From the NCBI GenBank assembly GCA_010909165.1, contig MU008175.1, forward strand, positions 983,370 through 1,047,369: DNA of 64,000 nt. Direction: 5' to 3'. This document shows, piece after piece, positions 1 to 64,000 of this stretch (position 1 is its first letter; each line of letters opens with the position of its first letter). The notes beneath the pieces are model-generated. The model saw nothing but the letters and a program-made list of their open reading frames with translations, ran no database searches and was not told the origin of the DNA. Origin of the DNA: Anthoceros angustus (lineage: Eukaryota; Plantae; Anthocerotophyta). A program made the translations under genes and the position numbers.

Positions 1-1961
1 TCTCGACTCCGACTTGTCATGCCCATTTTCTGACATCGTCAAGCCTCCTCTCGCCCACAGACAGGCGTGCTTGTACCTTCGGCTTTGCCTGCTTTCCTTT
101 CCTCCAAGCGGGTCAATCGGAGATACTTACACACCAGCCATACCCAAGTGGCCTCCACCCACCGTCGAGATGCCTGTCCCTATTTGCGCAATCATCAGGC
201 ACGGGACATGATCCAGGCCCCCCAGGGACGAAAGGAGAGACACATACCGCCTGCCCCTTGTCATCTTCGTCGCTGTAACGTCCAAGAGTGGGAAACGGAT
301 CCAGGTGGAGCAGAGGGCCAACACAACCTGGATTCCCCTTGCCTACGAACTCTAGGGTATGGCATATGTGTGTAGGCAGTAAGGTGTACGTCCAGGGTGC
401 GAGTCGGGACCACCTACCCCCTCTCTGGATCCCTTACTCCCTGCTGGTACCTGCGTCGAATCCCAGGCGCTCGCTTCGAGGCACACCCGAAATGGGCTCT
501 TCCGGGACCCCACCCCCGCCCTAGTGCTGCACCAGGAGCAGCGAAAGTAGCATCAGCAGCAGCAGAAGCAGCATCAGCAGCATAAGCAACGCCTCTCGAT
601 TTTCTTCACCGGTGGGAGATGAGATCACTCTGGGCCCAGCTTGCCTCCATCCATCACTCACTCAGCTCGTGGATGCATTTATACCTGCAACGTAGGAAAA
701 GGGAACCTCCAAGTCCTTCCTCAAGGCTGCTGCTGCTCCTGCTTCTTCTTGACGTGCAGGCCTCACTCACTTCACCCATCCTCGCTCTGCCCGTGCCTGC
801 CGAATCTGAATCATACCAACTCCTCTGCAAGTCCATGTCCAAAACTGCCAGCCCTCTTCCTGGTGAAGGAGGGTTTGAAAACGACGCTCATCCCGATTCG
901 CATGCAGGGGAGCGAGGTGAAACCTGCTCCACTGCTTACTTCCTGGGGTCCTTCTCCCGCACCGCCTGGGACTTACCTACCTCCTTCGTGCTCCCCGTGT
1001 GCTGCACAACAGGGCCAACCTGGGAAGGGAACTTTGTGGACGAAGCCCTGCCTGCTTTCTCACATACATGCATAAAACATGGACGTGGACAATTCGGACC
1101 TGAGAAAGGATATTTGCACACTCATCACCCCCTTTCTTCATGTCACACCTACATCCAGCCCTTCCACTCCACATCTTTTCTCTCACAGCGAGTTCTCAGC
1201 CTCACATTCATCAATGCCAAGCAGGTATAGCTAGCAGGACACAAACCGAACAGCCCTCAGCCTCACTACTTCTGGAAGGGAATGCCAACCCTGCCTTCCA
1301 CACGGCTCACTCACGTCCCCTCAAGCCCTGTTTCGTTCAACCGAACCATCCTAGGGCCTTCAGGGCGCTTCAATATCACTTCTGCAGGTATCTGTCAACC
1401 ACTTCACTGCCTCCTCATGAAGAGTTCTGGCCCCACACCACCTTCTCTTCTACACCTTAACATCTCTCCACAGCCAAATCTAGTCTGCCATAACCGTTCT
1501 AGCTCATAACCAAAGCCCCCCATCGCAACACCATAACTGGACGAGCACCACTGCAAATCAAGACCGTAACTCCTGCACCACAAGATGGAAAGGTTATCAG
1601 GATGCACCAAGCACCTCCATGTACAAACAAGATAGAACTGCTACAAGATCATCGATGGATAACAATGTGTGAGTGAGGCAAAGTAGGGGAAACACACTTA
1701 CATTGCTCAGCCGCGCGCTCCATGCTCAGCGATCTGAGCGCCACAATTGAGTACAATACCTCCTCGTTTTAGGTCACCGGCACGAATTACGTGCATCTTC
1801 AGCTGGCTCAGCCCGACGCCTAACTCGGCAAGCTGCCGACAGGAATGTGGGCATCTGCAAAAGGTAGTGAGCTAAGAGTTTGATTTGGTGGCGTCGAAGT
1901 ACTGAGACTGTGGACTGCACTTTTCTCTCTGCTGCCGCTGCTGCACCTCGACATGGCTGGC

Positions 1962-3990
1962 CACGGCGGCGGTGGCAAGCACAGGAACCACCGTAGCCGT
2001 GGACCTGGCATGGTCGGCCCTGACCGATGCTGCGGCTGTCTCAGACTCGGCGGCCATGGAGTTGGACGAGAGGGCCTGTGCAGCCGCATGAAGCATTTGC
2101 ATCGGCAGCTGGAATTTGTGGATATTCAGGAGGAGTATATCAAGGATGAGCAGAAGAATCCCAAGTGGGAGCTGCTGCGGGCGCAAGAGGAGGTGAGGTG
2201 CATCCAGTCGGTGCCTCTGGTTACAGGCCAATTCAGCGAGATGGTGGACCAAGACAACGCCATTGTTGGCTCCACCACTGGCTTCAATTATCACTTTCGC
2301 ATCCTGAGTATCATCAACAAGGACCTGCCTGCTGAAGCCGTCCTCGTCAGTGTCGCTGCATCGCCGCTCCAATGCATTGGTTGAGGTGCTGTTTCCGGAG
2401 GCTGATTCAGCACTGCTCTCTTGGCTCAATCCAAGAAGCCCGATGTCACGTGTAGGCTGCAAGTTGTATTCCATCATTGCTGTAGTAGCGAGAGTGGGCT
2501 GAATCAGGTGTGGAAGTTTGGGATTCATACGAGAGCCATTTTGAGGGGTATGGGCAATGCTGTTCTGAGGATAAGATTGGTGGATGTGACACCCAAAAGC
2601 AAGAGGGTCGGGAGGCAGTGGAATTGCGTGTGACTCACCCATGAGGTAACTATTGATTCAATGCAAGAAGCCCGATGTCATGTATGCGGTATTCTGCAAC
2701 TCGTATTCCATCCTTGATGTGATAACGAGAGTTGGAATGTGAATCAGGTGTTGAAGTTTTGGAATTCATACGAGAGCCATTCGAGGGGTATGGGCAGTGC
2801 TGTTCTGAGCATAAGATTGGTGGATGTGACACCCGAAAGCAAGAAATTCAGGAGGCAAGTGGAATTGCCTGTTACTCGCCCACGAGTTTACTATACGAGC
2901 AGAGCGGAACCATCACGGGGTGTTCTCTTGTATGGACCACGAGGCACTGGAAAGACCATGCTAGCCAAAGCATCATTCGACCTCACTATTTATGCATGTG
3001 GTTGGGTCTGATTGTTCAGGAGTACCTGGGTGACTTAGGCATGTTTTCTCAGAAGTTTTGAGATTCTAGTCTGAGGGGCAGGGAATAGATGCAGCCTACT
3101 CAGTTCTGTTTCAAGTAATGAGGAAAAAGCTTCTTGGACATCGTAACGGCCAATGATGGTGCGGGACTTGTTTAGACTGGCATGGAAAAATGCTCCAGCT
3201 ACCATCTTCATTCACGAAATCGGTGGCACAGCATATCACGGTTTGATGCTCAAACTGGAGGACGCAATGGATATTGGTGGAGCTTCTGAACCAGGTCTGT
3301 TCATTCTGTGTGGACCTTGCTGAAGCCGGATGCCTTTTGTGAGGTGAACTTACTCTGTAATACACTCTTTTGCCGATGGACGGGTTTGACCAAAGCGTGA
3401 ACGTGAAAGTGGTGATCGCAACAAGCAGAGCAGACACTCTCAACCCAGCTTTGGTTCAGCCGGGCCGTTTGGAAAGGAAACTCGAGTTTTCTTTGCTTGA
3501 CCCGAGACGGAAAGGTTTTCAAGGTGTCTGCTCCATGTTGCCATGCTCTCTTCTTGCTATACGCCATTGGTGGACATTCCAAACGGGATCTTGCTAATGT
3601 ATGGTCCATGTCCAGGTTTGCACAGCGAAGATGATATTCAGTGATGAAGCTCAGTATGCTCTCTCTCTTTGCTGTTCGCCACTGGTGGACATACCAAATG
3701 GGATCGTGCTTATGTAAGTATGGTATTTAATTTCCACGTCCAGGTTTGCACAGCGAATATGAAGGTCAGAGATGATTGGGACGTTGTTGTTAACGGTTTT
3801 CAAGTTGTTGACAATCCTGTTGCCGGAACGTTTTGTTTTTGGGGATTATCTATGGCATCTCTGGCTCTCAGGTAGCAGCCACATGTCGAGAAGCAGGGAT
3901 GCATGCACTGTGGCAGAACGTCATGTCATTCCACCGGAATACTTCGTGGGGTGCACTAACCGAACATTGAGGAGTACGACACAGGTCTCC
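1962..3990 (+). pseudogene. RPT3: Disrupted copy of 26S proteasome AAA-ATPase subunit RPT3 (regulatory subunit 6B)
   Basis: Fragments in several frames match RPT3: [59 protein letters not shown], Walker [56 protein letters not shown]. There are multiple frameshifts and internal duplications. Confidence 0.9.
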
Positions 3991-4133
3991 ACTTGCTCAT
4001 GTAGTAAGCGTCACAAGCGCTGCAGCTAACCTTAACAAGGTTAAGGACACTGTACATGACAGGTTCAGGTCCAGATAACACTGGACTGAAAGAGGAAGGA
4101 TGGTCCACCATGTTAGACCTGTGTCATGAGTTT

Positions 4134-4460
4134 TCAGGGAAATGACTTGGATCGCCAGATATCGGCACCGTCGGGGTCGGTGAGCCCTTTCAACCCTTCG
4201 GAACAGAGCTGACTGTCACAGGCCTGCATGCAAGCCGGGCACGATGCACGCCTCCGGAGCCATGTGTCGACACAGGGCTGGTGGAATCCGTGGTCCCAGG
4301 GTAGACGGCGGACGATGCCTCCGGCTCTGATCTTGTCATAGCATACAACACAAAAGTCTTCCGGGACTCCCTCAGTCCCCACAACCTCGGTGGGCAGCTC
4401 ATGAATCATCTCTGGAGTAGCACCAGGCACAAAGTCCATCCGTGAGTCGCTGCAGCTGCC
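4134..4460 (-). pseudogene. RING-H2 finger ORF with the third zinc ligand Cys replaced by Trp (within ORF 4134-4697)
   Basis: CVVCYDKIRAGGIVRRLPWDHGFHQPCVDTWLRRRASCPAC; canonical LPCxHxFH reads LPWDHGFH. Confidence 0.6.
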
Positions 4461-5060
4461 GGACCCTCGGCCATCGGTTCGTACACAAGAGGCATCCGGC
4501 AACGGCCCATAAGTGGGCTCCGGACTTGCCCCGCGCTCTGGGCTGTTGGGAGGCGCCGGCACCGCGCCTTCGCTGGAGGACTGTCCACGGTTTGATTCCG
4601 GTTCTACTTTCTTACCCCTCCACCAGCTGCATCCTTGCACCGGACACCATTTGTTCCCCATCATCCACAGCTGCAACAACCAAGCACCAATTTGCAAATG
4701 CAGTCAGATTGGATCGAACACTTGCCTTTAACGCCAGCCACAGATGGGGAGGCCGTCGGCCTTCCGAAGACCTAGCTCCGGGACGGAGCCCTTCAGCCTT
4801 CCAATCTCACGACCCGGGTGCCCAGTAGGGCAAGCCCGCGGCTTCCCACATTACCCGTGTGAAGGGGGCGACGTAAGCCCTGCCCTAGCAGAGGCGCCAT
4901 AGCCGAGGCAATCTCCGTCTTCCGGTGACACCCGCACCTAAAAGGTGGTGGTGCAACTGCGAAGCATTCTGCAGGGCAGGCCTGTTACACACTTGACCGA
5001 CCTCAACCCTCCCCGACATAAAGCACCGGGGCCGGGCTCCATCCCCGGCAGAAGAGAGAC

Positions 5061-5441
5061 ATGCGCGCCTGATGCGCAGTTGCCGCCTTGGTGGCCCTAG
5101 CCGTGGCCGCCGGGGTATGCTGCGTCGACCCGCAGAGCTCGGTGTTGCCCGAAGGCGCAACCCTGCGGAGCAACCAGGTGCTCTCCATCGACACCGTCCC
5201 TCGCTGGATGTCGGACACGGCAGGCATGCGATCCGACTGCGTGCTGAAGCTGAACGGAGACGGCGACCTGGTGATCCGCAACAGTCACGGCTTTCCCGCA
5301 TGGTACACCGTCAACAGAGCCGATCCCTCCGACAGCCCTTCCCAGCTCGAGGTGGCCTCCGAAGCCGCGATCATCCTGGGGAAATATGTACGACGGTCGA
5401 GCGCTCGGCACTGGGAAACGCATTATCATCTGGACCTCTGA
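5061..5441 (+). pseudogene. Small secreted bulb-type (GNA/B) lectin-like gene with an in-frame TGA at codon 4
   Basis: ATG 5061 reads M-R-A-stop-C-A-V-A-A-L-V-A-L-A-V-A-A-G (signal-peptide-like). It continues SVLPEGATLRSNQVL and CVLKLNGDGDLVIRNSHG..AW, resembling the B-lectin LxLQxDGNLV motif. Confidence 0.5.
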
Positions 5442-6617
5442 CATGGTCTAGTTTTGCGTGCCCTGCGTCATTCTGACATGGCCTTTCTCCTTTCTCTCTG
5501 CCACTGCGATTTTATTTATTCATCGTGTACTTGGGCTCCGGGCGTGCTGCGCGCCCGTTGTGAGTTGTAACGCGTGAGAGACCACGCAGCAACTTGCTGT
5601 GCGCACAGACCTGCTTGTATGTCATTCATTTAATTCATCCGTGTTGGGCGCTGCTGGTTGCCCTGGCTCTCGAAGAAATATGTCCTCTCTCGTCCCAATC
5701 CCAACATGTTCTCCCTCCACAACGTCAAAGAAAGATTCCCTGGTAGTCTGGTCTGGAACTTGTTGCTGTGCTATGAAGTAGTCTACATGAATGATAGAAT
5801 AGGCCAGTGTTGGAATGTGTCGACAGGCCAAAGGTCATTTCGATGAGAGCAGAAGGCGCTCCGGTTGCGAAAAGTGGCCAGTTCGGGGATGGGCATGCCC
5901 CGATAAACAAGTAGACTGGACATGACCGAAGGTCTTTGCTCGCCTGGTTCTCGTGAAGTCAGGTACATAACTACCAGCTAGAACGGGGTCCCACATCCTG
6001 CAAATGCGGTGCATCGGACATTGAATGCAGCAGTGCGAGTGGAGGAGCACCTCCGTTGTTGGATAATTTTGGTACCCGTCGTGGTAAGCGATGAGCTGTG
6101 CCCATTAGGCAGCTGAATCGGCCACGCCTGGACTGTCAGATTCTCTGGCTCAACCACGTGCCCGGAAGCTCCAGATAATGCTGCCTGCCAGCCAGGGATG
6201 GAGGATGGAGACGCTCCTACAGCGGACCAGCGTACCAGCGTGCCGGAACAGAGCATCAAGAGAGTAAAAGGAGTAAATTCGGTGCATCTGGGCGGAGAGA
6301 GGCAAATCACAAGCCGGTAATTCGGGTCATGGGTCGCCGACCTTATTAGAGCCCACAACCCGCCAGGAAAATGGCGCGGGTAAGTCGGTGCAATCTTGAC
6401 TGTCACCGGCGCGCTTCGCCTGTCTCGGATCCGGATCCGGATCTGGACTCAGGAGCGAAGTCTTCTGGGCATGCAGCAGTTGGAGAAGCCAGACTCGCAG
6501 AGGTGGGCGGTGGGCGAAGGCGCTGCGGCCTGACCTGGTGCCCGTTTGCTACATCGGTCGGTGTGTGGGAGTGAGGGCTGATTGCGAGGAGCAGGAGGAG
6601 GAGACAGAGAGGGTGGT

Positions 6618-7979
6618 ATGGCTGCCGATTCCGCGCCTCTGCTGCCCAAGGGCAGGCGCGGGCTGCATGGCTACCCGCTGTCTTCCGTGTGGAGGACGTT
6701 CGGGAACCTGGTGATCTCGGTGGTGGGCGCCGGAGTGCTGGGCTTGCCTTACACGTACAAGGTCACCGGGTGGCTGGCCGGGACCATCGTCCTGGCCGTC
6801 ATCGCCGCCGCCGTCTTCTACGCCATGCTCCTCCTGGTGGCCAGCAGGAAGCGCATCGAGCGGGACGAGCGGAACGAGGAGGTGGAGACGTACAGCGACC
6901 TGGGCTACCACGTGTTCGGCAAGGGCGGGAAGAGCGTGGTGGACGCCCTGGTGCTGCTCAGCCAGGGAGGCTTCTGCGTCGCCTACCTCATCTTCATCGG
7001 CGAGAATCTGGCCACGGTCTTCACCGAGTCCGCCACCCCGTCGAACTCCAGCCTCCAGGCCGCGCTCTTCTCAGGTCCCATCTCTTGCATTCATTGCTGC
7101 AATGCTGGTCCGGTCTCGTGATTTGTGCTAGTGAAGGATCGGGTCTGAGAAACGCAATGTGGGTCGTGATCAGGCATCAACTGGAGGACCAAGGCCGTGT
7201 ACATCTGGATCATCTTCCCGCTGCAGGTGGCGCTGGCCTCGGTGCGGTCTCTCACCACTTTGGCTCCCTTCAGCATCTTCGCGGACGTGGTGAACGCGCT
7301 GGCCATTCTGGTGGTGCTCAAGGCGGACGTGAAGGAGATCGTGTTCGGGGAGGCCACGGTGCACGCCTTCAACGGCTTCCACACCCTGCCGTTCGCCATT
7401 GGGGTGGCCATCTACGCCTACGAGGGCTTCAGCCTCGTGCTTCCTCTGGAATCCGGGATGCATGACCGGAAGAAATTCGGCAAGGTGCTGGGAGCGGCCC
7501 TGGCTGTCGTCACTGCCGTCTACATTATTTTCGGGCTCTTCGGGTACCTGGCATTCGGGGAGCACACGGCGGACATCATCACGCTCAATCTGGGCCACGG
7601 TATTGAGACTCTGGTGGTGAAGATTTTCCTCTCCATTGCTCTCTTCTTCACCTTCCCCGTCATGATGTACCCGGTGTACGAGGTGGTGGAGAGGCGATCG
7701 ACGGAGGGCAGGCCCACCATCATCGTCAGAGCCTGCATTGTGCTCTTCGTGGTTTGGTTGGCCATCGCCGTGCCCAAATTCGGGGTCTTCCTGTCCCTTG
7801 TAGGGAGCAGTGTCTGCTGCTTTCTTTCCTTCGTCCTGCCCGCAGTCTTCCACCTGCATGTGTTCGGTAAGGATCTGAGCTGGTTGCAGCTGGGTGCCGA
7901 CTATCTCTTCATCATCTTTGGAGTTGGGTTTGGGATTGGCGGCACCATCTCCTCTGTCCTTGACTTGATCAGCAAATGA
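6618..7979 (+). CDS. Amino-acid transporter, Aa_trans family (ANT1/AVT3-like), 2 exons, ~420 aa
   Basis: Motifs RTFGNLVISVVGAGVLGLPY, TYSDLG, GVAIYAYEG and FFTFPVMMYPV. Exons 6618-7074 and 7174-7979 join in frame across a GT-AG intron. Confidence 0.93.
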
Positions 7980-8080
7980 GGGCCTCGGTGTCACAACTAA
8001 CAGGCAATTGCAGGGAGATCAAGGTTCGCTACCCCGTCGCAATGGGGAGTATTGAACCAAGGGTATTGAACAACTTCGAA

Positions 8081-8113
8081 GCAAAGAGGCCAAGGTAGCT
8101 TGGCCTCATTTGC
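8081..8113. other. Short hairpin between the convergent transporter and MAD2 3' ends
   Basis: gcaaa-gaggccaag-gtag-cttggcctc-a-tttgc. Confidence 0.4.
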
Positions 8114-8376
8114 TGAGGCATTTGTATCCTAGAGTGGATGATTTGAGTATTGTAAACTGTCACCATACATTTCGTTCTTCATCAACGCGTCTGATACTCG
8201 AACCCTGACAGGATAACGTCTATAAGACAAAACACCTACCAGAACGGGTAGAATTTTGTAGATGGACGGCTGCAATTTCCTGTACAGCATCACAGCTGCC
8301 AATCTTCGTGGCAAGCTGCTATTCATTCCATACCAATAAAAGTTACATGCACTTCTGCACTGCGAAACCAGTCTGT

Positions 8377-9817
8377 TCACTCGTCATCATCCCTTTTGTA
8401 TGCCACAAGTGCGTCCACTTTGTGCACCTGAAAGAGCCCCATAGTACGCGATTCATCAAGTTCCACCCTCATACTTCAGGTGCCACAATCACAAACCTTA
8501 GAATGAAGGCTCGTACCTTAGTGTCGAATGCACGCAACTTCACCACCTGAGGATTGTCGATCAGCCGAGCATCAGATTCTCCCCATGTCGTCGGCACCTC
8601 AGACTCAATCGATGTGTAGGCAAGCAGATCAAAAGTGCCTGAGAAGATGGAAACACGATTCTGGTAAGCATATGCTCCTGCTTTTCGTTCATGGGTTTCG
8701 TCATACCTGTTGCACATTGATGCTCCAGGAAACACTGATTGCAACGCCTTAGGTGAAGTAGGACGCAAAACTTACAAGTCTCCTCTAGAATGGGGAGGAA
8801 GGTGACGCTAGAGGTTATTTGGCGCATAATGGCTTGGATTTCTGCCATAATCTCCCTGTCTGACTTTTCCTTCTGGGAGCTGCTCAAAGGAAAGTTGAAA
8901 CAACAAAGCATCAGAGTGATTGTGTCTGCCTCCTCCTCCTGGAATCCGCTCACAGACAGCCTCAGACAACCAAGCATTCGCACATGCTGGACTGACATCC
9001 CTTTCTGACTTTTCCTTCAACAGGGAACCGCCCACAGGGAGCCCGAAATGACAAGGATCATAGATACAAGCACAGGATACGTGTCAGATGGGCATAGAGC
9101 TACGCTTGTTCACCCATTACTGGAGGCCTCCTTCTCTGTTTCGATGTTGAAATTCCACCTTTCCAAGACCTCTGAGGTTGACATGCTTTGGACCACTAGT
9201 ACAACTCGCTGCAACGCACCTGTTCCTAGCCAATCTACAAACAGGGACCAGAACCACACAGATATCAGAGGACTACTGAGGACTGATGAGAGGAGAAAAG
9301 GGTCCACATTCTTACACCTTACCGGAAAGCTGGGAAACAACGGAGTTGATGTAAGCTTTCACCTTCTCCACCTTACACTGAAGCAAAGTGAGCCCGTATT
9401 TTTTCACTCTCACAAATTCTTCCATGGGATAAAGCCCTCGCTGATACAAGATGCTGGAGTAGAATGGAGGTCTAGGTCAGTGACGAGAAACCGGTCAAGA
9501 GCGCAAAGTTGTTGACCCTGAACGCATCTTCCGTAAGAACTCACCTGTTCACAGCATAGCCTGCAAGAGAAAATCCTATTAACCGCTCATCCATATTCAC
9601 ATTCATCACTGCCTGGTCTCAGCAAGCGCAAATCCTAGCCAATGCGCCGTAATGCACACTCGTTCAGGGAAAAACCGGATACGGAGCTCCTTGAACAGAG
9701 AAGCCAAAAAACGGCATAGAGAGAGCTTGCAAAAAACTCACATAGAAACTCCCCCACAATGTCTGCCGATCCCTTTAGCTGGATGACATCTCTGCTGGCA
9801 TTCCCTGGACCTCCCAT
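8377..9817 (-). CDS. MAD2: Mitotic spindle checkpoint protein MAD2 (HORMA domain), multi-exon
   Basis: Spliced exons read MGGPGNASRDVIQLKGSADIVGEFL/CYAVNS/ILYQRGLYPMEEFVRVKKYGL/DWLGTGALQRVVLV..EVLERWNFNIET/KEKSDREIMAEIQAIMRQITSSVTFLP/FDLLAYT..VKLRAFDTK/VHKVDALVAYKRDDDE*. Confidence 0.95.
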
Positions 9818-10522
9818 GACTATACCAAGCAGCTCGCTCAATCCTCCGCAGTAAGTCGCGCGAGCCGCTGAGCCTGTTGCCAGCAAACGGAAGCGGCCGA
9901 GACTTCACACTGGCATTGCCTGCCCATGGGGTTTTGAATATCGTGCCGCCAAATCCCCAGCAGTACGCCAGCTTTTACCCAAACCACCGGTGAAGCAGAC
10001 TTGAGGACCAACGTCGGTTCCCCACTCCAGCAGTAATCCACTTTAAATATTTTTGGAGTTTTGTGGGAACAACGCTACCTACTTATCCACCATAGCAAGG
10101 TAACCGGATCTAGGCAGATCGGTGTAGATAGATATGAGAAATTTTATGGAATTTAGCTTCGGTATAGATAGTTAGATATGAGAAATAGATAGGGAGAGAT
10201 AAAATTGTGTTATGGGAGATTTTTCATTCAAGATATCTCATGCAAGGGAAACCACTATGCCTTTAAGATCACAGCCTCATTCGTCCATACTATTTTACCG
10301 CAGTCTATGTAGTTATCATATTTCAGTCCCATGACGGAAATCCGTCCTTAGTAGACTTAAATAAAATTCTTCTTCTTCTTCTTCTCTAAGATACTATTTT
10401 TCATAGATGCTCTTTAGGGGTGCTATTAATCACTACGTACTAGGGTACTATTTTTATGATGGGAGCTACATAAAATGTAAGTGTACATATAGGATCAGTC
10501 ACATACAGGAAACCATGATGCC

Positions 10523-10714
10523 TTTGTATATAAAAATAATATTATAAAAATACATGAATAATAATGAGTGATCTGGTATGTGAATAATAATAGTATGCTA
10601 AAAGATTAGCACCCTTTATCATGATGTAAGGGTGCTAATTTTTGTGCGTGTTATTTTTTAAATTATTTACATACTAGATCACATATTATTATTATTATGT
10701 TTTTCTATATACAA
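10523..10714. repeat. AT-rich foldback (imperfect ~190 bp inverted repeat)
   Basis: Core attagcaccctt/aagggtgctaat; arms gatctggtatgtgaataat/attatttacatactagatc and ttgtatata/tatatacaa. Confidence 0.7.
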
Positions 10715-10814
10715 GACTTCTTTTAGATTTTTTTTCTCAAAGTGGAATTAAATCTAGTAAATTTTAATGCATGTCAAAAGAAACACACCACACAAGAAAT
10801 AACTCTAAACTCGT

Positions 10815-11120
10815 TACACAAGAAAAAGAAGAAGAAGACTACCATAGTCCACTTCGACTAAATTTTCATGTCATGGGACTTCATACTTAACAACTTGTAT
10901 CATGGTCTGTCTAAACTACTTGCACCAAAGGCATCCACTCCCTCTAGACACCCTTTTTAAGTCTAGGGTCTGGGGTTTAGGAACTTAAAACTTATACCAT
11001 GGTTTGCCTAAGTTACTTGCACCAAGGGTACCCACTCTCTCTGGGCACCCCATCTAAGTATCGTGTTTAGGGTTTAGGCGCAGGATGCTTAAATTGGTAT
11101 TCTTATAAATGTGTGTCATT
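10815..11120. repeat. Dispersed repeat, second copy at ~42770-43000
   Basis: The shared block gtcatgggactt..tacttaacaacttgta.catggt.tg.ctaa.ctactt.cacca..ggcatcca..ccc and aaatgtgtgtc..tttgg occur at both loci. Confidence 0.75.
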
Positions 11121-12348
11121 TGGACACAAAAAATAATGCAATACACACAACAAAAAAGGTAACATAGTAATAGTCGTAACATATTCATACAAAAAACACC
11201 AAAACTGAAAAATAAAATCGCATATGTTAAAAACAACCACTGGGTCGGACCATGATGTTACGGGGCATGCCACATTATCTAATGCGAATTGTTAAGACAT
11301 GTAAAACTAAAGTAAAAGAAAACAAACTTCCAGCCTATTGCATTAATTTTGATAAAAAAGATCTGTTTTATAATCACCTAACTAGTTATACTCTATTGCT
11401 AACAAACTATTGTTGTTTTGATCTTCTTATTTTATATTATTCTTAATTAAAAACATAATTTTCACAAACAAACAACTTCTAATGTAAGAAGGAAGGTGTC
11501 ATTCTTGACATTGTCACCTTAGAATTTTGATATTGTTGAAGTGGTAGGTGATTTTCATTGGGATTTTCATGAAGGGTGCTTCTCCTGAGCCTCGGGCTCT
11601 TTAAGGGTTTGTTTCTCAATGTCTTGCTATAGATGGATCTAGACATCATCGCATATTAATTAACGTCTTCTATAGCTCGTTTGAAAGTAGGAAGGAAGCC
11701 AGCTATATATATGAAGTAGGAAACGAACTTAGGCTAACATAATTGACATAGCACAAAATCTACCATGAAATAAAAATAACGCAATAAGAATAAAAACTTC
11801 TAACCCTTCACAATATAAAGTTCGCAGTGATGTATGATCATGATTGTACCTATGTAGTTTTTAGATTTTTTTCATCTATATGATTAATTTAGCATTTGAA
11901 AGCAATAAAGCATTTGTGACCACATTCTCCAAAATCATACGTTTTGTATTTCCTCCTATAAATTTGATCATTAACATGTTCTTATGAAGAGGCATTTATT
12001 GTTGGAATGTCTAGCATTCACTTGGTTGTGAAAAAATCATACTAAATCTCGCTAAAGAGGGCACCATCATTTGCTTCTAATGTCCTTTATGTTTGTTGGA
12101 ACCCTAGAAAGTTATCGTATGAAATATTATGTTAGGGTTCTTGCAATCTTCCTATGGTGATATAGATTTAGATTAAGTTCAGAAAACAATACATGATAGT
12201 AAAGACCAAATAGCCCTTTGTATTATATTCATTGTGTACTTTTTGTGCAATATAATATCACATTGATATAAATAAATAAGAGGTAAAGCCTCACGAAAGC
12301 TAATCCTACCTTTCAGCCAAATTCATGTGGCAAGGACAGGAGTCGGCA

Positions 12349-12497
12349 CAACCTACTTTTTAGCCTCTTGCTCGAAGGCAGGGGCAACAGACAAGCCCAA
12401 GACAATCTGCATCCTAACCATCAACCTACTTTTTAGCCTCTTGCTCGAAGGCAGGGGCAACAGACAAGCCCAAGACAATCTGCATCCTAACCATCAA
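12349..12497. repeat. 73-bp perfect tandem duplication
   Basis: caacctactttttagcctcttgctcgaaggcagggg...cctaaccat occurs twice (12349, 12422). Confidence 0.9.
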
Positions 12498-12572
12498 GCT
12501 CAATCCCTTGCGCTTCTGAGATACTCATCAAATACTTGCTCAACCACGGAAGGCTCTTGCAATCTTGGGCAA

Positions 12573-12814
12573 GGATTTGTGATCTACTGTGTGATTCTTC
12601 TAGACCTGATCGCCATTCCTTCTCTTGTGAACATTCTTAGCACACCATGGGGTCTGACTGATAATATTAGTTCCAAATTGTCAGCTAATGGTAGGATTTG
12701 TGATCCACTGTCTTTTTCTTCTAGACCTGATCACCATTCCTTCTCTTGTGAACATTCTTGGCATTCCATGGGGTCTGACTGACAATATTAGTTCCAAATT
12801 GTCAGCCAATGGTA
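12573..12814. repeat. ~121-bp tandem duplication overlapping the 3' end of the RING ORF
   Basis: ggatttgtgatc...gttccaaattgtcagc.aatggta starts at 12573 and 12694. Confidence 0.85.
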
Positions 12815-13061
12815 AATGAATCTGGTACTCTAAATCTTCAGGAGTAGCTTGCAATGAAAGGTGCTCATCCATTGATCCTCTACAAAGAGGACACATTCTT
12901 CCGGGACAAATTGCCCACTTTCTTATGCAATTTGTGTGAAACTCATGATTGCATAGTGATAGTTCCGTAAGAAAACCAGTTTTTTCGTCCATAGGAAGAA
13001 GACATATACTACAATCTTGTTGACAAGAGATAACATCATTCTCGGGCATAGTCTCAAACAT
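12681..13061 (-). CDS. Intronless RING-H2 (C3H2C3) finger ORF, 126 aa
   Basis: CSICLLPMDEKTGFLTELSLCNHEFHTNCIRKWAICPGRMCPLCR has all eight ligands, with an ATG start. Confidence 0.7.
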   Translation of the reverse strand: MFETMPENDVISCQQDCSICLLPMDEKTGFLTELSLCNHEFHTNCIRKWAICPGRMCPLCRGSMDEHLSLQATPEDLEYQIHLPLADNLELILSVRPHGMPRMFTREGMVIRSRRKRQWITNPTIS

Positions 13062-14299
13062 AGTGCAAACTTGTACTTAACAAGCTAGAGCAGAATTAGT
13101 AGTATGCAGTATATACAAAAACTTGTATTTAATAAGCTAGAGTAGAATTGGTAGTATGCAGTATATACGCAATATGGATCAAGTGATTCCGGATGGTAAG
13201 TAAAAGACTTTTTGAATCTTCAACTACTATTTCCCTTCGATTCTTTAGTAGAACTACTTAAACACACATGCAACATATATAGACCAGTTGTAGTGAATCT
13301 CGATTTTTTGAAAAGAAACTCGACATATAGAGTGTACTAATTATACCAAACTTTAAATAAAAGTGATGACATATAATTTTAAATATACAATCATTTTATA
13401 ATATAATAACTATACTTCTTGTGACTACTATACTTCTTGTGACTTAGACTTCATGGTCGATGGTAGATGTCCGAGAAAGATGAAACAAAAAAGACATCAA
13501 TTATAGGTCACAATGACGGATGACCGTCATGGTTTTGAACTGAGATAAATTCATAGGTTATGATAAAAAAATGTGTGAACTAGTTTAAAGCAAAAAAATC
13601 AAATAGAATGAAGGAGCCAATCAACGAATCAGTCAATAGTACTAGGAAATTCTGCAGAAGAAAGCCACTTGACCTACAGAAAAAGACTCCACCCTTTGCC
13701 TTTGTGTTATGCCCTAGCGTGGCGATGGACACCTCATACAAACTCCACCCTTTGCGTTTGTGTTATGCCGACAGCGCGACAGGGCCGTCACAAGTGTACA
13801 TATAAAATCGATCATGCAAGGGAAACCACGATGGCCTTCAAGGGTGCTTACTAAGAAACCATGATGTGCTCAAAGGTTGCTATAAAAAAAATGCCCTCTA
13901 AGGGCGCATTTCCATGTCAATCCGGGCTGTTCCGGATTCCCAGAACCCTATAGGAACAAGAAGACCAGCCTTCACTTCCTCCTTGGGCATCACCAGAACA
14001 TCCCTGACTTCCTCCTTTCAATACCAGCAGGCTTTTACTTCACTTCCTCCTTGCAGTATCAGAACAGCCTTAACTGGCTCCCCGGAACACCTTTGACTTC
14101 CCCCACACATATCAAAATCAAGACCGAGCTGACCGGAGAACGAAACAATTACCTGAGCAGACGATGAAGCGCAAAAGTTACCCTCGTCAACATACAGTAA
14201 GTACGCAGCGTATCTCAATAGCTCTATCCTTTCGACATCGCTCCCACAACCCTTCCCCCTCCCAACATTACCCTGCTCTTCCGCTCACCATCCTTCCCC

Positions 14300-14430
14300 A
14301 CCCATCTCAGCCCCCTCAATCCATCCCGTGGATCGTTGGAAAACCCGTCCTGACCCACACATCTTCTCGGAAGTGGAAGCGCTGGGCTTCTTACTCTGCC
14401 GCACCTGGTGGCTTCGTTGTTTGTCACTAC
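14300..14430 (-). pseudogene. Isolated homologue of the N-terminal leader of the downstream PPR genes
   Basis: ATRCGRVRSPALPLPRRCVGQDGFSND matches APRCSSGSSPALPLPRKHVDGDGFSSD (copy at ~31950-32030). The DNA block ttctcggaagtggaag.gctgggc is shared. Confidence 0.65.
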
Positions 14431-14693
14431 TTGAATCCCTTAAGCGAGGTGAGGTTAAATGGCTCTGCTTGTTCCAAAAAAGCCTTCCGGATCCTGCACC
14501 ACCCAGAACCCACCTCGCACAATCCGAAATCGACCGGACATCGAAAACGACCCTGGAACATCCACACACATAAAAGCCTTGCTTAATGGACGAATGACCA
14601 TATTTACATTTTACAGGTGGCAAACCTAGGGTTCAACAAATTGCTCTCTTCGCAGCCAGGGGTTGTTATTTGAATGCAAACTTGTGTGCATCG

Positions 14694-17041
14694 ATGGCGC
14701 AAGCTCTGCTCCGGCCAGTACCTTTGCTGGAAGTGCGGCGTCTATCTTATGCTTCTCGACTGTGTCTGAGAACACAGCCTCTGGCTGTCGCCGTTGACGG
14801 TAGCCGGAGGAACGTGGGCTCTACCCCGCCTCCCAGGGCACAGAGCGAGGCGAGTTCAGCTGCAATTGACGAAGGGCTGTCTGCCGGCGGCAGCAGGGAG
14901 TTCTCAGGTACTGTGGCTGCTGGCACCGGCAAGGTGCGGCTGGACACATGGTTGACAGAGCAGCTTCCCCGAGTGAGCAGGGCACGAGTCCAAGCCAGCA
15001 TCAAGCATGGGCTTGCAGTCATCAATGGGCAGCCTGCTACTAAGGCAATTATTCTAGGCCCTCTGAACTGGGAGGGAGCATGGGTTCCACACATTCTGCC
15101 AGTCGTGATTTTGTTTCTTCTGGGTTTTACAGGTTTCTTGTACGGTCAAAGGAGGTGACCGTGTGCAATGCAATCTCTTGGCAGCACCGTCCCTTAAAGC
15201 AGATCCTGAAGACATTCCTCTAGACATCGTCTTTGAGGATGAACATCTGCTCGTCATCAATAAGGCCGCTCACATGGTGAGAGGTTAGCGGATCTGATAT
15301 CCTTAGATCCTCTGGGTTGGGTATGGGTGAGTTTTGGTGTGTTTTTGGTGGAGTAGAGACTGCATGGTGTTCCTTTGTGATGCTGTTGCAGGTGGTTCAC
15401 CCTGCGCCTGGACATTATGGGGGGACATTGGTCAACGCCCTTCTACACCATTGTGGTCTGCCTGCCATGCAATATTCTAGCGGGTCAGCTTCTCGAGCTG
15501 CTCTTGGGTTGATGGGTGCTGAGGAACTGGAGGAGGATGACAGCCTGATGGATGGCGACGACGTGGTTGAAGGTGGGGGTGTGGTCGAGGCTTTAGATGG
15601 CCTCGTGCCAGTGATACGACCTGGCATTGTTCACAGACTTGACAAAGGCACGAGCGGTCTTTTGGTGATTGCAAAGGTGTGCTCTATCTTCCCATCATCG
15701 TGAATGTTCGTCCGTGCACAGTCACAAGTTGTCTGATTCTGGTGTGTTACTTCTTTCCAGGATGATCACTCTCACATGCAGCTGTGCGAGCAGTTCAAGG
15801 CCCGTGAAGTCTCAAGAACATATGTCAGTATCTGCTGTGGAGTGCCCCGCATCCCAGCCGGTCGGATTGAAGTTCCAATTGGCCGTGATGTGCGGGATCG
15901 CAAACGGATGGCTGCAATTCTTAGACCAGGTGGAAGCACTGGAGCTCGATTTGCCGCAAGCAGGTACTGACTTCTTGTGTGCTTTATGCCGTGTGCTGTT
16001 GATGTTACTCTGAATCTGGACCAAATTCAGGCTGTTGCCGAATCTGGACAGTAGTCGTGCATTACTTGTGCCTTTTGACCTGGAATGTGTGCTTTGAGTG
16101 TCCCTCACTTTAGATTCCAACAGTCTCAACCTAATCCAAGAGCTTATTGGTTACACCTTTTGCACATAGTTTCCAGTGTGAGCTTTACGTCTCACAGTTG
16201 CTTTTGAAGCTTGCTGGGGTCTGGCTCAAAATTGAGGCACTTGTTGCGGCTCGAAAATTGCTTCTGACCTTAGGGACTTAGCGATGATGATTCCGTGGTC
16301 GTACTAAGTTGCCGCTGTCTTTTTGACGTATGAGGTGAGATCATATTTGAGCTCATAGCCATTTGGCTTGAGTGAATGCCGGGCAGTCTGCATTGCAATG
16401 CGCATGGTCACAATTCAACCACTGCTTTTTGTCACCCATCTCTTAGGTCCGAATTCTCCCCATGATGTTTTTGGCAGATATCGTGTGGTTGAGGTTCTTG
16501 TAGATGGTGGCTCTGCCCTGATTGAATGGAAGCTGGAAACCGGGCGCACACATCAGGTAGTGTCTGCCATGTGAACCTTGATTCCAGCTTACTTTTGTGG
16601 TTTCCCTTACTGACGTGGACGGGCATACAGATTCGTGTCCACGCCCAGCATCTTGGAAACCCCATCCTTGGTGACGAAACGTATGGAGGCAATCCAGGTG
16701 CTGCTCTCTCACGGTTGATTCCCCACTTACCTTCAACACAGCATGGGAAAGCTCGACAACTCGTGTCACGGCTTCAGAGACCTTGTTTACATGCTATGAC
16801 CATCGGGTAACGTCACCTGACCTGCTTCAGTTCTACACGGTTTCTTGCTTTCTGTCCTGTTGCGATTTTCATAAAAGCGCCGGCCACAGAGGCGAGGCTT
16901 CGTTTTGCTGATTCCAATGTTGAGCTTTGCAGGTTCCGGCATCCGTGGACTGGCATCCACCATAACTTCACACAAACTCCCCCACGGGATTTTGAAGACA
17001 CATGGTTAGGCCTCCAGGAAATGGGCATCCAGGCTGTGTGA
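14694..17041 (+). CDS. RNA pseudouridine synthase, RluA/RluD family with S4 domain, probably plastid-targeted
   Basis: RLDTWLTEQLPRVSRARVQASIK (S4), IPLDIVFEDEHLLVINK, VVHPAPGHYGGTLVNALLHH, catalytic RPGIVHRLDKGTSGLLV, WKLETGRTHQ/IRVHAQHLGNPILGDETYG, RPCLHA, followed by GFRHPWTG. Confidence 0.95.
16280..16353 (+). ncRNA. Candidate intronic C/D box snoRNA
   Basis: agc-g-ATGATGA (16284-90) ... TTGA (16347-50)-gct gives a 3-bp terminal stem in k-turn register, with an internal TTGA D' box. It lies in an unusually long (~510 bp) intron. No target was recognised. Confidence 0.35.
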
Positions 17042-18111
17042 GCGACGCAGCGCGGACTCGATGACGAAGTGGACCAGAGCCCTTCAAATCGGAAAGAACC
17101 AAGAATGTAAGTTTCTTCTAGGGTTGACATCTATTTTAGTGGAAATCTTTAGAAGACCTCGATGTCAGTCTCCTACTTAGTACTTACCCTATGTATGTCT
17201 TTTATGTGCTCCATATATTCAGGACACGGTCCCGCAAGAAAGCGGTATTTGTTCGTCTGCAATGCTTCTTCGCGTGCAAGGGTGCGGCCTTTGTGTTTTT
17301 CAACTTCGGCGTATTGGGTTTATCGTTTCTTCTTCTTGGCAAGTTCATCACTCTTCATGCACAATTCCGTTATTCGTGTGTACACTTGACATCCAGAAGT
17401 GATGCAGAATTGAGCTGCGGGTGCCAATTCGATCCCGCTGGTTAGTAACTTAGGGTCCGTTTTAGAGTTTGCTGATGGTGATCTTATTGAGCAGATAATT
17501 CGCACGCGATAATGGGGAAGGTAGTCGGCACCGCTTTACGTCGTGCTTCAGGTGAGCGGGGGATTCGGAACTTGTCTCCCTTATGGGTGTGAGGTGTAGG
17601 TCATGTTGTGATATTTGCACAGGACCGGGTTCAGCCACGCTCACGGTGGTTAGGCGTGCTCAAGCATCTTTTGGTTTGGCGTCAAGGCTCCGCCAAAGAA
17701 GACTCGTTCTTTGGAGAGGAAGGAGGCCTGGTTGCGTACTGTAGCCTCTCCTGTTAGCGCCTCTGGCACTTTGATGTGTGAAACTGAATTTTTGAATTAG
17801 CCACCTTTCACGATTCGCAGGGCTCATACCTAGTAAAAGCCCCAGCGTCTCGGTGTCGTCTTACGTGTCGTGTTTTGAAAAGACGCCGCCCGAAGAAGTC
17901 CTGATAAAACCGGTGTTAATGAAAGTTCCTGTCGAACCAACCGTGCACTCCAGGCCGCCCGAGAGCACCAGAACACCATCGGAGGTGCAATGGCCTTGGT
18001 CGCCGTCGTCAGCGCCCGCCTTCGCGCCTTGTCCTGTTCGATTACTCGGGCGATCGCATAGTGCAGCAACGACATGAGCAGCATCCGAGCCCCGCAGCTG
18101 ATTCTCAAGCC

Positions 18112-19083
18112 ATGAGCAGCAATCAACCTCGTGCAACTCGCTGTGTTTTTGGTACGCTCCGCTGCGCGCATGAGAACCTCCTTCTTGCCATCTTCTCCCA
18201 TCTCGCAGCCAGCCCGGCCGCGCCTCCTACGCCTGCTAACCCTTTGCCCCTCGCCTTGCTTGCTCCAAATTTGCAGTTGGGAACATCCCGTATGATGCCA
18301 CAGAGGAGCAGCTTATTCAAATCTGTGAGGAAGTTGGGCCAGTCGTTTCGTTCCGGTGCGCTCTCCCGCGCTTTCCCGCGCTTTCCTGCTCGTGTTTTAG
18401 GTTTCTGCTATCTGCTGTGAGGCCAGTGGGGTTATGAGAGTCCGTTCTGTGGGGCTCGGCCATGTTTGCTAGACTGGATGGTGGATGCGGGCTGTTTTTT
18501 TTTTTTCCCTCGTCGGCAGGGATTCTTTGTTGTGATATAGGGGGTGCGGTGTCGGTAACTATGTTGTAGCCTGGCGGTTCTTTCTCTGCAGGCTTGTGAT
18601 CGACAGGGAAACCGGAAAGCCTAAGGGCTACGGATTCTGTGAGTTCCGGGACGAGGAGACAGCGCTAAGTGCTCGCCGGAATCTCCAGGGATATGAGATT
18701 AACGGTCGCCAGCTTCGTGTAGATTTTGCCGAGAATGAAAAAGGTGGAGGAGGAGTAGATCGGAACAGAGAGCAGGTTCGGGATAGAACTCCTTTCGTCT
18801 CTTCTGCCTTTGCCTCTTCTGGATTTACACATGGATGAAGATTTTGTTTTGGGTGTGGCTACTCTAGGGGTAGATATCGAAGGGTTCCTACTACTGACTT
18901 ACTGACTTAGGGTTTGCTTGCTATGTTGTCCCTCAGGGGCGTGGCGGCCCTGGGCTTCAGCAACAACCGACCTATGGATATGGTAAGTGCTGAAGTGTTT
19001 TGGGGTTACGGGTGGTCTTGGTGCAGGCTGCCGAAATGATGAGCTGAGTTTGGGTTTCACACCGTGGTTTGCAGATGTACAAA

Positions 19084-19117
<34 letters not shown>

Positions 19118-20936
19118 GGTGACTCATTCAGGTCTGCACAACGTGGATAGTCCTTTGGACCAGCAGCCCATTGGCTACCAAGCAGCAAGTGCAGCTGCAT
19201 CCTTGATGGCGGGTGCACTAGGAGGTTCGCAGCTGGCCATGCTGATGAGCCAAGCTCAAGGAGCGGGTCAGGGGAATGGCCCCGCTCAGGCAAATGGGGG
19301 CGCCGACCTCACCAACCACTTGGCTACCATGTCTAAGCCGCAGCTGTACGACGTCATGGTCCAAATGAGGGTACTGTTCCCTTTACTTTCCTGTTGGCTG
19401 TAGGATTTTGCTCGGCCTGTGCATACCCTTTTGATTTCTCCTGATATTCAGATGGTACTTGTGTGCGGTTTTGTACTATGAAGTTTTCTAACAAGGGAAT
19501 CTGTATTTACATGCAGACTCTTTTAGAACAGAACCAGCAGCAAGCTCGTCAATTCCTTCTCTCGAACCCTCAGTTCACCAAGGCACTATTTCAGGTTTGT
19601 CTACTCTGCTTTCTTCGAAGTTGTGCCAAGTGGTGGACTCATGCATGCTGATTTTGCAGCTTTATCAGAGAGCTCTACCGATGACATTGTTGGTTTTTTT
19701 GGCAGGCACAAATTATGCTGGGCATGGTCAAGCCTTCCATGCAAGGGGTATGTATTCGTGTAATGTTTGTGTTAGTTCCATTTGACTGGGGGGTTTGTAG
19801 TAGGTTGCATTTCTGATGTCGAGTTTCTTTCAGGGGCCTGCGGTGCTACCTAATCAGCAGGCTCAGGGATCTCTTTCCCAGCAGCCAACTAGTGTACTGA
19901 ACCAGCAACTGGCTCCGCAGCTGCAGTCGCAGCAGCCAAGAGTCTCGGCAGCAGCAGCACAAAGCATCCAACAGCCTCTGCAGAGTATGAGCTTCCAGGG
20001 CTCTTCCAACCAGCAACACGTCCCATTTCAGGTGCCAAGAAGATCCTTCACACCAAAGCATATAGTTTGAGCTCCAACTGACTCATCGTCTCACCAGCAC
20101 TAACTCTCTTTTTTCCACATCAGCAGGGTACTGCAATTTCTCAAGCGCAACTTGCCATGGCTTATCAGCATGGACCGCATGCATCAAACCAGCCTGTGAG
20201 TCAGCAGGCTTATCAGCAGCAGGTAAGACTTTTGTTCAGTTTGTGTGATCTATCTATCGACTCCTTTTAGAGTGGACTGCGTTGATGACGTGATTCATGT
20301 ATTGGTTTGCAGATGGCGTCCCGCATGGGCGGTGACATAGGTGGAGCAGCGATGTTAGGAAATTCAGGGATGTTAGGTGTCCCTCAGTCTAGGGTTCCAG
20401 CAATGAGTGGAGGTTTGAGCAGCATGGCCACAGGAATCATGCACCCCTCACAAGCAAGTGGCAACCTCGGTGCATCAATGGGTGTGGCCATGAGCGGTGG
20501 CCACCTGCTGGCAAGTGGGAATATGGGTGGTGGCATGGGCATGTCAATGGCCGGTGGCCCACTGGGCGAGGCCAGCTCCAGGATAGCTTATGCTCGACCA
20601 ATTGCGGCATCGGGTGATGAAATAGGGAGCAGTGCATCCATGATGCCACCATCGTATGCCCAAAGGCTGCAGCAGTCCCAACTCCAAGCCCAGTCTCAGG
20701 CCCAAGTCCAACCACAAGTACGTGTCTCTACAGTCTCTCACTTGAAGAATAAACTAATTCCGCCATCAGGTCTTAACTCAGCCTCGCATGCATCACTGTT
20801 GCAGTTGCAAGCTCTAGAACTTGAGCAGCAGAAGGCTTTGCTGCAGCAGGTGATGAACCTCACACCTGAGCAGATCAACTCGCTACCCATAGAGCAGAGA
20901 CAGCAAGTGATTCAGCTTCAGCAGGCTCTGCGATAG
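18112..20936 (+). CDS. CSTF64: Cleavage stimulation factor 64 kDa subunit (RRM, hinge, C-terminal domain)
   Basis: [88 protein letters not shown]; hinge [42 protein letters not shown]; C-terminal [32 protein letters not shown]. Confidence 0.95.
19084..19118 (+). repeat. CAG/CAA tract encoding poly-Gln in CstF64
   Basis: cagcagcaacaacagcagcagcagcagcagcag. Confidence 0.9.
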
Positions 20937-21489
20937 CGGAGACCTGAGAAACTGTAGATCCCTCTAGGCCATCTTAGACAAATGTTACGTTTCCTGTTCC
21001 AACTGTTTTATTCATTATTAAGAACGCTCGGTTCGGTGGTACATTCCTCTTATCCTTTTGAAAAATCTTTGTAGGCCCCACGGCATCTTTATCGTTGTTG
21101 TTGTATTAGTAGAATCCTCTGGCTCACCTGCTGCCGCTCGTTCAAGCCATGCAATCTTTCCTCCTGTGCCCCCACCACTATGAGCGTCTGTGGTAGGAGC
21201 CCCCCTGGCCGAAGATGTCACCCCTGGCCCAAGAAATCACCACGACAGAGTGGGACGAAACGCTTGGTAGCGAACACATGTATATACTTTTGTTCGCCGA
21301 TCGGCCAGCGATTGCGAGTGAATGAAACTTCTGACAATTTGTGTTGTGACCTCAGTCCCCAATTCTAGTACTTTCGCAGGGAATGACGCTGGCAACGAAT
21401 CCATTTCAATAGACGCTTGTAGAATGTTCACTCCTTCCAAAGCTATGCTGGATTGAAGAGCTGGAAAGTGTTAGAATCCGGGAATCGTG

Positions 21490-24400
21490 ATGGGGAGCCT
21501 GGCTCAGATAGGAGCACAGACTCCTTTCTTGGCCAAAGCAGAATTTGATGGCTACTCTCGGGATTACGGGGCTCAGCATTCTTCCTATCATGGACGTCCT
21601 TTGAGGAGTAATTTGCAATGTGGTGCGATCACGTTTTGCCCAGTTAACAAGGTTGTTGGTCTCACGGTTGCTCAACTGAGGAGGAACGCCGTGGACGTCG
21701 TGGATACCCGTCCAGATCTATCCGCTTCCCATAAAGCAGAGAATTCTGTTTCCAGTGTTGTTACGGTGGACAATGACAGCTCTGAGGAGTACACTGTGAT
21801 ACGTGTGAAGGCTTTCAACAAGCCAGCATTTCTGCAAAGGGTGATTTCCACTTTTCAAGACCTCGGTTTGCAGGTGTCCAGAGCTACAATTGACGTTGAA
21901 GATGGAGACTATGTTTCCAAATCCTTCTATCTGACGGACGAGCAGGGGCAGAAGATTCTGAACCCCGCGGATAAGAAGAATATAACAAACGCGTTGCTGT
22001 CGGTCTTGGATGAGGAGCTTCTTTCAGGAAAGGGAAGGGTGCAAAGCCGACCGCTTTCTGTACTCTCCAGGAAAGCAGATGATCTGTTGGGGGCACCGGA
22101 GATGAAACGGAGAACAGAGCTTTTGTACAGCATAGTGGACCAGTATTTGAAGGATGATGTGAGGAGTATACAAAAGAGTATAGTGGATCATGTTGAGTAC
22201 ACGGTTGCTCGGTCACGGTTCAAGTTCGATGACTTTGAGGCCTACCAGGTATTCTCAAAGAAATTGGCGGTTGTGCTGTGCCATGCTGATTCCTTTTCGT
22301 GCTGCCAGTGGTGATTCACACCTTTTGGTCAACACAGATCAAAAGTTCTCACAATCGGTTGAGCAACTTGTGCAGGGTACAGCTTACAGTGTACGAGACC
22401 GTCTCATTGAGAGCTGGAATGATACCCAGCAGTTCTTTAGGGACAAGGACGTGAAACGAGTGTTCTACCTGTCCATGGAGTTCTTGATGGGTGTGTGAGC
22501 TCTGTTTCAACATTCATGTGTCGCTTGCAAGCAGCAGGTGAGACTGGATGACTCTGATCATGCACGTCATGCGTAGGTCGTTCTTTGCTTAACAGCATTT
22601 TCAACCTCGGAATCAAGGATCAATATGCCGAAGCGTTGAGGCAGCTAGGCTACAACTTGGAGGTGCTGGTGGAACAGGTAGGTTTTTGGAAAGAGACTGA
22701 CTTGGCTGGCCACCACTCCTATCAGTAAAAGTATGTTCTCCTCGAAGTGGCAGTATCGTATAAAAGTTGGTTTCCAGCATCTTAGGGAGCTAGTATGCAA
22801 TTGCAGGAAACAATATGGAGAGGCAGCTGCCAAGGATCTGATACTATCAGGGATATCAGATAGTCATACTTTAGATTCAGTAGTAGCATTTGAATTGATT
22901 GGGTGAGCATCTGATGGTCTCCTGGACTTCTCCTTTGAAGCCCTGAGCCCCCATGGAAAGTCGCCATCTCACAAGCCCTGGCATAGAAATCAGTCTAATG
23001 CCTTTGCGTGCAGGAGCGGGATGCTGCCTTGGGCAACGGAGGACTAGGGCGTCTAGCTGCGTGTTTCCTGGATTCTCTTGCAACTCTAGACTATCCAGCT
23101 TGGGGGTACGTGCCTGTCAGCTGAGAGAATCCTGTTCTTGAGTTTTAGGCAATGCTGTGGTTGTGATGGTCCTCTAATGAGAACGGTTGTTTCCGGTTTA
23201 GATACGGGATTCGGTATCAGTATGGCATGTTCAGGCAGACAATTCAAGATGGGTATCAACACGAGCAGCCTGACTACTGGCTGAACTTTGGGAATCCATG
23301 GGAGATTGAGCGGGTGCATGTCACATACTCTGTGCAGGTGAGTATTCTGCTTGATTAACAAGTCGATCCATTTTAAGGTAGAATTCTGTAAACAGGTCTC
23401 TTGTTGAATTTTTGGGTACGTTGTGCTGTGTCCAGTTTTATGGAACGGTAGAAGAAGAGTGGCGCAATGGGAAAAAGCATATGAAATGGGTTCCTGGAGA
23501 AATAGTAAGTCTGGCTACTCCTCGACTCTGGTGTGCTGCACGTATCTTACTCAACTGCTCATTCTGCTTCCTGATGTTTCACATCTGTCTTATGTTAGGT
23601 TGAAGCTGTTGCTTATGACAATCCTATTCCCGGTTATGATACAAACAACACCATAAATATGCGCCTCTGGGCTGCTAAACCAAGTGGAGAGTTTGATCTG
23701 GTAGCAATCCTGGCCCACATTTTCACCATAGCATGTCCAGTCTTATGTAACGGCTCCTTGTGTTGGACCTGGAATTCGTACTGTACTATGGCTTATGAGC
23801 ACTTTGTGTACTTGGATAGCAATCATTCAATACAGGGGATTATGTGAATGCTATCCTCAGTAAACAGCGAGCGGAGACCATCAGCAGCATCCTTTATCCG
23901 GATGATCGAACTTATCAGGTCTGTTGCAGATGCGCGTGGTGGTTCAAGTCGAGCTACAGCTATGTGTTTTCTAACATTGTGAGAGCTCTATGACAACTCA
24001 TCATGTCTCAGGCAAGTGTTTGATGGCATGCTTTTGCAGGGTAAGGAGCTTAGGTTGAAACAGCAGCACTTTTTTGTCTCGGCGTCCCTGCAGGACGTGG
24101 TTCGACGATACAAGGACCACCATCCAACTTTTGATGAGTTCCCTGATAAAGTAAGGAACTGCATCATGTCCTTTTCATTGCATTTGTAACCAACCATCAG
24201 TGAGCTTATGTGCATGAACATTGAGCAATCAATTCTGATTCACAACTGTCTTCTCGTTTCTCAACAGGTCGCCTTGCAACTCAATGATACCCATCCAATC
24301 ATTGGGGTGCCAGAACTAATGCGTCTTTTAGTGGATGTTGAGGAGCTTGAGTGGAGCAAAGCCTGGAAAATCACCACACATGTTTTCTCTTTCACGGTGC

Positions 24401-27073
24401 ACACTGTACTTCCAGAGGCACTGGAGAAGTGGCAAGTGGAGCTTCTAGAAAAAGTTCTACCACGCCATCTGCAGGTACCAAAGTTCTGGCCAAGCTGGTT
24501 TGTGATCTTCTGTTAGGTGTGTGAGATCCTTTTGCTCCGTGAGTTTCTGCAGTGCAGATTGGCATAATAGAATTTCGCTGGTTGCTGTCCTGTTCATAGT
24601 ATTCTTTTCTGCTCAAGGGGCAACTTTTTCAGATCGCGTAATCAAATGGATGTCGTGGCTAGTTGTTATGGTACATTTGAGAAACTTGTCTTGTGCTTCG
24701 GTTGTGTACTGATATGTCCTGTTCTGTTTCCTTTAGATCATTTACGAGATCAATTTCCAGTTTCTTGAAGAGCTGAAGAAGAAAATTGGAAATGACTATG
24801 ACCGTTTGGCTAGAATGTCTATCATTGAGGAAGGAGAAAAAAAGGTTTGCACTGCATCTTACATGAAAGCTCTGTTACTGCACTTGTGAGTTTTTGATTA
24901 ATGCTTTCGAACTCTTCTAACCGATTGCCTATCATTCCTTGTGCTTATAGCAGACCGTCAGAATGGCAACACTGGGTCTGGTAGCATGTCACGCAGTTAA
25001 TGGTGTAGCTGAAATCCACTCTCAGCACCTCAAGCAGAACATCTTCAAGGCATGATACCTTCTGCTGCACAACAGTTTTGGAACTAATGCCCAAAGTTGC
25101 ATAGCCTCTACCAATTGCTCTTCCTCAGATAGTGCTCGATGAAGAATGCTCATATACTGCATGCTCTCTCCGTACAGGACTTTTTCGACATCTGGCCTCA
25201 AAAATTTCACAACAAGACGAACGGCGTCACTCAGGTTTGATCTTGCTGGGGCTTCTTTTCATTTGGGAAGCCAAGATTTGCGGATGTGGTGCACCGACGT
25301 TATCCCTTCTCCCTTGTGGGCTGCGCTTGGAAAAACCTGACATGGAATTCCATGATGTTCCAAATAGCGGCGATGGCTAGCGTTCTCCAACCCAGGATTA
25401 CGGGAGGTTATAACCAGGTGGCTGGGTACAGAGTCTTGGATTACCAATCTAGATTTGCTACTGGGGCTTAAGGAGCATGCGAATGATCCCCACTTACAAC
25501 AGGAGTGGTTCCAGGTACTGAAATTATGAGGGCGTGCGTCTCTGCTACTAGTCAGATCACATCTTGACACCGTCATTGTGTCAGGTTCGGCGCCATAACA
25601 AGAAGAGGCTGGCAAGATATATTGAAAAGCTAACGGGCGTGAAGGTACTTGGAGTGCACTACCGGGTCCATCTGCATGATATGATACTGTGACTAACCTC
25701 AGCTGTCCAATTCAGGTGAGCATCGATGCAATGTTCGACGTCCAGGCTAAGCGCATTCACGAGTACAAAAGGCAGCTTCTTAATGTGCTGAGCATCATCC
25801 ACCGCTATGACTGCATAAAGGTGAAGCCCGGCTCTACGTAACCAAGTCCTGCAATCTGTCCAAAGAACTTGGAAGTCTGAATCCAGGTCTGTTGTCATTG
25901 ATCCTTGCAAGTATTTTGTTGTAGAACTTGTCCCCTGAAGAGAGGAGACGTGTCGTCCCTCGCGTCAGCATTTTTGGTGGAAAAGCTGCTCCAGGTTATG
26001 AGGTCGCGAGGGTGATAGTCAAGTTAATACATGCAATTAGCAAAATTATCAACAGTGATCCAGACGTTGGGGATCTTCTGAAAGTGGTGAGTGCGATCCT
26101 TGCAGTTGTGTGAGATGGTTATAGTTCATTCTGTGTGATTCTTGCTGCTGTGTATTCACGGCTCCTTGTACACACAGGTGTTCATTCCGGATTACAACGT
26201 GTCGGTTGCAGAGCTAATCATACCTGCTAGTGATCTGTCTCAACACATAAGGTTAGTGCCGAATTGTTTGAAGGAAAGCTCTTTCTTACTCTCAATCTCC
26301 TTGGAACGATTTTCTGACATCCACTCACTGGCCCCCAGTCTGGCTGGCAATGAAGCGTCAGGAACGAGTATTATGAAATTCGCGATGAATGGCTGTATTA
26401 TCCTTGGTACAATGGATGGGGCAAACGTTGAGATTCGGGATGAGATAGGGGGGGAGAATATGGTAAACAAATTGCGAGTTTCTGCTGAGTCATTCCGGTA
26501 CAGGACCACATAGCAGACATATAAAGTTTCGCTGTGTTTTGCAGTTTATCTTCGGTGTAACAGCAGACCAAGTGCCTCAACTCCGAGAGGAACGACGGAA
26601 CTTTAATCCTCCTCTCGAGTTTCTCCGGGTTGTTGGGTAAGTGTCCCTGTGCAAGTACTTCAACTGTGACTCTTAGCGTCGTTTAACTTTTTCCTCGTAC
26701 GCAGAATGATCCGCAGTGGGGTGTTTGGGCATCAAGAATTATTTGGGCCATTGTGCGATACCTTGGATGGGCAAGGTGGAGATTTCTACCTCCTAGGAAA
26801 TGACTTTGCAAGCTACTTGGAGGCACAGGTACGGAACTTTTGGTGTCTCCGCTACTTCCCTTTGATGACCGTCAGCAGGCATGTGCTTCTAAAAGTTCTT
26901 AAACGACGCGTCGTTGGCAGGCTGCTGTTGACAAAGCTTTCGTCGATCGCGCTCGCTGGTTGAAAATGAGTATCTTGAGCACCGCGTCTTCGGGAAAGTT
27001 CAGCAGCGACCGAACGATACGGGAGTTTGCGGAGGACATATGGGGTGTTAAACCATTAAAGCGTCCGATATAG
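21490..27073 (+). CDS. Alpha-glucan (starch/glycogen) phosphorylase, GT35, with N-terminal transit-like peptide and ACT domain
   Basis: ACT-like segment [42 protein letters not shown]. Phosphorylase motifs [78 protein letters not shown] and [15 protein letters not shown]. Confidence 0.95.
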
Positions 27074-27354
27074 ATGCTGTGGTACCATGAAGAATCTGAT
27101 CCATTGAAGCCTATGAGTGTCCGGTTAATTTCGGACGTTAAAGGTAATAGGGAGTAGCTAGTACCTTTTACTGTATATTCATTTAGGCTTTATTTATTGG
27201 TGGGATACTTAAGTATTTCTGTTTTAGATGCAACTCTGCGTTACCGCGAGGAAGGAACATTTATTTAGGTTTTAGACGCAAGTCTTCTTGCCTCAAGAAA
27301 AGAATTGACCTATTCCCTGGTGTACACACTTGAGCCCTGGCAAGTTCTCCCATC

Positions 27355-30300
27355 TCATGGTCGACCCTTACAACTGCAAGAACCAGCTGCAAATCGATGC
27401 ACACGGTAGCCATCACTTACAACAATCTCTCTCTTCTCAAGCCTTGACATGATCTCCGTGGAACTATGGCAGTCACTGCACATGCGTAGATTCTTTGTTA
27501 CCAGCAGAGGTGTGCCACTCGGCGTGTTCAAGAGGCCAAATGCCAGAGCTAGCTTCTCAGCGTGCCCACAAAGTGCAGCTTCCTTTTCCTTCTCACACAT
27601 TGTCTTAAACACCAACTTTGTGTGCGGTACGTGGCCTCCTTCCTCCTTCAGTCGCAGATTTGTACTCTCTACCTGAAGTGCAATATCCTCTCTCCTTTCT
27701 CCCACCAGAAATCGATGTACCTGCTTATTCACCTCTATGCTCGCCACTGCAGGTTTCTTGTTAGCGCCTGCTACCACTCTCTGTGTTTCAAGCCTGCCTA
27801 CATCGGTCCACCTACCGGCCTCAGCGTAGGCGTTGGCCATTAGCACATATGCGGGCGCATCCTGGGGGTCCAGCCTAACAATGCTTTCGAAACACCACAC
27901 CGCCCTCTCTATGTCACCATGACTTTTGCAGGCATTCAACAAAGACCTCAACCCCACAACATTACTTTGGCCCTCACAGGACAAAAGCATCTTCTCTGCC
28001 TCATTTAAATGGCCCGCACGCCCAAGAAGATCAATCATGCAAGTGTAATGCTCAATAGTTGGTTTGATGCCATGCTGTTCAGTCATGGAATCAAAGTGCT
28101 TGCGGCCCTCGTCAACCAGTCCCTCATGACTACATGCTACTAGAAGGCAAGTAAAAGTCGCACTATCAGGCTGAATACCAGCAACTAACATCTCCTCAAA
28201 ACAAGCTAGAGCTCTGTGACCATCATCACAAGTACCATATCCAGATATTAGGGCATTCCATGTCACCACATCCTTTGCGGCCAAGCTTTCAAACACCCGC
28301 CGTGCATCTTTAAGTTCACCACATTTTGCATACATGTCCACCAGGCAGGTGCCCACCAGTATGTCATCCAGCAGTCCTCTTTCGACAATCTGTGAGTGCA
28401 GCTGCCTGCCCTTCTGTAAGGCACCAGTGCTTGCACAGGCCTTCAGAAGGCAAGCAAAAGTAACATGGTTAGCCAAAATCAGGCCCTCCTGCTCCATTTG
28501 TCCATACACAACAAGTGCCTCTTGTCCGAGCCCTTGCTGTGCATACCCAGCTATCAGGGCATTCCATGTCACCACATCCTTCGTGGCCAAGCTGTCAAAA
28601 ACCTGGCGTGCATCTTTAAGTTCACCACATTTTGCGTACATGTCCACCAGGCAGGTGCCCACCAGTATGTCATCCAGCAGTCCTCTTTCGACAATCTGTG
28701 AGTGCAGCTGCCTGCCCTTCTGTAAGGCACCAGTGCTTGCACAGGCCTTCAGAAGGCAAAAGTAACATGGTTAGCCAAAATCAGGCCCTCCTGCTCCATT
28801 TGTCCATACACAACAAGTGCCTCATGTCCCAGCCCTTGCTGGGCATACCCAGCAATCAGCACCGTCCATGTCACCACATCCTTTGTGGCCAAGCTTTCAA
28901 AAACCTGGCGTGCATCTTCCAGTTCACCACATTTTGCATACATGTCCACCAGGCAGGTGCCCACCAGTATGTCATCCAGCAGTCCTCTTTCCACAATCTG
29001 TGAGTGCAGCTGCCTGCCCTTCTGTAAGGCACCAGTGCTTGCACAGGCCTTCAGAAGGCAAGCAAAAGTAACATGGTTACCCAAAGTCAGGCCCTCCAGC
29101 TCCATTTGTCCATACACAACAAGCGCCTCATGTCCCAGTCCTTGCTGTGCATACCCAGCAATCAGCGCCGTCCATGTCACCACATCCTTCCTGGCCAAGC
29201 TTTCAAAAACTTGGCGTGCATCTTGCAGTTCCCCACATTTTGCATACATGTCCACCAGGCAGTTGCCCACCAGTATATCATCCACCAGTCCTCTTTCCAC
29301 AATCTGCGAATGCAGCTGCCTGCCCTTCTGTAAGGCACCAGTGCTTGCACAGGCCTTCAGAAGGCAAGCAAAAGTAACATGGTCAGCCATAATCAGGCCC
29401 TCCTGTTCCATTTGTCCGTACAGATTAAGCGCCTCCGGGCCAACTCCTTGCTGCGTATACCCAGATATCAGAGCATTCCAGGTCACCACATCCTTTGTGC
29501 CCATGCTGTCAAAAACCTTCCGTGCATTGTGCAGTTCACCACATTTTGCGTACATGTCCACCAGGCAGGTGCTAACAAACAGGTCAACACGAATGCCACT
29601 GTGCAATACATCATAGTGCACTTTTCTCCCAGATTCCAAGTCGGAGGCCAATGCACAAGCTTGTAGGGCAGCTATGAAGACGTGAGCATCCGCCTTCACT
29701 CCTGACATCCGCATCTCATGGTACAGTTGTATGGCCTCGTTTGGTTTCCCATGTTTAGCATGTGCAGAGATGATGGAAGACCACATGAAAACATCTGGTT
29801 TGCCTACCCTGGTGAACACATCCATGGCCTCCTGTAGCCTACCCCCACATGCATACATACGCAAAATATGGTTGCCCAAAAATGCATTCGACTCGTACCC
29901 AAGTTTAACAGTGAGATCATGAACTCGTCGCCCCACAACCACATCCTTCTTCGCTGTACACAGTTTCAGCACAGTGTAGAACAGAGACAGAGAAATGGCA
30001 GAGTCTGTCTGCGCCAGACATTCCAGGGCTCCAACGGCCTCAGAAAGCTTCCCCTGCTGACTTAACATGCTCACGGTTCCAGCCGTCACGACGCCCATTT
30101 CGGATCCTGCACGGCTGCCACGTTCAGGCTGATCCTGAAAGCTCGACTTGGAAGGAGAGGCACCATGACCCATCTGCATATCCAAAAAAACGAGCTGCTC
30201 ATCAACCCAAGCTGGCTTAACATGCTGTTTAACCACAGGACCTCGCCGGACCCCTTACGCCGGAAGTCAGGCGGGAGCTCTTCTTATCTCGTCTGTTGTC

Positions 30301-30526
30301 CCACCACATGGTAGGGAAAAAATTGTTGCCACAAGTGCTCCTGCTCCTGGCGACGACCATCGCTGGAAAATCCGTCCCCACCACATTTTCTCGGAAGTGG
30401 AAGTGCTGGGCTTCCACTGCTGCACCTGGAGGCTTGGTTTTGCCAGGGTTGACTCCTAGATGAGGTGAGCAGGAGCTCCAATCCTGTACACACACCAATT
30501 TGTTGGGTCCACGGTCCGGTGGCCAT
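27355..30526 (-). CDS. PLS-class PPR RNA-editing factor, ~20 PPR motifs-E1-E2-DYW:KP ending GRP (copy A); frameshifted as assembled
   Basis: ORFs 28749-30236 and 27355-28662 are separated by a 4-bp deletion near 28757, and the leader carries further small indels. The C-terminus has NKKPAVASIEV, CGHAEKLALAFGL, KNLRMCSDCH and HRFAAGSCSCKGRP*. Confidence 0.92.
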
Positions 30527-30921
30527 CGTTCAGGGACCGCTGTTGGAAAGTCTAACAGGAGATTGCAGATGTTGAGTACAAGCTGAGGAAGTGCAGACGG
30601 ATGGCAAAAGGCGTTATGGTTAAGGAATTTTGAAAACAAAGTCCTATCATAACTTGTTTGGCTAAATCACTGTGTTTGGGCTCTCCTCCAGATTATATCA
30701 GTCCAAACATGCCAATCATTTCGTTCCAAACAGAGAGAAACGATCACCTATCCAATGAAATGAAATTCATTTGATTCCGATTAGGTCTCTCTGTTACAAG
30801 AGGTGATCTCATGATTGGCATCCATGTCCAGTTTGGGCAGGGATGGAAGCAAGCCACACGCTCCAAATTGCACACCCAAGAAAAATTTTCTCTGGCGTAT
30901 ACATTTGATTCTTCACTGATC

Positions 30922-32149
30922 TCACGGTCGACCCTTACAACACAACCAGCTGCGAATCGATGCACACGGTACCCATCCCTTACAACAATGTCTCTGTTCA
31001 AGCCTTGACATGATCTCCGTGGAACTGTGGCAGTCACTGCACATGCGTAGATTCTTCGTTACCACCAGAGGTGTCCCACTCAGGTGTTCAAGAGACCAAA
31101 CGAGCTAGCTTCTCAGCATGCCCACAAAGCGCATCTTCCTTTTCCTTCTCACACAGTGGCTTCAACACCAACTTTGTGTGAGGTACGTGGCCTCCTTCCT
31201 GCTTCAGACGTGCATTCGTGCTCTCTACCTTAAGCGCAATATCCTCTCTTTCTCCCACCCAAATCTATGTACCTGCTTCTTCACCTCAATGGTCGCCACT
31301 GCAGGTTTCTTGTTAGCTCCTGCTACCATTCTCTGTGTTTCAATCCTGTCTACATCCACCTACCTGCATCTGCATAGGCATTGGCCATGAGCACATATGC
31401 AGACGCCCCTGAGGTCCAGCCTAACAATGCTTTCAAAACACCACATCGCCCTCTCTATATCCCCGTGACTTTTGCAGGCATTCAACAAAGACGTCAAGCC
31501 CACAACATTACTTTGGCTCACATGATAATAGCATCTTCTCTGCCTCATCTAAATGGCCTGCACGCCCAAGAAGATCAATCATGCAATTGTAATGCTCAAT
31601 AGTAGGTTTGATGCCATGCTGTTCAGCCATGGAATCAAAGTGCTTGCGACCCTCATGGACCAGTCCCTCATGACTGCATGCTACTAGAAGGCAAGTAAAA
31701 GCATCAGGCTGATCCTGAAAGCTCGACTTGGAAGGAGAGGCACCATGACCCATCTGCATATCCAAAAAAACGAGCTGCTCATCAACCCAAGCTGGTTTGA
31801 GTATGCTGTTTAACCACAGGACCTCGCCGGACTCCTTACGCTGGAAGTCAGGCGAACGGGAGCCCTTCTTATCTCGTCTGTTATCCCACCACAGGGTAGG
31901 GTCCAGAAAAAATTGTTGCCACAAGTGCTCCTGCTCCTGGCGACGACCATCGCTGGAAAATCCGTCCCCATCCACATGTTTTCTCGGAAGTGGAAGTGCT
32001 GGGCTGCTTCCACTGCTGCACCTGGGGGCTTGGTTGGTTGCCAGGGTTCGACTCCCTGCCGTGAGGTGAGCGGGAGCTCCACTGAGAATCCCTGTACACA
32101 CACCAATTTGTTGGGCGCACAACGGGTCTGGTTGCCATACTGTGGACAT
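30922..32149 (-). pseudogene. PPR-DYW:KP copy B: leader fused directly to L2-S2-E1-E2-DYW, whole PLS array deleted
   Basis: The ORF reads ...SKSSFQDQPD|AFTCLLVACSHEGLVH..., then frameshifts at LLSCEPK*. The DYW remnant carries small indels. Confidence 0.85.
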
Positions 32150-32612
32150 TTTGCAGGGACCGCTGTTGGACGATAAGTCTAACAGGAGATTGTTCCAGAT
32201 GTTGAGTACAAACACATTCTGGAGGGAAGTGCAGACGGTTTTTTATTGGCAAAAAGGCGTTATGGTTAAGGAATTTTGAAAACAAAGTCCTATCATAACT
32301 TGTTTGGCTAAATCACTGTGTTTGGGCTCTCCTCCCATGATTATATCAGTCCAAACATGCGCCAATCATTTCGTTCCAAACAGAGAGAAACGATCACCTA
32401 TCCAATGAAATGAAATTCATTTGATTCCGATTAGGTCTCTCTGTTACAAGAGGTGTATCTCAGGGCCCTGATTGGCCATCCAACACAATGTCGCAGTTTG
32501 GGCAGGGATGGAATTAGGCAAGCGTACAAGACGCTTTCCCTCAGAAATATTAAAGCCACACCCAAGAAAAAAGAAATTTTCTCTGGCGTATACATTTGAT
32601 TCTTCACTGATC

Positions 32613-35600
32613 TCACGGTCGACCCTTACAACTGCAAGAGCCAGCTGCGAATCGATGCACACGGTAACCATCCCTTACAACAATGTCTCTCCGTTCAAGC
32701 CTTGACATGATCTCCGTGGAACTGTGGCAATCTCCGCACATCCGTAGATTCTTAGTTACCACCAGAGGTGTCCCACTCGGAGTGTTCAAGAGACCAAATG
32801 CCAGAGCTAGCTTCTCAGCATGCCCACAAAGCGCATCTTCCTTTTCCTTCTCACACAGTTGCTTCAACACCAACTTTGTGTTAGGTATGTGGCCTCCTTC
32901 CTGCTTCAGACGTGCATTTGTGCTCTCTACCTGAAGCGCAATGTCCTCTCTTCTTTCTCCAACCTCGAATGTATGTACCTGCTTCTTCACCTCAATGCTT
33001 GCCACTGCAGGTTTCTTGTTGGCGCCTGCTAACAATCTCTGTGTTTCAATCCTGTCTACATCGTTCCACCTACCTGCATCTGCATAGGCGTTGGCCATGA
33101 GCACATATGCAGACGCCCCCTGAGGATCCAGTCCAACAAGGCTTTCAAAACAGCGCGTCGCCCTTTCTACATCCCCGTGATTTTTGCAGGCATTCAGCAG
33201 AGATGTCAGCCCCACAACGTTACTTTGGCTCACATGATAATAGCATCTTCTCTGCCTCATCTAGATGACCTGCACGCCCAAGGAGATCAATCATGCAATT
33301 GTAATGCTCAATAGTTGGTTTGATGCCATACTGTTCAGCCATGGAATCAAAGTGCTTGCGACCCTCATGGACCAGTCCCTCATGACTGCATGCTACTAGA
33401 AGGCAAGTAAAAGTAGCATCATCAGGCTGAATACCGGCACCTACCATCTCCTCAAAACAAGCTAGTGCTGTATGACCATCATTACAAGCTCCATACCCAG
33501 ATATTAGGGCATTCCATGCCACCACATCCTTTGTATTCATGCTGTCAAAAACCTGGCGTGCATCTTCCAGTTCACCACATTTTGCATACATGTCCACCAG
33601 GCAGGTGCCCACCAGTTATCCAGCAGTCCTCTTTCACAATCTGTGAGTGCAGCTGCCTGCCCTTCTGTAAGGCACCAGTGCTTGCACAGGCCTTCAGAAG
33701 GCAAGCAAAAGTAACATTATTAGCCAAAATCAGGCCCTCCTGCTCCATTTGTCCATACACAACAAGCGCCTCTTGGCCAAGTCCTTGCTGTGCATACCCA
33801 GCAATCAGGGCATTCCATGTCACCACATCCTTTGTGCTGTCAAAAACCTGGCGTGCATCTTCCAGTTCACCACATTTTGCATACATGTCCACCAGGCAGG
33901 TGCCCACCAGTATGTCATCCAGCAGTCCTCTTTCACAATCTGAGTGCAGCTGCCTGCCCTTGTAAGGCACCAGTGCTTGCACAGGCCTTCAGAAGGCAAG
34001 CAAAAGTAACATGGTTAGCCAAAATCAGGCCCTCCTGCTCCATTTGTCCATACAACAAGCGCCTCTTGGCCAAGTCCTTGCTGCATACCCAGCAATCAGG
34101 GCATTCCATGTCACCACATCCTTTGGCCAAGCTGTCAAAAACCTGGCGTGCATCTTCCAGTTCACCACATTTTGCATACATGTCCACCAGGCAGTTGCCC
34201 ACCAGTATATCATCCAGTCCTCTTTCACAATCTGAGTGCAGCTGCCTGCCCTTCTGTAAGGCACCAGTGCTTACAGGCCTTCAGAAGGCAAGCAAAAGTA
34301 ACATGGTCAGCCAAAATCAGGCCCTCCTGCTCCATTTGTCCATACAGAACAAGCGCCTCTTGGCCGACTCCTTGCTGCATACCCAGATATCAGGGCATTC
34401 CATGTCACCACATCCTTTGTGGCCATGCTGTCAAAAACCTGGCGTGCATCTTCAGTTCACCACATTTTGCATACATATCCACCAGGCAGGTGCCAACAAA
34501 CAAGTCAGAGGAATGCCACTGTGCAACACATCACAGTGCACTTTTCTGCCAGATTCCAAGTCGGCCAATGCACAAGCTTGAAGGGCAGCTACAAAGACGT
34601 GAGCATCCGCCTTCACTCCTGACCTACGCATCTCATGGTACAGTTGTATGGCCTCATTAGGTTTCCCATGCTTAGCATGCAGAGATGATGGAAGACCACA
34701 TGAAGGCATCTGGTTTGCCACCCTGGTGAACACATCCATGGCCTCCTGTACCTCCACATCCCCGTGATTTTTGCAGGCATTCAGCAGAGATGTCAGCCCC
34801 ACAACGTTACTTTGGCTCCCACATGATAATAGCATGTTTTCTGCCTCATCTAGATGACCTGCACGCCCAAGGAGATCAATCATGCAATTGTAATGCTCAA
34901 TAGTTGGTTTGATGCCATACTGTCCAGCTATGGAATCAAAGTGCTTGCGACCCTCATGGACCAGTCCCTTATGACTGCATGCTACTAGAATGCAAGTAAA
35001 AGTCGTATCATTAGGCTGAATACCGGCAACTAACATCTCCTCAAAACAAGCTAGTGCTCAGTGACCTTCATCACAAGTGCCATATCCAGATATCAGAGCA
35101 TTCCATGTCACCACATTCTTTGTGGCCATGCTGTCAAAAACCAGGCGTGCATCATCTGATTCACCACATTTTGCATACATGTCCACCAGGCAGGTGCCCA
35201 CCAGTTATCCAGCAGTCCTCTTTCACAATCTGTGAGTGCAGCTGCCTGCCTGCCCTTCTGTAAGGCACCAGTGCTTGCACAGGCCTTCAGAAGGCAAGCA
35301 AAAGTAACATCGTCAGCCAAAATCAGGCCCTCCTGCTCCATTTGTCCATACAACAAGCGCCTCTTGGCCAAGTCCTTGCTGTGCATACCCAGCAATCAGG
35401 GCTCCATGTCACCACATCCTTTGTGGCCAAGCTGTCAAAAACCTGGCGTGCATCTTCCAGTTCACCACATTTTGCATACATGTCCACCAGGCAGTGCCCA
35501 GTATGTCATCCAGCAGTCCTCTTTCCACAATCTGTGAGTGCAGCTGCCTGCCCTTCTGTAAGGCACCAGTGCTTGCACAGGCCTTCAGAAGGCAAGCAAA

Positions 35601-36830
35601 AGTAACATGGTTAGCCAAAATCAGGCCCTCCTGCTCCATTTGTCCATACACAACAAGCCTCTTGTCCAAGTCCTTGCTGCATACCCAGCAATCAGGGCAT
35701 TCCATGTCACCACATCCTTTGGCCATGCTGTCAAAAACCTGGCGTGCAGTTCACCACATTTTGCATACATGTCCACCAGGCAGTTGCCCACCAGTATATC
35801 AGCAGTCCTCTTTCCACAATCTGTGAGTGCAGCTGCCTGCCCTTCTGTAAGGCACCAGTGCTTGCACAGGCCTTCAGAAGGCAAGCAAAAGTATGGTCAG
35901 CCAAAATCAGGCCCTCCTGCTCCATTTGTCCATACACAAGCGCCTCTTGGCCGAGTCCTTGCTGTGCATACCCAGCAATCAGGGCATTCCATGTCACCAC
36001 ATCCTTTGTGCCATGCTGTCAAAAACCTGGCGTGCATCTTTCAGTTCACCACATTTTGCATACATGTCGACCAGGCAGGTGCCAACAAACAAGTTAGAGG
36101 AATGCCACTGTGCAACACATCACAGTGCACTTTTCTGCCAGATTCCAAGTCGGCGGCAAATGCACAAGCTTGAAGGGCAGCTACAAAGACGTGAGCATCC
36201 GCCTTCACTGACCTACGCATCTCATGGTACAGTTGTATGGCCTCATTAGGTTTCCCATGCTTAGCATGTGCGAGATTATGGAAGACCACATGAAGGCATC
36301 TGGTTTGCCACCCTGGTGAACACATCCATGGCCTCCTAGCCTACCTCCACATGCATACATGCGCAAGATATGGTTCCCCAAGTATGCATTCGACTCGTAC
36401 CCAAGTTTGACAGTGAGATCATGAACTCGTCGCCCCACCAAATCCTTCTTAGCTGTACACAGTTTTAGCACAGTAAAACAGAGACTGAAATAGCAGAGTC
36501 TGTCTGCGCCAGAGATTCCAGGGCTCCAACGGCCTCAAGCTTCCCTGCTGACATAACATGCTCACGGTTCCAGCCGTTACGACGCCCATTTCCGATCCTG
36601 CACGCCTGCCAGGTTCAGGCTTATCCGGAGAGCTCGACTTGGAAGGAGGCACCATGACCCATCTGCATATCCAAGGAAACGAGCTGCTCATCAACCCAAG
36701 CTGGCTTAAACATGCTGTTTAACCACAGACCTCGCCGGACCCCTTACGCCGGAAGTCAGGCGAACGGGAGCTCTTCTTATCTCGTCTGTTGTCCCACCAC
36801 ATGGTAGGGTCCAGAAAAATTGTTGCCACA
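32613..36830 (-). pseudogene. PPR-DYW:KP copy C: internally duplicated, indel-rich PLS arrays with an intact E1-E2-DYW(GRP) ORF at 32613-33260
   Basis: Repeated ~303-bp P1-L1-S1 units. A junction near 34756 joins E1 back to the first S1. The terminal ORF has HAEKLA, CGDCH and GSCSCKGRP*. Confidence 0.85.
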
Positions 36831-36834
36831 AGTG

Positions 36835-39020
36835 CCATATCCAGATATCAGAGCATTCCATGTCACCACATTCTTTGTGGCCATGCTGTCAAAAACCAGG
36901 CGTGCATCATCTGATTCACCACATTTTGCATACATGTCCACCAGGCAGGTGCCCACCAGTGTGTCATCCAGCAGTCCTCTTTCGACAATCTCTGAGTGCA
37001 GCTGCCTGCCCTTTTGTAAGGCACCAGTGCTTGCACAGGCCTTCAGAAGGCAGGCAAAAGTAACATTGTTAGCCAAAATCAGGCCCTCCTGCTCCATTTG
37101 TCCATACACAACAAGTGCCTCTTGTCCAAGACCTTGCTGGGCATATCCAGCAGTCCTCTTCGACAATCTGTGAGTGCAGCTGCCTGCCCTTCTGTAAGGC
37201 ACCAGTGCTTGCACAGGCCTTCAGAAGGCAAAAGTAACATCGTCAGCCAAAATCAGGCCTCCTGCTCCATTTGTCCATACACAACAAGCGCCTCTTGGCC
37301 GAGTCCTTGCTGTGCATACCAGCAATCAGGGCATTCCATGTCACCACATCTTTGTGGCCAAGCTGTCAAAAACCTGGCGTGCATCTTCCATTTCCCCACA
37401 TTTTGCATACATATCCACCAGGGAGGTGCCCACCAGTATGTCATCCAGCAGTCCTCTTTCCACAATCTGTGAGTGCAGCTGCCTGCCCTTCTGTAAGGCA
37501 CCAGTGCTTGCACAGGCCTTCAGAAGGCAAGCAAAAGTAACATGGTTACCCAAAGTCAGGCCCTCCATCTCCATTTTTCCATACACAACAAGCGCCTCAT
37601 GTCCAAGTCCTTGCTGTGCATACCCAGCAATCAGCGCCGTCCATGTCACCACATCCTTCCTGGCCAAGCTTTCAAAAGCCTGACGTGCATCTTGCAGTTC
37701 CCCACATTTTGCATACATGTCCACCAGGCAGTTGCCCACCAGTATATCATCCACCAGTCCTCTTTCCACAATCTGCGGATGCTGCCCTTCTGTAAGGCAC
37801 CAGTGCTTGCACAGGCCTTCAGAAGGCAAGCAAAAGTGACATGGTCAGCCATAATCAGGCCCTCCTGTTCCATTTGTCCGTACAGAACAAGCGCCTCCTG
37901 GCCGACTCCTTGCTGTGCATACCCAGATATCAGAGCATTCCATGTCACCACATCCTTTGTGCCCATGCTGTCAAAAACCTTCCGTGCATCTTGCAGTTCA
38001 CCACATTTTGCATACATATCCACCAGGCAGGTGCCAACAAACAAGTCAGCAAGAACGCCACTGAGCAATACATCAGAGTGCACTTTTCTCCCAGATTCCA
38101 AGTCGGAGGCCAATGCACAAGCTTGTAGGGCAGCTATGAAGACGTGAGCATCCGCCTTCACTCCTGACCTCCGCATCTCATGGTACAGTTGTATGGCCTC
38201 GTTTGGTTTCCCATGTTTAGCATGTGCAGAGATGATGGAAGACCACATGAAAACATCTGGTTTGCCTATCCTGGTGAACACATCCATGGCCTCCTGTAGC
38301 CTACCCCCACGTGCATACATGCGCAAGATGTCGTTCCCCAAGTATGCGTTCGACTCGTACCCAAGTTTAACAGTCAGATCATGAACTCGTCGCCCCACAA
38401 CCACATCCTTCTTCGCTGTACACAGTTTTAGCACAGTACAAAACAGAGACTGAGAAATACCAGACTCTGTCTGCGCCAAAGATTCCAAGGCCCGACGGCC
38501 TCTGAAAGCCTCCCCTGCTGACATAACACGCTCACGGTTGCAGCCGTTACGACGCCCATTTCGGATCCTGCACGCCTGCCAAGTTCAGGCTCATCCGGAG
38601 AGCTCGACCTGGAAGGAGAGGCACCATGACCCATCTGCATATCCAAGGAGAGGAGCTGCTCATCAACCCAAGCTGGCTTAGACATGCTGTTTAACCACAG
38701 TACCTCGCCGGACCCCTTACGCCGGAAGTCAGGCGAACGGGAGCTCTTCTTATCTCGTCTGTTGTCCCACCACATGGTAGGGTCCAGAAAAATTGTTGCC
38801 ACAAGTGCTCCTGCTCCTGGCGACGACCATCGCTCGACAATCCACACTCACAAATTTTCTCGGCGGGTAAGTGTTGAGCTCATTCACTGCTGCACCTGGG
38901 GCTTGGTTTCGCCAGGGCTTGACTCCCTGAGGTCAGGTGAGCCGGAAGTCCTCGTAGAATCCCTGTGCGCACACCAATTTGTTGGGTCCACAGTGGGTCC
39001 GGTTGCCATACTGTGGCCAT
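36835..39020 (-). pseudogene. PPR copy D: leader plus PLS array, truncated within P2, no DYW
   Basis: ORFs 38428-38847, 37646-38524 and 37341-37829 are close paralogues of copy A. It ends ...WNALISGYGTC|GNNF at a junction with the copy C leader. Confidence 0.85.
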
Positions 39021-40760
39021 CGTTCAGGAGCGCTGTCGAACGAAGAGTCTTCAACAGAGTATGGCAGGATGCCAGGTACTGTGTGGCCACCACACTGAAC
39101 CATGGCTGGAAGCCATCACGGTTCAAGTGGTTTCTTAGCCACTTGCTTAGGTGTCTGTCCGACGTTGAGCAGTCTGGAGAAGCCATTACGGTTCAGGTAG
39201 TTTCTTAGAAGGAGGGTGTCTGTCCGACGTCCAGCATTCATTGCCAAAGACCATGAATCTTGGGCGCCGGTCAAGATATTTAGGGTCTTCATATCCTCGG
39301 CTGTTGTGCACAAAGACGTCGATCGTATCTGGATGGGATGTATAGCATGAATATACAAATAGCCGTATGCATTCCCTTCGATGCTACTACAGAGATGGTT
39401 GTCCATGTTCATTTACTGTTATTTAACGAATCGCATGGATTAACAACATGGGCATCATTTCCATCGAAAACAATGGTCGTCCTATAGGAGGAAACCTTTT
39501 GCCTACCACTATGCAATGGTCGTCCTATAGGAGGAAACCTTTTGCCTACCACTATGGGCCGCTGAAAGATATAAACTTCTCTACGACACTCTAATTGTTG
39601 CCTTCTTCTGCGGGTATGCTTAAATATGGCATTTCAATGCCCATCAAAAACCCGTTCGCGTATATTCACGTCAAAAGCCGCTTGAGAGGCAAGGAGGAGC
39701 TGCTCATCAACCCAAGCTGGCTTAGACATGCTGTTTAACCACAGTACCTCGCCGGACCCCTTACGCCGGAAGTCAGGCGAACGGGAGCTCTTCTTATCCA
39801 CTCTGTTGTCCCACCACATGGTAGGGTCCAGAAAGAATTGTTGCCACAAGTGCTCCTGCTCCTGGCGACGACCATCGCTCGACAATCCGTCCACACTCAC
39901 AAATTTTCTCGGCGGAGTAAGTGTTGAGCTCATTCCGCTGCTGCACCTGGGGGCTTGGTTGTTCGCCAGGGCTTGACTCCCTGAGGTCAGGTGAGCCGGA
40001 AGTCCTCGTAGAATCCCTGTGCGCACACCAATTTGTTGGGTCCACAGTGGGTCCGGTTGCCATACTGTGGCCATCGTTCAGGGAGCGCTGTCGAACGAAG
40101 AGTCTTCAACAGAGTATGGCAGGATGCCAGGTACTGTGTGTGGCCACACCACACTGAACCATGGCTGGAGAAGCCATCACGGTTCAAGTGGTTTCTTAGC
40201 CACTTGCTTAGGTGTCTGTCCGACGTTGAGCAGTCTGGAGAAGCCATTACGGTTCAGGTAGTTTCTTAGAAGAAGGAGGGTGTCTGTCCGACGTCCAGCA
40301 TTCATTGCCAAAGACCATGAATCTTGGGCGCCGGTCAAGATATTTAGGGTCTTCATATCCTCGGCTGTTGTGCACAAAGACGTCGATCGTATCTGGATGG
40401 GATGTATAGCATGAATATACAAATAGCCGTATGCATTCCCTTCGATGCTACTACAGAGATGGTTGTCCATGTTCATTTACTGTTATTTAACGAATCGCAT
40501 GGATTAACAACATGGGCATCATTTCCATCGAAAACAATGGTCGTCCTATAGGAGGAAACCTTTTGCCTACCACTATGCAATGGTCGTCCTATAGGAGGAA
40601 ACCTTTTGCCTACCACTATGGGCCGCTGAAAGATATAAACTTCTCTACGACACTCTAATTGTTTGCCTTCTTCTGCAGGGTATGCTTAAATATGGCATTT
40701 CAATGCCCATCAAAAACCCCGTTCCGCGTATATTCACGTCAAAAGCCGCTTGAGAGGCAA
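38635..40760. repeat. ~1.06 kb tandem duplication of the PPR upstream region and leader (leader-only copy E, ORF 39634-40074)
   Basis: Units at ~38635-39690 and ~39695-40760 are near-identical. Each contains a duplicated 43-bp motif, caatggtcgtcctataggaggaaaccttttgcctaccactatg. Confidence 0.9.
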
Positions 40761-40940
40761 GGAGGAAAAGGGGGAGAGGGATCTGAGGTAGAGGAGGAGA
40801 AGGAGTAGGAGGAGGAGAGGGAGGGCGAGAGGGAAGGAGGAGGAGGGGGAAAGCAAAAGGACAAGAGGGGGAGATTATAAGGAGGAGGAGGGGAAGATGG
40901 GAAGGAGGAGGAGGGGGAGAGGGAAAGGAAGAGGAGGAGG
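40760..40940. repeat. Polypurine (GA-rich) tract
   Basis: About 180 bp of almost exclusively G/A on the + strand. Confidence 0.85.
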
Positions 40941-41244
40941 CCCGTTCCATGCTGTGATTTCCAGTCTCAATTTTTCAGCTGATGCGTAACCAATGTGACA
41001 TGACGTTGGTGAAGGGATGGTGGCAAGGCGCGATCACGTATACGAGCGCAAGCAGATCTTGTACTTGCAGAGGATTGCAAGGTCAGGCCAAGACCTGTTC
41101 CAATACTGTGATTTCCTCTCAAATTTTCAATTGATGCGTAACTAGTGTGATGTGATGTTGGTGAAGGGATGGTGGCCTCCTGTAGTAGCAACAACCCTCA
41201 TCATCGGCCCGCATATCATACATGCGCAATTGCATGAGTTTGCA

Positions 41245-42265
41245 AGGACAGGAGGTTCTTGGCCATATCCAGAACATATAGAACTCCGTCTATTTTGAAC
41301 ATCAAGCCATCATCGTGAAGAAAGGTATAGGATCCATGACCCTCAACCCTGAGGCTTGTATCACTCCATTCATCTTCTAACAATACCTTGTCCTTATATT
41401 GGCATAAGGTGAGATTAGTAAATAGGCTTTTATCATTGCATATGTGAGTGACAGCCCCAGAATCAATATATCAGCACCCAGCATTGTGCAAGGAGCTTGT
41501 CAAGCAAACGGTAAGAATCTTCACAGTCCCTTTCGAGTTTTCTCCCTTCTCTTCTACAGCCATGTTGGGCGATTGTTTATAGGGCTGCGTGCTTTGGGGT
41601 TCGCCTGCCTTCTTCTTTCGGCAGTTACGAGCCCAGTGGCCAGCAACCTCGCACCAGTTACAATTGCCTATGCGCTTTGGGGTGGAGGCTGAGCTGTTGC
41701 CAGACTCTCCACGTGCACCAGGTGATTTCCCCGACCCAATCTTTTGCTTGAAGCGAGCAGTTAGGACTTTATCAAACTTTGTCTTTGGTCCTCCTCCGCT
41801 AATCATGCGCCCCTATTCTTCCTGAAACACGGCCCCAATGACTTCTTCAAATGGTATGGTAGAAGACCCTCAAGAGGAGATAGCTTGATGGCCTAGACGG
41901 ATAGGACCATTCTATGAGCCCAAATAATAGCTTTAGGCTGTAGGATGGAGGAAGTAGAAGTAGTGGCCCCTCTGTCCCCTATCTTATGAGAACTTCCTAA
42001 GCTCTATCAACAAGGCTACTGCTATTGAGTTAAGCTGATCGCACTTCTGGATTTGTTCAGGTGTTGGTGGAGGTACGACACTCAGATCAAGTTTCTTATT
42101 AGTGCCATCGACAACACTCCAGACTCCACGAGCTAGCAAGGTGGATTTCATTCAAACTCTCCAGACCGGGTATTTGGTTCCATTAAAACAGTCTGTCTCC
42201 TTCAGTTCTGGGGCAAAGACTAGACCTGGTGTCGTTGACGAAGGTGGGGGATTGGAAGCCATAGC
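41245..42265 (-). mobile_element. Degenerate Ty1/Copia gag-protease fragment
   Basis: The minus strand reads FNGTKYPVWRV*MKSTLLARGVWSVVDGT (Copia gag N-terminus), the zinc knuckle CNWCEVAGHWARNC, protease *YIDSGAVTHIC and VLYVLDMAKNLLS. It has in-frame stops and no RT or integrase. Confidence 0.85.
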
Positions 42266-43921
42266 CTTCAATGTAAGTTTTTGGAATTGCTGTATGATGC
42301 TGTCAAATGATGTCGTAGACAAACGTAGGGTTCGCTCCTAATGGTTATGACCAAAAAGAAAAAACAACTACCACATCCAGGGTTGTGACACCTAGCTCAA
42401 AACGATGCTAACCTTGGCTATGCAAAGAGAGGAATGTGGGGCGGAGCTCGGGTGGATCCAGAGATGTCAATGTGTGGGGCCGTTCGAGCTCCGCCCTTTC
42501 GCTTCCGCTCTGAGGTATCTGCAATGGTTAGCCATAAGGATCTTGAGAGAAGACAGTAATTAAGAGGTGAATGATTAAACTTGCTAATCAATGAAAACTT
42601 TCCATCATGAAATTCATATTCACATAAAACCCTAACTGCCTTCGCGTTCGTTTCACGTGAAACAACATGATGCCAGGATGTTGAAGGGGCACTTACAGGC
42701 AAACTCGAGTTCATTAAATAGAAGAATTATGAAGAAAGTAGAGAGAGGGAGAGCAATTATTTTCTATATGGAATAGAAGAAGAAGAAGAAGAAGAATTTT
42801 ATTGAAGTCCACTAAGGATGGATTTCCGTCATGGGACTTGGTACTTAACAACTTGTACCATGGTGTGCCTAAGCTACTTACACCAAGGGCATCCATTCCC
42901 TTTAGGCACCCTATCTGAACACCGAGCTAAGCTCAAGATGTTTAATCACGACGTTCTTTTAAATGTGTGTCCATTTGGCCTAAGCCATTTGGACACACAT
43001 TGACTAACTAGGCAACATTGAAAGTTTCTTTCAAGAGTACATGATAAATTTATTTAGTGTAACACAACATTTACAGTCAGATGGTCGAAAGATGGTTTAC
43101 CATCACATGGTCTTAACATTGCAGCTACCTTCTCCTCTAACACACATAGTATGAACTAACCAATCAAAGAAGTAGTTGGCTGCAACCACCTATTAAAATG
43201 AACAAGTTTGCTGCAGCCACTTATCGAGATCGGCAAGCCAAATGAGATGGTGATGACGTTACAAAAGTCCAAGACAATGGTTGGATTATGTGTTTGGATA
43301 ATTGAATTATTAATATTAAGTGTACGTCTGAATTATTAATATTAAGTGTATTTCTGAATGAATCATAAAAAGATCGACAAGTCTGCATAAACACGAGACT
43401 CGATGAAGACTGAGAAGATCGATGTTTTTGGAGAAATACGGAACGAAGTGAAGACCGAAGAGGGTGACATGTTTGAATAGAGTGACGGGTGGTCTGACAC
43501 GAAACTTTAGCTAATAATGCACTAGCTCATTATACTTTCTTGCATTTCTTAAATGCAAATTTGCTTGTTCGGAGTATGTTTTTTGCATTATTGTGCACTG
43601 TAGTCTCTTCAAACTACTTGCTTTCAAGCTGCGTTTTTGTTTTTCTAAAAGTTTGTGAAAGATCTCTCAAGTACGATACAGGTGATAATCGAGATGACAA
43701 ATCGATTATTGCGTGTGTCATACAAGAGAGATCTTATTGGATAATATGCCCTATAAGTTGTTGACGATTAGATAGAAATGCAGTTTACACAATTATATTG
43801 TCCTTTCATTCTCATGTGTACATTCTAATTAAATAATTTATAACTATATAACTTCAAATATATATTATTCAAATAAAATTGAATAATTATTTTTAAATAA
43901 TAAATTATTCTTAAACACAAG

Positions 43922-44118
43922 AAACAAAAAGCCAACCATGCTCCTTGTGCTAATAGCCTTCAATATTTGTAGGCCAGCATATTTGACTCCCTTGAAACCG
44001 CTAGCCACATAGAACAAACCAACAAATGCCAATCGTCCTCCATGTGCTAGCCGCCTTGAATATTTGTAGGCCCATCATATTTGACTCCTTGCAACCGGTG
44101 GCCGCGGAGAACAAACAA
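43922..44118. repeat. ~99-bp imperfect tandem duplication upstream of the desaturase
   Basis: tgtgcta...gcctt.aatatttgtaggcc..catatttgactcc..g.aacc..t.gcc...agaacaaac occurs twice. Confidence 0.7.
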
Positions 44119-44680
44119 AATATTGTTTGCAGGTCGAATCGTGAGGAGGGATACGTAGGTAATGTTCCACCGCAGAGAGTCCGATCTTTCATTACACCAG
44201 GGGAGGAAAAAAAAAAAGAGTCCGACCTTTCGAGTCAAAATAGGCGGCGTCTGTATCCTATATATGTATGCCTATGTACGAATCGCGTGAACAGACAGGC
44301 CCCAAAACAGTGACCTAGGACCCCGTGGCTACCACAGGTTGTCTGCAGTGAATATCCTCCCGCGCTGCCTCCCCCCCTCCAGCGGCAGAGGGGACGGAGG
44401 CAGTGGCATTGCCTCCGCGTCTGTCGGATCGGGCCCGCTTTGCTGCCACCCGGCTGCATGTCGCTGTATCCCTCTACCCCCGCGCCTCCTCGTCCCGCCC
44501 AAGCCTTGCGCCTTCGCGGCGCCGCCCGGGCTGTAGCAATTCGGACCCGTCCAGCATTGTGCCGGCACGGTGAGGAACGTGGCGCACTGGGGTCGCTTCT
44601 TGTTGGCGTGCCCTAGTTTGCTCGCCATGGGAAGATTGAGGTGATTTGCCTCCTTCTGTCTGGTTGTCCAGAATTCAAAA

Positions 44681-47600
44681 ATGTCGCCACCTTCCTCCGT
44701 GGTCGGCGCTGTCGCGGTGTCCGAGGGTCTGCGCAGTCGGGCCACTGGTGCGGTGAAGGAGGACGGGCTTCCTTTGAAGGAGTTCAGCTTGGGGGAAGTG
44801 GCTTTGCACAATACGCCGGAAGATTGCTGGTTGATTATCTGGGGGAAGGTGTACGACGTAACCGCATGGTAGGCACTCCCGGAGGTGCATTGTTGCTCAC
44901 TGGTGTCTGGGTTGCCGTTGGTCTGTTTTGTCAGGATCTCAGTCTGTCGCATGCGTCTCCTTTCGGCCTCTGTCTGTCGGTCTTTTACGTGTAGCAGTCC
45001 CGAATTGAGGATTTCTAATATGATTCTTCTGAATTCTTGAGCAGGGTCCCCAAACACCCTGGCGGTAGCCTTATATACGTCAAGGCTGGACAGGACTCCA
45101 CGCAGCTGTTTGATTCTTACCATCCTTTATACGTCAGGTACCTTTAGTTTGTATCCTTTTTTGTTACTGTATTAGATGTGGTGCTACGTCCGTATGAACC
45201 TTCCAGCTCAAAGAGTTATGTCTATGTGGTATCTATTTGCTAGTCTGACTGCGTACTCACTCATGGAAGCAATCACTCGGGTCCTTTAACTTTGCAGTGT
45301 TTGTTAATCTGTTTCAGCAAAATACTGGCCAAGTACTGCATTGGTGTCGTGGGTACAAGCCCAGGGGATGCCACTTTAAGGTCATCTGTTGTCCAGTACT
45401 CTGATGCCGCCAGTGAAGAGTTCTATCTGACCCTCAAGCAAAGGGTTGAAGCTTACTTCAAAAAGCACAAGGTATCCTACGACCTTATCTGCAAGTGGTC
45501 CCTCCCCGTTTTGGTGTATGCTGAAGTTCAATGTCCGAATGTCTTGGTGCGAATGGGAACCAGACCTGTGTCTAACCACTCCCGATTGGTTTTTCAGATA
45601 AACCCCAGATTCCATCCTCACATGTTCGTCAAGTCTCTGCTTATATTTACTGGTTTTGTACTGTGTTACTACATAGCCTTCTTTGGAGGCCAAAACTTTG
45701 TCGTTTCTTTACTGTTTGCTCTTGGAATGGGATTCTTTGCTGGTGAGGTTGGTGTCTCCATCCAGCATGACGGCAACCATGGTAATGTTAGCTTTTCTCT
45801 CAGCTCAGTAGTTTGTGAGGGCGGATGTATTTCTTGAAAAATCTCAAAATGTAAGCTGACGTGGCAACCATTTAGTAGGTCTGACTCCTCGGTTCTTGGA
45901 CAGGGGCTTATTCTCAATGGACTGGCCTGGGTTACATAATGGGTGCTAGCTTGGACTTGGTTGGTGCCAGCAGGTATGTGGCGTCCTTTGTACTCTTGCA
46001 AGAATATGTGGATGTACATGCTCGCCATCTTTGGGCTGTCTCTGAATTTTTATAACATGCAGTTTTATGTGGAGGCAGCAGCATGTTGTTGGACATCATT
46101 CCTTCACAAATGTGGACAACTATGACCCAGACATAAGTAAGTCACGGAAGTCACTTCTGATTTTTTTCTTCTTGTGCATGAACCTTTCAATTGAGGCCGG
46201 TTTTGTGCAGGAGTGAAAGATCCTGACTTGCGGAGGGTGACTTCCCATCAACCGAGGCAATGGTACCATGCGTATCAGGTAAACACCAGCGTTGAGATAT
46301 TTCTAGATTTCCCTTTGTTGTTTAATGGTGAAAATGGCTTTTAAGTAATCCTGCTATTTTGTTATGATGCAGCACATATATTTGGGTGTTCTGTATGGAC
46401 TCCTAGCACTGAAAAGCGTTTTTCTTGATGATTTTTCAGCGTATTTTAAGGGAGCCATTGGCCCGTGAGTGCACTCATCTGCTTAGCGTTCTTGTGTGCA
46501 GCTGCTGTCGTGACTTGTATTTGGTTGTGATGCGATGGGAGATCTACTGTGATTTGCTTAAAGATGACTATCTGTACACTTATATCTGGTAGATTGGACA
46601 CTTACATGTGCATCTGGGGTTCAGTGTGAAGGTTGCAAAGATGACACCTCTGGAGTTCAATATCTTCTGTGGGGGAAAGGTCTTCTACGTGCTTTACATG
46701 TTTGTTCTACCCCTTCTATACAGCCACCACAGTACTTCAAATTTCATCATTCTCTATGTTGCTTCGCAGGTTTGTCACGTGACTCTGAGCTGATCCGAAC
46801 TCTGGCTTTCTTAGTTCTTGATGCCCAGAAGAGCGTCCTATTGAATGATGTTGGCTTTCTTTTTCTGCAGCTGGTCACCGGATGGATGCTAGCGTTCCTC
46901 TTCCAGGTTGCCCATGTTGTTGAGGATGCCTCATTTCCAGCGGTTGATTCCAGTGGTGGAACTCCTGTGGTGAACCAGAGCTGGGCAGCTCTTCAGGTTT
47001 TAGTCAACCCTTCTCCGTTACTGCCTTGCCTACCGTTCACGGCATGTCGGGAAGGCTGATTTGTTCTACGGTTTGTTGGCAAATGTTTGACAGGTGAGGA
47101 CGACCACAAACTTCAGCCCCGGATCCTTTTTTTGGACACATGTTAGTGGAGGATTGAACCATCAGGTAACTCGTCTTCTGATCTTCGCAGTGATATTGGC
47201 GTTCTTGAAATTTATGGGGCATGGTTCAGCGGCTTCGGGCGGGCTTAGTAAAGCTGATGATGAGTTGTGTTGTCCGTACCATTTGAGTGGAAAAGCAGTG
47301 ATAAGACTCTTGCAACACACTGAAGCGATACGGGTGATAGAATTGACTTCTTGGACTTTTTAAGAAGCTGATCCAACGGGATTAGCTACGGTCATGTTGT
47401 CCAGTCCCTTTTGGATCGAGGCGTCGTCGGTGGGGATGGTTAATGTAATGGCACTTGACGTGTTGTGCTGTCAGCAGCGCTTTAGTCATCAGGGATAGTG
47501 ATGACTTTGTGCCGCACGGTGAAGCTGTCTAACAACAGTTAGGTGGACTGCTTTGTTGGGAGGGTTGAGCCTGGTCATTATCATGAGGGATGCTGCCATC

Positions 47601-48086
47601 GATTATTAGTGGTTAACTGGCTAATGATGATACGATATTGTCCGTACCATTTGAGTTATCCTCGATGATGATAATTACAGTATGCTGAAGCCATGGATTG
47701 AACCACGGATTTGATGGAACTTGAGCTTGAGTGGTGTATCTCGGGCTAACTTGTTTGGAACATTGTTCTGTTGGATGCTTTCGGCTCACGTTACTGCATT
47801 GTGACCTTTGCAGATCGAACATCATTTGTTTCCATCAGTTTGTCACGTCTATTATCCAGCTATTCAATCCATAGTGAAGGTGACATGCGAAGAATTCAAG
47901 GTTCCTTACACATTTTATCCCTCTGTAAGTGCTTGCTTTCCTTTCTTTCCGTTCCTTACACATTGTGCTCATTTACGCTTGTCTGATGCCGATTTGTCTG
48001 CTTTCTTGTAGTTTTGGACGGCTCTTAAGGCACATTTCAAGTACTTGAGGAAGGTAGGATTGAATGAACTGCGGCTTGATGGTTAA
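44681..48086 (+). CDS. Front-end (cytochrome b5-fused) fatty acid desaturase, delta-5 type
   Basis: Cytochrome b5 [24 protein letters not shown]; His boxes HDGNH, HVVGHH and QIEHHLFP; [10 protein letters not shown]; ends [14 protein letters not shown]. The delta-5 regiospecificity is inferred from similarity to bryophyte delta-5 enzymes. Confidence 0.9.
47253..47326 (+). ncRNA. C/D box snoRNA (copy 1) in a desaturase intron
   Basis: gct-g-ATGATGA (47257-63), guide TTGTCCGTACCA, D' TTGA, C' GTGATAA, D CTGA (47320-23)-agc. The guide is complementary to plant 25S rRNA UGGUACGGACAA. Confidence 0.8.
47490..47573 (+). ncRNA. Possible third C/D box snoRNA between the two copies
   Basis: GTGATGA (47498-504) ... 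TTGA (47565-68) with flanking cagg/cctg. The stem register is imperfect and no target was recognised. Confidence 0.3.
47619..47692 (+). ncRNA. C/D box snoRNA (copy 2) in the same intron
   Basis: ggct-a-ATGATGA (47624-30), the same guide TTGTCCGTACCAT, D' TTGA, C' ATGATGA, D CTGA (47685-88)-agcc; perfect 4-bp terminal stem. Confidence 0.85.
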
Positions 48087-51000
48087 GTGGATTGTTATCC
48101 TGGCGCAGTGAGAGGCTTAGAGATATGTCGAGGAAGGTAAGAACCTGTCGTTGTAAAGTCTGCTGGGATTTGTCTTCGTGTTGTAGCAAGTGTAGAGTCG
48201 ATTGTATCAAGCTCTTTGCGGCATGCGAAACTAATTAGCCTAGCTGACTACTGCAGGACAACTTTTCACCCGCATGGACCAGCCATCATTGAAACCATAT
48301 TTCAGGAGACTGTACCATACGCTAGATGTGAAATAATATCCACAACCAGATTCTTTGCATGCTAGCTCACGGCTCGCAAAAGAGCTCACTTGCTTGGGCA
48401 GGCTAAAGTTTTCTGGGGGATCGTGCGGGTAAGCTCACCTCCTCTACCTGCCATTTATGTCCTTTCTCGATTGCCGTCCTTTCAGATATTTAGATCAGCA
48501 TATCGTAAGTCCGAGGTGTCTATGGACCACGGAAGGCTTAGGAGGGCAGCCTCTTTACTTCATGAGCTTCTCCGTCAGCGGAACTACGCAATTATTTCTG
48601 AAACGATAATAGGTAGTGGGGTGGAGAGGATCACCCAATCAGGAAGTATTCCAACTTCTTGGGATCAGCCTGACCCGAACTGGTTTAGCGAGGGCGGGCT
48701 TAGGTGGCGTTGTGTGGCCGATGTTTTCCGCCTGTTGGACCAACTGCAGTGCGGCGTGGCCGCCCGTTGAAGGGGCATCATCTTGTCTATGCCCAAATAA
48801 TCGATCGGAAGTGAAGGGGATGTTCATTTCTTGCTTCACAGGTGGATTGCATATCATGGCGCTGTGCACATGGTTTCGCATCATGGGTTGAGACGTTTGA
48901 CGACCTGACCGCACTACTCCATGTACTCACCGCTAAACGTCTTGATCCGTAGCAGACGCCTAGAAACTCAATCAAGAATCAATCCGTAGCAGACCCCTCG
49001 AAATTCAATCAAGAATCAATCAGGACACATACCCCGTGTCTGTTTGGGTGACTTTTCGTTGGTCGTCGTAGGTTTATGGCCATTCGTGGAGGACGACGAA
49101 CAAGCTGAAACCCATATACACGATACACACCCGAAGCGAAGCCAAATCGGAACATGTCCATGGTCCCCCGTCACCTCCGGTAGGCACTCCAACAATCGCC
49201 TCTGCTAGGGGATGAGCATCCAAATCAATCACTTCCCTGCCTCTTATATTCATTGCTCATGTTCTCATCCATATCCTTGAATTCTTTCCAAAGAAAACTA
49301 ACAAGCTACTATATGCTAGCAAGGTATCTAGTTAAAATATTCACTTAAATCTATAACTTTAGTTTCTTAAGCTTAAGTGCTAATGAGCACAACCGATTGT
49401 ATTTCAGTTAAATGCCTTAAGTTCCACTTGGTTAGCTTTACGATGGAAGGCGCTGCATGAAGAAGGGTTCCTGGGGCGTAGACCCGCCGCATCTCCGTAA
49501 GCAGACCGGCGTCAAGAAAGGAAACTAGAGGAACTAACTAATACAAATGAGGAAAACTACTTCGTTCAGAATTCGTTTATCAAACATGTATTGTAATATT
49601 TTTTGCTATACTTTTTTAATAAAGTGCGAAGCGGTTTCTCCTATAGCGTGGCGAGCAAAAACAAGGAGATAAAAGAAATATCTGCGCTTTCGAAAGCGCA
49701 GCGCGCCTTCATTCGCCACACTCGGAGAGGAGAACAAGTTTTTCTTCGAGAAATTGCAAAGAAAGAAAAACCGTGTTATCTTCTCTCCTCTTTTTTCTTT
49801 TCTTGTTAGAGAACACTATATGTGTTTTCTTTTCTCATTAGAGAACGCTATATGCGTTTCTTGCATATCCTTATTCGCTTCGCAGTGCGCAGCGCATAGC
49901 TTGAAGTCAAAAGCCTTCCCTCGAGGGCCTCGCTGGACTTGTCGGAGATGTACGCAAATTTACCTCATTAAAGGTTAGAACGATATTACATTGAATCAGG
50001 TACAATAGGTCTTGATTGGTTGAAAATCAGGGAGCAAGATATTAACACATTGCTCAAAAATAAAGATCGAGGTGATTTCGTCCTTACATCTCAACGCACT
50101 AGTACCCGCTTCGATAGGGTTACCCTTACCCATGAATTCAATCATTGAAGAGAGTAAGCTCTCGAAGAAACTTACAAACTCATATAATAGTTTTAGAGCC
50201 ACTCAGACTGTGCCTTATTTGACTTTCTAACATATTTATACAGGCCTCACGAGAGGCTCATAACTAAAGTCGCTTCTAAATCCTATTTTATAGTTGTGGC
50301 ACCTTTACTTTCCGCAACAAAGTGACAAGGGTTACAATAAAGTCGGAAAAATAAAGAAGATTTAAAAGCTACATCATACTCAAGTTTATTATCGAGGCCC
50401 AGAAAAGAAGCTTGCTTCTTCTCTCATCCCTATTTGCTTGCTAACAGAAAGGCCTCTAGTACTCAAGTCTTTGGGAATTTCCCGCATACGCCCAAGTTTA
50501 GCCATGACACCTTCTACTCATACCATTACCTGTCACTTAATTTACGAGAGTTAATATGAATTTCTTAAATTGTAACAACTTCTCTCCACTTGAACTAACA
50601 ATGTCTACAGTCATTGCAGATTTTGACCGATTACTCTTTCTTTACCTACCAAATATATATTGATATAAGTGATGAATGAAAGTATATAGCTACACGGAAT
50701 CATGGCAAGTGGCACCACGCTTGCATACAAATACAAGGATAAACTACGCGATGGGCTACCCTATAGATGGTGGTGCAATTGGTATTTTGTGGTCAAGGAC
50801 ACGGTAACTGTGAATTTGACTAGGGTTATGTATTTTGCTTGAAAAAATGAAACGAGAACTCTCTGGAGACTTTTGAGGCCTCCATCTATTCATGGTGGCT
50901 AGATTATTGGAGTTCTGCAGGACTCTTGGCTTCGGTTCATCATTCTTGGTCGTTAGTATCCAGCCGTAGCTGCTGTGAGCATGGGGATAACTTGACTACC

Positions 51001-51879
51001 CTACCCTAACTAAAAATTCTTCTTCTTTTTTTTCTTACCATTCAAGTGCTAGTCTTTTAAGTTATGCGCCTAGGAAGCTTTTAGAAAGACAAAGGTTGAA
51101 AGTAAGTAATATCTTTTCATGACATTCTATTCGCCGTAGAGAAGGCTTCAAGCTCTCAAACATATGTTTCTGCTTGAAATGCACAAACTGTCAAACACTT
51201 GAATTTTGTAAACGATGTTATTATATAAGGTTTAGGGTTTGCAAAAACTCACGTTTTGGAAACAACTAGCAATCAGGAGGGGTTTAGTGAGATCGCCTCT
51301 CTGGAATTACCGTATGACCATTGCATTAAGAAACCTCCATGTGGCCTTCACACTTTGCGCTGCTTTCTTCTCTAACGGCGCACGTGAAGTAGAGGCTATC
51401 GTCAAATACGTCGTTACAAGAAACTATAGGGTTAGAGTTTACATTGCCACGGCCGCTTGTACGTGTTCCAATAGGTGTCTCTATATTAGTTGACCTGACT
51501 TCAACTAGGCAGCGTGTTCCATTTCGTCGGCAATAACCAATCCAATGTTGTGGTTCATTTCCATATCTTCATCCGATGGTTGGTCATGAACGTCACCCCA
51601 ATCATCTATCCTTCTCGCTTGGGCTTGAAATCCTTGAAGTTGGAATAACTTGGTTTTGATAAGCTCTTGTGTCCCATGTGTAAAGTACTCTTTCGCGTCA
51701 ATGCAAACCCATATGCCAAAATGAGTGTATCTGAAATTAGGAGTCAATCAAGGCGCTTAGGATTTACGCAGGGCAACATGGTACGCAAGCATGACCTGTC
51801 TAGTACGCAATGTTTCCTATTTTAATTATATCTAGCAACAGAAATGAGAAAAAAAATCACAAAATACCATATTTTAGGG

Positions 51880-52035
51880 GGAGTGCACAAACGTGCTTGC
51901 ACACTAGCCCCAACAATATTAGTATTTTTAATATATTTTTTGATTTTTTTGATGTTTTAAAGGGTTCGTTTTGGCATTTTCAACCTCTTTTCAGCCTTTT
52001 AGATACGAAAGTGTGCAAACATGTTTGCGCATTTG
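51880..52035. repeat. Small MITE-like element with ~25-bp imperfect terminal inverted repeats
   Basis: gagtgcacaaacgtgcttgcacact versus aagtgtgcaaacatgtttgcgcattt around an AT-rich core. Confidence 0.4.
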
Positions 52036-52602
52036 TGCATTTCACTTCCTTCTTGTAATAATCGAACTCTAGCAGCCTGATCTTGCGCCATTAACATGCT
52101 CACACTCTGAACACTTAACATGCAAATTTGAATATGTACTCATCTTGACTACTTAACCCTCATGTTTTTCCTCGTGATCAAAACTTTGAAAAAGTTCTCG
52201 AGGTCTTCAACATCTCCAGATTTTTGGCATGGGCCCAGCTCCTTGAGCATACCCTACTTATCTCATTCCCGCATAGTACGTAAATTTCCACTGTCTGAGA
52301 GATAAGGTCTAGTAGGATTTCCAAAGTGAGAGTAGTGATAAGAATGACTGGTGCGAGGGGAAGAGCGGAGCACAAGTACAACAACATTGTGTTTTGTAAA
52401 AGTTCCAAAATTTTGTATTACTTTGGCTCCTGTGAATGACCTTATTTTATGTGTCATCGGAATGTGCTACAATTTGAGAACCCTTTCGTTTATTCCTGAG
52501 TAAATAACATCTCAACTCTTAAAGGTTTAGTTTCTGTGCGGATTTTCCAACGTTGAAATGAAGGGGGCTTGTGCAAAAAGGGGTGATCCGAGAAACCTAT
52601 TT

Positions 52603-53282
52603 CTACCCAGATGCTGTTATAGAGACCCATTTCTCCTCCTCCTCCTCTTCTTCTTCCCCTTCTTCCCCTTCTTCTTCTTCCCCTTCTTCCCCTTCTTCTT
52701 CTTCTTCTTCTTCTTCTTGTCCTTCATTATTTTGTTGTTCATCATCTTGTTTTTCATCACATTTTCTTTCATCGCTGACATCATATTCTAGTTCTTCATC
52801 ACCTTTATGACATTTTTGTTCTCGTACCATTCTGAACGAAGAAGTAGAATCTGCCACGTTTGCTCCTTCATCTGCCGTTTTGTAAGAAGAAGTAGAATCT
52901 GCATCACTTGCTCCTTCATCTGCCATTGTGTAAGAAGAAGTAGAATTTGCACCGCTTGCTCCTTCATCTGCCGCTATGTAGCTTGCTTTTTCTTCAGAAG
53001 AAATAGAACCTACGTCGATTGCTCCTCCTTCTACATTGCCTTCTTCTTGAGAGTTTGCCACTTCTTCTTCTACATTGCCTTCAGTAGGCACATCAACACT
53101 CGCCTCTACTCCAGGTCGAGAATCCAAATCACTCCCCGGCACACTCGCGTCTATTACAGAACGAACATCCAAATTACTCTCGGGCACATTCGCCTCTACT
53201 TTAGAACGAGCATCCGAATTACTTATGTGCTTTGGAACTACAATGCCCATCCTGACATCAATATCTTCGAATTCTCTCTGAA
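52603..53282 (-). CDS. Acidic low-complexity orphan exon/ORF (15-aa repeats, poly-Glu tail)
   Basis: The 215-aa ORF has ADEGASxAxSTSSY three times and EEEEEEEEGEEGEEEE. A polypyrimidine-CAG acceptor sits just upstream, and homologues lie at ~49170 and ~54200. Confidence 0.4.
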
Positions 53283-53611
53283 AGAAAATAAAAAAGTTGC
53301 TATATGTTAGCCAGACATGGTGTTAGAATATTGACACAAATATTTAGAGCTCTAACTACATAAGCTCAAGCACTTACGAGCCCATTGCATTATACAATCC
53401 CTGAGTCATCGGTCTTTTTAGGTCTTTATATATATGTAGGACACTTCCCAATACGAATTTAAATTTTGGGTCTCTAATTCTATGTCCTCGCATGAATTCC
53501 AAGTTTCCCTAGACTTTCTATGCCTTTGTATAAATATAAGGTTTCTTCATGTCCTTATCAATGTTTTTAGATATAAAGATAAAATTAAGTCTACAAATCT
53601 TTTATTATAAC

Positions 53612-53702
53612 CCTTTCATCTCCTTGGCTATGACGATGGCCTTCCATCTCATGAATAGCCTGTGAGATGGAAGGACCTTATCATAGCCATGGCGATGAAA
53701 GG
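53612..53702. other. Long hairpin (41-bp in-register stem, 9-nt loop): pre-miRNA-like or foldback
   Basis: cctttcatc/gatgaaagg, tggctatga/tcatagcca and ccttccatctca/tgagatggaagg pair with no bulges. Confidence 0.75.
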
Positions 53703-54199
53703 ACCAGCCGGCGGGAGGTAAAAGGATAGATCTATGAGGAGGAATAATTATGGAAAGGCAGACACACGTTTTATCTAATAATTTGACAATAAAAATATAT
53801 ATTTTATTAATAATTTAATATTCGATTGAGTTTGACAGCCCTAGAGCACTTGAAGATGGATAGATTGATGAAAAATAATCGAATAATCTTGCACTGGTAC
53901 CGGAGCACAACCGATGCCCTCAAACATTTGAATATTATATTACTATTCAAGTACTATATTAGATAAAATTATCTGAGGAAATAAAAACCAAATTGTGATT
54001 CAACTTTATGTCTTAACTTCAATATCTTTATGGCTTACCCACCTGTCTTCAAAAAAAGACTATTTTCCAATCTATGCTGTTGTGTTGCATATTCTCAATG
54101 GCCTAGAAAAATCAATAAGTGGGTGGAGGTAGCATCAGGGTATTTTGGATCTTCAATCTCTCTGCCGAAGCCAAAGCCAAATCCTAACATCTCCATGCC

Positions 54200-54372
54200 G
54201 TCTGGTCATCTCTTATAGGCACACCAACAACCGCCTCTACCTTAAAACGAGCATCGAGTCATCTCTGGTAGACACACCAACAACCGCCTCTACCTTAGAA
54301 CGAGCATCCGGTCATCTCTGGTAGGCACACCAACAACCGCCTCTACCTTAGAACGAGCATCCAAATTACTCC
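54200..54372. repeat. 53-bp tandem repeat (~3 copies)
   Basis: ggtcatctctggtaggcacaccaacaaccgcctctaccttagaacgagcatcc recurs with period 53. Confidence 0.9.
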
Positions 54373-55527
54373 TCTACCTTTGCAGTTCATCGCTCATCTT
54401 TCATACATATCCTCTGGTTCTTGCAAAAGAAAATTAACAAGCTAGACAATATGCTAGCAAGATACCCTGTTAGAATATCCACTTTAGTCTTATAACTCTA
54501 GTTTCCTAATCTCAAGCACATGCGAGCATAACGAACTATATAATCATTAAGTTGTAGATGCTTCTAGGGCTTTATATATGTAGGACTCTTTCCAACACAT
54601 GGTCAAATTCCATGTCTTTACTCGTTAAGCTATAGATGCTTCTAGACCTCATGTGTGAGACTCTTTCTACCACGTTTCTTAAGTTTTCTATGCTTTTATG
54701 TATATACATGACTGTTCCAAACACAGGCTCAAATCCCAAGTCTCTTAAGTCTGCTTCCTTATCGTCTCTTAAGTCTGCTTCCTTATCGTTTTGTTACACC
54801 GTTTACTTATGGTCCAAATAGAAGTTACGAAGAATCTATTGTCAATGTTCATACTGCATAACCATAGTCCAGCTTTGTGCAAAGAAGCTCTAGTTCGGTG
54901 TCATATGAAACTAGAAGCTCAATGACAACCTTACAAAGCTTACAAGGTTTAGAAAAAGACTGGTTACTTTTTCTGCGGCGTAATTTTAACCAGTTTGGGC
55001 CAATGAAGCTGTGTACGAACTACGAAGCGCTGCAAAAGGCGGTGCGAAAACCGAGCGGAGTCCGAAGAGGTGAGCAGCTTGCGGCACACAGACACGAAGT
55101 CCTGGATCTGGATGACCCAGTGTCAGATAGGTGGGTAGGAGTGAGAAAGAGCGTGACATGTGGAGAGGCAGTTACCCGGGCTCGGGGCCTGGCCATCACG
55201 CTGGAAGGCTGGAATTGCTAACAAAGGCGAAGGCGACAAACAGGGAATACCGGCTGCCGCTGCGGGATGCCAGGCTTCCCTTCAATATCCACATCAGATA
55301 TTGCGCCTGTCACGCCCGCATAACGTCGCCGCTGCCCACATCCCCGGCTCTATTTACCTCCCACAAGCCTCGCTCCCTGTAAGTCACAAAGCAGCAGCGG
55401 CATCAGCAGCAGCTGCTTTTGGGACCACGCCCAGCTTGCGCAACGCGATTTTGAGCTCGTACAGCACAAGGCAAATTTTGCCCATCTTGATGAGCAGGAG
55501 CTCTCGCGGCTGAGAATCCAGGACGCC

Positions 55528-58500
55528 ATGGGTTCGCTCGACGTGGCCTCCATTGAATTCGCCTCCTCCGAGCCCATCCTGTACGTGAACGGGAAGCGGC
55601 ACGTGCTGCCGGAAGACGCTGCGCACCGCACCTTGCTGGAGTATCTACGACTGGGTAATTGTTGTGGAGTGTTTTGGGTGGTTGGATCACTTGAATTTGA
55701 TTGATCGCGCCCGGCCGGAGTTTGGATTCAATGACGGATGGAAGAGCTGGTCCAAGTTGGAAAATGGGTTGTGGGTTGTGTTTCTCACGTTTCGTGTTGG
55801 CCTTCAGATTTGCACTTGACGGGGACGAAGCTTGGGTGCGGGGAAGGTGGATGTGGGGCTTGCACTGTGATGGTGTCGCACTTTGATTCTGATCGGCAGC
55901 TCATCGTGTAAGTGGTCTTGCTGGACTGGATCAGGATGAGCCATCTGGTTGACCTCTTGTGCTTACGTGGGAGGTGCGTGGATGCATGCAGGCACCGGGC
56001 GGTGAATGCGTGCCTGACTCCACTGTATTCTGTGGAAGGAATGCATGTGGTTACTGTTGAGGGAATTGGCAATCGGCGGCAGGGTTTCCACAAAGTGCAG
56101 GTGACTTGGCCCAGGTCCTGTTGGGATGGTTGGGATGGTGTGCCGGCTATGATACGTGTGTAAAATGTAGTGTATGTGGTACGCTGATGTGCAGGAAGCG
56201 TTGTCCAATGCCCATGGGTCCCAATGTGGATTCTGTACTCCAGGATTTGTAATGTCCATGTATTCGTTGCTGAGGTCTCGTAATGAGCCTCCGAGCTTTG
56301 AGGAGATTGAGGAGCACCTTGCAGGCAATCTCTGTCGATGTACAGGCTATCGTCCCATTCTGGATGCATTTAGAACCTTCGCCAAGTCAGACCCTTCTGT
56401 ATATACCGCTGAAGCTGCCTCGGCTGCTGGTGTTGGAGATGCTAAAGAGGTGGTTACCGCAAAGGAGGGTCAGGTGATTTGCCCATCGACAGGACAGCCT
56501 TGTGGATGTGGCAAAACGTCTGAGGCACAACCAAAAAATGGGTATGAGCTTAAGGAGGTTGCAGCTGCCCGACAGGACCTGGTAAAGGCTGGTGAGCAGC
56601 CATGTGTGAAGGCTGGCGGCCATGAGTGTTCGACATCTGAGCTTATCTTTCCGCCTGAGCTAGTGAAAAGGAAGGTGCAACCTTTACTCCTGAAGGGGAT
56701 GAGAGGGATGGTATGGTACCGTCCAACAAAGTTGAACGATCTCCTGTCTCTGAAACAGAAGTTCCCTGATGCCAAGCTTGTGGTTGGAAACACAGAAATT
56801 GGTATAGAAACTAGATTCAAGGGCTTGATCTACCCTGTACTCATTGGAGTTTCGAGTGTGCCTGAGATGAACAATGTGAAAATCAGTGACGATGGCATCT
56901 TGGTGGGTGCCGCATGTAATTTAACACAGCTGTTGGAAGCCTTTCGACAAAGTGTCAACGAGCGCCCAGCTTTTGAGACGTCAGCTTGTCTGGCTTTCAT
57001 TGAACAGCTCCGGTGGTTTGCAGGAAGTCAAATTAGAAATGTTGCCTCTGTTGGTGGGAACATTTGTACAGCTAGTCCAATTTCGGACCTGAACCCTTTA
57101 TGGATGGCAAGTCGAGCGACTTTCACTGTGCTTTCCCATGACAACTCCTCAAGGACAATGGATGCGAAGAGTTTTTTTGTAGGTTATCGAAAGGTCAATC
57201 TGCGGAACTCTGAAATCCTAGTGTCTGTGTTCATTCCTTGGACAAGAAAGTATGAATATGTGAAGGAGTTCAAACAAGCTCATCGACGTGATGATGACAT
57301 TGCGCTTGTTAATGCGGGCATGCGTGTGGCCTTGTCTGAAGCTGATGGAATCTGGCTGGTTGATGATGTATCTTTGGTATATGGGGGTGTAGCTGCAGTG
57401 CCTTTGTGTGCATTCAAAACGGAAGCATTTCTGAAGGGAAAACCTTGGAACCAGGAGACTGTAGATGGTGCCCTCCATGTTCTTGGAAAGGATGTAGTGA
57501 TAGCAGAGAATGCACCAGGTGGCATGGTCGAGTTTCGTCGTTCCCTAACATCTAGCTTCTTCTTTAAATTTTTCCTGTCTACAGTCTACAAGCTTGAAGT
57601 GGAGGAGGGTTATGCTCACCAGTTGCCCTCCAGCTATAAATCAGCTGCGCAATCGTACCATAGAGAGCCATCTCATGGAATGCAGATTTATGAAAAGAAG
57701 GCCAAGGGTACCTCGGTTGGATTGCCCTTCATTCATGCTTCTGCTAAGCTACAGGTTTGTATATGCTCTTGATACGTGCTGTTCCTGTCCCGTGAGCATA
57801 ATTGTTTTGCTCACATGTCTGTGTGCCTGTTCCTCAGGTAACTGGTGAAGCTGAGTACTGCGATGATATTCCATTACCTGCAAATGGTTTGCATGCGGCC
57901 CTGGTCCTCAGCACAAGGCCGCATGCAAAAATTGTGTCCATAGACTCCAGAGAGGCAGAAGCGCAGCCTGGTTTTGAGGGCTTCTTTACGGCGAAGGATG
58001 TGCCAGGTGGAAATGATGTGGGTGCTGTTGCTCATGACGAGGAGCTTTTTGCGACCAGAGTGGTGACTGCTGTTGGTCAGGTGAATGGAGGCAGAGATTC
58101 ACAACGTTTGTTCTATTGTGCTGTCTGCCTTGAGAACATACTTTTGGATAACTCGTACTCCTCTGTGCTACAGGTGATAGGAGTGGTCGTTGCAAACACT
58201 TACGAGAATGCCAAGGCGGCTGCTCAGAAAGTGAAAGTCAGTTATAAAGAGTTACCAGCTGTCTTGAGCATTGAAGATGCCTTAGAGGCAAAAAGTTTTT
58301 TTCCTACTACTGCTCGAGTGCTCCATGACGGAGATGCAGACCATTGTTTCCAAAGTGGTGAATGTGAGTATGTAAGAGAGGGCAGAGTACAAGTAGGCGG
58401 TCAAGAGCACTTTTATCTCGAGCCCAATTGCTCGTTGGTGTGGACCACCGATGGTGGAAATGAAGTGCATATGATATCCTCGACTCAGGTCTGAAACGTG

Positions 58501-61017
58501 CTAAATCTAGCTGTGTTGCTGCCTTATTGTGGCCTGCCAGGGTGATCACTAACTACGCCATGTGCTGCTGTCAGTCACCACAAAAGCACCAAAAATATGT
58601 TGCACACGTCTTGGGCCTTCCTATGAATAAAGTGGTTTGTAAGACCAAGCGGATTGGGGGAGGCTTTGGAGGCAAAGAAACGAGATCAGCCTTTATTGCT
58701 GCTCTGGCTTCTGTTCCTGCTTATTTGTTACGAAGGCCAGTTCGTATAACTTTGGACAGAGACGTTGATATGCTGATAAGTGGTCAGAGGCATCCTTTTC
58801 TTGGGAAATACAAGGTATGATTGGAGTAACGGCTTCATCTTTCTTTTTCTGGCCTTCCCTAAGGATAAGGATGCTAGGGATGATGGTGGGAATCTACTGT
58901 TTGATTCTGATTCCAGAGCACTGCGGCTTTTCTGTTTTGTTGCTCAGGTCGGATTCACAAAGGAGGGCAAAATTCAGGCGTTGGACCTCGAAATATATAG
59001 CAATGGAGGAAACTCCCTGGACTTGTCATTTTCAGTTCTGGAACGTGCGATGTTCCATTCCGACAATGTGTATGTCATTCCAAATATGCATGTCAAAGGA
59101 AACGTGTGTTACACAAATCTTGCAAGCAACACTGCTTTCCGAGGCTTTGGTGGTCCGCAAGGAATGCTCATAACTGAGAACTGGATTGACCATATCGCTC
59201 GCACTCTCGGAAGACGACCAGAGGCCATAAGAGTGAGTCATAGTGAACTCACGTCAGTTGACTCATGGTGATGCTGTTTTCAGCTGGTTTCAGCACTAAG
59301 TGCAGTGAATCATGTGCTTGTTTCTGGCAGGAACTGAATTTTCAGGAGGAAGGCTACATGCTTCATTATGGTCAGCGCTTGGATGACTGTAGGCTGCAGA
59401 GAGTATGGGAAGAATTGCGTGTTTCTTGTGACTTCGACACTAGGTGTGCGGAGGGTGCAACGTTTAATTTGGAGCACCGCTGGAAAAAGCGAGGTGTGGC
59501 AATGGTGCCAACTAAGTTTGGGATATCGTTCACAACCAAATTTCTTAACCAGGTTGGAAAACTGACAGCTGGATTTTGATCTTTTTGCTGGTAGTTTGCA
59601 TGGAGAGGGCTGGCACTCTGCTGTTAAGTGGTTCTGACGATGATGCATGGGATTCAGGCTGGGGCATTGGTGCAAATTTACACAGATGGTACGGTTCTGG
59701 TTACTCATGGTGGAGTGGAGATGGGACAAGGCCTTCATACGAAAATGGCTCAAATAGCTGCTAGCGTGTTTGGCATTTCTCTGGATTCGGTCTTTATCTC
59801 AGAGACCAGCACGGATAAGGTAAGAAGGCTTGTTCTTTGTAAGCTTGCATGTGACTTGTTACTGTTTGTAGAATGGGCTCCGCATAAAGTGGTTAAGAGT
59901 ATCATGTGCTCATCGTCACTTTGTATGGGGTGGTGACTGATTATTATCTCCACATCTCAGGTCCCAAATGCTTCACCGACTGCAGCCTCTGCAAGTGCAG
60001 ATCTGTATGGAGGAGCGGTACTTGATGCTTGTCAGCAGCTAAAATCTAGGATGGAACCAATAGCTGCCAGAGGGAAGCATTCTTCGTTCGCTGAGGTAAT
60101 CGTGAACAGTTGCACTTGCCTTAAAGCAGTCAGGGTGAAAAATCTGATTGTCAAAGATCTTCACTGACAATCATCTCACGTATTGGTATCTTTCACACTT
60201 GCAGCTGGCAGAGCTTTGCTACATGGAGCGCATTGATCTTTCAGCTCACGGATTCTATATTACCCCAGACATAGGGTTTGACTTTTCTGTGGGCAAAGGG
60301 AAGCCCTTCGCATATTACACATATGGTGCTGCATTCGCTGAGGTGGAAATTGATGCATTATCTGGAGATTTCCACACACGACGGGTGGATATAGTCATGG
60401 ATTTGGGCGACTCACTGAATCCAGCTATTGACGTTGGCCAGGTGATTCCGGTTGTCCATGCTCTGTGGAATAGCTCCAGGATTGTTAACAAGCTGCAGGA
60501 TCTGAAAATCTTGATCCCCTTCTGCAGGTGGAAGGTGCTTTTATTCAAGGCTTGGGACTAGTGGCTCTGGAGGAACTCAAGTGGGGAGATCCTGCGCATC
60601 CATGGATTAGACCTGGGCAGCTTTTCACGCAAGGACCAGGAACTTACAAGTTGCCCTCAGCAAACGACATACCTATTGACTTTCGTGTATCATTATTGAA
60701 GGTGAGGATTGGTTCACTGTGTGCTCGTTTAGATTCTTGCCACTTCTTCTCAAGCAAGCTTCGTATTCCTGCAGGATGCTCCAAATTCAAAAGCCATCCA
60801 TTCATCTAAGGCAGTGGGAGAGCCGCCATTATTTCTTGCCTCCTCAGTCCTCTTTGCTATCAAGGATGCTGTTGCAGCCGCCAGAAAAGAGAGTGGGTTG
60901 GAAGGATACTTTGTGCTTGACTCACCTGCAACACCGGAAAGGATACGAATGGCATGTTCCGATCAATTCACTGCCCCTTTTGCTTCTCACGACTTGAGGC
61001 CTAAGCTCAGCATATAG
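55528..61017 (+). CDS. XDH: Xanthine dehydrogenase (2Fe-2S, FAD and Moco domains), multi-exon
   Basis: [123 protein letters not shown], ends RPKLSI*. Confidence 0.97.
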
Positions 61018-63364
61018 CATGGCGCCAGGACATTTGTACATACATACGGGCACCCATGTTCAGCAGAGCTGTAAATATGTAAATGATTCAAATGTGGAAT
61101 TCGCTCACGACACCACATGGGGACCCGCATTAGTCGGACTTGTTAACTAACTGTCCGACAAACTGTGGACAATTCCAGTGGTTGCTGTTTGCCGATGGCT
61201 CCTCAGACTTGGAATATTTTCTACGGAGTGAACAGGGAACGGTAGACTTGAGCTACAGGTAGAATTCTCCTTCGAATTCGCCTCAACCGACGTAAACAGG
61301 CTCCAGCTTCTTACTCTCCTGCTATAAGGGTGTGTGGTTGAGCTGGATTTGTTGAAGGAAGTCGAGAGAACATTTGGGGAGTTTCTTTTCCCGTACCCAT
61401 TTATCTTCTTGTGAACAAGGCATTTTGTTGTGAAACTAAAATGCCGGTAATGCCGGAGACTTGGAATATGTCTCGAATTGGTGACTCCAGCTCTAGCAAC
61501 GAAATGCTACATACGATGAAGGAGGTGATGTACATAGTAGGTACACGTGAAAAGGGAAATCGCATCTGTAAATCCAGCAAAAATCCTCTCGGGAATTGTT
61601 CCCAGTCTCTGCACAAAATAGATTAGGAAAGGCAACTGTAAACGTACTCAGTTTGTGAACGTCAAGGAGACCGAATTGCAGGAAAGGACAAGAGTGTGAC
61701 GTATGTTGGGTTCATTTTCCTGGTCGTTGTCTTGTCCTTTCTTTTCCTGAGCTTATATGCATACTGTATGGTGATGAAGTCCAGGCGACTGGGCTGTATA
61801 TAAAGGCTAATGCGCCGCTCTTTTGAGAGAAGACGATGCACGCAACAATGTTGTTGCTGATCATCGGAATCTTCAGAATTCATGGCCTATAACCCCACCG
61901 GAGCAAATTGCTCGAGATGGGACAAAGCTCTTGCTAACAGTGTCATTTGCTACGATGCTTGGACCCTGTGGATTATCGGGAATGCCAAGGTAGCAAGGGT
62001 CCATGTACCGAGCAGACTGATGGTGTCTTGCGTAGCCCCCTAAGATCCGTGACGAAGATGACCAAGTCCACCTGCTGTAGCTGCGAAAGCGGCTCTCACT
62101 ATGAGTACAGTACTAGCAAGGACACTTAGCAACCGGGAGGCGAGACAAGTGGTAACACGGATCACCAAGTAATCCAACAATTGCACTGGGAGATTCCTGC
62201 TCTGCTTCCCAGAAGGATACAAGTAGATTTTTGGCTGCTGCCCATGGCAATCATCAGCGACGCGGCGTCGGGGCCAACTGCCTGCTGCTCGGCTACATCC
62301 CCAGCGGCCATCGCCATAATAAGAGTCTGCGGGTGTGAACGGGAAAGAGCTTGCGTCCTTGGACTGTAGCGGCCAGACGGCCTCGTGACGAGAGAGAGCA
62401 CTCGTCACTTTGCCGCCGTATTCCCAGTGTGCTCCAAGAGAGGGTTCTCTCCCTACACCTTGTCGTCACCCGGCACTGTCGGCAGCACACCACCAGGTGT
62501 CACCCCCATAGCCGGAGGTGTCTCTGTTGTTGCCCCCAGACTCCAACAACTGCCAACGGTACTGTAACGAACTGCGGCGAAGCAGCTTCTCTCACCAGAA
62601 GCACTGGACGGTGGATACAGCCCCGCAGCCCACGACTCCAGAGTCCAGCAGGCCAGATGCTCCTGCCATCACCGCTCATCACCTCCCACTGTTGCCCCCA
62701 GCATATGCCCTGGCCCGTGCGTCCCATCGCCACAGTTCCCATTCACAACATGTGCGCATATTCCCTCTCCATCACGGAACCCTCGCTCCTCGTCTTCTTT
62801 CCCTTCCCTTTCCAGGCACCAAGAATGTGCTGAGCAAACTTCTCCCCACGAGAATCTCTGCCTCTGGCTGTTCCACCAAGGCCATGCCCGGCCCCCCGGG
62901 ACGGCACCCCTCCATCCTCGGCTCTGCCACTGCCTCTGCCTGCTCCTGGGACTCGCACTCTTGCATCATTGCTTCCAGTAGTTGATCGGCTTCATGACAT
63001 TGACGACACCCAGCCTGCCCCCCAGTCTTGACACCGAGCCACTGCCGCCCTCCTTCTCCGCATCTTCCATCCACCATCCGGACTGACGGACCTCCCGGCT
63101 CCTTCATCCTTGCTTCATCACACCCTTCCTCCATCTGCATTGCGGCAACATACATTGCAATTTGGTAGCGTGCCCCACACGCTTTCTCTTCCATGGATTA
63201 TATGGCATTTGTTGTGCAACAACTGTATGCACATCCCGCCATGCGAGGCATCGCATCACGCCTCGATGGACCGACCCTGGTCCCTGGCATGCACGCAAGA
63301 GCCGCTTGCTGCGGCGAGCTGCACGCGGCCTTCCGCATAAGAGAAGGGAGACTAAGAAGCCCTA

Positions 63365-64000
63365 ATTAGGGTTATGCAAGAACTAATACTCCGCAAGTCC
63401 CGACACAGTGTCCGAGCCCGAACCCGAGCCCGAACCCGCACCCGAACCCGGCAGCTTCGGGCCCGAGGTCGGGCGGTTTGCGGGGAAAGCCGTATCGTAC
63501 CAAAACCCGGCCACCTACCGGGCCACATGGACGGGCGGGCGACCGGTGAAACCGAATCCCGCGACCTCCCGAGGCGGGTGGTGTCGGTCGGGCACCGGCT
63601 GGGACGGTGACGCTGGGTGCCTGGGCTCCAGGGAGGGTAGGTGGCGGGTAGGTGGAACCGGCAGCCTTCGCCACCTCGGCCGCCTCGTCATGCCCGTCGC
63701 CAATCGCGGGCCGGGTCAATGCGATCAGGATGGGCCTGGACCCGGGGCTGCCCAGGTTCGGCCGCCCGGAGCGCGCGAACCAGGCTCGCTGGCTGCTCTG
63801 CTGGCTCGCCTCTCTCTTCACTCCTCTCGCTTCGAGTCTATGTATAGAGCAGAAGGAGGCCCCCGGACGTGAGTGCCCAACTTCCGGCTTCACAGCTCCC
63901 GGCCGACCAGGCATCAAACGCAGCACGCTGTAGCGCTCCTGGTGCGCCAGTCTGTCCTTCCTTCCTCCAAAAATTGGGAGCTGGCTCAACGTCTTTCTGC
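63365..64000. mobile_element. GC-rich segment with CCCGA(A/G)/ACCG motif cluster, possibly the subterminal region of a hAT-like element running past the window end
   Basis: tagggtt followed by ccgagcccgaacccgagcccgaacccgcacccgaacccg, with an abrupt GC/CpG shift. No partner end is visible. Confidence 0.25.

Follow-up and report, generated by a model that had tools for sequence, protein, structure and literature searches.

A probably decaying tandem cluster of GRP-type PPR editing-factor genes in the hornwort Anthoceros angustus, reshaped by microhomology-joined duplications

We propose that, in a 13-kb locus of the hornwort Anthoceros angustus, a tandem cluster of nuclear genes that encode PPR editing factors of the hornwort GRP type is in decay, a reading to which we assign a probability of roughly 0.55. 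Within the 64,000 nucleotides that were analyzed (the window), five related PLS-class PPR units lie on the minus strand between positions 40766 and 27355, in the order E, D, C, B, A. A self-BLAST found 61 repeat pairs of at least 250 nt inside 27352-40766 and none elsewhere in the window. In the assembly, the whole protein is not encoded by one continuous open reading frame (ORF) in any unit, and each unit requires at least one frame change to be read.

The units differ in the modules that they retain. The sequence-only reading of this DNA had described five same-strand copies, each in a different state: A complete but frameshifted, B without the PLS array, C with a doubled array, D without the DYW domain, and E with only a leader. 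All of these elements were found at their positions on the minus strand. The frame damage is not specific to A, as all units are frame-broken. Specifically, unit E (39699-40766) consists of ~690 nt of upstream DNA and a 146-aa leader ORF (40074-39634) with a transit-peptide-like N-terminus and a PDF motif, and is the upstream copy of the tandem duplication at junction J1. It is 97.4% identical to positions 38650-39698, with 12 substitutions and 12 deletions, every deletion being on the D side. Unit D (36836-39698) comprises upstream DNA, a frame-broken leader, and a PLS array of 3.0 triplets of ~299 nt that stops inside the P2 motif (...GYGTC), with no E/DYW part; besides the 12 deletions in its 5′ part relative to E, it carries at least six indels in the array relative to A. 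In unit C (36826-32613) the array is doubled. The first half, C1 (34760-36826), contains a 5′-truncated leader with only the PDF motif, a PLS array of 3.4 triplets with a period of 298, in which 21 of the 22 indels relative to A are deletions, and P2-L2-S2-E1 up to ...HGDVE. The second half, C2 (32613-34752), holds an array with 16 deletions relative to A and the tail P2-L2-S2-E1-E2-DYW:KP with a GRP end; a 2-bp deletion lies between 33232 and 33231, and the 215-aa E2-DYW ORF (33260-32613) is unbroken.

Unit B (30922-32149) is a chimera in which a complete, in-frame leader (transit-peptide-like part, PDF motif, and linker; ATG-to-stop ORF 32149-31508) is fused at junction J4 to L2-S2-E1-E2-DYW:KP. 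Its tail is a frameshifted version of the C/A tail that has kept the GRP end and has 8 deletions of 1-4 bp, one of which (2 bp between 31520 and 31519) is common to C. On the minus strand, B is flanked by spacer I_C (32150-32612), which runs from the C stop codon to the B start codon, and by its deletion-laden copy, spacer I_B (30527-30921), the only sequence to which I_C is homologous (K = 0.058; 14 gaps, all on the I_B side). A possible origin of spacer I as a copy of the D/E upstream DNA or of the A 3′ flank was dropped, because the comparison with these two sequences found no similarity. Unit A (27355-30526) has all modules: a leader remnant (30526-30124) that requires three frames to read, an ORF with the linker and PLS array (30236-28749), and an ORF with the remaining array, P2L2S2, E1, E2, DYW:KP, and the GRP end (28662-27355). 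Between 28760 and 28759, 4 bp (TTGC) have been lost by apparent slippage. The A array repeats a 306-nt P-L-S triplet 4.3 times, at 91% identity and with zero indels among triplets. As assembled, A is the least damaged unit, and C retains an E2-DYW ORF.

Domains and motifs support the view that the units encode GRP-subgroup DYW:KP PPR factors. Pfam detects tandem P, L, and S motifs (PPR, PPR_1, PPR_2, and PPR_3; best E = 1.5e-62). For the A and C tails it gives matches to PPR, E_motif, and DYW_deaminase, the last at E = 5e-31 and 3e-34, and the DYW deaminase domain that comes after E1/E2 has the zinc ligands HxE and CxxC. The KP motif NKKPAVASIEV, HAE in place of HSE (CGHAEK), CxxCH (CSDCH/CGDCH), and the C-terminal GRP (KGRP, in ...CKGRP), all named in the sequence-only reading, can be read directly in the ORFs. 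When the C DYW domain is aligned to solved DYW domains (9kfx, 7w86, and 7o4e), HAE and CSDCH/CGDCH stand opposite HSE and CGDCH (9kfx and 7w86), KP replaces the PG box (NKKPAVASIEV versus KEPGCSWIEV), and a 4-residue gap falls at the xHP site. KP for PG, loss of xHP, and a C-terminal GRP are the features that define the GRP subgroup of DYW:KP proteins (PMC9478123), and the motifs, Pfam, and the structure alignment thus support the editing-factor class that had been proposed from the letters. Both the GRP-type DYW:KP proteins and their U-to-C activity are known from the literature: the class is linked to hornwort U-to-C editing, and the designer GRP proteins KP2 and KP3, which are consensus designs, convert U to C in E. 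coli with 22-26% editing (PMC9478123). The hornwort proteins of this subgroup, described by Gerke et al. 2020 (as cited in PMC9478123), have the same PLS array, E1/E2, KP box, HAE, CxxCH, xHP loss, and GRP end as this locus. Whereas the published DYW:KP work rests on consensus designs, the locus holds natural copies, all frame-broken as assembled, for which U-to-C activity is predicted by class. GRP proteins are under-represented in transcriptomes (PMC9478123), which fits many copies being silent or dead.

The leader, which the sequence-only reading had correctly set apart as a module, can be given an identity, as it carries a PDF motif of the OSB type. Residues ~62-130 of the leader correspond to a motif that is repeated in the C-terminal part of OSB3-like proteins with an additional SSB fold, such as the OSB3-like protein P0123 of Chenopodium quinoa, which has a Pfam SSB domain and carries the PDF motif. 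We found 679 matches to the motif at E ≤ 0.001, with 2-13 copies per protein. OSB proteins, which bind organellar single-stranded DNA, thus have the same motif as the leaders of this locus, but there it is repeated and C-terminal, whereas here it is single and N-terminal to the PPR array. PDF-PPR fusions also occur in Diphasiastrum and Adiantum, one of them with a canonical DYW end, and the literature searched contained no paper about fusions of PDF motif and PPR or about PPR pseudogene clusters in hornworts. P0072, an unbroken GRP-type protein of 753 aa encoded by an intronless gene on a 9.1-kb Logan contig (SRR33208241), has its parts arranged as in this locus: N-terminus, PDF-like motif, PLS, E1E2, DYW:KP, and GRP end. 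It matches the complete A tail ORF (100%) at 64% identity and the leader at 38%; in the search for near-identical proteins, the best full-coverage match was just 64% identical. Unlike the locus, P0072 is single on its contig and has fewer PLS triplets and an open frame.

The repeats resolve into four tandem duplications, 1.05-2.0 kb long and with their copies directly adjacent, each joined at a microhomology of 5-9 nt that appears as the overlap within a repeat pair (38650-39698/39694-40766, 33166-34759/34753-36352, 30124-31712/31704-33430, and 35072-36835/36827-38808); in ascending order, the divergences of the duplicate pairs are 1.2%, 4.3%, 5.4%, and 6.7%. On the minus strand, J1 (E/D, 39694-39698) has the 5-nt microhomology TCCTC, located by copy overlap and three-way alignment, where leader codons (...VDEQLL) pass into upstream non-coding DNA. 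J2 (D/C, 36827-36835) has the 9-nt microhomology GCACTTGTG and passes from the P2 motif to mid-leader out of frame, reading GYGTC and then GNNFSGPYHVVGQQTR to a stop. At J3 (C1/C2, 34753-34759) the microhomology is imperfect (~7 nt, ATGTGGA, one mismatch), and the E2 motif continues in frame into the first P motif (..HGDVE/VQEAMDVF..), while J4 (linker/L2 motif, 31704-31712) has the 9-nt microhomology TCAGCCTGA and is also in frame (..QDQPD/AFTCLL..). All four junctions join non-homologous modules and thus do not lie within extended homology, as junctions from unequal crossing-over would. Breakpoints of this kind fit replication template switching or microhomology-mediated repair, and do not point to crossing-over among the long repeats of the PLS arrays. 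The odd units B and E, the truncation of D, and the doubling of the array in C are mechanical by-products of these duplications at their junctions. Restorer-of-fertility-like (RFL) PPR clusters of flowering plants are the classic birth-and-death PPR loci, being tandem arrays that turn over fast and include pseudogenes as well as recombinant copies; RFL genes belong to the P class, lack a deaminase, and undergo recombination between homologous repeats. The locus described here differs from them in its PLS-DYW:KP genes and in its junctions at 5-9 nt microhomologies. Mosaic gene conversion among the four arrays was ruled out by the PLS-array tree, in which 29 sites favor the split of A and D from C1 and C2 and 2 conflict with it.

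The gene design comprises a transit-peptide-like N-terminus, an OSB-type PDF motif, an RNA-reading PLS array, E1/E2, and a DYW:KP deaminase-fold domain of a type known to turn U into C. While the architecture, junctions, domain identities, and frame breaks can be seen in the sequence, we infer the history that follows, together with the mechanism of repair and the functional loss. The cluster probably started as two such genes head to tail, G1 (now the D 5′ part through the C tail) and G2 (now A), which the four duplications, with breakpoints within genes, would then have reshaped. The duplication across the G1/G2 boundary (J4) would have created chimera B, J2 would have divided G1 between D and C with a shift of frame, the C array would have been doubled at J3, and J1 would have copied a promoter and leader to form E. 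C1 and C2 have five frameshifting deletions in common, which therefore appear older than J3; if these deletions are real and not recurrent consensus errors, they suggest that the array was already broken when it was duplicated. A 2-bp deletion common to B and C is absent from C_mid, in conflict with simple inheritance, and gene conversion is a possible source of it.

Whether the frame breaks belong to the genome or to the assembly bears directly on the decay reading. We counted 84 small deletions against about one insertion, limited to some blocks: 39698-33690 and 31712-30124 are rich in deletions, whereas E, the stretch from the C tail to the B leader, and the A body are clean. Within pairs the deletions are one-sided (30:0 at J4 and 12:0 at J1). 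This one-sidedness fits unpolished long-read consensus noise equally well, and the abnormal ratio of private deletions to private substitutions counts against decay. It may be that the genes are alive and that most of the 1-7-bp deletions are errors of the long-read consensus, perhaps at methylated cytosines of a region that is silenced or repetitive and beyond the reach of short-read polishing; A, and perhaps D and B, would then be open and would provide at least one working U-to-C factor along with young chimeras. In line with this, private deletions equal or outnumber private substitutions on terminal branches, with almost no insertions: C2 has 14 private deletions and 8 private substitution sites, 6 of which cluster beside a deletion and look like alignment artefacts. 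The identical 2-bp loss in B and C also lies in a G-rich context. Furthermore, omega between copies is 0.17-0.37, compared to 0.8-0.96 in shifted-frame controls, and the B and C tails differ by 25 synonymous substitutions where 13 are expected (p < 0.0002), which weighs against decay unless death was recent or the differences were imported from constrained paralogues. Between the A and B leaders there is no synonymous excess (4 observed, 5.0 expected), as neutral decay predicts, and the A leader combines this pattern with deletions, which live genes would not explain. Many deletions are 4-15 bp long and outside homopolymers, spacer I_B is unique sequence that should polish well and yet has 14 deletions, and the A array is just as repetitive and yet has no indels among its triplets. 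The deletions common to C1 and C2 also speak against noise, and J2 is out of frame regardless of it. Deletions touch CG/CHG cytosines slightly more often than expected (50 of 84 versus 38.9, p = 0.01), but this enrichment is just 1.3-fold; methylated-cytosine sequencing noise is thereby only a possible sole cause of the deletions. Taken together, we consider live genes masked by noise unlikely, while the deletion excess may partly be long-read assembly noise. As a separate marker of noise we considered the flanking xanthine dehydrogenase gene, but it reads cleanly, its frame change at 57.75 kb being a normal GT..AG intron of ~85 nt. A large-scale artefact, in which a long-read assembler stitched a repetitive family into false tandem duplications, would fit a family with a great many highly similar members in related organisms, from which tens of thousands of unitigs match the coding parts at ≥95% identity. 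It would also fit the four public runs, which lack the locus and yielded only wider-family unitigs of <100 nt and zero read depth on both spacer bins (30738-30936 and 32330-32528); 20 of 24 candidate runs contain ~0.3 of the sampled words. False stitching is nevertheless improbable, given duplicate pairs that differ by real-looking substitutions with a codon-position bias, private multi-nucleotide changes (e.g. GTGG in E versus CGAG in all other leaders), a clean array phylogeny, single, sharp junctions at microhomologies, and divergences that are graded and do not take the form of near-identity plus noise.

Two further readings grant the cluster a function. The sequence-only reading had inferred a birth-and-death workshop that recombines leaders, RNA-binding arrays, and deaminase modules and thereby yields new editing specificities. 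Repeated rearrangement did take place, but the workshop itself is unsupported, and we consider it extremely unlikely. Three of the four junctions do give readable fusions (J3 and J4 in frame, and J1 leaving the 146-aa ORF), B and D complement each other as halves (leader plus L2-S2-E1-E2-DYW in B, leader plus PLS in D), and the A triplets vary in the P and S motifs at position 5 and at the final residue, with the L motif varying at one residue only (V/L, triplet position 69). However, there is no intact product as assembled, neither a transcript nor an intact chimera came to light, J2 is out of frame, the breakpoints track microhomology and not module borders, and duplication continued after frame breakage, if the deletions common to C1 and C2 are real. 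No junction alters array code positions, so the rearrangements themselves make no new specificity. Very unlikely, too, is the birth of a split U-to-C system, which would require most small deletions to be noise. Microhomology-mediated duplication across the gene boundary would then have made B a short, in-frame deaminase protein (transit-peptide-like part, PDF motif, L2-S2-E1-E2, and DYW:KP) beside a recognition-only D with a PDF motif and a PLS array but no deaminase. D and B resemble the two halves of the split factors of flowering plants (CRR4 with DYW1, and E+ PPR proteins with DYW2 or MEF8); DYW1 (structure 7w86) aligns with the DYW domain of C at E = 1e-29, and MEF8 is described as acting as a trans deaminase (PMC9522420). 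The flowering-plant factors are intact, perform C-to-U editing (PG-type), and act in trans, whereas B and D are broken-frame by-products of duplication whose partnership is hypothetical. If the split were true, B and D would correspond, for reverse editing in a hornwort, to the flowering-plant pairs DYW1/CRR4 and DYW2/E+.

The only RNA base editors known to convert U to C come from GRP-type DYW:KP proteins, and it therefore matters to those who mine this natural source which genomic copies are alive. Deletions and substitutions stand in so unusual a proportion that frame breaks in the repeated gene families of this assembly are untrustworthy either way, and the copies of such a cluster should not be read as functional diversity without accurate reads and RNA. 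The locus also provides a clean worked example of how tandem duplication over a gene boundary yields an in-frame chimeric PPR gene. What appears to be an array of variants is explicable as two genes plus four small microhomology-mediated duplications, and with every copy broken, the locus as assembled looks like one in decay and not like a workshop for new editors.

Self-BLAST of the window returned 61 pairs of repeats measuring 250 nt or more, none of them outside 27352-40766, in the minus-strand cluster at 27355-40766 (units E, D, C, B and A in reading order), and a tblastn search with the ORFs of unit A found no match in the rest of the window. The long ORFs of the cluster match the Pfam families for PPR repeats, the E motif and the DYW deaminase, and A and C each have a C-terminal domain with NKKPAVASIEV, CGHAEK, CSDCH/CGDCH and a terminal KGRP. 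The C domain was alignable over its full length to solved DYW domains (synthetic PPR-DYW, 9kfx; DYW1, 7w86; OTP86, 7o4e). It differs from the canonical domains in having KP for PG, HAE for HSE and a 4-residue gap at the position of the xHP segment, whereas the CxxCH zinc site is kept. Hornwort DYW:KP proteins form two subgroups, DRH and GRP, named for their final three residues, and most DYW:KP proteins in general lack xHP; the designer GRP proteins KP2 and KP3 reach 22-26% U-to-C editing in E. coli and show no C-to-U activity, and GRP proteins are under-represented in transcriptomes (PMC9478123). On these data and this literature, the copy array with KP, HAE, CxxCH and a GRP end described in the sequence-only reading holds, as does its statement that this class is linked to U-to-C editing.

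The N-terminal leader of these units was compared with P0072, an intact, intronless 753-aa GRP-type relative on an Illumina-derived contig without a second copy. P0072 consists of a Ser/Arg/Ala-rich N-terminus, a PDF-type motif (...LW.QFF.D...WD.R..K......DF..K...EVLWLN...P.WVD.QL), a linker, PLS repeats, P2-L2-S2-E1-E2 and a DYW:KP domain ending in GRP. Judged by sequence (38% identity, 147 residues), the leader is the same element as the N-terminal part of P0072. Leaders with the motif FF.DP..WWDNR..K...PDF..K..GEVLWLN...P.WVD lie on the minus strand at 39634-40074, 31772-32149 and 38431-38847. Searched exhaustively and without a profile, the 146-aa leader ORF returned 679 matches to residues ~62-130, including OSB3-like proteins with 2-13 motif copies and an SSB fold; by this resemblance the leader motif is the 'PDF motif' of OSB proteins. 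PPR proteins of Diphasiastrum and Adiantum likewise have one or more copies of it at their N-terminus, and it is present on Logan contigs. One PDF-PPR protein (P0259) has a canonical DYW end, so U-to-C editors are not alone in having this fusion. Our literature search found no paper joining PDF motifs with PPR or DYW.

Hornwort genomes hold 1,600-2,300 PPR genes, which grew chiefly by dispersed duplication, tandem duplication being one among other modes scored (PMC13386178), and ~10% of A. angustus genes lie in tandem clusters (PMC7027989). Only ~0.3 of the sampled 31-mers were present in 20 of 24 listed public runs. Four of these runs yielded only unitigs <100 nt, with very high summed depth on coding parts and zero on both spacer bins. 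Related organisms therefore have a highly similar gene family of very large size, but this locus is absent from these runs. Protein searches found no near-identical sequence.

The best-supported account, to which we assign a probability of roughly 0.55, is that four tandem duplications mediated by microhomology remodelled a cluster of two GRP-type genes, which is now decaying. Four minus-strand repeat pairs directly adjoin, and the few bases by which their members overlap are the junction microhomologies: J1 between E and D (39694-39698; TCCTC, 5 nt; pair 38650-39698 and 39694-40766, 1.2% divergence), J3 between the halves C1 and C2 of unit C (34753-34759; ~7 nt, one mismatch; 33166-34759 and 34753-36352, 4.3%), J2 between D and C (36827-36835; GCACTTGTG, 9 nt; 35072-36835 and 36827-38808, 5.4%) and J4 between linker and L2 inside unit B (31704-31712; TCAGCCTGA, 9 nt; 30124-31712 and 31704-33430, 6.7%). 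Once these duplications are undone, the five 'copies' are two complete head-to-tail genes. The ancestral G1 would have comprised its own upstream region, the leader found today in D, a single array and the tail found today in C, and G2 would have comprised spacer I, its leader and what is now the body of A. Duplication at J4, across the boundary between the G1 tail and the G2 leader, would have created the middle chimera B and left both genes whole; the fusion is in frame (..QDQPD joined to AFTCLL..). The J2 duplication, inside G1 and out of frame, would have cut G1 into D and C; D is a leader and array with a stop 16 codons past J2, and C lacks a start of its own. The J3 event would have doubled the C array in frame, and J1, duplicating upstream DNA and part of a leader, would have produced unit E. 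This history agrees with the array phylogeny, in which the split of A and D from C1 and C2 is backed by 29 sites, contradicted by only 2 and compatible with A as outgroup. Since the junctions link unrelated modules at short microhomologies and avoid the long 306-nt PLS triplets (88-92% identical), template switching or microhomology-mediated repair is the likely mechanism, rather than homologous unequal crossing-over. Spacer I (32150-32612 and 30527-30921), which separates the two ancestral genes, has no similarity to the DNA upstream of D/E or to the 3' flank of A, and homology between the two ancestral genes ends ~36 nt upstream of the ATG and ~6 nt past the stop codon.

No unit is open as assembled, and the proposal that the locus is a workshop re-assorting modules for new specificities is unsupported, the copies being two genes plus four duplications. 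Unit A is best preserved, with ORFs of 495 and 435 aa split where a TTGCTTGC repeat has lost one TTGC, and with a leader readable only across three frames. Deletions number eight (1-4 bp each) in the B tail, 12 in the 5' part of D relative to E, and 23 in the spacer 3' of B (I_B) together with the A leader relative to the spacer 3' of C (I_C) and the B leader; indels relative to A number 22 in C1, 16 in C2 and 6 in the D array. Five frameshifting deletions are common to C1 and C2. If these are inherited mutations, they are older than J3, and at least that duplication acted on an array whose frame had been lost before; the alternative is that the same consensus error recurred in identical contexts. 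The sole loss in the C tail is 2 bp (33231-33232), identical to one in the B tail (31519-31520; context TGT[GG]GAGCC), and it brings an ATG that lies upstream and out of frame into register with E2-DYW; C thereby has an intact, stand-alone 215-aa ORF. Because the younger internal copy in C (C_mid, ~34.8 kb) lacks this loss, simple inheritance does not account for it, and the options are two separate origins, spread through conversion, or a repeated error.

Two oddities qualify this account. One is an extreme indel spectrum: the cluster holds 84 small deletions (1-15 bp) against ~1 insertion, with the deletions all on one side of each duplicate pair (J4, 30:0; J1, 12:0). On terminal branches deletions equal or outnumber substitutions; C2 has 14 private deletions versus 8 private substitution sites, six of which adjoin deletions and resemble alignment artefacts. 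This pattern is unlike ordinary pseudogene decay and resembles unpolished long-read consensus error. The spectrum stems from consensus noise or from a very strong bias towards deletion. It is on these grounds that much of the frame damage might be assembly noise, with A, and possibly B and D, being live genes. We consider this main rival rather unlikely, given that many deletions are 4-15 bp long and outside homopolymers, that the unique spacer I_B has 14, and that the equally repetitive A array has none among its triplets. The flanking plus-strand xanthine dehydrogenase/aldehyde oxidase gene (56174-58494; Fer2_2, FAD_binding_5, CO_deh_flav_C, a/b hammerhead and MoCo-binding domains) is also clean, its exons being long and its GT..AG intron (~85 nt, near 57.75 kb) normal, which indicates that the assembly is accurate in that unique gene. 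As a check on noise linked to methylated cytosines, deletions were counted at CG/CHG cytosines, where they are only 1.3 times as frequent as chance predicts (50 of 84 versus 38.9 expected, p = 0.01). Across 27355-40766, deletion-rich blocks alternate with deletion-free blocks.

The other oddity lies in the substitutions. Omega was 0.17-0.25 in tails and 0.24-0.37 in arrays, compared with 0.8-0.96 when the same alignments were read in shifted frames. In a permutation test preserving mutation types, every tail and array pair had a synonymous excess (p < 0.001), with 25 synonymous changes observed versus 13 expected between the B and C tails; the A and B leaders were the sole neutral-looking pair (4 observed versus 5.0 expected). 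Substitutions thus look constrained, and either the genes were selected until recently or the differences were imported from constrained paralogues.

In gene A, four 102-aa P-L-S triplets (28253-29572, minus strand; ~91% DNA identity) resemble a designer PPR scaffold. Their 35-aa L motif is identical in all four save one V/L change, and the P and S motifs vary at position 5 (N/T), the last residue (D/N) and a few other sites. Plus-strand antisense ORFs of 200-260 aa through the PLS arrays (28885-29616, 33790-34581, 37542-38147) are most likely stop-free by repeat accident, not genes. Plus-strand ORFs at 20307-22314, which encode a CstF C-terminal domain and an ACR-type ACT domain, represent ordinary nuclear genes beside the cluster. 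Directly upstream of unit E lies a CT-rich, proline/serine-coding low-complexity tract (40740-41180) with 88-nt repeats that are 84% identical; it weakly resembles opposite-strand sequence at 52626-52724.

Tandem PPR clusters were already known, as were the family and its chemistry. The contribution of this cluster is a rearrangement history resolved in full and, with it, a worked example of the birth of a chimeric PPR gene across a gene boundary.
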